Assembly (NCBI GenBank): GCA_030390025.1 | Contig: JASTWF010000236.1 | Span: 62,001-126,000 of the forward strand | From: Squalus acanthias | Taxonomy: Eukaryota | Direction: 5' to 3' | DNA length: 64,000 bases | Part shown: positions 1-64,000 of the stretch, one piece after another | Numbering within the stretch: the first letter of the stretch is position 1 | How the letters are laid out: the number at the start of each line of letters is the position of its first letter | Position numbers and translations under genes: made by a program | Notes under the pieces: model-generated | Told to the model about the DNA's origin: nothing | Seen by the model: only the letters and a program-made list of their open reading frames with translations | Databases searched by the model: none

Positions 1-323
1 TCCTCCAGCCCCACAAACCCCCCGAGATATCTGCGCTCCTCTAATTCTGCCCTCTTGAGCATCCCTGATTTTAATCGCTCAACCATTGGCGGCTGTGCCT
101 TCAGCTGCCAAGGCCCTAAGCTCTGGAATTCCCTCCGTAAACCTCTCCACCTCTCTTTCCTCCTTTAAGACGCTCCTTGAAACCTACCTCTTTGACCAAG
201 CTGCCCTAATTTCTCCTTATGTGGCTCGGTGTCAACTTTTGTTTTATAACGCTCCTGTGAAGCGTCTTCGGACATTTTACTCCATTAAAAGCAGTATATA
301 AATACAAGTTGTTGTTATTGTTG
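1..323 (+). mobile_element. L2-clade LINE 3' end fragment
   Basis: L2-type C-terminal sequence (..AFSCQGPKLWNSL..FKTLLETYLFDQA) followed by the tail ..tatataaatacaagttgttgtt; a near-identical fragment lies at 46230-46610. Confidence 0.75.
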
Positions 324-1029
324 TACACACTTTGTTTTGAGAGTTTTGATACTCAAGCCTGAACTGTCAGTATATTAAAAGTTTGCAAGCATATATAAAG
401 CTCTCTGCTGCACTCAAGTTGAAGTAAGCAGTGATGTTTGAACTAGATGAGAAAAAAGGCACATTTTTGAAATAAAAACTAAAAACAACCAACAGCAAAA
501 AGTGAAAAAATAAGTTTAAAGTCACACCCAAAATGCTAATCTGAATTTATCTTTCAGGTTCATTTTGGCCCTTCATATATTTCTAGCATTTAATGTTTTT
601 ATTTTGTATATCCAGCATTCAAAATCTTTTTATTAAAACACAATAAAGTACTGATTTGTAATAAATTGTGAAATAATCAATGGCTATTGAAATAAAATAA
701 AATCTAATAAGTAACAGGTGCTGCTGCTACCTGCGAATCAATACTTTAGTTATCAATCTGAGATCATTTTGGCTGTAATTGTAGGATGCTGACTTGAATA
801 AGTATAAACCGGGCTCTCCCCCAAAATTCTCAGGTTTAGTTTGTTCCAATAGTGCTTCAACAACAACTTACATTTCCAGTGCTCCTCATAGAACAATACA
901 ACACAGAAGGAGGCCGTCCGGCCCATCATGCCTGTGCCGGCTCTTTGGTAGAGCTACCCAGTGAATCCCACTCCCCTGCTCTTTCCCCATAGACCTGTAA
1001 TTTCTTCATGTTCAGGAAGAAGTCTCAAA

Positions 1030-1680
1030 GTGCTTTGCATTGAAGAGGACTGAACAGCGAGGGGGAAAAGGGAAAACTGAAGAGGGTTATGACGGGGTCA
1101 AAAAGCACGGTGGAAGAGAAGGATTTTGAGAGGCTTTCGAAAGCAGTGATGGGAGGCGGCAAGGCCGAGCGTTCCAGAGGGCAGTAGTGTAGTGGCAAAT
1201 GAACAGGCGCCAAGAGTGGAGCGGAGAGAACAGAGGACAAGAAGACGCCCACTGTTAAAGGAGCAGAGGACACAGCCAGGGGCATATGGCAAGTGGAAAT
1301 CTCTCTAAGGCAAGGTGGAGCAAGGCAATGGAGTGGCCTGAATGTGAGGATGAGATCTTTAAAGTCAACTCACTGGGGTATGGGGTCAACGGAGCTTGGA
1401 GAGGAGGATTTAGTGTGGGTGACGGGCTGCAGCATCTTGAATGAAGTGAAGCTTGTGGAGGCTTGAGGCAGGGGGGCTGGCAAGGCGGGCATTGGAGATG
1501 TTGAGTCTCAAGATGATTACATTATGTATTAGGGTTTTTAGCAGCAGATAGGGGAAGAGGTGGGCAATGTCAAAGAGGTAGAAGAAGGCAGTCTTGGTAA
1601 TGGAATGAATGTGGGGAAGAAGTTGCACTCAGGGTCAAGCAGTACGCCAGGGTTTCACATCACCTGACTCAGCCTGACAC
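1030..1680 (-). mobile_element. degenerate L2 LINE RT C-terminal fragment
   Basis: Minus-strand ORF 1410-1628 (PHIHSITKTAFFYL..LIHNVIILRLNISNARL..LHKLHFIQDAAAR) is typical L2 RT C-terminal sequence. Confidence 0.65.
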
Positions 1681-1729
1681 GCCATCAGGAAGTTGATGGA
1701 TTTGAGGCCAGAAGAACATTTTTTTTTAA

Positions 1730-2090
1730 ATTCGTTTATGGGATGTGGGTGTCGCTAGCAAGGCCAGCATTTATTGCCCATCCCTAGTTGCCCTTGAGAA
1801 GGTGGTGGTGAGCCACCTTCTTGAACCGCTGCAGTCCGTGTGGTGAAGGTATTCCCACAGTGCTGTTAGGGAGGGAGTTCCAGGATTTTGACCCAGCGAC
1901 GATGAAGGAACGACGATATATTTGCAAGTCGGGATGGTGTGTGACTTGGAGGGGAACTTGCAGGTGGTGGTGTTCCCGTGCACCTGCTGCCCTTGTCCTT
2001 CTAGGTGGTAGAGGTTGCGGGTTTGGGAGGTGCTGTCGAAGAAGCCTTGGCGAGTTGCTGCAGTGCATCTTGTAGATGGGACACACATAG
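1730..2090 (-). mobile_element. CR1-group LINE 3' fragment (same family as 27870-30410)
   Basis: IYKMHCSNSPRLLRQHLP..KSWNSLP..; near-identical to the 3' end of the long copy at 27870-30410. Confidence 0.8.
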
Positions 2091-2593
2091 GTGTTGGCAG
2101 CAGCCAAAAATGGTGCCTTTGATTTTGCACCGTCAATTTAGCTTTTATTATATGTCATAAATGAAAATGCTGGAAATGCACGGTGGATGTGTTTTTTTTT
2201 TCTCTTCACATTATTGTCCCGAATGGGTTTCAATCTATTTTTATGACTGCCAAATTATATGTTTAAACCAAAGAGGATTTGTTGTTTATTGTGATTCCTA
2301 ATGAGTGGCACTTGACAGGTCTGCCTTAGACATGAAATTTATGATCACGAAGAGTGAAAGAGATTGTGAAGCCTTGTAGGAAAGTGCAGCTGTGCTCGTT
2401 TCTTTGAGCACCATGCCTTAAGATGGTTACGTTCCCAAACCAAACTGAGCAAGTGTCACTCCTAATGATTGAGGCTTAACAAGTCTACTTTTCAAATAGC
2501 TTTCCCAGAGAGTAAGAAGCCATTGTATTGCCAGGGCATCTGTACGTTATACACCGTTCCTTAACTGTTTATTTGTGTTATTGGACTTATAAG

Positions 2594-2680
2594 AAAGAAC
2601 TTGCATTTATATAGTGCCTTTCACAACCTCAGGACGTCCCAAAGCTCTTCACAGCCAATGAAGTACTTTTGTAGTGTAGT
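2594..2680 (-). mobile_element. SINE 3' fragment interrupted by Gypsy copy 1 (continues at 7118-7130)
   Basis: gaacttgcatttatatagtgcctttcac...aagtacttttgtagtgtagt | cactgttg matches the SINE tail of the other copies. Confidence 0.75.
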
Positions 2681-2873
2681 TGTCGTAGAATGAGCCTTAC
2701 GCGTGGTGAACTTAAAGTAAGCTTTAATCAACTAAAAAGGTGCTACATACAAAAGAGGTCTTACTCTATGCCTCTCCAGGATCCAACTGATTAGTCCAGT
2801 ATTTATCCTGGACTAATCACAGGAAGTGATGCAATAAAGTTAGAGTCACAGGAAGCTGTATTGTGTTACCACA
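2681..2873 (-). repeat. 3' LTR of Gypsy copy 1 (193 bp)
   Basis: Direct repeat of 6924-7117; adjacent PPT reads ttctcccccccc on + (2874-2885). Confidence 0.97.
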
Positions 2874-3210
2874 TTCTCCCCCCCCAAAAGATTAGGAGGC
2901 CGGGATGAAGTTCGAGTCACAGGAAGCTGTATTGTGTTACCACATTCTCCCTCCATTTCGTAGCCGCTGGACGAGGGAGAGCCGCACCCGTTTGGGTTCT
3001 CATAGTGGTAGAGGGCCCCTAGCCCGTTTACCCGCCGCGGGCCGTGGACCAGAGTCCGAGTGATCCAGCCCGCTCTGTGAGGGGTCAGGACGATCCTGAC
3101 TGTGTACTGGTGCCCGAACGGGTGTCGGGCAGGGCTGTGGCAGATCCGTTTCCGAGCGTACGGTACAGGGTGGATCGTGGCTGCGCGTGCGAGCCCCGAC
3201 GGGCTCATAG

Positions 3211-6200
3211 TCAGTCTGCCCCAGGTCGGCACGCTGGAGTGAGGTACCAGCCGGCGTCAGATCCAGATCGTGATGAGAGGCACCTGGCGAGCCCAGGTGT
3301 CCCTCTATGTTTCGGCGGGCAGGGAGCCAGATCCCGCAATGATACGGTAGATTCCCGACCGTCAGGATACCGAATATAGGCGTAGGTAGGGTTGACGTCA
3401 GTGAGCTCAACCTCATCTACCAGGGGGTCATTCTTAGACGCCCGGACATATCTTCGGAGTAGCACTGGTCCCGGTGCAGTCAGCCACGACGGGAGAGATA
3501 TCCCATAGGATGAGCGACGCTGAAATCGGAAGAACCGTTCATGAGGCGTCGTATTTGTGGCGGTCGAAAGGAGGGACCGTGTGGAGTGTAATGCGTCTGG
3601 AAGTACTGCTTCCCATTGCTGGTTGGGTAGGCCCCGAGATCTCAAAGCCAGACGTACCGCATTCCAGATGATAGCGTTAAAACGCTCGACTTGCCCATTC
3701 CCGACTGGATGATAAGGCGTCGTTTTGCTGGCAGCAATACCCCGTTCCGAGAGATAGGCCTTGAGTTCTCCTGACATAAAAGAAGGGCCCCGATCCGAAT
3801 GAACATAGGATGCTATGCCACAGAAAGCAAATACCTGCTCAAGGCAGCTGATAACCGTGGTCGTCAGCATATTGGGGCAGGGAAAGGCAAACGGAAAACG
3901 GGAATACTCATCGACCATGGTCAATAGATAAGTGTTGCGAGTTGAAGAGGGCAACGGCCCCTTAAAATCGATGCTAAGCCGTTGCATTGGCTGGGTCGCA
4001 TGTATGAGTATACCACCCGAGGGGCGGAAAAACCGAGGTTTCAATTCCGCACAACTCTGCAGTCCGAGCACATCTTCTTTACATCCCCGGTAGAGAATGG
4101 GAGATTTCGGGACCGCACGAAGTGTAGCATGCGAGTAACGCCCGGATGACACAACCCATCATGGATGTCTACGAGCGTAGAGGGTGCCATGGCGGAGCAG
4201 AATGCTCGTGTGAGGGTATCCGGAGCCACATTCTCCTTGCCAGGTCGATAGTGAATGGTGTAACCAAAAGAGGCCAATTCCAGCCGCCAAAGCTGTATTT
4301 TATTATTTTTAATTTTGGTCCGTTTTCGATTATCGAGCATGAAGGCGACCGATCGCTGGTCCGTGATTAAGGTAAAGTGCTGGCGAGCTAGGAGATGAGT
4401 CCACTTCCGTACTGCCTCTATGATGGCTGTAGCTTCTTTCTCGACTGGAGGATAATGTAGCTCAGCCCCTTGAAAAGTCCTGGACAAAAATGCCACCGGA
4501 CGACCTTCCTGATTCAGAGTGGCCGAGATCGCCACCTCCGAGGCATCACACTCAATGACAAAAGGAAGACTCTCATCGATGGAGTGAAGAGTCGCTTTCT
4601 CCAACTGTTTTTTCAGGAGGTTAAAGGCTGCAACAGCCGCTGTGTCTAGTGGGAATGTGCTGGCCTTCAGTAGAGGTTGGATTCGGTCCGAGAAGTTAGG
4701 AATCCATTTAGCATAGTATGCAAACAGGCCGAGGGCCCGGCGCAAGGAGGCCGGATTCTTAGGTGGCGGGAGTTCTTGGAGTGGGCGAAGCCTTTCAGGG
4801 TCAGGTTTAATGATGCCATTGCCCACACAATAGCCAAGGATGTTGATGGTTGGTTGTGACTCAATGGATTTAGCCGCATTTAATGTCAAATTACGGTGCT
4901 GGAGTGCGTCCCAAAATCGTTGGAGATTGGCGTCATGTTCCCGCTGATTGCGACCTGCGACAGTAATATTGTCCAGATAAGGAAACGTATCCTTCAAGTC
5001 TTCCTGTTTAACCAGGTCATCCATTGCTCGCTGGAAGACAGCCACTCCATTAGTGACCCCAAAGGGGAGGCGACGAAATTGATACAGCCGTCCATTGGCT
5101 TCAAAGGCCGTATACTGCTTGTCTGAGACCTTCAAGGGTACCTGATGATAGGCACTTTTTAGATCATATGTTGAGAACACCGTGTACTCAGCCAATTTAT
5201 TAACCATATCATCGATGCGCGGCAATGGGTATGCGTCCAAGTCCGTATATTGATTGATGGTCTGTGAATAGTCAATGCACAGCTGTTTCTTGTGAGGTTG
5301 TAGAGGGTTCTTAACAATAACGACCTGGGCGCGCCATGGCGACGAACAAGGCTCGATGATATCCTCTGCTAAAAGCCGAGAAATCTCAGCCGCAATAAAA
5401 GACTGGTCTTCCTGACTGAAACGTCGTGACCTTGTTATAATCGGTTTGCATCGAGGAGGGATACTGGAAAACAGTGAGGGTTCATCCAGTGAAGCTGCTG
5501 ACAATGCACAGAAGGGTAATCGAGGTAGTATATTAGAAATAGTGAGTTCAGGTTTGGATCCGCCGAACTCAATGGTGAGCTTCTTATGCTGCTTTTGAAA
5601 ATCCAGCCCTAAGATAAGATCACTACATAAGTCCTTGAGCACCAAAAGCCGGGTGGAGGGATACCTGCGACCATTAAGTGTTATTTCAACCATACAAAAG
5701 CCAGAAATTCTGGTATTAAGTGATGACTGAGCCATCGCAACTGCCTGGTCCGATGGGAAAACATGTAGCTTTAACTCTGCAACAATCTGTTCCCTAATGA
5801 AACTATCAGTGCTACCTGAGTCAATTAAGGCATCTAAAGTATGTCCATTAATTGATGCTTTTGTAGCTGCATGGAATAGGTTCTGAGGACAAGCAGCTGT
5901 AATTGGTGTCGTTGCACAAAGAGTGGCTGAAACTCTAGGTGTGTTTCTTCGAGAGGAAGCACGATAGATTTTAGCCGGAACATCTTGATAGGCCCTTACC
6001 GGGGCAGTTCGGTAGGACTTAGCTTGATAAGCCCTCGTAGAGGCTCTTGATAGGCAAACCTTTGCAAAATGACCCTTTTTGTTGCAATGACTGCAAAACG
6101 CATTGCGAGCAGGGCAGAATTTCCGAGGGTGGAACTCATCACCACAAAAGAAGCATTTCTTAGATTGCCAAGAGGCTGCCACAGTGGGGTCATCATCCTC

Positions 6201-6845
6201 TTCATCAGTGAAGTCATCAGATTGATCGTCAGGGATAAAGACCTCCCTAATAGAGTTCACCTGTGGCCTCTTAAATTGCCTGACTGTAGTTAAGGCAGTA
6301 GACCGAGGTCTGGGCACTGTATAAAGGTCTGCATTCCTTTTTGCCAGATCTAGAGAGCAAGCCATGTCATAAGCTCTCTGAAGCTCAAGTGTCTTACTTT
6401 CCAGTAGACGCTGGCGTATAAATGGGGAGGCAAGCCCGCAGATGAAAGCATCGCGGATCATTTCTTCACGGTACAGCTCAGCTGAGGCTGCCTGAAAGTT
6501 ACAGTCCATACTAAGTCTGCGAAGCTCTTGGAGGAATTTATCAATGGATTCCTCCGGCCCTTGTTGGGCTGTAGCTAGTAGATGTCTGGCATAGACCTCA
6601 TTCGGTGTCTTAGTATATAGTCTCTTAAGCGTCCGAATTGCCTCCTCGTAACTGTCCCATTTCTCCACATACTGAAATACATTCGGGGTGACACAGTTGA
6701 TGAGTATCCGCAACTTTGAGTCATCATCAGCCTTACAATATTCAAGAAAATTGTCAAACGTGCGATACCAGTGTTTCCACACCTTACCGGCTGCTGGGGT
6801 GTTTGGGTCCAAGTCAAGACGCGATGGTTTAAGGATGTTTTCCAT
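3211..6845 (-). pseudogene. gag-pol polyprotein of Gypsy copy 1, frameshifted
   Basis: ORFs 4041-6845 and 3211-4152 contain two CCHC knuckles, protease LIDSGS, RT (YDLKSAYHQ, LPFG, YLDN), RNase H (CDAS, EKEA, TDQ) and integrase DDE (IDFKG, HSDRG, QVER). Relative to copy 2 there is a 1-bp deletion near 4053 in the HHCC and a 29-bp deletion near 3296. Confidence 0.93.
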
Positions 6846-6923
6846 GATGGGTGATTCCCTGGATCCTTAGTTCCGAGTTCGTCCAAAAAGTTTGAGTGCG
6901 AAGTTTTCCAAAGTTGATTAAAT

Positions 6924-7117
6924 TGTCGTAAGAATGAGCCTTATGCGTGGTGAACTTAAAGTAAGCTTTAATCAACTAAAAAGGTGCTACATACAAAAGA
7001 GGTCTTACTCTATGCCTCTCCAGGATCCAACTGATCAGTCCAGTATTTATCCTGGACTAATCACAGGAAGTGATGCAATAAAGTTAGAGTCACAGGAAGC
7101 TGTATTGTGTTACCACA
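6924..7117 (-). repeat. 5' LTR of Gypsy copy 1 (194 bp)
   Basis: Direct repeat of 2681-2873; PBS-position sequence at 6912-6922. Confidence 0.97.
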
Positions 7118-7224
7118 GTAGTCACTGTTGAAATATATATAAATTAAAGCCATGATCCCAAGGACTCTTGATAATAATGGACAACATCATCTATAATGTG
7201 TGTATCTCAAGGTTTTTAACTTTC

Positions 7225-7805
7225 ATAACATAAGAAATAGGTGCAGGAGTAGGCCATTTGGCCCTTTGAGCCTGCTCCACCATTCAATAAGATCATGGCT
7301 GATCTTCTACCTCATCTGCACCTTCCCACACTATCCCCATATCCCTTGATTCCCTTAATATTCAAAAATCTATTGATCACTGTCTTGAATATACTCAACG
7401 ACTGAGCCTCCACTGCCCTCTGGGGTAGAGAATTCCAAAGATTCACCACCCTCTGAGTGAAGAAATTTCTCCTCATCTCAGTCCTAAATGGCCGACCCCT
7501 TATTCTGAAACTGTGACTCCTGGTTCTAGACTCCCCAGCCAGGGGAAACATCCTCCCTGCATCTACCCTGTCAAGCCCTGTAAGAATTTTGTATGTTTCA
7601 ATGAGATCACCTCTCATTCTTCGAGACTCGAGAGAATATAGGTCTAGTCTACTCAATCTCTCCTCATAGGATAATCCCCCCTCCCAGGAATCAGTCTGGT
7701 GAACCTTCGTTGCACTCCCTCTAAAGCAAGTGTATCCTTCCTTAGGTAAGCAGACCAAGACTGTACACAATACTCCAGATGTGGTCTCACCATGGCCCTA
7801 TATAA
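7225..7805 (-). mobile_element. CR1 LINE 3' fragment
   Basis: ORF 7312-7770 ([46 protein letters not shown]) plus 3' UTR. Confidence 0.88.
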
Positions 7806-8227
7806 TCACAAGCACTGGCATTTAAAAAAAAATCCAAATAGTTCTTGCGCTTTGCTGTTAATTGCAGAGCAACAACAACTGACATTTCTGTAGCACTTCT
7901 CACACACAAAATGTCTCGAAACACTTTACAAGGAAGACAGGTGGCGCCAAGCAGAAAATGGAGCAATTTAGTGAGGGCAAACGGAAAGCACAGTGGAAAA
8001 GGTAACTGTTTTGGGGGGCTTTCAAGGAAGAGAGAGAAAAAGGGGACATTTAAAAATAGAGGTGAGGTTGGAGAGTACAGTGGTGGGGTGGGGGAGGTTA
8101 GAAGAGGTGGGTTGTGATGGCGAAGAAGAGTTTGGGGTTGTCCTTCCCCGCAGGGTGACCCTGAAGCAGTAGGAGGATTTGATGTGTAGAGGGCGAGGCA
8201 GTATTCTCTGCAGTCCTATTTGAGATG

Positions 8228-8410
8228 AAAGTGAGAAGTCGCACAACACCAGGTTATAGTCCAACAGCTTTATTTGAAATCACAAGCTTTCAGAGCGCTG
8301 CTCCTCCGAAAGCTTGTGATTTCAAATAAAGCTGTTGGACTATAACCTGGTGTTGAGCGACTTCTCACTTTTGTCCACCCCAGTCCAACACCGGCATCTC
8401 CACATCATGG
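8228..8410. mobile_element. Penelope-like terminal-repeat fragment in tail-to-tail inverted form
   Basis: 64-bp inverted arms (8228-8291 and 8308-8371, one mismatch); 12-bp direct repeat CTATTTGAGATG at 8216-8227 and 8411-8422; same sequence as 34625-34749, which carries a hammerhead core. Confidence 0.75.
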
Positions 8411-9366
8411 CTATTTGAGATGGTCAAGGCAAAACTAGCAGTGGACAGAACAGCCAGACACATGGAGGTAGCTGTTGTATCAGGACAGCATTGGGAATGG
8501 AAGACTATCCCAGATTTGGTGTGGACGAGAGCATCAAAGATTGATCAAAGGTTGACCAGACGGTGTTGATGTCAATGTAGATGGTTGGCTGGAGGAGAGA
8601 AGCCAGCAACTAGACAGGATGCTGGTGAGGAGTATGGGTATTTTTATTTCCAGGGTGGAGCTGTTAGAGGCAGGCAGGGAGTGTGAATGGTATAAGAAAT
8701 GAAGAAGTGATTAGAAATGGTCCTATTGTGACTTTGTAGGTGGTGAGTTCTCATGTGATAGCATGGTTGACAGATGATTGTGAATATGAGTGGGAGAGTT
8801 ATGTGGAGGATGGGGTTGGGGGAGAAGTCGTAGGAGATGGTGAATTCAGGTTGAATCCACCAAGGACGAGGAGTCGCTCGGTGCAAAGACTGAGTGAGTA
8901 CAGGAAGCAGGATAGGCAGGTGGGGGGGCCTACTTTAAATTCAAAAGTCGCTGCACTGATGATGTCTTTGGGCCATGATTTTTGAATTTAAAGTAAGCCG
9001 TTGGCTTGAGAGTCGGCGAAGACGAAATGGCGCCAGGCGGGAATGGAGCAACCTCAGTCAGGTAAATTAACTCAGCCTAATCTTAACCCCTCCCATGCGC
9101 CATTTTCACGGCGGGGGGTGGGGGGAGGTGGAGAGGTTACAATCGAGGCCTGTGTGTTCAAATCCCACCATGCAAATTGTGAAATGAAATGTAATAAATC
9201 TGGTACTTGAAATGGTGCAAGATCATTGTTTAAAAACCCAACTGGTTCACTAATGGTCTTCAAGGAAGGGAGCCTACCTCCCCTACTTATCTGGCCTAAG
9301 CATGACTTCAATCCTACACTGCCATTGACTCTTAATGCTCTCTGAAGTGGCCAAACAAGATACTTA

Positions 9367-10227
9367 GGGGGAGAAATTTGGTATCGCCCCGTTTGGGGCG
9401 CAATTAACCGCAGGGCGCAAAGTTTAGCGCCTGGCGCTAATTATCGCCTCCGACTGCAAACTTGGCTTCTATCGCCCCTGGAGGTGATTGGAGCACTAAA
9501 TCAGGTGCTGCACACCTCTCTTAAGGCGCTAATGCCGAGGAGTGAGGCACTACCTCAGCGCTGGCGAAGCTCATGTGATGTCAGTCAGCAATGGAACACA
9601 GACACACTGGGACCGGCCAGTTCTTAAAGGGGAGGGTCGATCTTGCTTTCCATCCACACCCTGCTCATTGCAGCCTTGAATCTTGGCCTGGAGAGACCTG
9701 TACATCAAATCTGCTGGAAAGAACAATGGAGGGGCCCAGGGACAGAGCTCCCAAAGTCTCTTCTAAATCGATGCAAGGAAGGTCAAATCAAAATGAACCT
9801 GCAAAGTGCTGCTCAGTACCCAAAACTCCTTCACACAGCGTTGAATCTCTCCAGAAGTCTCTCTCTCTCTCTCAGAATGCATGGTGCAAAAATGTCACCG
9901 ACAAAAAAAGGCAGGAAGCGGTCGCCTTTAAATAGCGCTCCCCCAGTCCCTTCCCGACTGCAAAACGCTCCCCTCAACCTGTCGTTGCTAGCGGCAGGCG
10001 GTAAGGTAGGGGGCGCCACTCAATATCCGCTCCGGGGCTCTACCGGGGCGTTGCACGTTCGACTGACGTCACGATCTGCCGGCGCAGGAGATCGTGGTGG
10101 TAGTGTTTAGCACCGCCGCAAAATGTCTAGTTAATTTCGCGAGCGGCGCAAACACCGCCGCGCCCGGGCGCTAGATACTTTGCGCCCCATGCTAATGGGA
10201 GGCGCAAAGCAACCGAATTTTTCCCCC
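9367..10227. mobile_element. non-autonomous PIF/Harbinger-type DNA transposon (MITE family C)
   Basis: TIRs GGGGGAGAAATT..AATTTTTCCCCC, 3-bp TSD TTA on both sides, GC-rich with repeated ggcgc/gcgcc motifs, no transposase ORF. Confidence 0.8.
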
Positions 10228-10279
10228 TTAGTTGTTAATAATCCCTACAAAATTAAAAAATAATGGGGAAAAAAATCAG

Positions 10280-10410
10280 ACAGCCCTGTCGAACACCATA
10301 GTGGGAGCAGCATCACCACAAGGACTGCAGTGGTTCAAGGAGAAAGCCCACAGCCACCTTAGGGCAACTAGAGATGGGCAATAAGTGTGGCCTTGCCCAC
10401 ATCCTGAGAA
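10280..10410 (+). mobile_element. CR1-group LINE extreme 3' fragment
   Basis: Matches the 3' end of the 27870-30410 family (..ggactgcagtggttcaag..gatgggcaataa..cccacatcc). Confidence 0.65.
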
Positions 10411-10498
10411 CAAATAATAAAATTTACTCAAATGGTATGTCAGTGCCTTGTAATTATCTATCGTGATAATAACTATGCTAAGCACAGATATTAATAAC

Positions 10499-11714
10499 TG
10501 TGTCAGCCATGGCTCAGTGGGTAGCACACTTGCCTCTGAGTCAGAAGGGTGTGGGTTCACAGTCCCACTCCAGGGACTTGAGTACATAAATCTAGATTGA
10601 CACTCCAGTGCAGTGCTGAGGGAATGCTGCACTGTCAGGGGTGCTGTCTTTCGGATGAGACGTTAAATCGAGGCCCCGCCTGCTCTCTCAAGTGGACGTA
10701 AAAGATCCTACGGCACTATTTCGAAGAAGAGCAGGGGAGTTATCCCCGGTGTCCTGGCCAATATTTATCCCTCAATCAACATAACAAAACAGATTGGCCC
10801 AGAAATTGATCTCGCTCTGTTCCCGCGGGGGTAAGCCTTCCCCGCGATGTCTCACCTCGCTTATGCTTTTTCAGATCCAGCTCGCACGAACTTGATGTTC
10901 CAGACATCAGCTGTGCTGGGCTTGCGTATCCCAGCGGCGTAGTGAATTCGTGCGAGCTGTGGGATCACGTGACTCAGTTAGAGCCAATGGCAGCACACCA
11001 TCTTCCATTCATAAGTCTCACAGCATGGCTGTGAAATCTATGAATCTTACACCCCTCCAAAATAACAGCTAAACCTCAATTAAATTTAAAAAAAAAACCA
11101 TCACATTAATAAAATAAGTATAGTTAATTAAATTAACCATTTTAAATAAAAAATTAAATTTTTGAAAAAATTTAAAATCTTTTAAAAAGTTATAAAAATA
11201 AACTTACCTGTCTTTAAAGTCTATAAAAAAGATATACCTGTAAAAAAAAATTCAAAAAAATACTTAATTCACTACTTACCTTCTTAAAAGCGGGTCTTAC
11301 TCCTCCTTTTTACATTTCCAAAATCTTCCCTACTTACCTGCGCGTCCAAAGCATGAAGTGCACAGCGTGCGCGCAGCCTGTAGCGCGCACGCGATGCACC
11401 CAGGCCCCGCCCCCTTTTCAGAAGAGCAATTGCCGGTTTTCAGCGCATGCGCAGGGCATGCAGAAAACAGGCAATTGGAGTGGGAATACGCGAGAGTACG
11501 CAGTGCGTACTCTCGCGTCCCGGGATCAATTTTCAGCCCATTATCTGGTCATTATCACATTGCTGTTTATGGGAGCTTGCTGTGCGCAAATTAGCTGCCG
11601 CGTTTCCCACATTACAATAGTGACTACACTCCAAAAGTACTTCATTGGCTGTAAAGTGCTTTGAGACATCCGGTGGTCGTGAAAGGCGCTATATAAATGC
11701 AAGTCTTTCTTTTT
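10499..11714 (+). mobile_element. tRNA-derived SINE (SacSINE1/DeuSINE-like) interrupted by MITE A1
   Basis: A box tggctcagtgg, B-box-like ggttc, Deu-like core (gaggcccc..gatcc..ggcactatttcgaagaagagcagggg), L2-like tail ..ctatataaatgcaagtctttc; the sequence resumes exactly after the MITE. Confidence 0.85.
10796..11539 (+). mobile_element. Harbinger-type MITE family A, copy 1 (744 bp)
   Basis: Imperfect TIRs GGCCCAGAAATTGATC..GATCAATTTTCAGCCC; 3-bp TSD ATT confirmed against the empty SINE sequence (acagATTatctgg); three more copies in the window. Confidence 0.88.
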
Positions 11715-12040
11715 TGAGAAAGTACAAAGGCAAGCAACAAAGATGACTTGGATGTCAACATATTTAAGTTATGAAGAAAGGTTAAGGAGGGTGAACTTGT
11801 TTTCTTTGGGAAAGAGGAGGTGATCTCATTGAATTTCGCAGGATTATAAAGAGGATTTACAAAGGTAATCCAGGCAAATTGATCACTGTGGCGAAGGGTT
11901 CAAATACCAGGTTACACAAGTTAAAAATTAGTAAGTAGGAGTAAGTAGGGGAGTCAGGTGGAACCTTTTCACTCAAAAGATAATAAAGTTGTTGAATAAG
12001 TTACTAGGAAGACTATTCAAGCAGACAGTATAAATAGATA
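11715..12040 (+). mobile_element. degenerate CR1 LINE fragment
   Basis: Decayed LSYEERL..LFSL.KR-type sequence and downstream CR1 C-terminal similarity. Confidence 0.55.
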
Positions 12041-12424
12041 ATTGTGAATGAGGTCAGGATCATATTCAGCTGCGATGCCTTTGCAGTCGATTAGCCTGCC
12101 GATACTGCGAAGGTTCAGACATGAATATTAGCCACATGACCGAGGTAATTCAGGGCAACTGGCACCCGTGAAACTGTATTCTTGCAAGAAATAAATGACT
12201 TCAGGTGCGGAGGGGAAGGAGAGAAAAGAATTAGAGACCACTGCAGCAGAACATGGTAGGCACTGTTAATGGCCACAAGGTGGCACCGTTAACTAAAAAC
12301 AAGTTGTGGTTTGCTGAAAGGTTGCTGCAGTTTAGGAATAACACGTATGTCGTACAGAGAGATTTTGCTACACTGATTGGTAGTTGCCTTTTTAAGGTCC
12401 TGTTACTGGTTTTTGTATTCAATG

Positions 12425-12600
12425 CTGGGATGTGGGCATCGCTGGCAAGGCCAGCATTTATTGCCCATCCCTAGTTGCCCATGAGAAGGTGGTGGTGAGC
12501 CACCTTCTTGAACCGCTGCAGTCCGTGTGGTGAAGGTACTCCCACAGAGCTGTTAGGGAGGGCGTTCCAGGATTTCGACCCAGCGACGATGGTGTGTGAC
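12425..12600 (-). mobile_element. CR1-group LINE 3' fragment
   Basis: Near-identical to 1740-1930 and 27885-28090. Confidence 0.75.
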
Positions 12601-12699
12601 TTGTTTTGCAGGTCGAATTCCACTCATGGACTTATTTTTTGGTTATGCAGTGCAAATAAAAGATGCACCTGTACTAAAGTGCCAGTCCTAAGAAAAAAA

Positions 12700-13520
12700 T
12701 AATTTACGTTTATATAATGCCTTTTGTTTAAAATGCAGTCACTTTTGTTATGCACCCTGTGGCTGCAAACATGGCAGCCAGTTTGTGCACAGCAAGGTCC
12801 CACAAACAGCAAACGAGATAAATGACCAGTTAATCTGTTTTGCTGGTGTGAGTTGAGGGAGGAATGTTCGCCCGGACACCAGGAGAACTCATCGAAGAAT
12901 CATAGAAATTTACGGCACAGAAGGAGGCCATTCGGCCCATCGTGTCCGTGCCAGCCAAAAAAGAGCTATCCCAGCCTAATCCCACTTTCCAGCACTTGAT
13001 CCGTAGCCCTGTAGGTTACGGCACTTCAAGTGCATATCCAAGTACTTTTTAAATGTGATGAGGGTTTCTGCCTCTACCACCCTTTCAGGCAGTGAGTTCC
13101 AGACCCCCACCACCCTCTGGGTGAAAAAAGTTCTCCTCAACTCCCCTCTAATCCTTCTACCCATTACTTTAAATTGATGTCCTCTGGTTATTGACCTCTC
13201 TGCTAGGGGAAATAGGTCCTTCCTATCCACTCTATCTAGGCCCCTCATAATTTTATACACCTCAATTAAGTCTCCCCTCAGCCTCCTCTGTTCCAAAGAA
13301 AACAACCCCAGCCTAGCCAATTTTTCCACATAGCTAAAATGCTCTTCTTCAAATAGTACCAAAGAATCTCTAACATCCACCTGAACAGACAGATTGGGTG
13401 TTTCACCCAAAAGCCAACACTCCCTCAGTGCTGGCCTGAAGGGTCAGCCTCGAGATTATGTGAGTCTTGAACCCACAATCTCCTCACTCGGAGGCAAGAC
13501 TATGATCATTGAGCTGTGGG
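12700..13520 (-). mobile_element. degenerate SINE with a nested CR1 fragment
   Basis: SINE tail/core at ~12700-12893 resumes at ~13342-13520 after the CR1 insertion. Confidence 0.6.
12896..13341 (-). mobile_element. CR1 LINE 3' fragment
   Basis: ORF 12976-13410 (FSYVEKLARLGLFSLEQRRLRGDLIEVYKIM..FFTQRVVGVWNSLP). Confidence 0.88.
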
Positions 13521-14644
13521 AAACTTACGTTACTTCCTTACACAATTGCATTCACTGAAACTCTTGTCTTAATGTGTGTCTCAAAGTAGATGTGTAAGCA
13601 CCACAGGCTGTCTGACTTTTACGTGAGGAAAACCGTACCATGCATCACTGTAAAGCATCAGGGAAAAACAAGCAAAGAAAGACTTGCATTTATACAGTGC
13701 CATTCAAGACATCCCAAAGCGCTTTACAGCTAATGCAATATTTTTGAAGTCCATTCACTGTTGTAATGTATTCTTTCTTTAATTCTGAAAAGTAAGGGGC
13801 TTCGTGTTGTTAGTCGCTGCAGTAGAAAAAGAGCATAACTTTTTGTTTTCAAATGATTTCTATCGATAATGAATGATGGCAGGCAATGGAGGAAATGAAA
13901 CTCCCTTAAAACTATAGTGTTGAGGTCTCATGTGGTTGAACAGTGTCATAGGAGTACTGAAGCAGGATGCCGCATAGTGATGCCGGTGTAATCCCCAGTA
14001 ATCATGTGATCCAGGTGCAACACCCTGTAATTTTTGTTTGGCAAGGGTGTTAAGGGTTACGGAACCAAGGCGGGTAGATGGAGTTCAGATACAGATCAGC
14101 CATGTTCTAACTGAATGGGGACCAGGCTCGAGGGGCTGAATGGCCTACTCCTGTTCCCACATTCCACAGGTGCCATGTAATGGTTGTTAAATGCCTGTTT
14201 TTGCAATTGCTGCCTCCTGCTTCACATCTTCATTTCATTGACTAACCAAATGTTATTAGACTACCCCTTGTTATTGCCTCCCTCTTCTCTTCTCATGTGA
14301 TCTCCCAGATTCTTACAATTCTTTGCTGATTGCCCTAAGCCAGTCGTTCATGGGGTCCCTCCTTGGAATAACTAACAATGGTACAGTTTCTTGGAAAGCC
14401 CTCCCCTTTAGCCTACCCTGGATCTGGTATTTGCATAGCCACCAATTTCCGTGCATTACCTGGAGTGAGCATTCACAAGCATAAGTGTAAGACACACTGG
14501 AACCCCATTGAGTTGCACAGTGTAGAGTTATTTTCAAAGAGTGAGAGATATAGAAAGAAGATTCATTTTTCAAAGTTGAAGTTAGTGAAATTCAGTTGCG
14601 AGTAGTGTAACTTCCCAATGTTTTGTTTATCAGGAATTTTTTTA

Positions 14645-15140
14645 AATGTCATTCTTGGGATGAGGGCGTCGCTGGCGAGGCCAGTATTTATTGCCCATCT
14701 CTAGTTGCCCTTGAGAAGGTGGTGGTGAGCCGCCTTCTTGAACCGCTGCAGTCCGTGTGGTGAAGGTACTCCCACAGTGCTGTTAGGGAGGGAGTTCCAG
14801 GATTTTGACCCAGCGACGATGAAGGAACGGTGAAATATGTCCAAATCAGGATGGTGTGTGACTTGGAGGGGTACTTGGAGGTGGTGGTGTTCCCGTGCGC
14901 CTTCTGGATGGTGGAGGTCACGGCTTTGAGAGGAGCAGTCGAAGAAACCTTGACGAGTTGCTGCAGTGCATCCTGTGGATAGGAGACACTGCAGCCACGG
15001 TGCGCCGATGGTGGAGAAACTGGATGTTTAAGGTGGTGGATGGGCTGCCGATCAAGCGGACTGATTTGTCCTGGATGGAGTTGAGCTTCTTGAGTGTTGT
15101 TGCAGCTGCAACCATCCAGGCAAGTGGAGAGTGTTCCATC
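14645..15140 (-). mobile_element. CR1-group LINE 3' fragment
   Basis: MEHSPLAWM.AAATTLKKLNSIQDK..; same family as 27870-30410. Confidence 0.8.
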
Positions 15141-16042
15141 TCAAGTAAGTATGCCCAATATTGTACTGATTAAACGATGAGTTGTTAGTGCGGGAAGACT
15201 TAATTGCTAAAGAAACTCTTGATAAATGGGGGTAATCACGACATCTACAATATATATCCCAACAATCATTCATTTGTTCTTATATTTTACAAAAACAGAA
15301 CATGCTGGAAATACACAGCAGATCAGTCAGGATGTGTAAAGAGCAAAGACAAGTTATGACATTTTAGGTGTAACCATCAGAAATGATGAATAACACTGAA
15401 GCGCACACACCCGAAACACCATAATCTCTCTTTGTCTCTTTAAAGGTGCTGACTGAACTGTTACATTTGCAGTGTTTTCCTTTTCATTTTACGAACCTGT
15501 TCTGGCCTTATGAATTTGCGATCTCACGCACTAGTGTATGAAAAAGGGAGGACTCCCCGTCAGTGCATCCGCAAGTGAGGCTTTTTGACAGTTAGGTTTT
15601 TTTTTTCCAAGAATGCATGCCTGTACTTGGCTTTATTCTTCTTGAGAGGTTGTGCTGCTTTAGGACTTTGAAAATAAAGAATTGCGGCCAAGTCCAAACT
15701 GAGTTGGCACAGGTTTAAATTATGTCCAGTTTGAGTTAAAACAACTCCATCCCATTTTGAATAATTTTATGCTTTGGTGAGTGTTCGTATCTGGATTCGG
15801 GGATGAATTCTCGGCGTGTATAGTGTCTCTCGTTGTTTTGAAACTTGTGTCTGCACAATTGATAAACTGGTCCAAGGCCATTTTGGACCACGCACGCTTC
15901 TGTGATTCATGCTGAAGAAATGAAGTGCAGTGTCTCTGCAGTCATTCTGCCCCGGCAATGTCCCACCAAACTGTGGCCATTCAAACCACTGCGAATGGAC
16001 AATATTTTATTGCCCGTATTCATAAGCAAAGGATGAAATAAT

Positions 16043-16756
16043 GAGCCGGATCTTGCTGGAAAAATAACGATGTGTTGACGACGCATGCCGTGATTAATGT
16101 GCAATCCGGCCAGCAGGTTCAGGGGATTAAGAGATACGGCGTGAGTTGCGAATCTCCAGAACTTGCTGGTCGATTTACTCCGCTCCGCCCTTAGCTTCCC
16201 CCTTATTTTTAAGAACTTGCTGGATTTTGTACATTATTTGCCCATTAAACTCGCCGCGGAAAGTTAAGTCTGGTAATTAAGAGCGTAAGTACCTTTTTAG
16301 CGACGTGATCATTGTTAATGCAATGCCAATCAGCCTCTCTGGCCCAGGAATTGAACAATTTAAATGGTGGGGTCTCATTCCTTCAGGTGGTAAATTGTTC
16401 TTTGAGATTTTTTAAATGTCAAGTTTAATTTTTTTTTAATTTTTGCTTATTTTTCCTTTGTGTCTCTTTTCTTTCTCTCTCTCTTAATCCAATCTTTCTC
16501 TCCCTCTCTTTATTTCTCTTTCTGTACCTGAATTGATTCTAATTCACCCGCCTACTCCGTCGTTCCTCTGGTTCTTTCTCAATCCTTAAATCACATAGGT
16601 TAAGGAGATAGACTGTTGGTCCCGCTGTTCACTGAGGTCCCAGATGCCCCGTTGCCCTCGGTTGTCAGCTTGCACTTCCAGCAAGTTACAGCACAAATCA
16701 TTTTTTGAGCTGAAGGGTACAGAAAAAAGTCTAACATACACGGTGAGCTCCGGCCC
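16043..16756. mobile_element. putative older Harbinger-type MITE (family D)
   Basis: Degenerate TIRs gagccggatc..gagctccggccc with aat/tat flanks; related sequence on the opposite strand around 40300-40700. Confidence 0.45.
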
Positions 16757-18499
16757 TATGAGATGTAAGAAATGTGAGATGCCAACAAGCCCTGCTTTCA
16801 ATTTTTTTGTGTGCAACTGAAACCTAACTGAAAATGTGATTTGTCTCACTGAGGCAACTGGAATTCATGTCCAGCTCACTATCTTCACTCAGCAACCTTT
16901 CTTTGTTATGTTTAGCTGTGGTGCTAGTATTGGAAATGGGAGAGGACGAACGAACTAGCGTCACTCTGTGAAAACAGTTTGTGGACAAAACACCCAGAAC
17001 ACAGTTCAAGGCTTCCTACTTTCCGAATTTAATGAATGCATTTTGGAATAGGGGTGGGGCGGTGGTGTTGCATAAACACTTATGATTGCCGGCAAGATTG
17101 GCCATTCACAGTCTGCCAGAAATGCTTACAGCCGTAGGCCGCAGCACCAAGCACAGCTCTGCCCCCTACCCTCACCCAGGAATGCCTAGATTCCCAGGAT
17201 CCGCCTACACAAGGAATTCAAACCCCAGTGCTCTGCCATTCCCAGCCTCAACCCCAGGGACACCTGAAACCCAGCCCCAGGAATGCTTCGAACTTGGCCT
17301 CAGTACAGAAACGCCTCTAACTCCTCGTGTCAGGCCCTCGGATCTCCTTTGCTCTCTCTTTTAGAGCCAAGAATGCCTCTGTTCCGAAACTGGACCTCAG
17401 GAACACCTCTGTCTGCTGCCTCAGACCCTGGACTTTGCTGCTCCCATGCGCCAGATAATAGGAAACTTATCTTGCTCCACTCGTGATTCAACGTGCACCT
17501 CGTGTCCCACTCTAGCTCCCGGTTTTCCATCCTGCTGTGTCCCATGGTCCTTGTTGCATTCCTGATCGGTGCTCCATTCCTTATCCAACTCCTCTACCCT
17601 TCAGTCCTAGGCCCCCAGCGTACCTGTGAGCAACACTATGAGCAGATCTACTAATAGCTAATATATATTCCTGATTCTGAGTTAGGACTTGGCTGTTTGA
17701 GTGCATGTTCAGCAACGTCTCTTTGCAATGGTTCCGTACATTGGAACACCACAGTAGAATGGTGGACTGCGGTTTTGATACCCTAACTCACTGAGTTCCT
17801 AAATTGAGCTACGCTGTAGCAGTTGGCAAGTCCCCACTGAGTTGCTTTGACACACCTGCTGGGCAACTGGCCAAGAGCAACATTAGTGGCGCCTGGGAAC
17901 AAGTTGCTTGTCCTGTCCTCTCAGACATAGAAGGTGAGTGGAAGTTGGAGACAAGTGAGATGAGAAAACCAGGATCAAAAAGAGAAAAGCAAAGCTTCAT
18001 AAGACACAAATAAGCTGTGTGTCTTTCCAACTTCCTTTGCATAGTTTAGGTAGTTTGCTTTTAGACCATCAGTTGTAGTCTGTTGATACTTTTACAAATT
18101 AAATGAAAATGTGGACTATTTTTCACTTTCATGTCTTTTCTGTTCTGTGCCCGTTTTTCTGAAGACTGCTTGCATTTGCTTTCATCTTCACGTTACCTGA
18201 TGGGCCGATATGTTTATCGAGTGAGTAGGTGAGTTATGCAAGCTCAGAATGGATAGCAACAGGGGACAGTACAGTTGGCTTAAACTCAGTTATGATCTCC
18301 CTAGGTTAGGGAGATGAAAATAAATCATCAACGTTCCACTCCTGATCAGTATTCAGCAAACTCTGCTGGCGTGTTTGTACATCAGGGTGAGGGTGGGATC
18401 GGGCTGCGACGTACCCTGTGGTCAAATAGTTTAATACTCATGTCAAGTCCACCCAAAACAATGACCACTTGGACACAATACCAGAGTGTGATTGGTACC

Positions 18500-18693
18500 T
18501 GTGGTAACACAATACAGCTTCCTGTGACTCGAACTTTATTGCATCACTTCCTGTGATTAGTCCAGGATAAATACTGGACTGATCAGTTGGATCCTAGAGA
18601 GGCATAGAGTAAGACCTCTTTTGTATGTAGCACCTTTTTAGTTGATTAAAGCTTACTTTAAGTTCACCACGCGTAAGGCTCATTCTTACGACA
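18500..18693 (+). repeat. 5' LTR of Gypsy copy 2
   Basis: Identical by eye to 22740-22933; contains two cttcctgtga (ETS-like) repeats, TATA-like gataaata and ATTAAA. Confidence 0.98.
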
Positions 18694-18694
18694 A

Positions 18695-18705
18695 TTTAAT
18701 CAACT
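18695..18705 (+). promoter_or_regulatory. non-tRNA primer-binding site (putative self-priming)
   Basis: TTTAATCAACT is the exact reverse complement of LTR 18640-18650 AGTTGATTAAA; no TGG follows the LTR. Confidence 0.75.
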
Positions 18706-18771
18706 TTGAAAAACTTCGCACTCAAACTTTTTGGACGAACTCGGAACTAAGGATCCAGGGAATCACCCATC

Positions 18772-21700
18772 ATGGAAAACATCCTTAAACCATCGCGTCT
18801 TGACTTGGACCCAAACACCCCAGCAGCCGGTAAGGTGTGGAAACACTGGTATCGCACGTTTGACAATTTTCTTGAATATTGTAAGGCTGATGATGACTCA
18901 AAGTTGCGGATACTCATCAACTGTGTCACCCCAAATGTATTTCAGTATGTGGAGGAATGGGACAGTTACGAGGAGGCAATTCGGACGCTTAAGAGACTAT
19001 ATACTAAGACACCGAATGAGGTCTATGCCAGACATCTACTAGCTACAGCCCAACAAGGGCCGGAGGAATCCATTGATAAATTCCTCCGAGAGCTTCGCAG
19101 ACTTAGTATGGACTGTAACTTTCAGGCGGCCTCAACTGAGCTGTACCGTGAAGAAATGATCCGTGATGCTTTCATCTGCGGGCTTGCCTCCCCATTTATA
19201 CGCCAGCGTCTACTGGAAAGTAAGACACTTGAGCTTCAGAGAGCTTATGACATGGTTTGCTCTCTAGATCTGGCAAAAAGAAATGCAGACCTTTATACAG
19301 TGCCCAGACCTCGGTCTACTGCCTTAACTACAGTCAGGCAATTTAAGAGGCCACAGGTGAACTCTATTAGGGAGGACTTTATCCCTGACGATCAATCTGA
19401 TGACTTCACTGATGAAGAGGATGATGACCCCACTGTGGCAGCCTCTTGGCAATCTAAGAAATGCTTCTTTTGTGGTGATGAGTTTCACCCTCGGAAATTC
19501 TGCCCTGCTCGCAATGCGTTTTGCAGTCATTGCAACAAAAAGGGTCATTTTGCAAAGGTTTGCCTATCAAGAGCCTCTACGAGGGCTTATCAAGCTAAGT
19601 CCTACCGAACTGCCCCGGTAAGGGCCTATCAAGATGTTCCGGCTAAAATCTATCGTGCTTCCTCTCGGGTTTCCTCTCGAAGAAACACACCTAGAGTTTC
19701 AGCCACTCTTTGTGCAACGACACCAATTACAGCTGCTTGTCCTCAGAACCTATTCCATGCAGCTACAAAAGCATCAATTAATGGACATACTTTAGATGCC
19801 TTAATTGACTCAGGTAGCACTGATAGTTTCATTAGGGAACAGATTGTTGCAGAGTTAAAGCTACATGTTTTCCCATCGGACCAGGCAATTGCGATGGCTC
19901 AGTCATCACTTAATACCAGAATTTCTGGCTTTTGTATGGTTGAAATAACACTTAATGGTCACAGGTATCCCTCCACCCGGCTTTTGGTGCTCAAGGACTT
20001 ATGTAGTGATCTTATCTTAGGGCTGGATTTTCAAAAGCAGCATAAGAAGCTCACCATTGAGTTCGGCGGATCCAAACCTGAACTCACTATTTCTAATATA
20101 CTACCTCGTTTACCGTTCTGTGCATTGTCAGCAGCTTCACTGGATGAACCCTCACTGTTTACCAGTATCCCTCCTCGATGCGCACCGATTATAACAAAGT
20201 CACGACGTTTCAGTCAGGAAGACCAGTCTTTTATTGCGGCTGAGATTTCTCGGCTTTTAGCAGAGGATATCATCGAGCCTTGTTCGTCGCCATGGCGCGC
20301 CCAGGTCGTTATTGTTAAGAACCCTCTACAACCTCACAAGAAACGGCTGTGCATTGACTATTCTCAGACCATCAATCAATATACGGACTTGGACGCATAC
20401 CCATTGCCGCGCATCGATGATATGGTTAATAAACTGGCTGAGTACACGGTGTTCTCAACATATGATCTGAAAAGTGCCTATCATCAGGTACCCTTGAAGG
20501 TCTCAGACAAGCAGTATACGGCCTTTGAAGCCAATGGACGGCTGTATCAATTTCGTCGCCTCCCCTTTGGGGTCACTAATGGAGTGGCTGTCTTCCAGCA
20601 AGCAATGGATGACCTGGTCAAACAGGAAGACTTGAAGGATACGTTTCCTTATCTGGACAATATTACTGTCGCAGGTCGCAATCAGCGGGAACATGACGCC
20701 AATCTCCAACGATTTTGGGATGCACTCCAGCACCGTAATTTGACATTAAATGCGGCTAAATCCATTGAGTCACAACCAACCATCAACATCCTTGGCTATT
20801 GTGTGGGCAATGGCATCATTAAACCTGACCCTGAAAGGCTTCGCCCACTCCAAGAACTCCCGCCACCTAAGAATCCTTGCGCCGGGCCCTCGGCCTGTTT
20901 GCATACTATGCTAAATGGATTCCTAACTTCTCGGACCGAATCCAACCTCTACTGAAGGCCAGCACATTCCCACTAGACACAGCGGCTGTTGCAGCCTTTA
21001 ACCTCCTGATAAAACAGTTGGAGAAAGCGGCTCTTCACTCCATCGATGAGAGTCTTCCTTTTGTTGTTGAGTGTGATGCCTCGGAGGTGGCGATCTCGGC
21101 CACTCTGAATCAGGAAGGTCGTCCGGTGGCATTTTTGTCCAGGACTTTTCAAGGGGCTGAGCTACATTATCCTCCAGTCGAGAAAGAAGCTACAGCCATC
21201 ATAGAGGCAGTACGGAAGTGGAGTCATCTCCTAGCTCGCCAGCACTTTACCTTAATCACGGACCAGCGATCGGTCGCCTTCATGCTCGATAATCGAAAAC
21301 GGACCAAAATTAAAAATAATAAAATCCAGCTTTGGCGGCTGGAATTGGCCTCTTTTGGTTACACCATCCACTATCGACCTGGCAAGGAGAATGTGGCTCC
21401 GGATACCCTCACACGAGCATTCTGCTCCGCCATGGCACCCTCTACGCTCGTAGACATCCATGATGGGTTGTGTCATCCGGGCGTTACTCGCATGCTACAC
21501 TTCGTGCGGTCCCGAAATCTCCCATTCTCTACCGGGGATGTAAAGAAGATGTGCTCGGACTGCAGAGTCTGTGCGGAATTGAAACCTCGGTTTTTCCGCC
21601 CCTCGGGTGGTATACTCATACATGCGACCCAGCCAATGCAACGGCTTAGCATCGATTTTAAGGGGCCGTTGCCCTCTTCAACTCGCAACACTTATCTATT

Positions 21701-22721
21701 GACCATGGTCGATGAGTATTCCCGTTTTCCGTTTGCCTTTCCCTGCCCCAATATGCTGACGACCACGGTTATCAGCTGCCTTGAGCAGGTATTTGCTTTC
21801 TGTGGCATGGCATCCTATGTTCATTCGGATCGGGGCCCTTCTTTTATGTCAGGAGAACTCAAGGCCTATCTCTCGGAACGGGGTATTGCTGCCAGCAAAA
21901 CGACGCCTTATCATCCGGTCGGGAATGGGCAAGTCGAGCGTTTTAACGCTATCATCTGGAATGCGGTACGTCTAGTTTTGAGATCTCGGGGCCTACCCAA
22001 CCAGCAATGGGAAGCAGTACTTCCAGACGCATTACACTCCACACAGTCCCTCCTTTCGACCGCCACAAATACGACGCCTCATGAACGGTTCTTCCGATTT
22101 CAGCGTCGCTCATCCTATGGGATATCTCTCCCGTCGTGGCTGACTGCACCGGGACCAGTGCTACTCCGAAGATATGTCCGGGCGTCTAAGAATGACCCCC
22201 TGGTAGATGAGGTTGAGCTCACTGACGTCAACCCTACCTACGCCTATATTCGGTATCCTGACGGTCGGGAATCTACCGTGTCATTGCGGGATCTGGCTCC
22301 CTGCCCGCCGAAACATAGAGGGACACCAGGGGATGATATTGTACCAGGCACATCTCTGGGCTCGCCAGGTGCCTCTCATCACGATCTGGATCTGACGCCG
22401 GCTGGTACCTCACTCCAGCGTGCCGACCTGGGGCAGACTGACTATGAGCCCGTCGGGGCTCGCACGCGCAGCCACGATCCACCCCGTACCGTACGCTCGG
22501 AAACGGATCTGCCACAGCCCTGCCCGACACCCGTTCGGGCACCAGTACACAGTCAGGATCGTCCTGACCCCTCACAGAGCGGGCTGGATCACTCGGACTC
22601 TGGTCCACGGCCCGCGGCGGGTAAACGGGCTAGGGGCCCTCTACCGCTACAAGAACCCAAACAGGTGCGGCTCTCCCTCGTCCAGCGGCTACGAAATGGA
22701 GGGAGCATCCCGGCCTCCTAA
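18772..22721 (+). pseudogene. gag-pol polyprotein of Gypsy copy 2, one frameshift
   Basis: ORFs 18772-20955 and 20877-22721 are joined by restoring a 7-bp deletion (ggcctcc, present in copy 1) near 20876; gag CCHC x2, PR, RT YLDN (20650-20661), RH, IN HHCC+DDE. Confidence 0.94.
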
Positions 22722-22739
22722 TCTTTTGGGGGGGGAGAA

Positions 22740-22933
22740 TGTGGTAACACAATACAGCTTCCTGTGACTCGAACTTTATTGCATCACTTCCTGTGATTAG
22801 TCCAGGATAAATACTGGACTGATCAGTTGGATCCTAGAGAGGCATAGAGTAAGACCTCTTTTGTATGTAGCACCTTTTTAGTTGATTAAAGCTTACTTTA
22901 AGTTCACCACGCGTAAGGCTCATTCTTACGACA
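22740..22933 (+). repeat. 3' LTR of Gypsy copy 2
   Basis: Identical to the 5' LTR and preceded by PPT ggggggggagaa. Confidence 0.98.
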
Positions 22934-23249
22934 GTACCTGTGTAACCATACCTCAGTAGGGAGTCAACACCTGTAGGATAATAGATGAGGGATGATAATT
23001 GGTGAAAAAACGCATCTGTTGTTTTAGTAGGGAAACGTTACCCTTTGCCAAACACCTGGCACTAATGACATCTCATGATTTAAAATATACCTCACCATTA
23101 CTATTCACCACAATACATTGCAGTCCCTTTTGCGTAAGAAATTGCAACTGCACGTGTTAAAGTAACTGAAAGTGATTAAGGTGTACTGAATTCATTATCC
23201 AGGTTTTTCAAATATTAAGCACTTGTTCTTATCCTTTTATCACAAAAAA

Positions 23250-24365
23250 GTTGTTGCGTTTATCAAATGCCTTATCATGTCTCCTAACATCTCAAAGTGC
23301 TTCATATACAATGAATTACTTTGAAGTGCATTGACTGTTACTATATGGCTAAACACAGCAGCCATGTTTCATCTGGCAAGATCCTACAAACAATGATGAG
23401 ATGAATGGCAAGTTAATCTTTTTCTTTTTTTGGTGCTTTGATTGAGGGAGGATTGTTGGTCATGTTGAACGGTGCCATGGGTCAGAAGGTTGTGGGTTCA
23501 AGTCCCATTCCAGAGACTTGAGCACAAAAATCTTGGCTGTTACTCCCAGTGCAGTACCGAGGGAGTGCTGCAGTGTCGGAGGTGCCGTCTTTCAAATGAA
23601 ATGTTAAACCAAAGCCCTGTCTGCTCTTTCACATAAAAGATCCCATGGCATTATTTGAAGAAGAGCAGGGGAGTTATTCCCAGTGTCCTGGCCAATATTT
23701 ATCCCTCAACCAACATCACTAAAACAGATAATCTGGTCATTATCACATTGCTGTTTGTGGGAGCTTGCTGTGTGCAAATTGGGTGTTGCATTTTCCTACA
23801 TTATAACGGTGACTACACTGTACTTCATTGGCTGTAAAGTGCTTTAGGACATCCTGAGGTTGTGAAAGGCGCTAAATAAATGCATGTCTTCCTTTTTATT
23901 AACTTCACCTTTCTCCCTGATGTTTATAATGTTGTATTATCAATTCAGTTGGTAGCACTCTTGCCTCTGAGTCAGGAGGTTGTGGGTTCAAGTCCCACTA
24001 CAGAGACTTGAGCATAAAAATCTAGGCTGACACTCCCAGTGCAGTACAGAGGTCTTTCGGATGAGACGTTAAACCGAGGCCCCGTCTGCCCTCTCAGGTG
24101 GACGTAAAAGATCCCATGGCACTATTTCGAAGAAGAGCAGGGCAGTTACCCCAGTGTCCTGGCCAAAATTTATCCCTCAATCAACATCATTGCAAAAAAC
24201 AGATTATCTGGTCATTACCACATTGCCGTTTGTAGGAGCTTGCTGCCGTGTTTCAATTACAACAGTGACTACACTTCAAAAAGTACTTCATTGGTTGTAA
24301 AACGTTTGGGACATCCTGAGGTCGTGAAAGGCGCTCTCTAAATGCAAATCTTTCTTTCTTCTTTT
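23250..24365. mobile_element. cluster of three SINEs: ~23250-23480 (-), ~23480-23900 (+), ~23945-24365 (+)
   Basis: Repeated B box, Deu-like core and tail of the SINE family seen at 37511-37982. Confidence 0.8.
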
Positions 24366-24770
24366 CACTAACAAAGCGTCACAAATATTACCATTTATTA
24401 ACAGACTTATACCGAGTTATCACCTGCAACATTGGACAAACGATCATTATTCTACTTCGGAAGATATTGGTTAGCCACATCTTTTTGTTTTGACGACCTA
24501 CGACCACCAGAATGGAAACTGTCTCCAAGGATGACCACATGCTATCCAGACTGATTAACAACTCACATCAGCAGATACACAGACTGTGTGAACTACTAGA
24601 TCAATATCACGCAGAAGACAGATGCTGTCACCTCCATTCTGATTCCATGGCGACTGCAGTGGAATTGACTCTTTTGTAATGCTGTTTCGAACTCTGTTGC
24701 TGATTCAGCTCAATAATGAAACTCCAAGACTCCATATTATAGTTACTAATGAAAACATTCCAATATTGAG

Positions 24771-25525
24771 TTGCAGATATTCCGATCCCTACGGGTGGGT
24801 ACGCGTTGTGTACTCACCCGTAGGGACATCGGAAATGCTGGTTTCAGGCATGCCAAGCGCATGTGCTGGAAACCGGCATTTCCGATCTGTCAAGAAAGTT
24901 CTTGACAGATCCTCTGGCTGCCTGGGAGCAGGGCCTCTGCGGGCGGAGAGTTCTGTTTTTTGGAGACCCTCCGCCCGCAGAAAACACTTACAATTCTTAC
25001 GCCTAGTAAAAGCAAGCGTAAGGCCTGCTTTTACCAGGATAAGAGTTGAAAAAAGTTTTTTTTTTTAATTTCCACTGATTTATCATTTAAAAATACTTTA
25101 AAGAAAGGTAAGTTTATTTTTAGCCCCGTTAAAAACTTTAATTATTTTTTTCAAAAAATAAAATTTTTGTTTAAAATACTTAATTTATTGTAATTTAAAG
25201 TCATTTTAAAAATGTGATTTTTAAAAAAAATTTATTTGAAGTTTTACTATGTTTTGGGGTGATCTCCATTCATATATTTGACAGGTCTTCCTGTCAAATG
25301 TATGAAGGGAGATTCCCTTCTCTGATTGGCTCCCCATGGCCCACGTGATCCCAGGGACGCTGCGAACCGCCTGCGCCTCTGGGATACGTGGGCCCTGCGC
25401 ACTGGCAGTTTGGAGAGGCCCAGCAGCGGAACTCTGCGCCTCCCGGGAGCCCTCCGGTCTTGGTGCAGATTTTTCCAGATCGTAGCCCTCCGCCCGCGGG
25501 AGGCCTGTGATCGGAATATCTGGCC
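24771..25525 (+). mobile_element. Harbinger-type MITE family B, copy 1
   Basis: TIR cagatattccgatc..gatcggaatatctggcc; homologous in reverse to 30862-32306. Confidence 0.72.
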
Positions 25526-25734
25526 TGTTATTAATTTTAGCTAATTCAATGCTAATAGCAGCTGAGATTATTGTTTATTGTATATTCATTTGAAAGACTT
25601 TCTTCCTGTTACTAATTTGGCTAATCCCAATGATTACGGTAATTGATCTTTGACGACTATTAACATGTCTGCGTGGAAATGTCTCCATTAATATAATCAG
25701 CAGAAAATTCTGGAAACACACAGCAGGTCTTCCA

Positions 25735-26400
25735 GCACCTCAAAGCTCTGCAGGGCAGTAGTGATAACCACCCTCCTGTATGCCTCAGAGACATGGACCA
25801 TGTACAGCAGGCACCTCAATGCACTGGAGAATACCACCAACGCTGCCTCCGCAAGATCCTGCAAATCCATTGGCAGGATAGGTGCACCAACGTCAGTGTT
25901 CTCGCTCAGGCCAATATCCCCAGCATCGAAGCTTTGACCACGCACGATCAGCTCCGATGGACGGGTCACATTGTCCACATGCCCGATACGAGACTCCCAA
26001 AACAAGCGCTCTACTCGGAGCTCCAACACGGCAAGAGAGCCCCAGGTGGGCAGAGGAAACGCTTCAAGGACACTCTCAAAGCCTCCTTGAAAAAGTGCAA
26101 CATCCCCACCGACACCCGGGAATCCCTGGCCCAAGACCGCACAAAGTGGAGGAGAAGCATCCGGGAAGGCGCTGAACACCTGGAGTCTCTTCCTCTTCGC
26201 CGGGAGCAAGTGGAAGCCAAGCGCAAGGAGCGCATGTCAACCCAAACACCCCACCCCCCCCGCCCCTTCAACCACCATCTGCCCCGCCTGTGACAGAGAC
26301 TGTAGGTCCCACATTGGACTCATCAGTCACCTGAGAACTCATTTTTAATGTGGAAACAAGTCATCCTCGGTTCCGAGGGGCTGCCTAAGAAGAGAAGATG
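25735..26400 (+). mobile_element. RTE-clade LINE 3' fragment
   Basis: QRCLRKILQIHWQD..LRWTGHIVHMPDTRLPKQALYSEL..GGQRKRFKDTLK is a typical RTE C-terminus; ends in a short aagaagag tail. Confidence 0.85.
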
Positions 26401-26449
26401 ACTTCAAAGATAAAAGATAGGTTAACGTATCAGGTGATGCCCCTTTGCC

Positions 26450-26670
26450 CAGTGTCCTGGCCCAATATTTATCCTTCAACCAACATCACCAACACAGATT
26501 ATCTGGTTATTATCTCATTGCTGTTTGTGGGAGCTTGCTGTGTGCAAATTGGCTGCCGCGTTTCCTACATTACAACAGTGACTACACTTCAAAAAGTACT
26601 TCATTGGCTGTAAAGCGCTTTGGGACATCCTGAGGTCACAAACAGCATTATAAAATTCAAGTTCTATCTT
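26450..26670 (+). mobile_element. SINE 3' half
   Basis: Matches the SINE core and tail. Confidence 0.75.
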
Positions 26671-26733
26671 TTCCTGTCAGAATTGGAATAAGGTGGCCCC
26701 CTTTATAGGACGGGCTGAAAGGTGAAACATATT

Positions 26734-27477
26734 GGCCCAGAAATTAAAGACGGAGCCTTCCTGCGGGGGTAAGGCTTCCCCGCGATATCTCACTGCGCGC
26801 CTGCCTTTTCCTTCCGAGCTCGCACGAACTTTAGTTTCAAGACTGCAGCTGTGCAGTGTGTGCGTATCCCACAGACGCAGTTAATTCGTGCAAGCTGTGG
26901 GATCACGTGATTAAGTTTGAGCCAATGGCAGCACACCATCTTTCATTCATAGTTTTCACAGCAAGTGCTGTCAAAGCTATGAATCTATACCCCCCCAAAA
27001 GAACAGCTAAACCTCAATTAAATTTTTTTTAAAAACCATCACATTAATAAAATAAGTATAGTTAAATAAATTAACCACTTTAAACAAAAAATTACATTTT
27101 TGAAAATTTTTTAAATCTTTTTAAAAGTTATAAAAATAAACTTACCTTTCTTTAAAGTCTCTAAAAAAGATATACCTGTTGAAAAAAATTCAAAATAATA
27201 CTTAATTAACTACTTACCTTGTTAAAAGAGGATCTTCCGCCTCCTTTCTTTATGTGCAAAATCTTCCATGCTTACCTGCGCGTTCAAAGCACTAAGTGCA
27301 CTGCGTGTGCGCAGCCTGTAGCGCGCACGCGGTTCACCTAGGAACCGCCCCCTTTTGAAATCACCAAGAGCCGGTTTTCAGTGCATGCGCAGTGCATGCT
27401 GGAAACCGGCAATTGGAGACAGAATACGCGAGAGTACACAGTGCGTACTCTCGCATACTGATACTAATTTTTGGGCC
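26734..27477 (+). mobile_element. Harbinger-type MITE family A, copy 2 (744 bp)
   Basis: TIR GGCCCAGAAATTA..TAATTTTTGGGCC, TSD ATT on both sides, collinear with copy 1. Confidence 0.88.
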
Positions 27478-27869
27478 ATTGAATAATATAGAATCAGAGT
27501 CAGCCTGTGGAAGGCATCAGAAAGACAAAAGCTGAGTGAAACAGCTCTAAAATGGAAGGGAATTCAGTGGATTATGTGCAGGAGAATCAAGCGGAGAAAC
27601 TCAGGAGACAGCTGTTCAAACATGTAGACATTCACACCCACATAGTTACGTGCAATCTTCAATACTTATTTCTAGTCGGTGTGTAAAACCTTCTCACAAT
27701 TGTGCTCTATACTCTCAGTGTAACCAGCTGATTTCTCTGGCCTGATTTAAGGTTTCAATCTCAAGTAAATTAGCACAGTCTCTGGCTGTGTTTTTATGAC
27801 TTGTTAGACCCTTTTGATGAGCATCCTTAAATTCTATTTTAACACACGTATATCCACACACATAATTTT

Positions 27870-30410
27870 TTTTAATTCATTCACGGGATGTGGGCGTCGC
27901 TGGCAAGGCCAGCATTTATTGCCCATCCCTAATTGCCCTTGAGAAGGTGGTGGTGAGCCGCCTTCTTGAACCGCTGCAGTCCGTGTGGTGAAGGTACTCC
28001 CACAGAGCTGTTAGGGAGGGAGTTCCAGGATTTTGACCCAGCGACGATGAAGGATCGGCGATATACTTCCAAGTCAGAATGATGTGTGACTTGGAGGGGA
28101 ACTTGGAGGTGGTGGTGTTCCCATGCGCCTGCTGCCCTTGTCCTTCTAGGTGGAAGAGGTCGCGGGTTTGGGAAGAAGCCTTGGTGAGTTGCTGCAGTGC
28201 ATCTTGTAGATGGTACACACTGCAGCCACGGTACGCCGGTGGTGGAGGGAGTGAATGTTTAAGGTGGTGGATGGGGTGCCAATCAAGCGGGCTGCTTTGT
28301 CCTGGATGGTGTCGAGCTTCTTGAGTGTTGTTGGAGCTGCACTCACCCTGGCAAGTGGAGAGTATTCCATCACACTCCTTACTTGTGCCTTGTAGATGGT
28401 GAAAAGACTTTGGGGAGTCAGGAGGTGAGACACTCGCTGCAGAATACCCAGTCACTGACCTGCTCTTGTTGCCACTGCATTTATGTGGCTGGTCCAGTTA
28501 AGTTTCTGGTCAATGGTGACCCCCAGGATGTTGATGGTGGGGGATTCGGCGATGGTAATGCCGTTGAATGTCAAGGGGAGGTGGTTAGACTCTCGCTGTT
28601 GGAGATAGTCATTGCCTGGCACTTCTGTGGCGCAAATGTTACCTGCCACTTACCAGCCCAAGCCTGAACGTCGTCCAGGTCTTGTTGCATGCGGGCATGG
28701 ACTGCTTCATTATCTGAGGAGTTGTGAATGGCACTGAACACTGTGCAGTCATCAGCAAACATCCCCATTTCTGACCTTATGTTGGAGGGAGGTCATTGAT
28801 GAAGCAGCTGAAGATGTTTGGGCCTAGGACACTGCCCTGAGGAACTCCTGCAGCGATGTCCTGGGGCTGTGATGATTGACCTTCAACCACCACAACCATC
28901 TTCCTTTGTGCTAGGTATGACTCCAGCCAGTGGAGTGTTTTCCCCCCCGATTCCCATTGACTTCAATTTTACTAGGGCTTCTTGATGCCACACTCGGTCA
29001 AATGTTGCCTTGATGTCAAGGGCAGTCACTCTCACCTCAGCTCTGGAATTCAGCTCATTTGTCCATGTTTGGACCAAGGCTGTAATGAGGTCGGGAGCTG
29101 AGTGGTCTTAGCGGAACCCAAACTGGGCATCTGTGAGCAGGTTTTTGGTGAGTAAGTGCCGCTTGATAGCACTGTCGATGACACCTTCCATCACTTTGCT
29201 GATAATTGAGAGCAGACTGATGGGGCGGTAATTGGCCAGGTTGGATTTGTCCTGCTTTTTGTGGACAGGACATACCTGGGCAGTTTTCCACATTGTCGGA
29301 TAGATGCCAGTGTTGTAGCTGTACTGGAACAGCTTGGCTAGAGGCGCGGCTAGTTCTGGAGCACAAGTCTTCAGCATGATAGCCGAGATGTTGTCGGGGC
29401 CCATAGCCTTTGCTGTATCCAGTGCGCTCAGTCGTTTCTTGATATCACGTGGAGTGAATCGAATTGGCTGAAGACTGGCTTCTGTGATGGTGGAGACCTC
29501 AGGAATAGGCCGATATGGATCATCCACTCGGCACTTCTGGCTGAAGATGGTTGCAATCGCTTCAGCCTTGTCTTTTGCACTCACGTGCTGGGCTCCACCA
29601 TCATTGAGGATGGGGATATTCATGGAGCCTCCTCCTCCCGTTAGTTGTTTAATGGTCCACCACCATTCACGACTGGATGCGGCAGGACTGCAGAGCTTTG
29701 ATCTGATCCGTTGATTGTGGGATCGCTTAGCCCTGTCTATAGCATGCTGCTTCTGCTTTTTAGCATGCATGTAGTCCTGAGTTGCAGCTTCCCCAGCTTG
29801 GCACTTCATTTTTAGGTATGCCTGGTGCTGCTCCTGGCATGCTCTTCTACACTCCTTATTGAACCCCTGGCTTGATGGTAATGGTAGAGTGAGGGATATG
29901 CCGGGCCATGAGGTTACAGATTATGGTGGAATACAATTCAGCTGCTGCTGATGGCCCACAGCGCCTCATGGATGCCCAGTTTTGAGCTGCTAGATCTGTT
30001 CTGAATCTATCCCATTTAGCACGGTGGTAGTGCCACACAGCACGATGGAGGGTGTCCTCAGTGTGAAGACGGGACTTCGTATCCACAATGACAGTGCGGT
30101 GGTCACTGCTACAATACTGTCATGGACAGATGTATCTGTGACAGGTAGATTGGTGAGGACGAGGTCAAGTAGGATTTTCCCTCGTGTTGGTTCTCTCACC
30201 ACCTGTTGCAGGCTCAGACTGGCAGTTATGTCCTTCAGGACTCAGCCAGCTCGGTCAATAGTGGTGCTACCAAGCCACTCTTGGTGATGGACATTGAAGT
30301 CCCCCACTCAGAGTATATTCTGTGCCCTTGCTACTCTCAGTGCTTCTTCCAAGTGGTGTTCAACATGGAGGAGTACTGATTCATCAGCTGAGGGAGGGCG
30401 GTTGTACGTT
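27870..30410 (-). mobile_element. 5'-truncated CR1-group (L2/Crack-like) LINE with disrupted APE-RT ORF2
   Basis: PTRGKILLDLVLTN (APE end), KAMGPDNI, NYRPISLLSIISKVME, TALDIKATFDRVWH, GMFADD; multiple frameshifts. Confidence 0.9.
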
Positions 30411-30861
30411 CCTTTGTTTGATCATGTTGATGAAAGTAGGCATGAGTATAAAATAGTAAATTTAAATGAGCAAACTGAGGAGGCTGGGTTATTTGTTCTG
30501 ATTGCACCTTTGAGATATTGCTGGACATTTTGAAAATATCATACCTACTCCAAAGCTAAACAGCTCGCCCACTGGGAATCCCAGAACAGCCATCTTTGGG
30601 GATCTATACATAATTGAAAGGCCTTTATAGATAAATCTTGGCCTTGTGTGTATATAACCATTTCAGAATATAATAAGGTATTGTATTTGTCAGAAATAAG
30701 AAAAAAACAAAAATAATTCAAGATAAGACTTGTGATGGGCATGAACACCAAGTCTGCTAAATTTCTAAGCCCAGAAGCAATTCTGATCTGGAACACAGTA
30801 AAATACATAATTATGCTCGGAGCAAAGTTTCCATCCTGCATCAAATAGAGAAAGTTTCAAT

Positions 30862-32306
30862 GGCCCGTATTTTCTGATCGGAGGCTTCCTGCGTCCGGAG
30901 GCCTCCGATCTGGAAAAATCTACGAACTTACCTGAGGGCTCCCGAGGTGTGTATACTTCCGATCCTGGGCCTCTCCAAACTCGAAATGCGCAGGGCCACG
31001 CATCCCAGAGGCGCATGCGGTTCGCAAGCGTCCCTGGGATCATGTGGGCCATGGGGAGCCAATAAGAGAAGGGAATCTCCAATCATACGCTTGACAGATA
31101 GACCTGTCAAATATATGAATGGAGATTACCCCAAAAACACAGTAAAACATTAAATCAATTTTAAAAAAAATCACTTTTTAAAAATGAGTTGAAATTACAA
31201 TATATTAAATATTTAAAACAAAAATTTAATTTTTTGAAAAAAATAATTAAAGGGCCAAAAATTGATCCCGCTGCGCGAGAGTATGCACTGCGTACTCTCG
31301 CGTATTCTCTCTCCAATTGCCGGTTTTCTGCATGCCCTGCGCATGCGCTGAAAACCGGCACTTCGTCTTTGGAAAAGGGGGCGGTTCCTCGGTGCATCGC
31401 GTGCGCGCTACAGGCTGCGCGCACGCTGTGCACTTCGTGCTTTGGACGCGCAGGTAAGGACGGAAGATTTTAGAAATGGAAAAAGGAGGAGTAAGACCCA
31501 CTTTTAACAAGGTAAGTAGTGAATTAAGTATTTTTTTGAATTTTTTTTAACAGGTATATCTTTTTTAGAGACTTTAAAGACAGGTAAGTTTATTTTTATA
31601 ACTTTTTAAAAGATTTTAAATTTTTTCAAAAATTTAATTTTTTATTTAAAATGGTTAATTTATTTAACTATACTTATTTTATTAATGTGATGGTTTTTTA
31701 AAAAAATTTAATTGAGGTTTAGCTGTTATTTTGGGGGGTGTAAAATTCATAGCTTTCACAGCACGTATGTGAAACTTATGAATGGAAGATGGTGTGCTGC
31801 CATTGGCTCTAACTGAGTCACGTGATCCCACAGCTCGCACGAATTCACTACGCCGGTGGGATACGCAAGCACTGCCCAGCTGATGTCTAGAACATCAAGT
31901 TCGTGCGAGCTGGATCTGAAAAAGCCAATGCGGAGTGAGAGATCGCGCCTGCTCCTTACCCCCGCGGGAACAGAGCGAGATCAATTTCTGGGCCAAAGTG
32001 TTTTACGGGGCTAAAAATAAACTTACCTTTTTTAAAAGTATTTTTAAATGATAAATGAGTGAAAACATTTTTTTTTACTTTTTTCAACTCTTATGCTGGT
32101 AAGAGCAGGCCTTACGGCTGCTTTTACCAGGCGTAAGATTTCTAAGGGTTTTCTGCAGGCGGAGGTTCTCCAGAAAGTGGAACTATCTGCCCGCAGAGGC
32201 CCTTCTCCAGGGCATGCGCTTGGCATGCCTGAAACCGGCATTTCCGATGTCCCTACGGGTGCGTACACAGCTCGTACACACCGGTAGGCATCGGAATATA
32301 CGGACC
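30862..32306 (-). mobile_element. Harbinger-type MITE family B, copy 2 (hosts MITE A3)
   Basis: TIR ggcccgtattttctgat..atcggaatatacggacc with aat/att flanks; reverse homologue of 24771-25525, split by a 743-bp insertion. Confidence 0.75.
31252..31994 (-). mobile_element. Harbinger-type MITE family A, copy 3 (743 bp)
   Basis: Reverse complement of copy 1; TIR GGGCCAAAAATTGATC..GATCAATTTCTGGGCC; TSD AAA. Confidence 0.88.
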
Positions 32307-33124
32307 ATTATTTTTTTGAAGAAATAGAGTTAAGATGGAAGCCGTCTTTCCTTGCTAAATTACAAGATGGAAGCCGGAGCCCAGCTGTCTGCTAGAACAC
32401 AGGCAAGTACTTTGGTCTGTAGACTAGCCAGGAAGTGGATGCTTTGTCCTTTGGGTGCTAATCTTCAAAGCATTAATTGGATATGTGAAGCTTGGTCGAG
32501 GCGTGAATACTTCAAGTGATTTTATGCATAGGATGCAAAATTGTATCTTTGAACTTGATCTGTGAGCAGCTCATTATTCAGAGGCGCTCTGGTCTGAAAT
32601 GCGCTGCCAACTTACCTCAACATCTTTCGTTCAGTTTGGCTGAGCTTCTAAAATGGACATTTGGACTCAATAGGAATTGTATCATCCATGTACAAACATC
32701 ACATTAAGAGGTCGACATAAGACTGTTTCCTCTGAAAGTTTTCCAGATTATCAGACTGTTTAAAGAAATGCATTCTGAAAAAGATTTTAAGCACATAATT
32801 GTTTTTTGCAGTACCTATGCCATCAGTAACGTACGTTGTCTTTATGCTTCTGTGTAATTATTTTATTTGTAAATAAATGAGATTATTAGTTTTAGCCTGA
32901 ATATAATGGTCTGGCAATGTGGTGCCTACTACCTTTCAGAGTAGACAGCAGCATTGCAGCCATCCCACATGGTCTCCAGTGCATTATATGATAATTAAAG
33001 GCTAATTGTTGGTGCTGTGTCATGCTGTCCCATTCACTCCATGAATAAAGTTGCAGGTTTTGGTTACTAAGTCTGCTTACGGAAATACTTTTCTATCATG
33101 GACGTAAATAAAAAAGTACAAAAA

Positions 33125-33685
33125 GAAGATACTGCAGATGCTGGAAATCTGAAATAAAAACAGAAAATGCTGGAGATACTCAGCAGGTCAGGCAGCATCT
33201 GTGAAGAGAGAAACAGAGTTAACGTTTCAGGTCGATGACCTTTCGTCAGAACTGGAAAAAAGCAGGAAATGGAACAGATTTTTAAGCAAGTGTAGGAGCT
33301 GGAAAAGCGGGGAGGGGATGAAAGAACAAAAGGGAAGGTCTGTGATAGGATAGAAGGCAGGAGAGATTAAGAGACATTAAGAGATATTCAAGACAAAAGG
33401 AGATGGTAATGGGACAGGTTAAGAAACAAAAGATGGCTCTCGATGAAGTGTAAATTGCGCTGGCAGAATGAAAGACAGCTGCCATGTGGGAGAGAAGAAA
33501 AGAAAACATAAACAAAAAAAAAAGTGTGGAAAAACATATATATATGATAGGGGCCGAGGTTATGATCCGAAATTGTTGAACTCTATGTTGAGTCCAGAAG
33601 GCTGTCAAGTGCCTAATTGAAAGATGAGGTGCTGTTCCTCGAGCTTACGTTGAGCTTCAGTGGAACAATGTAAGAGGCCGAGGGA
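33125..33685 (-). mobile_element. Penelope-like element 3' fragment with hammerhead motif
   Basis: Homologous to 35790-36210; encodes the end of the GIY-YIG domain (..KLEEQHLIF.LGT.QPSGLNIEFNNF). Confidence 0.8.
33217..33253 (-). ncRNA. minimal type I hammerhead ribozyme motif
   Basis: agtt-CTGACGA-a-aggtc atc gacct-GAAA-cg-TT-aact. Confidence 0.7.
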
Positions 33686-34624
33686 AATAAAAAGTGTTGG
33701 GAGGAAGCCTAATTGTAATAGTCATCTGAACAAAAAGTATGCAATTTATATTAATTATTACTGAGTGATTAAGGGGATATCGATATAAAATGGTTTTACT
33801 TCTGAATTTTCTATTCAGTTTGTATAAATATTTATTGTATTAGTTATAAATGGTCAATTTAACAGTGATATCAATAGATGCTGCCATCCTACAAGGTTGA
33901 CCTTGGTCTTCTGACAACGTAGGTATCAAATGCAAACACAAGTGGTGGTGATTAATGCACTTGATGATATTGCTTCATTCAGACTTGGCTTCCAGGAACC
34001 CTCCCTACCTAAAAAGTGACAATGATGGCTGAGTGCAGAAATGTCACCACCAGTTAATAGGTTTTAAAAAAAAACTTGCCTTTTCAAAATTAATATATTG
34101 TAAAGTTTGATCCTGGTGTATCAATTTAAAAACAAAATTTGCAACCATATTCATTACCCTACAGGGACCCAAGTCTCCTTTAATTATAAATTAATTTTCT
34201 CTCTGCCATCTGCATAATTTTTGGTGTAGTCTTATTGTGCAAGCCAATAACTAGCATTCAGGTAGTAGAATTATTCCACAATTTTTTTTCCTATTTTTGG
34301 AATTTGATTCTGAAGAAAGTATATTCACATTTTATGAAGCCACTACACATGCGGGTGTTTATTCACACATATACACTTTATGAGACCACAATATTTCAAC
34401 ATATATTGCCACCACTTATGACGTTTCCTTTTGCAAATGACAGTTCTATTCTTTTCTTTGATGTAATGTTTTGCTGACTGACCTGTTTGGACACCATCCA
34501 CACCTTTGATTGCCGTGATTATCTCTCTGCCGAGGTGTGATAAAGGGCAGTTGGAAAGATTAACTGTAATCATCTGGCAGTGTTCTCTGACTATTTATGC
34601 TGTGACTATATGCATCTCTTCACT

Positions 34625-34749
34625 TCACCTGACGAAGGAGCAGCGCTCCAAAAGCTTGTGATTTCAAATAAAGCTGTTGGACTATAACCTGGTGTTGTGC
34701 GACTTCTCACATTTGTCCACCCCAGTCCAACATCGGCATCTCCACATCA
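34625..34749 (+). mobile_element. second Penelope-like family terminal fragment with decayed hammerhead
   Basis: tcac-CTGACGA-a-ggag cagcg ctcc-[a]AAA-gc-TT-gtga; the rest is near-identical to 8308-8407. Confidence 0.65.
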
Positions 34750-34896
34750 GTTCTATACCCAGTTAACTTGCTGGAACTCAAACCTCCCATCCTTCTTTTT
34801 CCCAACTGTTCCTAAATATACATAAACATTTTTTTTGATTGCTATATTCACAGGATCCAACCAAGGAGGGAAATATTGCATGACGGGATAGACATT

Positions 34897-35655
34897 GGCC
34901 CAGAAATTAAACAGTGAGGGTTCCCGCGGGGGTAAGGATTCCCCGCGATATCGCACTCCGCGCCTACCTTTTTGCTCCGGGCCCACACGAACTTTCGTTT
35001 CAAAGGCTCTCTCTCTTGGAACCGTGCATTGCGTGACCCAGAGACGCAATTAGTTCGTGCGAGCTCTGGGATCACGTGATTCAGTTAGAGCCAATGGCAG
35101 CACACCATCTTTCATTCATAGTTTTCGCGGCAAGAGCTGTCAAAGCTATGAATACTACAAACCCCCAAAAGAACAGCTAAACCTCAATTAAATTTAAAAA
35201 AAGCCATCACATTAATAAAATAAGTATAGTTAAATAAATTAACCACTTTAAACAAAAAATTAAATTTTTGAAAAAATTTAAAATCTTTTTAAAAGTTATA
35301 AAAATAAACTTACCTTTCTTTAAAGTCTCTAAAAAAGATAAACCTGTTGAAAAAAAATTAAAATAACACTTAATTAACTACTTACCTTGTTAAAAGGGGG
35401 TCCTACGCCTGCTTTCTTTGTGTGTAAAATCTTCACCACTTACCTGCGCGTTCAAAGCTGAAAAAAAAACGAAGTGCACTGCGTGCGCACAACCTGTAGC
35501 GCGCACGCGGTTCACTTAGGAACCGCCCCCTTTTCAATTCACGAAGTGCCGGTTTCCCGCACATGCGCAGTGCATGCAGGAAACCGGCAATTCGGGATCT
35601 AATACGCGAGAGTACACAGTGCGTACTCTCGCGTATTAGGTTTAATTTTCGGGCC
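34897..35655 (+). mobile_element. Harbinger-type MITE family A, copy 4 (759 bp)
   Basis: TIR GGCCCAGAAATTAAAC..GTTTAATTTTCGGGCC; flanks att/aat; collinear with copies 1-3. Confidence 0.85.
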
Positions 35656-35875
35656 AATATAAGCTTCCATTTCAATTACAACTTTTAAAATCACAAACTT
35701 ATAAAAAGAATGTTATTCCAGTAGCACCTTTAAGTTAAAATCTTTTACAATTTCCTAAACAAACCACATTATATTTAATACAATATCAAAATACTGCGGA
35801 TGCTGGAAATCTGAAATAACAGAAAATGCTGGGAACACTCAGCAGGCCAGGCAGCATCCGTGGAGAGAGAAACAG

Positions 35876-35912
35876 AGTCAACGTTTCAGGTCTGGGACCC
35901 TTCATCAGAACT
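35876..35912 (-). ncRNA. minimal type I hammerhead ribozyme motif
   Basis: agtt-CTGATGA-ag-ggtc cca gacc-t-GAAA-cg-TT-gact on the minus strand. Confidence 0.7.
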
Positions 35913-37275
35913 GAAAAAAGCTGGAGATGTAACAGATTTTAAGCAGAGACAGGGAGGGGATGGGGTGGGGTGGGGGGCGGTGGGTAGGAATTGAAGGAAT
36001 ATTCTGTGCTAAGGTAAGAGGCAGGAAAGATAAAATGTTGCAAATGAGGATGGCAAAATCATACAGCATGAAAAATAGGAGCAGGGGTTATAGTCTGAAA
36101 TTGTTGAACTCAATGTTGAGTCCAGAAGGCTGTAAAGTGCCTAATCGAAAGATGAGGTGCTGTTCCTCGAGCTTACATTGAGTTTCGTTGGAACAGTGTA
36201 AGAGGCCAAGGACAGAGAGATCAGAGTGGGAGTGAAGCGGAAAATTAAAGTGACAGGCAACCGGAAAAATCAGGGTCACCCTTACGGACTGAACGGAGAT
36301 GTTCCGCAAAGCGGTCGCCCAATCTGCGTTTGGTCTCCCCAGTGTAGAGGAGACCGCATCGTGAGCAGCGAATACAGTATACTAGATTGCAAGAAGTACA
36401 AGTAAATCGCTGTTTCACCTGGAAGGGGTGTTTGGGGCCCTGGACAGTGGGAAGGGAAGAGGTAAAAGGGCAGGTGTTGCATCTCCTGCGCTTGCACGGG
36501 AAGGTGCCGGGCGAAGGGAAAGGGCTGTTAGGGGTGATTGAGGAGTGAACCAGGGTGTCGCGGAGGGAGCGGTCCCTTCGGAATGCTGAAAGGGGAGGTG
36601 AGGGGAAGATGCGTTTGGTGGTGGGATCACGTTGGAGGTGGCGGAAATGGCAGAGGATGATCCGTTGAATGTGGAGGCTGGTGGGGTGAAAGGTGAGGAC
36701 AAGGGGAACCCTATCATGGTTCTGGGAGGGAGGGGAAGGGGTGAGAGCAGAAGTATGGGAAATGGAATGGACACGGTCAAGGGCCGTGTCAACCACAGTA
36801 GAGGGGAATCCTCGGTTGAGGAAAAAGGAATACATGGCGAAAGCACTGGTATGGAAGGTGGCATCGTCAGAACAGACGCGGCGGAGACGGAGAAACTGGG
36901 AGAATGGAATAGAGTGCTTACATGAAGCGGGGTGGGAGGAGTGTAGTCCAGGTAGCTGTGGGAGTCAGTGGGCTTGTAGTGGATGTTTGTCGATAGCCTA
37001 TTGCCAGAAATGGAGACAGAGAAGTCAAGGAAGGGAAGAAAAGAGTCAGAGATGGACCATGTGAAGGTGAGGGAAGGGTGGAATTTGGAAGTAAAGTGAA
37101 TGAACTTTTCTAGTTCAGGGCGAGAGCAGGAAACGGCACCGATACAGTCATCGATGTATTGGAAAAAGAGGTGAGGGAGGGGACCTGAGTAGGACTGGAA
37201 CAAAGAATGTTCCACATATCCCATGAAAAGGCAGGCATAGCTAGGGGCCATGCGGGTTCATCTCCAGTTTTTTCC

Positions 37276-37312
37276 AGTTCTGATGAAGGGTCCCAGACCT
37301 GAAACGTTAACT
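37276..37312 (+). ncRNA. minimal type I hammerhead ribozyme motif
   Basis: agtt-CTGATGA-ag-ggtc cca gacc-t-GAAA-cg-TT-aact. Confidence 0.72.
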
Positions 37313-37510
37313 CTGTTTCTCTCTCCACAGATGCTGCCTGGCCTGCTGAGTGTTTGCAGCATTTTCTGTTGTTATTTCACATTATATTTAAGTTGTTTTA
37401 ACTTGGAGGGTTGATTGGATGGGAAGCTTTGTGGCTTCTTATCCAAAGTATCAGTTCTGAGGAGTCTGTATGTATGTATTTGTAATTTTAAAAAAAAGTT
37501 TAACATTTAC

Positions 37511-37982
37511 GTGTCAGCTGTGACTCAGTGGGTAGCACCCTCGCCTCTGAGTCAGGAGGTTGTGGGTTCATAGTCCCACTCCAGAGACTTGAGCACAAAA
37601 ATCTAGGCCGACGCTCCAGTGCAGTGCTGAGGGAGTGCTGCAATGTCGGAGGTGCCGTCTTTTGGATGAGATGTTAAACCGAGGCCCCGTCTGCTCTCTC
37701 GGGTGGATGTAAAAGATCCCAAGGCGCTATTAAAAGAATCGGAGAATTCTCCCCGGTGTCCTGGGGCCAATATTTATCCCTCAATCAACATCACTGAAAA
37801 ACAAATTATCTGGTCATTATCACGTTTCTGTTTGTGGAAGCTTGCTGTGCGCAAATTGGCTGCCGCGTTTCCTACACTACAACAGTGACTACGCTTCAAA
37901 AAGTACTTCATTGGCTGTAAAGCGCTTTGGGACATCCGGTGGTTGTGAAAGGCGCTATAGAAATGCAAGTCTTTCTTTTCTT
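37511..37982 (+). mobile_element. full-length tRNA-derived SINE (SacSINE1/DeuSINE-like)
   Basis: A and B boxes, Deu-like core, L2-like tail ending gcaagtctttctttt. Confidence 0.88.
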
Positions 37983-38719
37983 TATTTAGGGCCGAATAGG
38001 TGATGCAGGGGGGTTAGCATACTGCTTTCACCTCAGCTGAATTTGAATACAGTCCATGCTGATTTTGCTTTTGACCATCTGTAGAAACCGATTACCATGT
38101 CTGATTCTCAAGTTACTGAGAAATTCACATAAATAGGGTTTCTTTGCCCAACATGGAGTACACACTATTTTCTCACTTACCCAAAGCCAGAGAGCTGAGG
38201 CACAGGTTGACCAGAGCCAAGACTTGGGGCTCCCAAGTGTGTGCAAAGATACTGTTGTTGAGCCAATTAAAACTGCAGCTTAGCAGCACAGAGCACTAAT
38301 AAGTTTCCTATTGCTTGTCTAACCAAGTGAGAAGATTCCCAGCTCCCAGTAACAGGTTCCATTAACAAACCAGGCTGGCTGGTCAATCATTAGTACTGTC
38401 CTGGAGTGCTTCCTTGGCTGCAGTATTGGATTACTGAGTCTCCCACAGAAGGTATTCTCGGTTCTGAACTTCCATTGCCAGGTGTGCCATCGTGGAGCCA
38501 CCTTGACCCCAAAGAGACCTACTTGGCTCCCCCAGCCTCAAATAGGATAGTTACGAGTTGATCTGCCCATATGCATGGTTAGAAAGCATCCTCTATATGC
38601 TGGCAAAACGAACAGCCTGAACCCCATTCATAGTGAGTATGGGTCCACAGCACAATACTACTCCTAATTTCATACCAATCTCACTCAGAGGGACAATAGG
38701 ACTGCTTGTGTGGGAGAAA

Positions 38720-39184
38720 AAAGAAAGACTTGCATGTATTTGCGCCTTTCACGAGCTCAGGATCGTTTTACAGACAATGAAGTACTTTTGAAGTGTAGTC
38801 ACTGTTGTAATGTAGGAAACATAGCAGCCAATCTGCACACAGCAAGCTCCCACAAACAGCAATGTGATAATGACCAGATAATCTGTTTTAGTGATGTTGA
38901 TTGTGGGATAAATATTGGCCCAAGACACCGGGGAGAACTCACCCGCTCTTTCTTTGAAATAGTGCCATGGGATCTTTTACATCCACCCGAGAGAGCAGGC
39001 AGGGTCTCAGTTTAATGTCTCATCTGAAAGGTGGCACCTCCGAAAGTGCAACACTCCCTCAGTATTGCCCTGGAGTGTCGAGCCTAGATTTTTGTGCTGA
39101 AGTCTGATGGAGTCAGTACTTGAACCCGCAATCTTCTAGACTCGGGAGGGCAAGAGTGCTGCCCACTGAGCCACGGCTAACACT
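38720..39184 (-). mobile_element. full-length SINE (SacSINE1/DeuSINE-like)
   Basis: Reverse complement of the 37511 copy. Confidence 0.85.
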
Positions 39185-41154
39185 GTGGGAAGTAGGACTC
39201 TATTGCAGTAGTGAGTGCCCTTCTGCGGTTGAGTTTAAGACAGTTTGTAACAGACAGAGCAGAGGTAGCTTTACTTTACATTTATTCGTGTGGTCCTTAA
39301 TTTGAGAGTGCATACTGTTGACACTAGGCCCAGTAGTGATAACATTCGTCACCTTGACAAACACCAATTTAAAAAAAAAGTGGAGGGATTTAAAATGGTG
39401 GATAGAGCACCTGCAGTACATTAAAATGATGAATGCTTTGCCCTCTGGACCCAAATATATAATAATTGAACATTCTAAAGAATGTTACCACCCTAAAGAA
39501 ATGCTTCAGATAAAATACTGCAACATGTTTGCTTATATCTGAAGTTGAAGTAATGATCTAAGTTACATTTTGATCTCTCTGTTGCTGACGACTGTTGGAT
39601 TAAGGTCGCACACATGTCAGTTGGCCTCTTGAACATTGCCGAAGTAACCGTTTTTTCATGGGCAAGCCTTAATAGCAAGTGTTGGCAGAGTATTTGACCG
39701 GAAGAGGCAGCAGGGATCACAGCCCAAGCTCGATTGTGTTCTGACCCACTGAACCACACCATAAGTCACTGGATTGTGATTAGGAACAGGATCAGGATCC
39801 CCTACCTTAGTTTTCCGCTCCTGAAGGAGGGGAAGGGGAGGTGCTGCGGCCAATCGTAGTGCCCCTTCCAGTACCCAGCTGAGATCAGCTAACGCAGCAT
39901 CCAACCTGGGACCTTCCTACTCTATTGTATCACAGTTATTATGTTTACTCCTACAAAGCCCCCCTTTTTTTTGCATAACAACAGTCATTGCACGTCAAAG
40001 TAATTAATTCTAGCTAAAACCAATGAGATGTTTCAGATCGACTTGATAAGGCGCTGAATGTATGCAAGCAATGTTTCCTTTAAGCTGCGCAGCCGCGCAG
40101 CTCTCTGGACCTCCCGCACAGCAGGCTCGCCGGCTTTTCAATGTATTTTGAATGGGCCGCGCACCCAAAAACATTGTATGCAAGCCTTTTAAATGTGTAG
40201 GCACTGCTATATAGGCCCACTTTCATTGTTCACCTCGCGTACAGACTTTTAGTGGGCTTGTCAGCGGAAACTTCCAATCGTCATCCGCCGTTTGTTTGAA
40301 TTTGGCACCCTCTGCAGGGAATCTGTGGCGTCTGTGAGCAGGACAAGCAGCAGGGAGTCTTCTCAACCAATCGGATTAAAGAATTCTCACAGAGACACAC
40401 AGACAGCAAAGCAGGAAATAAAAAACAGGAATTATAAATTACATTTAAATCATTGTACAGGCAGCAAAATAAAGATTGGGACATACACATGGCATTAAAG
40501 GAGAAACATTAAATAGAAAAACAGAAAAACTTTTAAAAAATGATTTACATTTAAAAAAAACTGCAACATTAATTTCTTCTGAGGGAATGAGACTCCACAC
40601 TTGAGAAATTACATTTTCAGGATGAGAGAGGTTGTTCAGCAGTAATTCTCACTTACTATGCTGTTAAAAACTCAGTTACTCCTGATTCTACAAGCGCTAA
40701 CTTTTCCATCTGTCTTTAGAGCGAGAATAGTTGGCAATTAGCCGAAGTTCATGCCATAACATTAATCTCTGTGCAGATTCCTTCGTCGAGGATTGCAACA
40801 GTGTAGCCTGAGGAGGAGCAGCGTATCAACAATTGCAACGTCCGGATTGCCGCCTTTAGCTGCGCATGTGCGGATGCCAGAAGCTGCTGTCAGTTTTAAA
40901 ATCCGGGCTGAAAGTGGAAACGGGCTTGTCTCTTTAAACTCTCAGGTATATATGGATGGGGTTAATTGCACTAGGCACTGGCGGGGGTCAGTTTGGAGAC
41001 GAGTGACCTGCAGGTTCCGCAACTTAGCGACCACGCAAGAAACAGCGGCTGAGTGGGAGTTGACGTGAGGGGTAGAACCAGAGAGCGTTAGGAGAAGAGT
41101 GAGGGGGAGAACCAGAGAGCGTTAGGAATAGTGCAAGGGGGAGAACTAAAAGCA

Positions 41155-41577
41155 AAAGAAAGACATGCATTTCTACAGTGCCTTTCATGACCAATGGACT
41201 TCCCAAAGCGCTTTACAGCCAATGAAGTACTGTTGTAATGCAGCAGCCAATTTGCACACAGCAAGCTCCCACAAAATAGAAATGTGATAATGATCAGATA
41301 ATCTGTTTTTTAGGGATAAATATTACCAGATAATCTTTTTTAGTGATATTGATTGAAGGATAAATATTGGCCAGGACACTAATGACTCTTCTCTGAAATA
41401 GTGCCATGGGATCTTTTATGTGCATCTGAGGGGGTAGACGGGACCTCGGTTAAATGTGTCGATGACAGCACTGCACTGGAGTGTCAGCCAAGATTTTTGT
41501 TCTGAGGTCTCTGGAGTGGGACTCGAACTCCCAACCTTCTGACCCTAGAGGTGGGAGAGCTACTCACTGAGCCACTG
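41155..41577 (-). mobile_element. SINE (SacSINE1/DeuSINE-like) abutting the SUFU promoter
   Basis: Reverse-complement SINE with a short internal duplication (ccagataatct..tttt..g). Confidence 0.8.
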
Positions 41578-41600
41578 CGAGCCTGATTGGAGAGCGTTGA

Positions 41601-41975
41601 GAGCGAATCAGAGCGAGCGGGGGACCGGGGGGCCGGCAGCGAATCAGAGCGAGCGGCAGCACAGGGGCCGGCAGCGAATCAGAGCGAGCGTCAGCCCGGT
41701 GGACTTCAGCGAATCAGAGCGAGTGTCAGCCCGGAGGGAGGGGGCCGGCAGCGAATCAGAGCGAGCGGAAGCCCCGGGGGGGCCGGCAGCGAATCAGAGA
41801 GAGCGGCGAATCAGAGCGAGCGTCAGCCCGGAGGGAGGAGGCTAGCAGCGAATCAGGGCGAGCGGCAGCCCGCCAGCAGCGAATCAGAGCGAGCAGCAGC
41901 CCAGAGGGGGGGAGGACCGGCAGCGAATCAGAGCGAGCGGCAGCCCGGGGGGGGCCGGCAGCGAATCAGAGCGAA
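41601..41975 (+). repeat. GC-rich minisatellite, 11 copies of the core GCGAATCAG(A/G)G
   Basis: Cores at about 41602, 41639, 41674, 41709, 41751, 41789, 41806, 41848, 41879, 41923 and 41961, separated by variable G-rich spacers. Confidence 0.9.
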
Positions 41976-42189
41976 CCAAACAGCAGCGGGTGGGCGGGAG
42001 CTCGAGAGGAGCCGAAAGACAAGAACAACCTGACGCCTCGCTTGGCCTGCGCTGAGCTGAGAAGACGCTTGAGTTTTAACGGGGCAGGGAGAAGTCACCA
42101 GCCGGAGAGACACTCGGCACATAGTCAGCCAAAGCGGCAGGACAAGTCGATAGCCGGCGGCCTGTGCCTGTGCCCGTGCCCCCGGAGCG

Positions 42190-42326
42190 ATGGAGGAGTT
42201 GAGGCCTAGCGGCTCGGGTATCGCCGCGCTGCTGCCCCCGGGTCTGCGCGCCATCTACCAGGAGTGCAGGAGGCTTTACTCGGACCAGCCCAATCCACTC
42301 CAAGTCACCGCCATAGTCAAGTACTG
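42190..42326 (+). CDS. SUFU: Suppressor of fused homolog, coding exon 1
   Basis: MEELRPSG..LLPPGLRAIYQECRRLYSDQPNPLQVTAIVKY-W matches the vertebrate SUFU N-terminus; donor TG|gtacgt splits the Trp codon as in human. Confidence 0.96.
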
Positions 42327-45300
42327 GTACGTTACCCTCGACATCAACATCTCTTCCACTTCGGGTCGAGCCCGCTTCTCCGAGGCCCCACATCCGAGAA
42401 GCATTAAGTTACTTCAAATCAAGGCAACGCAACGGTTTTGATTTGAGGAATTTAAATGCAGACTTTTTTTATGGCTTGCAAAGTCGTTCTTTACCATAGG
42501 ATTTTTTCAATTATTCCTTTTTGTAGTGCACAGATTTCTTTCAATTATTCCTTTTTTTTTAAGTGCACAGATTTCTTTGTTGAAAAGTTTATCGTTGCTT
42601 CTAAAAGTTTCCAGCTTTTAGTTAGTTTCTGAACGCATCAGCAGTCTGATTTTGGGGGGGCGGGAATTCATGATGTTTACCTTTTTTTTTTAGTTTCAAT
42701 TATTTACATCTAGACGAAAGTTCCTACAACCATCAATTTGAAAGGACGTGGATCTTTGCCATTGCCACGGGGCTTTAAATCAAACACGTACTTCTATTTG
42801 TTTAAGTAAACTGTTGTAATGTTACATAAGTATCTGAAACATAGTATAAAATTTGATTTAAAAAAAAAAAATTATTTGGAAGAACTTTCGTTTGCACCAT
42901 TTGAATTTATTTCAACGTGAAGTAATCTTGTAAAGTAATAGTGTCCTAATAACCAAAAGGACTATGGGATTTTCTAGTCCATTTTTCGATAACAATAACC
43001 GTGCTTTCAATGAGTGGATAAACTGACTTTTCTGTGTTGTGTTTAATTTTTTTACTTCCTTTAACCACCATCATAATTGTAACAAAAATAAGTAATTTGT
43101 AAATTAGTAGTTGTTTAAATGTGGATAATTGCTAGTGATTAAAAACAATCCTCTTCTAAAGAAGTTAGTCCCAGTTTGAGAACTTTCAGTCAAAACTGGT
43201 AAAACTATTAGTGATCTTTGCTGTAATTTTATGTTTTTAAATGGCAGATTCATATATACAAAATTTAACTTGCTTGAATTAAGATTATTGGGCAATGTGC
43301 CTATTTACCAGATGTGGTAGTAATTTGGTCATTTTTAATTCTATTGGATTCAGTTGTAATCTGTAATCCATTCACAAAGGGTTAAGGATAAATTGAGGTT
43401 TCATAAAATTGGATTTGAATTCTAAACTGCCATGTATTTTCACTGACACTGCAGCTGTATAGATGTTATTTTAACACCAATTTATACAACATTATTAGAA
43501 AATAGCATACCCATATAGTATATTATACTGCACTTTTGAAGTTGACAGGGAAAGGTTCTGATGCAATTGAGTGGGTTGACTTTTAGTGTAGGGGATCACT
43601 TCTGGCTTTCGGTTTGGGACACATCTCCCTATGCAGGTCAACAAAGGCATGTGATGATAGATCTGGATCTCTTGAGGCATTCCATTTTGAATTTCATTGT
43701 TCTCATATATAAGACTTTCTATGCAGCACATTTCTTACTCCTGTAGTTTTGGGTAGTCTTGCCTTTTATAGACGAGCGTGAATACAACCAAAAAAGGTTG
43801 GGAGATTTTGATTATTTTGGAAACATGCTGTTTTCACAATGTTATTATTGAATGTATGCAAGAAAAATTGTGATGGAAGGTTCTAACCTAGTAACTTTTT
43901 TTACATGTTTTTGCATCAATTCTTTCCTATCTGATTTTCCTCTTGCTGCTAGTGTCTGCTTTGTCTTTATCTTTAATGCTCTGTTTCCTTTTTCTCTTGC
44001 CTCAAGGCCTAGAATGAGCACCTAGCTGCCAGACACCAAGGCCTTCCAGGTAGGGTAGCATAGATGAAAACCTTTCTCATTCAAGAGATAGTTAGATGAC
44101 ATTATGGGGCATTGTAAGTTTTTCTGGATGGATGAGCTAAGATGGGCTGAATGACCTTCCTTGTCTTATTCTTCTGTGTTGGGTGTGCAATCTGTATGCG
44201 GCTACAAGCTGCTGGAGTTTTTGAGCAGAAATGAGAAAGATCATGAATTTCCGTAGAAGTTTTGCTGTTTATGTATGGAGAGGCCTTAGAAAGGCCACAC
44301 CAAAAAATGTGTTGCAATATCCAATTAACTACCTCGTTTTAAAAGGGAGAGTAATGGAAAGTGCAAGTTTGCCAGTCTGGTGAGCCATTTCTTAAGGGAG
44401 GGGAATGGGTGGTAAGAAAGAGGTTATTAAAGGCCAGTAACACCAAAACTGCATTGCTAGCTTTCATGGACAACGGATAGGTTAACTTACACGCAGCCAC
44501 ACTGCAAAATGGCAACCTGATACGAGGTGTTGTTGGCGCATCCTGATCTAATGCTGCCAGCAAAGTTTGTGGCAAGGAGTAAAATCCATGTTCATTGGGG
44601 GTTTCACTTCTTTCAGTGATGAGAGCTTTGGATCACTTCTATGACAGGTTTGCCATCGATGCCCTTGCTGTTGTGAGGCATCCTGTATTATAAATAGACA
44701 GTGAAAGAAACTTGAATTACAGGTGTGAGGCTGGCAGCAACTATTAACAAATGCATTGCAGGGTCGAGCACTGATCTGTGCTGATCAGGAAAGTTCCAGC
44801 TTCAACTGTTTAGTCTTAGCTGAGTTCGGTGATCTCATTCAGAGTGTTGGTGGGGCTACAAAATTGGCCTCAGCAACCCAAAACTATGGAGAAGTGGGAA
44901 AGAAACAGCTGGAGTTGCTGTTCGGTAGTAGTTTAGTCTAGGGAAATTTGGACATTGGGTAAATAGCTGCTGTCCAGCCTTGCACGTGAAAATTGAGGTA
45001 CATGAGAGCTGTTGATGACTGTGCCCCAGTGTGAATTATCTTCAAATAAGAGAACTAAAAGAAGAAAAATTGGAGGGCAGGACAACAAACGGAGAAGTTT
45101 TATGCATTCCCAAATTCTCCAGATTTGCAGTGCTTGTGTGTGGCACAGGGGAATTGAATAAACTACATTTAGCTTCAACTTCTGACTCCTGTTATGAACA
45201 TGATCTAAACTAATTGAGAAGTTGATTTTATGTCACTGTTAAAGTGCACATTTTGTCACTACAACACAAAATTCACTTTACACCAACGCAATGAGTGCTG

Positions 45301-45344
45301 GAACTCATTTTGTGCTAGTGTACTCTTCTGGTTTTGGGTGGTTA

Positions 45345-45541
45345 AACAAATAGACTGTAACTGAAATAACTTTAAATAAAACTTAACAAATTAAATTAAA
45401 ATTTCGTTGGCCGGGGTGATGATGCACGCCAGTCCCCGCGGCGCCCATCGGTCGCGGAAGGCCTCGAGTGTGCCGGCGGACACCGCGTGCTCTATCTCCA
45501 GGGCCACCCGGGCGCGAACATGGCCGCGGAAGAGAGGCAGA
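45345..45541 (-). mobile_element. Tx1/L1-clade LINE 3' fragment
   Basis: Minus strand reads LPLFRGHVRARVALEIEHAVSAGTLEAFRDRWAPRG, a Tx1-type C-terminus, followed by a T-rich UTR. Confidence 0.65.
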
Positions 45542-45899
45542 GTGCTGGAGTAAAGTGAATTTCGTGTTGCACTGACAAAGTGTGCACTTTGGAGTGGCTT
45601 TTCCAGTGGTGTTAGACCATCTAGAGACGCATTACCTGAATTCTTTTGTAAAACTTGACTCTGTAATGAAATGCGAAATGTACAACTTGAGGAGAAGTTG
45701 TTAGTTCAAATCTAATCAAATTTAGCCTATTGAACATGTCTTCCATACGACCCCCACCCCCATTCTGTTCTCCAGAGAGTTAAGTGCCAGGGTACACTAT
45801 CTTTCCTCAACTCTGCATTCTCAACTTCAGGAATCAGTCTCCTAGTCCTCGTTGGGACTCCCTCCAATAATTCTACATCTTTCCAGTAATATGGAAATT

Positions 45900-46230
45900 A
45901 GAATCATAGAATGGTTACAGCACAGAAGGAGGCCATTTGCCCCATCAAGCCGGTGCTCTGCAAGAGCACTTCAGCTAGTCCCACTCCCCTGCCCTTTCCC
46001 TGTAGCCCTGCAATTTTTTTTCCTTTTAATGTACTTATCCAATTCCCTTTTGAAAGCCATGATTGAATCTGCCTCCACCACCTTTTCAGGCAGTGAATTC
46101 CAGATCCTAGCCACTCATTGCATAAAGTTTTTCCTCCTGTCTCCTTTGGTGCTTCTGCCAATCACCATAAATCTGTGTTCTCTGGTTCTCGACCCTTCCG
46201 CCAATGGGAGCAGTTTCTCTCTATCTACTC
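45900..46230 (-). mobile_element. CR1 LINE 3' fragment
   Basis: RVDREKLLPLAEGSRTREHRF..; same family as 56665-57720. Confidence 0.8.
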
Positions 46231-46610
46231 TAGCTAAAATTCTCATCCTTGTTTTCAAATCCCTCCATGGTCTCGCCCTCCCAATCTCTAATCTCCAGCC
46301 CCACAACCCTCTGATATATCAGCGCTCCTAATTCTGGCTTCTTGAGCATCACTGATTATAATCGCTCCACCATTGGTGGCCGTGCCTTCAGCTGCCTAGG
46401 CCCTAAGCTCTGGAATTCCCTCCCTAAACCTCTCCGACGCTCTACCTCTTCTCCTTTTTAAGACGCTCCTTAAAACCTATTTCTTTGACAAAGCTTTTGG
46501 TTATCTGCCCTAATATCTCCTTGTGTGGCTCGGTGTCAAATTTTGTTTTATAACGCTCCTGTGAAGCGTCATGGGACGTTTTACTATGTTAAAGGCGCTA
46601 TATAAGTTGT
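46230..46610 (+). mobile_element. L2 LINE 3' fragment
   Basis: KILILVFKSLHGLA..; same tail as 1-323. Confidence 0.78.
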
Positions 46611-47099
46611 TTCACAAAAATTTGAAATCATCATAAAGTATCTAGAGGATACAATACAATCACAACGAAACTCAAGGAAAGCCATGATGCATGGTTAGGA
46701 GGAGGCAGTTTGAACTATCGTTAATGTCCAAGTGTTTAAAAATTTTTTTTTTAGATTTTCTTAATTGAGGAATCGGGGTATGGCCATAGTGCAGAACACC
46801 ATCAAGGTTAAAAAGAGTAAAAGGTGAGGTAACTTGGGAAATAGTGATCAGCTTATGTTTTAAAAGGCTAAAGATTGTAAGAGGAACGATGGTCTGAGGG
46901 ACGTGAGGAGTTTCACAGTTTTGATGTCTTTGAGAAGAATGAGTGAGTAGAAGACTGTGATGAGTAATATCAACACCGTGATGATTTAGGGAGAAGGAAG
47001 AGCATGATTGATGCTTAGAATGAATGAGAAAGGAAAGCTCAGAGGACTACTAACTATATAATGAAGATTTTAAAGTTCAGTATTCATGTTGCTGATTTG

Positions 47100-48100
47100 T
47101 ACTAGTGGGAAGTGGTGTTCTACAAGGATCGGCGCTGTTCACCATTTACATAAACAATTTGGACTCTGGAATCCGAAGTAAAATTTCAAAATTTGCAGTT
47201 GACACCAAATTGGGGGGTATAGTTAATACTAAGGAAGACTGCGACAAAATACAAGAACGCAAGTTGCAGAATGGGTGTGCAATTGGCAAATTAATTTAAA
47301 TATAGATAAGTATGAGGTGGTTCATTTTGGTAGGAAGAATAAGGAGGCCACATACTCCTTGGAAAATACCAGTCTATATGGGGTAGAGGAGCAAAGGGAT
47401 CTAGGGGTACAGATAGCAAATCACTAAAAGCAGTGACGCAGGTTAATAAGGCCATTAAAAAAGCAAACAAAACACGGGTTAATTTCTAGAGGGTTAGAAT
47501 TGAAAAGCAGGGAAGTTGTCAAACCTGTAGAACCTTGGTTAGACCACACTTGGAGTACGGTGCGCAATTCTGGTCTCCACATTATGAAAAGGATATAGAG
47601 GCACTGGAGAAGTTGCAAAAAAGATTTGCAAGGATAATGGGAGAACTGAGAGGTTATAACTGTCAGGAAAGATTGAACAGGCTGGATCCTTTTTTCTCTA
47701 GAAAAGAGAAGACTGATGAAGATGACCCGATAGCGGTCTTCAAGATTATGAAAGCGTTTGATAGGGTAGACATAGATGAAGTTTCCACTTGTGGGGGAGA
47801 TCAGAACTGGGAGCCATAAATATAAGATAGTCACTAATAAATCCAATAGGGAATTCAGGAGAAACCACTTTACCCAGAGGGTGGTTAGAATGTGGGACTC
47901 GCTACCACAAGGAGTAGTTGAGACGAATAGCATAGATGCATTTAAAGGGAAGCGATATAAACACAAGGGAGAAAGGAATAAGAGGTTATGCTGATGGGGT
48001 TAAATAAGGGGGCGGGAGGAAGCTCATGTGGAGCATAAACACTGGCGAGGGCCAGTTGGGCCGAATGGCCTGTTTCTGTGCCATACATTCTTTGTAATTC
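47100..48100 (+). mobile_element. CR1 LINE RT/3' fragment
   Basis: SGVLQGS.LFTIYINNLD..SKFAVDTKLGG; VRPHLEYGAQFWSPHY; FTQRVVRMWDSLP. Confidence 0.88.
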
Positions 48101-51100
48101 TAAGTCTTCACAGTCGTCTAGCCTTTAACTTTTCTTAGTTGGGTTAGAGAGGTGATTTGGTAAGGAGGAAGGGGAGCATCACAAACCTGCCATGAGTGAA
48201 CACTAGGATGAAGGGCCCAGGAGGTCGTTGCTCCCTAAATCTTGCATGCAGGCAGGAAAGCCAGAGCTGGCAGCTGTTCAAGGGCAATTAAAAATAAAAA
48301 CGTAATTACTATTTGTGCAATTTGTCTGTTGAGTAAATGTTGCGAAACACAGCAGCGAGACCCAGAACCAAATCTTGTGCATTGAAGTTCGAACAAAAAG
48401 TGGTAATTTTCAGATTAAAGTCAAAATAGTTAAAAAAAAGAAATAAATAATGTAGACACATGGCTGATGATGGGGTGGGGGAGACAAGAACCAGTAGAAC
48501 AATTGAACAATTAATAGCTAGATTGGTTCAGATCTACATTTGTGTCGATCTTAATGTTTGATATTGGTATGTTGTGCCACCTTTAATGCAGAGTATAGTT
48601 TATTTGCTTTTATCTCGTCTTGGAGCAAGGGAAAAACTTTCAATTCATTGTATGGTCTTAATTTATGAATGCTATACTTTAGTTTTGTAACTTATTTATG
48701 TGCATTATTAGAACTAAGTCTTTAGCTATAAATCACTCATTTTACCTTGTTATAGATGAAACACGTGGTAGTGTCTGCTTCATTAATCTCAGGCTACTTG
48801 ATTTGTATGAGTGCTTTCTGCAGAGCACCGAATACATGTCTTCAATTAAGACTGTTTATTTTTCTATGCAATTTTTAAGCAATTAAAATCTTACTAGTAT
48901 TTCTGTCATAATTCTGGGCACTTGATAAAACTGGTTATTGTGGTTCCAAAGATAGTTGTGCAATCAGTGAAGTATCTAACTCAAATTAAATTTGCAAGCA
49001 CGGATTTCAAATTCGCAAGCACAGATTTCTGAGATTTTTAGATGCAAGTTTTGCGGTTTGATATTTTATTAAAACTGTAATTTACATCTCCTGCTCACTA
49101 TTGGCCTTTACAGATTCCATCAGTACTAATGAAAACCAAAGTGATGCGGCATTTACGTTGAATTTTTTTTTTTAGTTTTGGCATAAACCAATCAACATGT
49201 GTGGCCATGTCCAGGAATGGATTGATTCAGAGTAGTAGCTCTGTGGATTCTGTCATTCTAGCCTCATTGAGAAACTAGCATTGTACGGTGCTTGTGATTA
49301 ATTTTGTGTACGTGTCTGTAATACAATATCAAACCAAGATAAATGCATGCTGATCCAATTCTCCACTTGTTCAAGAATCTCTGATTTCCATTATTTAATG
49401 GAAAAAGTGATTTTTCTTTTCTTGCTGATAACACCATCCTCTCTGTGCGGTTAACTCCATAACGTGACCATTGACTCATTGGCAAGAGTGTTCTCCAAAG
49501 ACTATATCTGTATTTTACATTATGTTCCTGACGTTGATGCAATTAAAGCTGTGCAAACCATTAGATCAGATGAAGATTGTCTGTTCTACATCAGATTCCA
49601 GGTTTTACTGCTTTTATTCAACAATCTATAACATTTGAGGGATGTAGTTAGACTATTAGTGCTCCACAACAGGGATGTCCTACAAGTTGGAGCAGTGGAC
49701 TGGATGTGTCTTCCACAACTAGTAAGTGGACGATGTGGGACTGATTTTGGTTCCAAGCACAGAATGAAATTGAGGCTCCCACTTCCATGGTCAACTGTAT
49801 TCATGTTAAAGTCCACTTCAGTCATAGCTCACGACACCAAAGCAAACATTTTATGGGGTGTAGTTAGTGAAGGAGGGAGGGTTCCTGTGCAAGATTGGTA
49901 CATGATGATTGGGCTTACGAATAATGCAATACCAAGTCATAATGTTTAATTGTAGTCTACTTTTGTAGAATTTGTAAAATTGCCAAGAAGCTACTTTTCC
50001 TATACATTTTTGTGTTAGTTTTTGTGTTCTGTTGTTTTAAGACTTTCAATCGGTAAAATGAAGAAAAGTTTACTTTTTTTGGTATTATGTTTGTATAATC
50101 AAGTTATTTCGTTGTAAAGTTAGCAAAATGAACGTAGGAAGTACTCTCTGCTGTTTTGGAGCAGATCCATATTTTAACCAAGCTCGATTGGGGAAAACAG
50201 GCCAATGCCATATCTCATCATGGCAGCGTGCAATCCTGCTTCATTGCAGCCTATTGCCCCACATTCTCCATCATGGGGAAAGAAATAGCACCCTTCTACA
50301 TATTTATTCAGTTGTAATACAAACAAATGGCCATAAGGGGTCACATAGCTCAGAAAACACCTGCCTGCCCTCTCCTGTATTGGCGTTTGTGAATGAAGAC
50401 TGAAATAATTCAGGAGCCAATCTGATGTCCAGCATGAGTCTGCTCTTGTATCCAAGTGGAGAAGCAGCAGTGGGACTTTGCGTGTGTAGAAAAACAGTGG
50501 GACTGATTAGAAGAATTGAAATCTTGAATATGTCACTACCTCTATCTCTGCCCAATTCAAAACTGCCGCCTCACTAGCTGGTGTGCGTAACGGGCAATGA
50601 GAGTGTGGTGGTGGTGGGGGGGGTCAGGGGCGGGGGAGCAATTTGTTTGGCGCGAGGACCTGCAGGCTGCTTTGTCTAAGGCAACAGCAGTCCAGCTGAA
50701 ATGGCCAAGTGGAGTGAATTTGACCTGCGGGCTGCTGCTGCACCTGAACATTCTGCAATAATCAAAAAATTCAATGTTGAAAAACAATGTCAAAGTTCTG
50801 CAATAGTTTTTCTGCTTCTGGAATACTCTTCCACACAGCCTCATCATCTGAAACTCTACCACTTGCATTTTGAAGTTCTTATTTAACTACGGTTGTTGAA
50901 GCATCAGCGGCATGTGTCCAAACTAAGGCTTGTGATTCCCTTGTGCTCTGGCCTATGTAGCCCAGGGAGCTCATTTGTTATTTGAACTTATTTCTTGATT
51001 ACTGGTTTGTCTTGTTGGAATGTTGTGGGCCTGGAGGATTGGAAAGGGCAGCTGTTAATGCAATTGTCTCATTAGTGGAGCATATCCTAAATCAGAACAC

Positions 51101-51781
51101 CAAAATCTGTTACCTGCAGTTAAATACATATATAAATTAGTGGGATATTTTACGTGGCCTGAGAGGTTCTGTAGTAGGCATGTAAGTGACCCATGAAAGC
51201 GAAAAGCTTTAACACATCTTCGTCACCCCCCATATCTGCGGGATATTTCTGGTATGGCTTTTGGTGTCTTTATGGCATTTCTTTGTGCTTCTGGATTGAC
51301 AATTTATCTAGGTTAAACTGATGTTATTACAGTTGCTTCTTGCTGTAACCTATATGTTATAGCTATTGTATACAAAAAAAATTCGATCAAAATAAGTACT
51401 TCTGGGGCAGATTTTTTTCTCCTCTTCCTTTCCCCAGCATTATGAATTTACAGTGTTGGGTGCAAATCTTACTGAATAATTAATCTATATTATATAGACT
51501 AATTGAAACTATTACATAATGTGTTATTGACAATGGGGATATTGTGATTTTGTTAAGCTTTGACCTTCATAAAATTTGCCTGAATAGGCATAACCTCAGC
51601 ATAAATGACTTTCTACTCACCCCCCCCCCCCCCCCCCCCCAAGCCAGTCTCTCTCTCTTTGGTTCTCTCCCCCCGCCCCCCCAAACTTCCCAACCACATC
51701 AGCAATCAGTCAACATTTAAACTTGAAAATTGTGTCTACTGCTACAAAAAACATTCTCATGTGTCTTTTTTTTCTCTGCAG

Positions 51782-51916
51782 GTTGGGCGGACCAGACCCA
51801 CTGGACTACATCAGTATGTACAGAAATCCAGGCAGCCTAACACAGGACGTTCCAGAGCACTGGCATTATATCAGCTTTGGTTTGAGTGACTTGTATGGTG
51901 ACAATAGAGTCCACGA
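51782..51916 (+). CDS. SUFU: Suppressor of fused homolog, coding exon 2 (135 bp)
   Basis: (W)LGGPDPLDYISMYRNPGSLTQDVPEHWHYISFGLSDLYGDNRVHE; polypyrimidine tract with cag acceptor, gtaagt donor; phase matches exon 1. Confidence 0.97.
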
Positions 51917-52509
51917 GTAAGTACCATAAAAGAAAAATCGCAAATACTGGAAATCTAAAATAAAGGGAAAATTATTGAGGGTCCGATCCAAAACATTAGC
52001 TCATTTTGCAGCTGCTGACTAACCTGTTGTCCCGTTCCAGTATTTGCTATTCTTGTTTAAGTGCCATGATGGGTTAGAAATAGGGAAATTTTGCAACTGC
52101 TTCTTTATTTGGAAAAAAATCCTGCATACATATTTTAAAGATGGTCAGTAACACAAATGTGTTTTTGACACAGAAACTAATTTGATATTGATGCGTATGC
52201 AGCTATGAAAGATCCTAAAAGTGATTAAGCATATTGGCATATTTGGTTGTTCTCTCAAAAGTTGCTCCAGTGAAAAGACTTCAAATCTGATTTGTACGTT
52301 GCTGATTTATGAGGAAGTCGCAACCGAAATGTAACCTGAGCATTAGCTCCTCGTGTCTGAGGTGACTTATGGGATGGGCTGCCACCAAGCACAGTGAATG
52401 TGACCTCCTAGAGGGGCTCAAAAACAAATGGATCAAGTCCTAGTGTAACTCGGACTTGACATACTGGATAGACACCATGGTAGGAGGAAGATGAAAACTG
52501 TCTGAGTAT

Positions 52510-52730
52510 AGATTCACTCGGAGGGCGGTGAACCTGTGGAATTCTCTACCACAGAAGGCTGTGGAGGCCAAGTCACTGAATATATTTAAGAAGGACATAG
52601 ATTTCTAGACACAAAAGGCATCAAGGGGTATGGGGAGAGCAGGAATATGGTATTGAGATAGAGGATCAGCTGTGATCATATTGAATGGTGGAGCAGGCTA
52701 CTCCTGCTCCTATTTTTCCATGTTTCTATC
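52510..52730 (+). mobile_element. CR1 LINE 3' fragment
   Basis: FTRRAVNLWNSLPQKAVEA plus 3' UTR as in 7225-7450. Confidence 0.75.
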
Positions 52731-53844
52731 ACGCATGAAGTTGAAAACGTGCTCAGATAAAGGGCCTCCTTTTTGTCTGTACATTCTTATATTGGCTCCT
52801 CTGGCCTAATGAAATGTGTTGTGATACCGGAAGGAGAAATTAGAAGTCACTGTTGGATGATTTTTAGTTTGTCTTTCCTAGCTTCCCCCCCCCCCCACAC
52901 ATACCCCCAAAAACTCTGCTTAGATGAGGTCAGAAACTTACTTTTAATTTTTTTTTTCTCTGCCAAACCGACAAGTATTCCGGTTATCAAAATATACTAA
53001 ATTCCCTAGTGTGTGTGATACAGCTTCAGCTGTCTTATTGCCTTGTGCCTGTTTGGTTTTTGAAACTCATTTCTGATAACCCCATTAAGATTCCTTTTTG
53101 AGCTAGAGAGATTTGCAATTAGGTGTCGTCATAAATGTAAAATCTTTAACGGTATAACGACGGCTATATGTATTCAGTTGTGTTTCTGCAAATTTTGGTA
53201 CAATCCATACGGCTATGAGTGAGATCATTGACTTTTCTACTTGTGTTGGTAATTCATGGCCGCCCTGAATTGCAACACTTTTAACAATTTGATCATTTTC
53301 TTCTCTCCAGAAGAGGCTGATTCTTGCTGAAATCTAGTTCCATGACTGTTATAGGTCTTTGGGTACCCACATAACTATTTTTCATGAGTGAGTCTAGACA
53401 GTGACTGTTGGAAAGCTGTTTCACTGCAAAGGGCGTTATGGCTGACCCTGATTCTATCCCAATCTGACGATCACGTGCACGCATTTTCCAAGAGGAGTCA
53501 CAGGTTAGCAGTCCGGAATGGGAAATCTTTTTTTAATCCCCTGTCCCCTCCAATTCCCTTTCTTAAGGGGCACTGAAGCAAATACAGGGTTCCCAATTGA
53601 AATCAGCAAAGCAGGGAAAGTTAGAAGTATTAATAACTATGATGTGATATAATATAATAACTATAACAGACATGTCTTCAGTTTGGGCAGGGAACTTAAT
53701 ATTCCTACCTATAACATTTTCAGGAGAGGTAGGTAGGTAGATAGGGAAAGCAAAGTGGGATGGTGTGGTAGTAGTGGTATAGGATTCGATCAAAGGGATA
53801 GAACATAAGGATGTCCTAGGGTTGTGTTAAAACTGAATCCATAC

Positions 53845-54315
53845 AGAATCATAGATTTGTATAGCACAGAAAGAGGCCATTCTGCCCATTGTGCCTGTGC
53901 CAGCTCTTTGAAAGAGCTATCCATAGCCCTGCAAATATTTCCTTTCAAGTATTTATCCAATTCTCTTTTAAAAGTTACTATTGAATCTGCTTCTACCACC
54001 CTTTCAGGCAGTGCATTTCAGATCATAACAACTCACGGCATAAAAAATAATTCTTCTCTCCCCTCTGGTTCTTTTGCTAATTACCTTAAATCTGTGTTCA
54101 CTGGTTACTGACTCTCCTGCCAGTGGAACCTGTTTCTCCTTGTTTACTGTCAAAAAATCTGTCATAATTTTGAACACCTCTATTAAATCTCCCATTAACC
54201 ATCTCTGCTCTAAGGAGAACAATCCCAGCTTCTCTAGTCTCTCCAGATAACTGAAGTCCCTCATCCCTGGTAATCATTCTACTAAATCTCCTCTGCACCC
54301 TCTCCAAGACCTTGA
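53845..54315 (-). mobile_element. CR1 LINE 3' fragment
   Basis: MRDFSYLERLEKLGLFSLEQRWLMGDLIEVFKIM. Confidence 0.85.
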
Positions 54316-54489
54316 CATGGAATGGGTTTCAGTTGAGAAAAAGGAAGGTAAATAGTTTTTGGTGAGTATTATAGGCTGCCAAACACTGGAGATGAAGTAG
54401 AGGTGGAGATCTGCAGATAGTTGAGAGATATGGAAGAAGACCAGCGCAACTTTAATTATCCCAAGATCGACTGGAGTAAAGATAATGCA

Positions 54490-54680
54490 ATAAAAACACA
54501 AAATGCTGGAAATACTCAGGTCAGGAAGCATCTGTGGAGAGAGAAACAGATGTCGAAAGGTCATCGACCTGAAATGTTAACACTCTTTCTCTCTCCACAG
54601 ATGCTGCCTGACTTGCTGAATATTTCCAGCATTTTTTGTTTTTATTTCAAATTTCCAGCATCTGCAGTATTTTGCTTTTC
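54490..54680. mobile_element. Penelope terminal-repeat fragment, tail-to-tail inverted
   Basis: aaatgctggaaatactcag..gcatctgtggagagagaaa followed by its reverse complement, with a decayed hammerhead (aggtcatcgacctgaaatgttaac) at the junction. Confidence 0.7.
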
Positions 54681-56664
54681 TAAAGGTGATATTGCATATG
54701 GTCAAAGTAAGGAATGTTTTTTTAATAGCTTCCCAGATCAGTATGTTTCTAGCTCAACAAGGAAAGGAACATTGCTTGATTTAGTTCTGAGAAACGAAGT
54801 GGGGCAAATAATTGATGAGAGGAGGAGAACTGGGGAATATTGACCACAATGTAAGTTCATTATAAGAATAGAAAAGGATAATGAAGAGTTAAAAGGTCAC
54901 TGCGCCATCAGTGTTTGCTAGAGTTGGACTGTGCACTTTAGATGCTAAAGTCTGCTTTTTGATGCCAGTTTCAGACCCACCGTGTGGCTCAGCACGTTTA
55001 AGTACATAAATTTGGTTCTGCTGCTCTCTTGTGTTTTAGGGGGCGATGGGGGAAGGCTAAATCAAGTGCTTGATTTAGATGCTACTTAGCAGTGCATGTG
55101 TTTAACTTAGTAGAAAATGAGATTTTATAAAAAATTATCAGGCTAGATGAAGTAACTTTGTATTTAATGAAATGCTGCTGTTGGTGATCTGCCATTTCCT
55201 ATGTCTCTGTAGTGCAACTATGTGATTACTGAAAGCAGCAATTAGTTGGGACAGGGAGTAATGCAGAGGTGACCTTATTTCCTTCGTAACCCATCCTTCT
55301 GAATCCAAATGTAGTGATTCTTGCGAGATCCCAGTTTACAATATTGATGTTGCGTGATCAGATTTAATTTGTGATCTGAGTCAAAATCCGTACTTAATGA
55401 GTTTTGTGCCATTAAACCAAAGAACAAATTTGAGCCAAATAAAAAATGTGGAGTATTGGTTGGGGCTGCCATGATGTATGCAAAATGGCTAAGATTCAGT
55501 GGTGCCTAAACACTGGCCAAAAGCTGGCCTAATTTTGTTCCCCACAATCTGTTCATAACAGACAAAGCATCCAAGTTATAATATGAAGACGAGCAAATTC
55601 TTCATGGCTTTGTAGCTGCAGAGTAGGTTAATTGAAGTCACTTCAGTTCTGATTACAGTATAAAATTGCAATGACCTGCCAACCATTCATTTAACTGCAT
55701 AGTTGTAATGCTGTTTGGGAGAGGTCTTTTGTGATTGTCCTATTGATCCAGACTCTGGGGGTGGGCTGTATGACAGTCCTATTTTGCATTAAACGATTGT
55801 AAGAAACCATTGAACAGAATATAACTTACATTTTTATGAGTGTAAAATATTTATTGATCTAAATATTTGTCTTTCATTATAAAATAATTGCATATTTAAA
55901 TGTATCTATTTTTGGATTATTAAGTTTCAAGTTAAAACATTCAAGTTAAATATGCATTCATGGGAATTTGTTTGTACCTACTGAAAGAAGAGGCACACAT
56001 TTGGGTTATGTTCTTCCAGGATGTTTGTTCATTGCCAAACTAATAATTGGGAGAAGTAAGAATATATTTTAATCTTGCTTGTGTGCCATCAAAGTGAGAC
56101 CAAATCACTGAAAAAGGATTTAAACAATTCCATTAAAACATTCTGTAATTTGCCCACACAGCAGGCTCAATGACCAGTACATTTACATTTCTGGATGACA
56201 AAGATACAGAAGGAATGTCGGCTTGTGGGTTATTTTGACTTTTTATAGTGTTATTGTTCATGAATAAAATGGTGCAGTTTTTTTAACTACTAGCTGTAAT
56301 AGTTATAATAGTTGCAGTTTAAGACTTTTTTTAATGTGTTGCCTTCAATGCCAGGATTGTGGTAATTTAAAAAAAAAAAAAATTTCCCCTGGTTTCCTTT
56401 TTAAGTAAACTTTCTTACTGATTGCAGTAATGTGCCTGTTGTACTGTACACCCAAGAAATCTTGAAAGGATGTGCACCTGCTTAGTGTCTTTCTTTGCTA
56501 CTTTGTTGGATGTACATCTGCCGTGCCAAGTTTTTCATTATATTGAATCCCATGTGGAAGGTGTTTTGTTTGAGAGTAGTTTGACAAACCTGTTAATGGT
56601 ATATCGTGATGTATGGGTGGAATTCAGCTTCCCACAAAGTAGCTTGCATTGAACAATACCTTTT

Positions 56665-57720
56665 AGAACCATAGAATGGTTACAGCACAGGAGAAGGCCA
56701 TTTGGCCGTTGAGCCCGTGCCAGCTCACTGCAGCTAGTCCCACTCCCCTGTAGCTCTGCAAATTTTTTTCCTTTGGGTACTTATCCAATTTCCTTTTGAA
56801 AGCCACGATTTAATCTGCCTCCACCACCCTTTCAGGCAGTGCATTCCAGATCCTAACCACTTGGTGCATAAAAAAGTTTTTCCTCATGTCGCCTTTGGTT
56901 CTTTTGCCAACCACCTTAAATCTGTGTCCTCTGGTTCTCGACCCTTCCACCAATGGGAGCAGTTTCCCTCTATCTACTCTGTCTAGACCCATCATGATTT
57001 TGAACACCTCTTTCAAATCTCCTCTCAACCTTCTCTGCTCCAAGGAGAACAACCCCAGCTTCTCCAGTCTATCCACATAACTGAAGTCCCTCATCCCTGG
57101 AACCATTCTCGTAAATCTTTTCTGCACCCTTTCTAAGGCCTTCACATCCTTCCTAAAGTGTGGTGCCCAGAATTGGACACACTGCTCCAGTTGAGGCCAA
57201 ACCAGTGTTTTGTAAAGGTTCATAACTTCCTTGCTTTTGTACTCTATTTATGAAACCCAGGATCCCGTATGCTTTTTTTAACTGCTTTCTCAACCTGCCT
57301 GGCACGCCACCATCAACGATTTGTGCACATATACCCCCCAAGCCTTTCTGTTCATTCACCCTCTTTAGGATTGTACCCTTTAGTTTATATTGCCTCTCCT
57401 CGTTCTTCCTACTAAAATGTATCACTTCGCACTTTTCTGCATTAAATTTCATCTGCCACGTGTCTGCCCATTCCACCAGCCTGTCTGTGTCTTCTTGAAG
57501 TCTATCACTGTCCTCCTCACTGTTCACTATACTTTCAAGTTTTGTCATCTGCAAATTTGAAATTGTGCCCTGTACACCAAAGTCCAAGTCATTAATATAT
57601 ATCAAGAAAAGCAGTGGTCCCAGTATCAACCCCTGGGGAACACCACTGTATACCTTCCTCCAGTCTGAAAACCAATCGTTCACCACTACTCTGTTTCCTG
57701 TCACTTGGCCAATTTCATAT
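56665..57720 (-). mobile_element. CR1 LINE RT/3' fragment
   Basis: SGVPQGLILGPLLFLIYINDLD..WQMKFNAEKCEVIHF; LYKTLVWPQLEQCVQFWAPHFRKD. Confidence 0.9.
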
Positions 57721-59302
57721 CCATATTTTTAGCCTATAATACTTAAAACAAGACATAATATATAATCATGATCCACGTTTTTGCAACTGTAAATGTGTGG
57801 AGAGATCGTACTTGACTGTACATCAGTCTGTACTATTCATCTGATTCTGCACTATTTTCCCTGTAATTAGTTTAATCAAGACTGATTTTAGATCCGATTC
57901 CTTGTGTTTGTTGACTTGTTAAAGCAGCAAAATAAATTATAGTTCAGAACTGGAATCTTTGGAATTTTTACTGCATGCCACTTAAAACGAGATTGATTTT
58001 ATTTTTAAAGTCTAAATTACTTTTGGATGATTTACTAAAGTCTTTTTTTTCCAGTTGTATTTGTCTTCAAAAGTAATGGCCAGAAAAGGATCACATTTTT
58101 GGATCAAAATATCCCACTGTGCATTATGTATACTGTGCCAACAAAAAAAATCACTTGGATTTTTAGCCCATTAAACATCATTTTAAGGGAACCAGTTCTG
58201 TGCTCGAGGTGCCCTTACTATGCACATCGATTAAATGCCAATAGCTGTTCTCTTATTTTGAATATAATTGTTAAATGGGTATCCTCTACGTTGTGCTGGA
58301 GCATAATGTTCTGGGGAAATTGTTGGTAAAATGGCAGCACATGGGTTCACTTTGTGGTCCCATACTGCTGAGTCCTTTATCTTAGAAAAAACAGCTTTCC
58401 TACGGAGAGGAAGGAGCATTGTTGCGGATCTGTGCTCAAATACTACTTGGAGGTTTTGCAGGACTCCCAGCTGATCTTTTTTGTTTGTTTGCTGAGGCTA
58501 AGGGAAAAGAAAGGAGAAAAACTGAGCAGTAATAAATACCCTTTCCACCCCATCCTATTTAAATACAAAAAAAACAAGTTGTTGTATTTAAGGCCTGAAT
58601 CAGGAAGTCGTGAACAGGTAATGCTAAGCTTAGTTTTTAAAAGCCTGAAGATTGTAGGAGGAAGGAAAGGCTTAGGGTAGTAATGAGTTCCACAGTTTTG
58701 AGGTTGTGGGAAAGAATGAGTTAGATTAACAAGACTGATCCTTGACTTCAACACCATGTGGATCTAAGGAGGAAGAGGAGCGTGCAGAATTAATATTTGG
58801 TGCTTGGGAGGCATGAGGGGCAAGTTCAGAGGAGCACTGACAATAGCAGTCAATTGGAGGTTAGAACAAAATAAAATGGCCTCATTGGTTTCAAATATTT
58901 GCAAATACTTTTACAAAAATGTTATGCCATTAAGTACTTAAATATATTGAAAGTGTTTGGGGGATTCCTAGGTTTATAAGACCTTGTGTTAAGAAGTAAC
59001 ATTTTGAATTGTATGAGGGTTTTGGACACTTCAGTGCGACTCTTTTAAAATTTAAGTTGTTTAAAGGACTCATTATTTTTACTAATGAGAGCATATTTCA
59101 AATGGAATACAAATTTTCTATTGTACTGATGGGGAAAAGACTTTACAATCATGCAATTGTCTACTTTGTTGTGTATTGTAGTTACCCAGTTGTTCTAGCT
59201 GGCTCGACTACTTCAAGGAAGCCTACTTGGAATCAAGTTTTTTCCACAACAGTGGCTTCAGGAGGAAGGAAAGATTTTCCTGACCCTGCCCCCTTTAGGA
59301 AA

Positions 59303-59753
59303 AAAGAAAGACAGACTTGCATTTATATAGCGCCTTTCACGACCACCGGATGTCTCGAAGCGCTTTACAGCCAATGCAGTACTTTTTGGAGTGTAGTCAC
59401 TGTTGTAATGTAGGAAATGCGGCAGCCAGTTTGTGCACAGCAAGCTCCCACAAACAGCAATGTGATAATGACCAGATAATCTGTTTTTGTTACGTTGATT
59501 GAGGGATAAATATTGGCCAGGACACCGGGGATAACTCCCCTGCTCCTCTTCGAAATAGTGCCATGGGATCTTTCACATCCATCAGAGAGCGGACTGGGCC
59601 TCGGTTTAACGTCTCATCCGAAAGACTGCACCTCCGACAGTGCAGCACTCCCTCAGTACAGCACTGGGAGTGTCGACCTAGATTTATATGCTCAAGTCCC
59701 TGGAGTGGGACTTGAACCCACAACCTTCTGACTCAGAGGCGAGGATGCTACCA
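59303..59753 (-). mobile_element. SINE (SacSINE1/DeuSINE-like), near full length
   Basis: Reverse complement of the 37511 copy, lacking the first ~20 nt. Confidence 0.88.
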
Positions 59754-62700
59754 CAGGAAGAAACTGATGAAGTTACCTTGGAACTTTTTTGAGGTTTTGG
59801 CAAATGTTAATTTTCTTGTTCACATGGATGCTGTCAAACAGGGTTGTCCTCCCTGCTGGGTTGCTATGATGATGTCCGTTATGGGGAGCTTTGATTGAGT
59901 GACTGAACTACCTTTATTAAAAAATAGTGGGGGAGTACAACATCAAACCAGCCCAAGTGCTGCTTCAGAGCTACCTGTGCCCAGGAAATTGTTACAGATG
60001 GGAATTCAAATTTCACCGTTTGTAGTATAGTTTCCTGGGTTCAGGTGGCACGGAACGGTTTCAAGTCATGTTTGCATTGGAGTAGTAACAGGATGCTCCC
60101 TGTAATTGATACAATTGAAGCAGCTTCGCAGGGAGGGAAACCTGGCTTAATGATTTCCACGTCAACCAGAAAACTAACGAGTCACAAACATTAAGGTAGG
60201 TATAATTTTCCTTTATGAAAAGAGTACTTTAAATAATGTAAATCTTCTTCATTTTTGAGTCTCTATAAATACAAACGGTAACGAGTTGTATTTTGATTCT
60301 TTTGTGGAATCTGTGTGTATATATGTAGTTGACACTCTTGTCAATTTATTTTAAATTTGAAAAAACTTTCATTATTAAAACATTTGAGGAAAATCTGAAA
60401 ATTAGTGTGACAAGAAAGCTGCAAATGACATTAAGGCTTGAAAAGGTTAGCTTTAGTTTGTATTCTGGAAAAGGAACAGCTCATCAATTAGATGCAGATA
60501 ATTTTCCAGGTCTTGCTTCGTATTCTGTAATACTGACTTGTGCCTTAGATTCGTGCTGTTAAGGTTAGGGGGTGAGGAAATAGTTTGAAGAACCAGTTTC
60601 CTGCATTATAACCAATGGAACCCAATCACATTTTCATCATTACAAGGAGGCACATTTGAGCAACATATAAATTAATTAAGAGAAACTTTCCTTTTTAATA
60701 TTTTTTATGATAATTTGAGAGCCTTGTGAGTAGTCTGGGTTTAATTGTAAACTGTCGGTATCTGGATAAATTGTGTCCTGGTTTTCTGTCTCTAGTCACC
60801 TGACATTCGGTTACTACATTCGATAAATTTAGGCGGTTATTGGGGAGGCAGTGCTTTAACTCCTCACTTGGTGAGGGGAAAGGAAAGAAGGAATAGCAAA
60901 TATATTTTTTTAATAAAGAACTTCCCTCTGAGCCCCAAAGTAACTTTTTGAAGCAGATACATTATAGATTTATACAATGGCTTTTCATTGTCCTTGGTAT
61001 TTTCTCTGATGGTATATTGGAATTAATTTTATGTTTTGTGGTTTGTCTTTATGTATTCTGTTGTCTGAGTGGATTGACAGCTGCCCAACCACTGCCTATC
61101 CTTATGTTCTGTAGTAGGCTTGAGTGTGGCGAGATAATCTATTGCTTTGCCGATAGGGGATGGAGCAAGACGACTACTTGGATTGTTCTGTTTCAGTTAA
61201 TGCTACTTGTATTGTTCTGTTTCACCTAACTTAAACTGTGGTAGTCTTTTGAGGAAAAAACCCTGATCTTGAGTTAAGTATAGCATATGTTTTGTACTGT
61301 TGTGTTGTCAATATATGTATGTATAAATGTGTATGGTGTGCTGGCCACATGTGAATTACCCACCATAAGTTTCTTAAGTTGAGCAGAGATTTGATTCAGG
61401 ACATGTTTTTTAAGCCACTTTCTTAGTTGTGACTCTAGTTTGAAATATTTGCATGTCCATGCTTTTAACTGTTGTTATTGTTGAGCATCACGAATGCAGA
61501 AATTCAAATTGGAGCAGCCTGGTTGAGCTGCCTCCCACTGTACGTAAATGTTTTCTTTCCAGAAGTTGCTTGTTCAGTTGCATTTTTGTGCGGGTTGCCC
61601 TGAGGAGCAAGGTATGTACATAGTCCGAAGAAAATTTCTCGAACCAAGTTAGTTACGCTGAAAGCAATTTTAGTGCTGATGATGTAGATGTATACTTTTC
61701 AAATTTGTGGATAACTAGTTTCCATGAGTGGAATATTTCACAAGGCAAGACCTGTGTTTCTGCAATCATTTTCACGTTGAATATATTTGTCCAGACCATC
61801 TAAGCTTGCGCAAGTTTACATTATCAGTTCATGGTTTAGGTTTTGTGTTTTGCACTCGGAATTAGAAATGTAATCATCATGTGTGGGATTAAATTAAAAA
61901 CAGAATATGAATTTGGCAGTGTTCGAATCTTGTTATTTGGGCATCTTGTGTGTTCTGCATGAGGCTCATGCCACGATGGTCTTTTTTTGGAGCAGGAAAT
62001 GTGTAATTTTTGGATTTTGCTGCAAGCCTGTAGTTTTTTTTAGATACAAAATCTAGAAATTATTTTGCCAAGTATTTGTAGCAATAGAAAGGTTTGCAAA
62101 CTAACCTTTTTACAACTGGTATTTGGAAAAATGTAATTTTTAATCCAAAAATGAACACATTCCAGTACACTACTACTGCTGTCCACTACTATATATCTGC
62201 TTTTATGCAGTAGTAATGTTGCTGAGTGTGATGGGCACTAAGCACAATTTTTATCCTTTTGCCGAATGCAGGGTCAAACCAAACTCTTCAGAGAAGTTCC
62301 ATTCCAAGGAGTATGACATTACTTCTGTTCTTTTCTTGATATTTTCTCAGTCCAAAACTACACTTAATAAAGCCAACTTGTTCTTTATGTATTAACTTGG
62401 AATGTTCTCCTCATCTTGTAATCAACATTTAGTAATGTTGGATCGGATTCCCCCCCCCCCCCCCCCCCCCCCCCCGGCCTCAAGATGGGCAAGTGGGCTT
62501 ATTTCAATGACCTATCAAGTTTCTTCTTCAGTCATATTTGAATTGTGTAAAACAGTTAAGTTCTCAAAGAATTTGGTCATCTTTCCCCTGATGCTGTACC
62601 ACCTTTTACTTTTTTATATCGGTCCTAACATTTGGCCAACCCTGTCTTGAGTCTGAAGCAGCGTGATCGCCCTCCATTTCCGAACTATACCATTTTTGGT

Positions 62701-63797
62701 AGTATCTGCCAAACTGTTCAGTAATGTATATGAATCTGATTGATGTGTAATGAACATTTTTTCCATTCCCTTGTCCTGAAACCAGTAACTCATTCTGGCT
62801 TACAGTTCCACAGGTGGCAATTTTTGAGCCTACACTTTGACAGCTGTCTGTTGCTCATCTGTGGAGAGGGGACCCATGGTTGACACAGATTGTGTCTCTG
62901 CACCTGCATTTTGTCAGCTGAGATCACTTGCTCAGGATCCGAAGGACTAGGAGCCCAGTGTTTTTCTACTGCCTCGGGATCACCAAACCAAAACTGTAGG
63001 GTGCCATTTCGATCAGTAAACTCAGCACAAACCAGGAATTGAATGACCAGAGCCACAATTATCCTTTGAGTTATCAGGGATTGTTGTGAAAATTCTTATT
63101 TCCTGGGATCATGGTGGCAGTCTTGGAATATATACATAGCTGCTAAATTTTTGCTGAAAAGTTTCTTCTTCCCTGAATGAAGCTGCATGACCTCCTTAGT
63201 GCAGACCCTATTCCGTCAGTACTTTACACCCAGTATTTATTTCATTAATTTTTAAAATGCTATGCTTTGTTAAACTGTCAGCTTCAATCTTAACTGATGG
63301 TCTGACCACCTGCTGTTTTCAGAAAACAATGGAGTTCTCCGAGGTGTCATTCTGGGTCAGCTGGTCAGACAGAAAGACGGCAAGTTGGGTTAGGTGAGGC
63401 AAAGAGTCTGAATGTGGCAGAGCAGGAGAGAGAGTGATCCTTATATATTTTAAAAAAAAAAGGGAAGAGAGCTAAAAATAAAAAGTAGAAAATGGGGCTG
63501 TCAAGCGCATAAAAATAGTCGTGGTCAACGTGGCCCAATAGTCAATCGAAAGAAGAAAAGGTAATGGTAAACTGAAGCACTAAAGGTGAAGGACTTGTGA
63601 ATGTTGTTTCGTTCATTGGATAGAAAGACGATTACTTGTATCTACTATCAAACTGAGCTCCAATTTCACAGAAGTACTTCATCATAAACCGTTCAGTTTG
63701 AGTTTTTCTATATAATTCGGTGTAATATCAGTAATAAAATAAACTTGAATTAGAATGATGCAGTAATCTTATCAATTAAATATGCAAATAAAACCAA

Positions 63798-63870
63798 GCT
63801 TCCTGCATTACAACAGTAACTACACTTCAAAAAGTACTTCATTGGCTGTAAAGCGCTTTGGGACGTCTGG
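63798..63870 (+). mobile_element. SINE tail fragment
   Basis: cattacaacagtaactacacttcaaaaagtacttcattggctgtaaagcgctttgggac. Confidence 0.7.
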
Positions 63871-64000
63871 TTTTTCTTTTATTAACTCTGCTTGGAATTT
63901 TCAATCAAGAAATTAATTGGGATTAATATTTTAATTGTTTGACAGCCCATGTGCGCAGATGTTGCGGTGATGCCCTCCACAGTTGGGAGACCGGTGCCAA

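Follow-up and report, generated by a model that had tools for sequence, protein, structure and literature searches.

The Asn in the reverse transcriptase (RT) motif YLDN is fixed in a young retrotransposon family with long terminal repeats (LTRs) in the genome of Squalus acanthias and also in a second family of the same genome, and it is the product of neither chance nor decay. Judged from its sequence, the element belongs to the Cigr-1 clade of Ty3/gypsy LTR retrotransposons and was amplified recently, and we think it likely that its RT copies its own element with the two remaining Asp residues. The third Asp of RT is treated as essential, and its change kills the polymerase of HIV-1 and MMLV and blocks the transposition of Ty1 and Ty3. 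Young Asn copies numbering over 2,000, the lack of an Asp copy and strong purifying selection together come near to an in vivo yes that an Asn RT works. The case belongs to Ty3/gypsy, the superfamily in which the yeast mutation is lethal. A natural Asn at this position was already known from BEL/Pao elements; what is added here is a census of thousands of young Asn copies, in which no Asp helper was found.

Structure of the two copies and identity of the clade

The window (the whole stretch of 64,000 nucleotides that was analysed) contains two 4.4-kb copies of the Ty3/gypsy LTR element, copy 1 on the minus strand (2681-7117) and copy 2 on the plus strand (18500-22933), each with its own target site duplication (TSD). 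The copies are near-identical, inverted relative to each other and separated by 11 kb. Between them there were 56 differences in about 4,400 aligned bases and five indels; indels of 12, 29 and 39 bases are sited in gag and the integrase tail.

Copy 2, with all of its features on the plus strand, is flanked by GTACC on the left (18495-18499) and on the right (22934-22938). Its 194-bp 5′ LTR (18500-18693), which starts with TG and ends with CA, matches the 3′ LTR (22740-22933) exactly (0/194 mismatches), and a polypurine tract is located at 22728-22739. The frame for gag (with two CCHC knuckles), protease and RT (18772-20955) is broken by a frameshift near 20873, and the frame for RNase H and integrase (20871-22721) has intact catalytic residues. 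Copy 1, with all of its features on the minus strand, is flanked by ACTAC (2676-2680 and 7118-7122), and its 5′ LTR (6924-7117) and 193-bp 3′ LTR (2681-2873) are two substitutions and one indel apart. The identical LTRs of copy 2 and the intact TSDs of both copies agree with what the earlier note had reported. A frame of 934 aa for gag, protease, RT and RNase H (4041-6845) is frameshifted near 4050, at the start of integrase, and the integrase core lies in a separate frame (3211-4158).

The domain order of the element is gag, protease, RT, RNase H and integrase. No match to env or a chromodomain was found in the frames of either window copy or by Pfam, and a Pfam search of the integrase tail gave no match; loss of the GPY/F module is one of the marks of the Cigr-1 clade. 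This domain order without env, the TG...CA LTRs, the short TSD and the polypurine tract are features of Ty3/gypsy (Metaviridae) elements.

The RT motif C of copy 2 is TAT CTG GAC AAT at 20650-20661 (plus strand), with the Asn codon at 20659-20661, and copy 1 has the same codons at 4968-4979 (minus strand). The reading of this motif as YLDN was confirmed from the codons and from the alignment with Ty3 RT. The motif lies within the Pfam RVT_1 match and aligns column for column with the YLDD of Ty3 RT (4OL8), which is the closest solved sequence to the RT of the element (E 1.4e-50). The catalytic Asp of motif A (YDLKSAY) is intact in copy 2 (20464-20466) and is Asp in 119 of 120 homologues. The active site reads D...YLDN in place of the three-Asp triad D...YXDD. 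In an AlphaFold model (pLDDT 88, pTM 0.76) the RT-RNase H part is folded normally, at a level that does not resolve the geometry of the active site, and fold comparison of the model ranked CaMV RT first and Ty3 RT second.

The type element of Cigr-1 comes from Ciona intestinalis, and the clade has been reported in molluscs and annelids too (PMC6238403, PMC8556966). The printed Cigr1 row in supplement 4 of PMC8220671, compared by eye, has RAQ, DYSQT, LDAYPLP, FEA, PFGVTNGV, HDxN and PDPERLRPL in common with our element; the motif is YLDD in Cigr1 and YLDN in this family. These signature residues, among them RAQ, DYSQT and PFGVTNGV, distinguish the clade from other gypsy RTs. The Cigr-1 row of a table in the supplement of PMC2774666 also fits, with two CCHC knuckles, an integrase that follows RNase H, and neither chromodomain nor env. 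Our tree held a C. intestinalis relative (P0419) instead of Cigr1 itself, and this relative nests inside the clade in the tree of 167 rows. The Mag C-clade was our first guess for the home of the element, and it was dropped on the match with the signature residues of Cigr1. The passages on Cigr-1 in the literature covered make no mention of an Asn variant or of a self-complementary primer site, and the supplement files examined of PMC6238403, PMC8556966, PMC3670739 and PMC2774666 contain no such motif. Furthermore, our literature search, which reached a minority of the subscription journals, found no paper that describes an Asn motif for Ty3/gypsy or the Cigr-1 clade; the relevant papers that it did find were all on BEL/Pao.

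Asn and Asp in the genome and across the clade

To count the copies, a 32-base pattern around the motif, with either the Asn or the Asp codon, was searched against the same 3.7-Gb genome. Pattern counting was used because the protein search (86-residue YLDN query, best 150 of 11,106 candidates scored) returned only places with 100% identity (150/150). The Asn-codon pattern had 2,203 exact matches, and 2,348 when one mismatch was allowed. No exact match in the genome was found for the Asp-codon version, nor was any pattern match found with another first base at the Asn codon. The degenerate pattern FPYLDD[IV]T[IV][AG]G matched one place genome-wide, a broken copy of the second family; pattern searches of this kind would miss Asp-bearing relatives whose flanking residues differ.

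Many of the copies look intact. Open frames of at least 1,290 aa were present in 69 of the best 150 copies scored. All 16 copies that were fetched carry YLDN in a single frame of 1,323-1,329 aa, and their LTR pairs are 95.9-100% identical, 5 of the 16 being without a mismatch. In 7 of these 16 copies an exact 5-bp TSD stands directly at the ends reported, the alignment ends being offset in the rest. The genomic copies form two length classes, about 4,441 and 4,480 bp. These counts bear out the earlier claim that the family as a whole is marked by the Asn. The opposite case, in which most members would carry YLDD, is excluded within the reach of the patterns searched, with 0 Asp-coding copies. 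Recent mobility had also been argued from the LTR identity and TSDs of the window copies. The young intact copies of the census support it, but the two window copies are insufficient on their own: because both are frameshifted, the identity of their LTRs could not exclude mobilisation in trans, and the genome census does.

The second family had 274 matches in this genome, with Asn in 99 of the first 100 matches listed, and its RT has 81% amino acid identity to that of the first family. This Cigr-type family (L113-L119, L136-L139) has LTRs of about 217 bp ending in TGAC...GTCA and carries YLDN; its copies are older and mostly broken. Between the first family and seven copies of the second, pS was 0.75-0.80, at which synonymous sites are saturated, and dN was 0.10-0.12. 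With dN low across a saturated synonymous distance, the RT is under strong purifying selection; one that was merely carried along would be less conserved. The within-family counts of synonymous and nonsynonymous differences (149 vs 53) were not relied on, as the loci had been chosen by protein identity. The assembled contigs of four sequencing runs showed no difference at the Asn codon, but they were set aside as evidence, because rare variants are dropped from such contigs and two of the runs were only guessed to be RNA. The viral contigs gave a single short, irrelevant match.

The motif is xxDN in 102 and xxDD in 18 of the top 120 homologues. When the representative search was included, Asn was found in 148 of the 214 alignments with at least 40% identity, Asp in 65 and a gap in 1. 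Below 40% identity, all 113 alignments have Asp (113/113), in a set that is redundant and dominated by fused gene models. How much Asn is retrieved varies with the query used: starting from an Asp-bearing sequence, the 78 clade members recovered split into 70 with Asp and 8 with Asn, and outside the clade Asp was found in 42/42. The motif could be read in 79 of 81 metagenome loci, and both Asn codons are in use there (25 AAC and 25 AAT, beside 17 GAT and 4 GAC); the remaining 8 loci have other codons, in copies that look decayed. Among 123 clade proteins, the third position is Asn in 87 and Asp in 36, and nothing else was seen. The other two catalytic Asp residues are kept in 123/123 and 122/123, and the catalytic residues of RNase H and integrase are kept in Asn and Asp members alike.

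The phylogenetic trees rest on RT stretches with a minimum length of 195-200 residues; thinning by identity left 154 of 193 rows in one tree and 167 from 301 in the other. For the tree of 167 rows the trait column was masked. These are quick trees without bootstrap, in which the counts of changes are approximate and their direction is unproven. A single branch with an SH-aLRT of 99 separates the clade from the other rows. On the best tree of 167 rows there were 21 changes between Asn and Asp, at least 7 of them forced by strong branches, compared with a mean of 57.9 after shuffling; the smaller tree of 154 rows had 17. The early-branching rows of the clade carry Asp, and the subclade of the window element has 44 rows, 40 with Asn and 4 with Asp. 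In each of eight clusters at 90% (15 members listed for each), all members with the motif share one state, apart from one stray Lys, and the clusters of Asp families reach 444 and 242 members. Taken together, the alignments and trees show that throughout the clade this position is occupied by Asp or Asn alone and has switched many times.

We found no compensating column that tracks Asn versus Asp among 767 column-states (best mean net 3.2), in a comparison of low power with only six independent pairs, and no acidic residue specific to the Asn members. The closest sister pair with different states is P0102 (Asn) and P0095 (Asp), which are 86% identical over RT-RNase H. Repeated natural switches of this kind supply matched enzyme pairs for probing the role of the residue.

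The named hosts of Asn elements are four crustaceans (decapod/stomatopod, copepod), two octocorals and a catshark, and those of Asp elements are Ciona, Hydra, a sea cucumber (Apostichopus), two insects and a nematode. All seven named Asn hosts are aquatic. Asp is found in the three hosts that live on land or as parasites, but equally in Ciona, Hydra and the sea cucumber, in a small sample of 13 named hosts.

The self-complementary primer site

In copy 2, the primer-binding site TTTAATCAACT (18695-18705, plus strand) begins one base after the LTR. It is the perfect complement of an 11-nt arm in the LTR, AGTTGATTAAA (18640-18650, plus strand), which is the predicted self-primer and likely the 5′ end of the transcript. 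The site does not have the TGG start of the tRNA type, and no tRNA genes were found in the 64-kb window. The corresponding site and arm of copy 1 are at 6912-6922 and 6967-6977 (minus strand), and a stem-loop is predicted at the end of U5 in copy 2 (18672-18690). The fold of the 89-nt core had z -2.9 with 11/11 pairs, and the fold of 18590-18780 (191 nt) was no better than those of shuffled sequences (z -0.7). The second family has the same primer-site core as the first.

Primer sites were looked for in the 40 loci whose upstream DNA was long enough, a set that includes several near-copies. At the same place, 18/40 of these loci have a duplex of 9-15 pairs, compared with 0/40 control stretches. 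Comparison of the 12 distinct pairs shows one Watson-Crick type replaced by another at positions 5-8 and 11. Moreover, 8 of the 12 arms start with AGT exactly 11 bases before their end, a start that we take to resemble an initiator motif, and 10 of the 12 end in a hexamer like a poly(A) signal (ATTAAA, AATAAA, GATAAA or GTTAAA). Such a hexamer lies in the arm of the window element (18645-18650) and in those of L033, L048, L063, L070 and L100; in L058, AATAAA is found just downstream of the arm. Because the arm ends in a hexamer of this type, the duplex could also hide a 5′ poly(A) signal, either as an alternative or as an added role.

The duplex was present in 10/25 Asn loci (L046 being doubtful), 6/10 Asp loci and 2/5 others. 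We regard the self-complementary site as a real and covarying trait of the clade, apparently independent of the Asn. Since it is found with Asp as well as with Asn, the site does not explain the Asn. The earlier note had suggested that the Asn is linked to self-priming; this link was not supported, since the site marks the clade and not the Asn.

Minus-strand synthesis would start, in the style of Tf1, from the first 11 nucleotides of the element itself, and a cut after the arm, to be made by RNase H, would fall where minus-strand synthesis must begin, as in Tf1/Tj1. For Tf1, priming by a stretch derived from the own LTR is an established mechanism; for Tj1 it has been proposed (PMC4600332). 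As in these elements, the primer site adjoins the 5′ LTR and complements an upstream stretch of the LTR in place of a tRNA, the core has 11 nt and a U5 stem-loop is predicted. However, our element differs from Tf1/sushi in that it has no chromodomain, its RT is of another clade with the Cigr-1 signatures, and its arm ends in a poly(A)-like hexamer. By analogy, the element would resemble Tf1 in priming but is no member of Tf1/sushi, and its clade, though it stands outside that group, seems to prime itself as well.

Explanations for the Asn

The same substitution has been studied in yeast elements. Ty1 D211N is active as a polymerase, with kpol down 223-fold and a preference for Mn, but does not transpose, and suppressors in RNase H rescue it partly; Ty1 D211E is dead (PMC2148107). 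In Ty3, the D214N enzyme retains activity but has low processivity, and the mutation is lethal in vivo (PMC5371799). Changes of either motif-C Asp inactivate the RT of HIV-1 and MMLV (PMC554778). What the earlier note had stated, an active Ty1 polymerase with transposition lost and a crippled HIV-1 RT, agrees with PMC2148107 and PMC554778. The two yeast mutants have the substitution of our element at the same position and are active in vitro. However, they fail to transpose, whereas the Asn form of our element has been amplified to more than 2,000 copies.

Natural YVDN motifs occur in the BEL/Pao elements Cer7-Cer12, whose activity was left open in 2005 (PMC554778), and in nematode belpaoviruses (PMC9094657). 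The carriers include Cer7-Cer12, Tas, Mabel, Nabel, rows of the Dan clade and Atlas virus (PMC554778, PMC9094657, PMC8220671 supplement 4). These BEL/Pao elements look intact, and their natural Asn occupies the RT position at which our element has its own. However, they belong to a different superfamily, with a three-knuckle Gag and a different RT, and our element has two CCHC knuckles and an RT unlike the printed BEL rows (compared by eye). The Asn of BEL/Pao and that of our element are of independent origin. In addition, YLDN is printed in the Mag-type annelid rows LLGY63, 64, 108 and 153 and in Dane1 (PMC8220671 supplement 4), three of these rows being near-copies, hinting at a further independent origin.

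The reading that we prefer is that the Asn-bearing RT works with two Asp residues. The two metals are bound by the Asp of motif A together with the first Asp of motif C (PMC4207942), and in the Asn-bearing RT these two residues would bind them as in all such polymerases. The third position would need only a side-chain carbonyl of the size of Asp or Asn; because the site holds only these two residues, the constraint would be on the carbonyl and not on the charge. As a guess, the remodelled palm and fingers of the whole clade (RAQ, DYSQT, PFGVTNGV), which are present in both states, likely make the swap nearly neutral. If a permissive background exists, it would most plausibly consist of the changes in the fingers and motif B that Asn and Asp members have in common. 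Against a tolerated Asn stand the loss of transposition in Ty1 and Ty3 with the same change and the fact that no residue was found, among the 767 column-states, that would account for its tolerance in the clade. An RT adapted to two catalytic Asp residues had been proposed in the earlier note. Working with two Asp residues is still the best reading, but "adapted" is not supported, because the clade switches back to Asp repeatedly.

In favour of an RT that is dead and moved in trans by an Asp-bearing helper, both window copies are frameshifted, and the same change is lethal for the transposition of Ty1 and Ty3. However, the family has no Asp copies, the sole Asp place in the genome (found with the degenerate pattern) is broken, many frames are full-length, the RT is under purifying selection across a saturated synonymous distance, and Asn families occur in several phyla. 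With no Asp copies, many open frames and a second conserved Asn family, a helper in trans is highly improbable. The Asp might otherwise be restored by A-to-I editing of AAU/AAC or by deamidation after translation. One A read as G converts either Asn codon to Asp, and the site alternates between exactly these residues. Yet edited genomic RNA would yield Asp-coding insertions, and none stands beside the 2,203 Asn matches; deamidation is usually slow before Ile/Val. We give this explanation hardly any credence.

Could the Asn be an adaptation to self-primed reverse transcription? All Asn members belong to a clade in which the self-complementary site is common, and self-priming may be a precondition. 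However, it is as common with Asp as with Asn, the early-branching rows are Asp, the Asn motif is found in BEL/Pao elements as well, and the RTs of Tf1 and Tj1 have YXDD. Such an adaptation is very unlikely. The Asn may instead have been selected in some lineages, altering the rate, the Mn preference, pyrophosphate release or the balance between RT and RNase H, with switches that track the ecology of host or element. The low kpol, Mn preference and RNase H suppressors of Ty1 D211N fit this explanation, and so do the subclade in which 40 of the 44 rows have Asn, so that Asn lasts over long spans, and the hosts, with Asn in crustaceans, octocorals and a shark and Asp in two land insects and a nematode. 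On the other hand, the switches are repeated without a co-changing residue, the Asp families are large too, the marine Ciona and Apostichopus relatives carry Asp, and host labels exist for 13 proteins only. We think selection of this kind quite unlikely. A broader form of the same idea, which is also unlikely, is that in a self-priming clade whose RT was rebuilt to spare the third carboxylate, the Asp/Asn switch is a selected dial with which the Asn tunes the rate, the metal use and the balance of RT and RNase H. If this were true, Asn and Asp sister enzymes would reveal the role of the third Asp in all RTs, and they would show the rescue of a change that is lethal in Ty1, Ty3 and HIV. For annotation, an RT with YXDN should not be scored as dead.

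Near-identical sequence to 18500-19700 was also present in the sequencing runs of five organisms from six studies, which could come from close relatives or from recent horizontal spread. The other repeats of the genome seem to be of the kinds found in a cartilaginous fish, and the window contains several of its own. Fragments at 7312-7797, 12976-13443, 25697-26293, 29108-29920, 36245-37257 and 57153-57728 presumably resemble coding sequence of LINE (CR1/L2, RTE) and Penelope type. A dispersed SINE-like family is found at 11500-11720, 23478-24363, 26448-26677, 37769-37984 and 59302-59735, and a G+A-rich tandem array with units of about 36-42 bases lies at 41561-41984.
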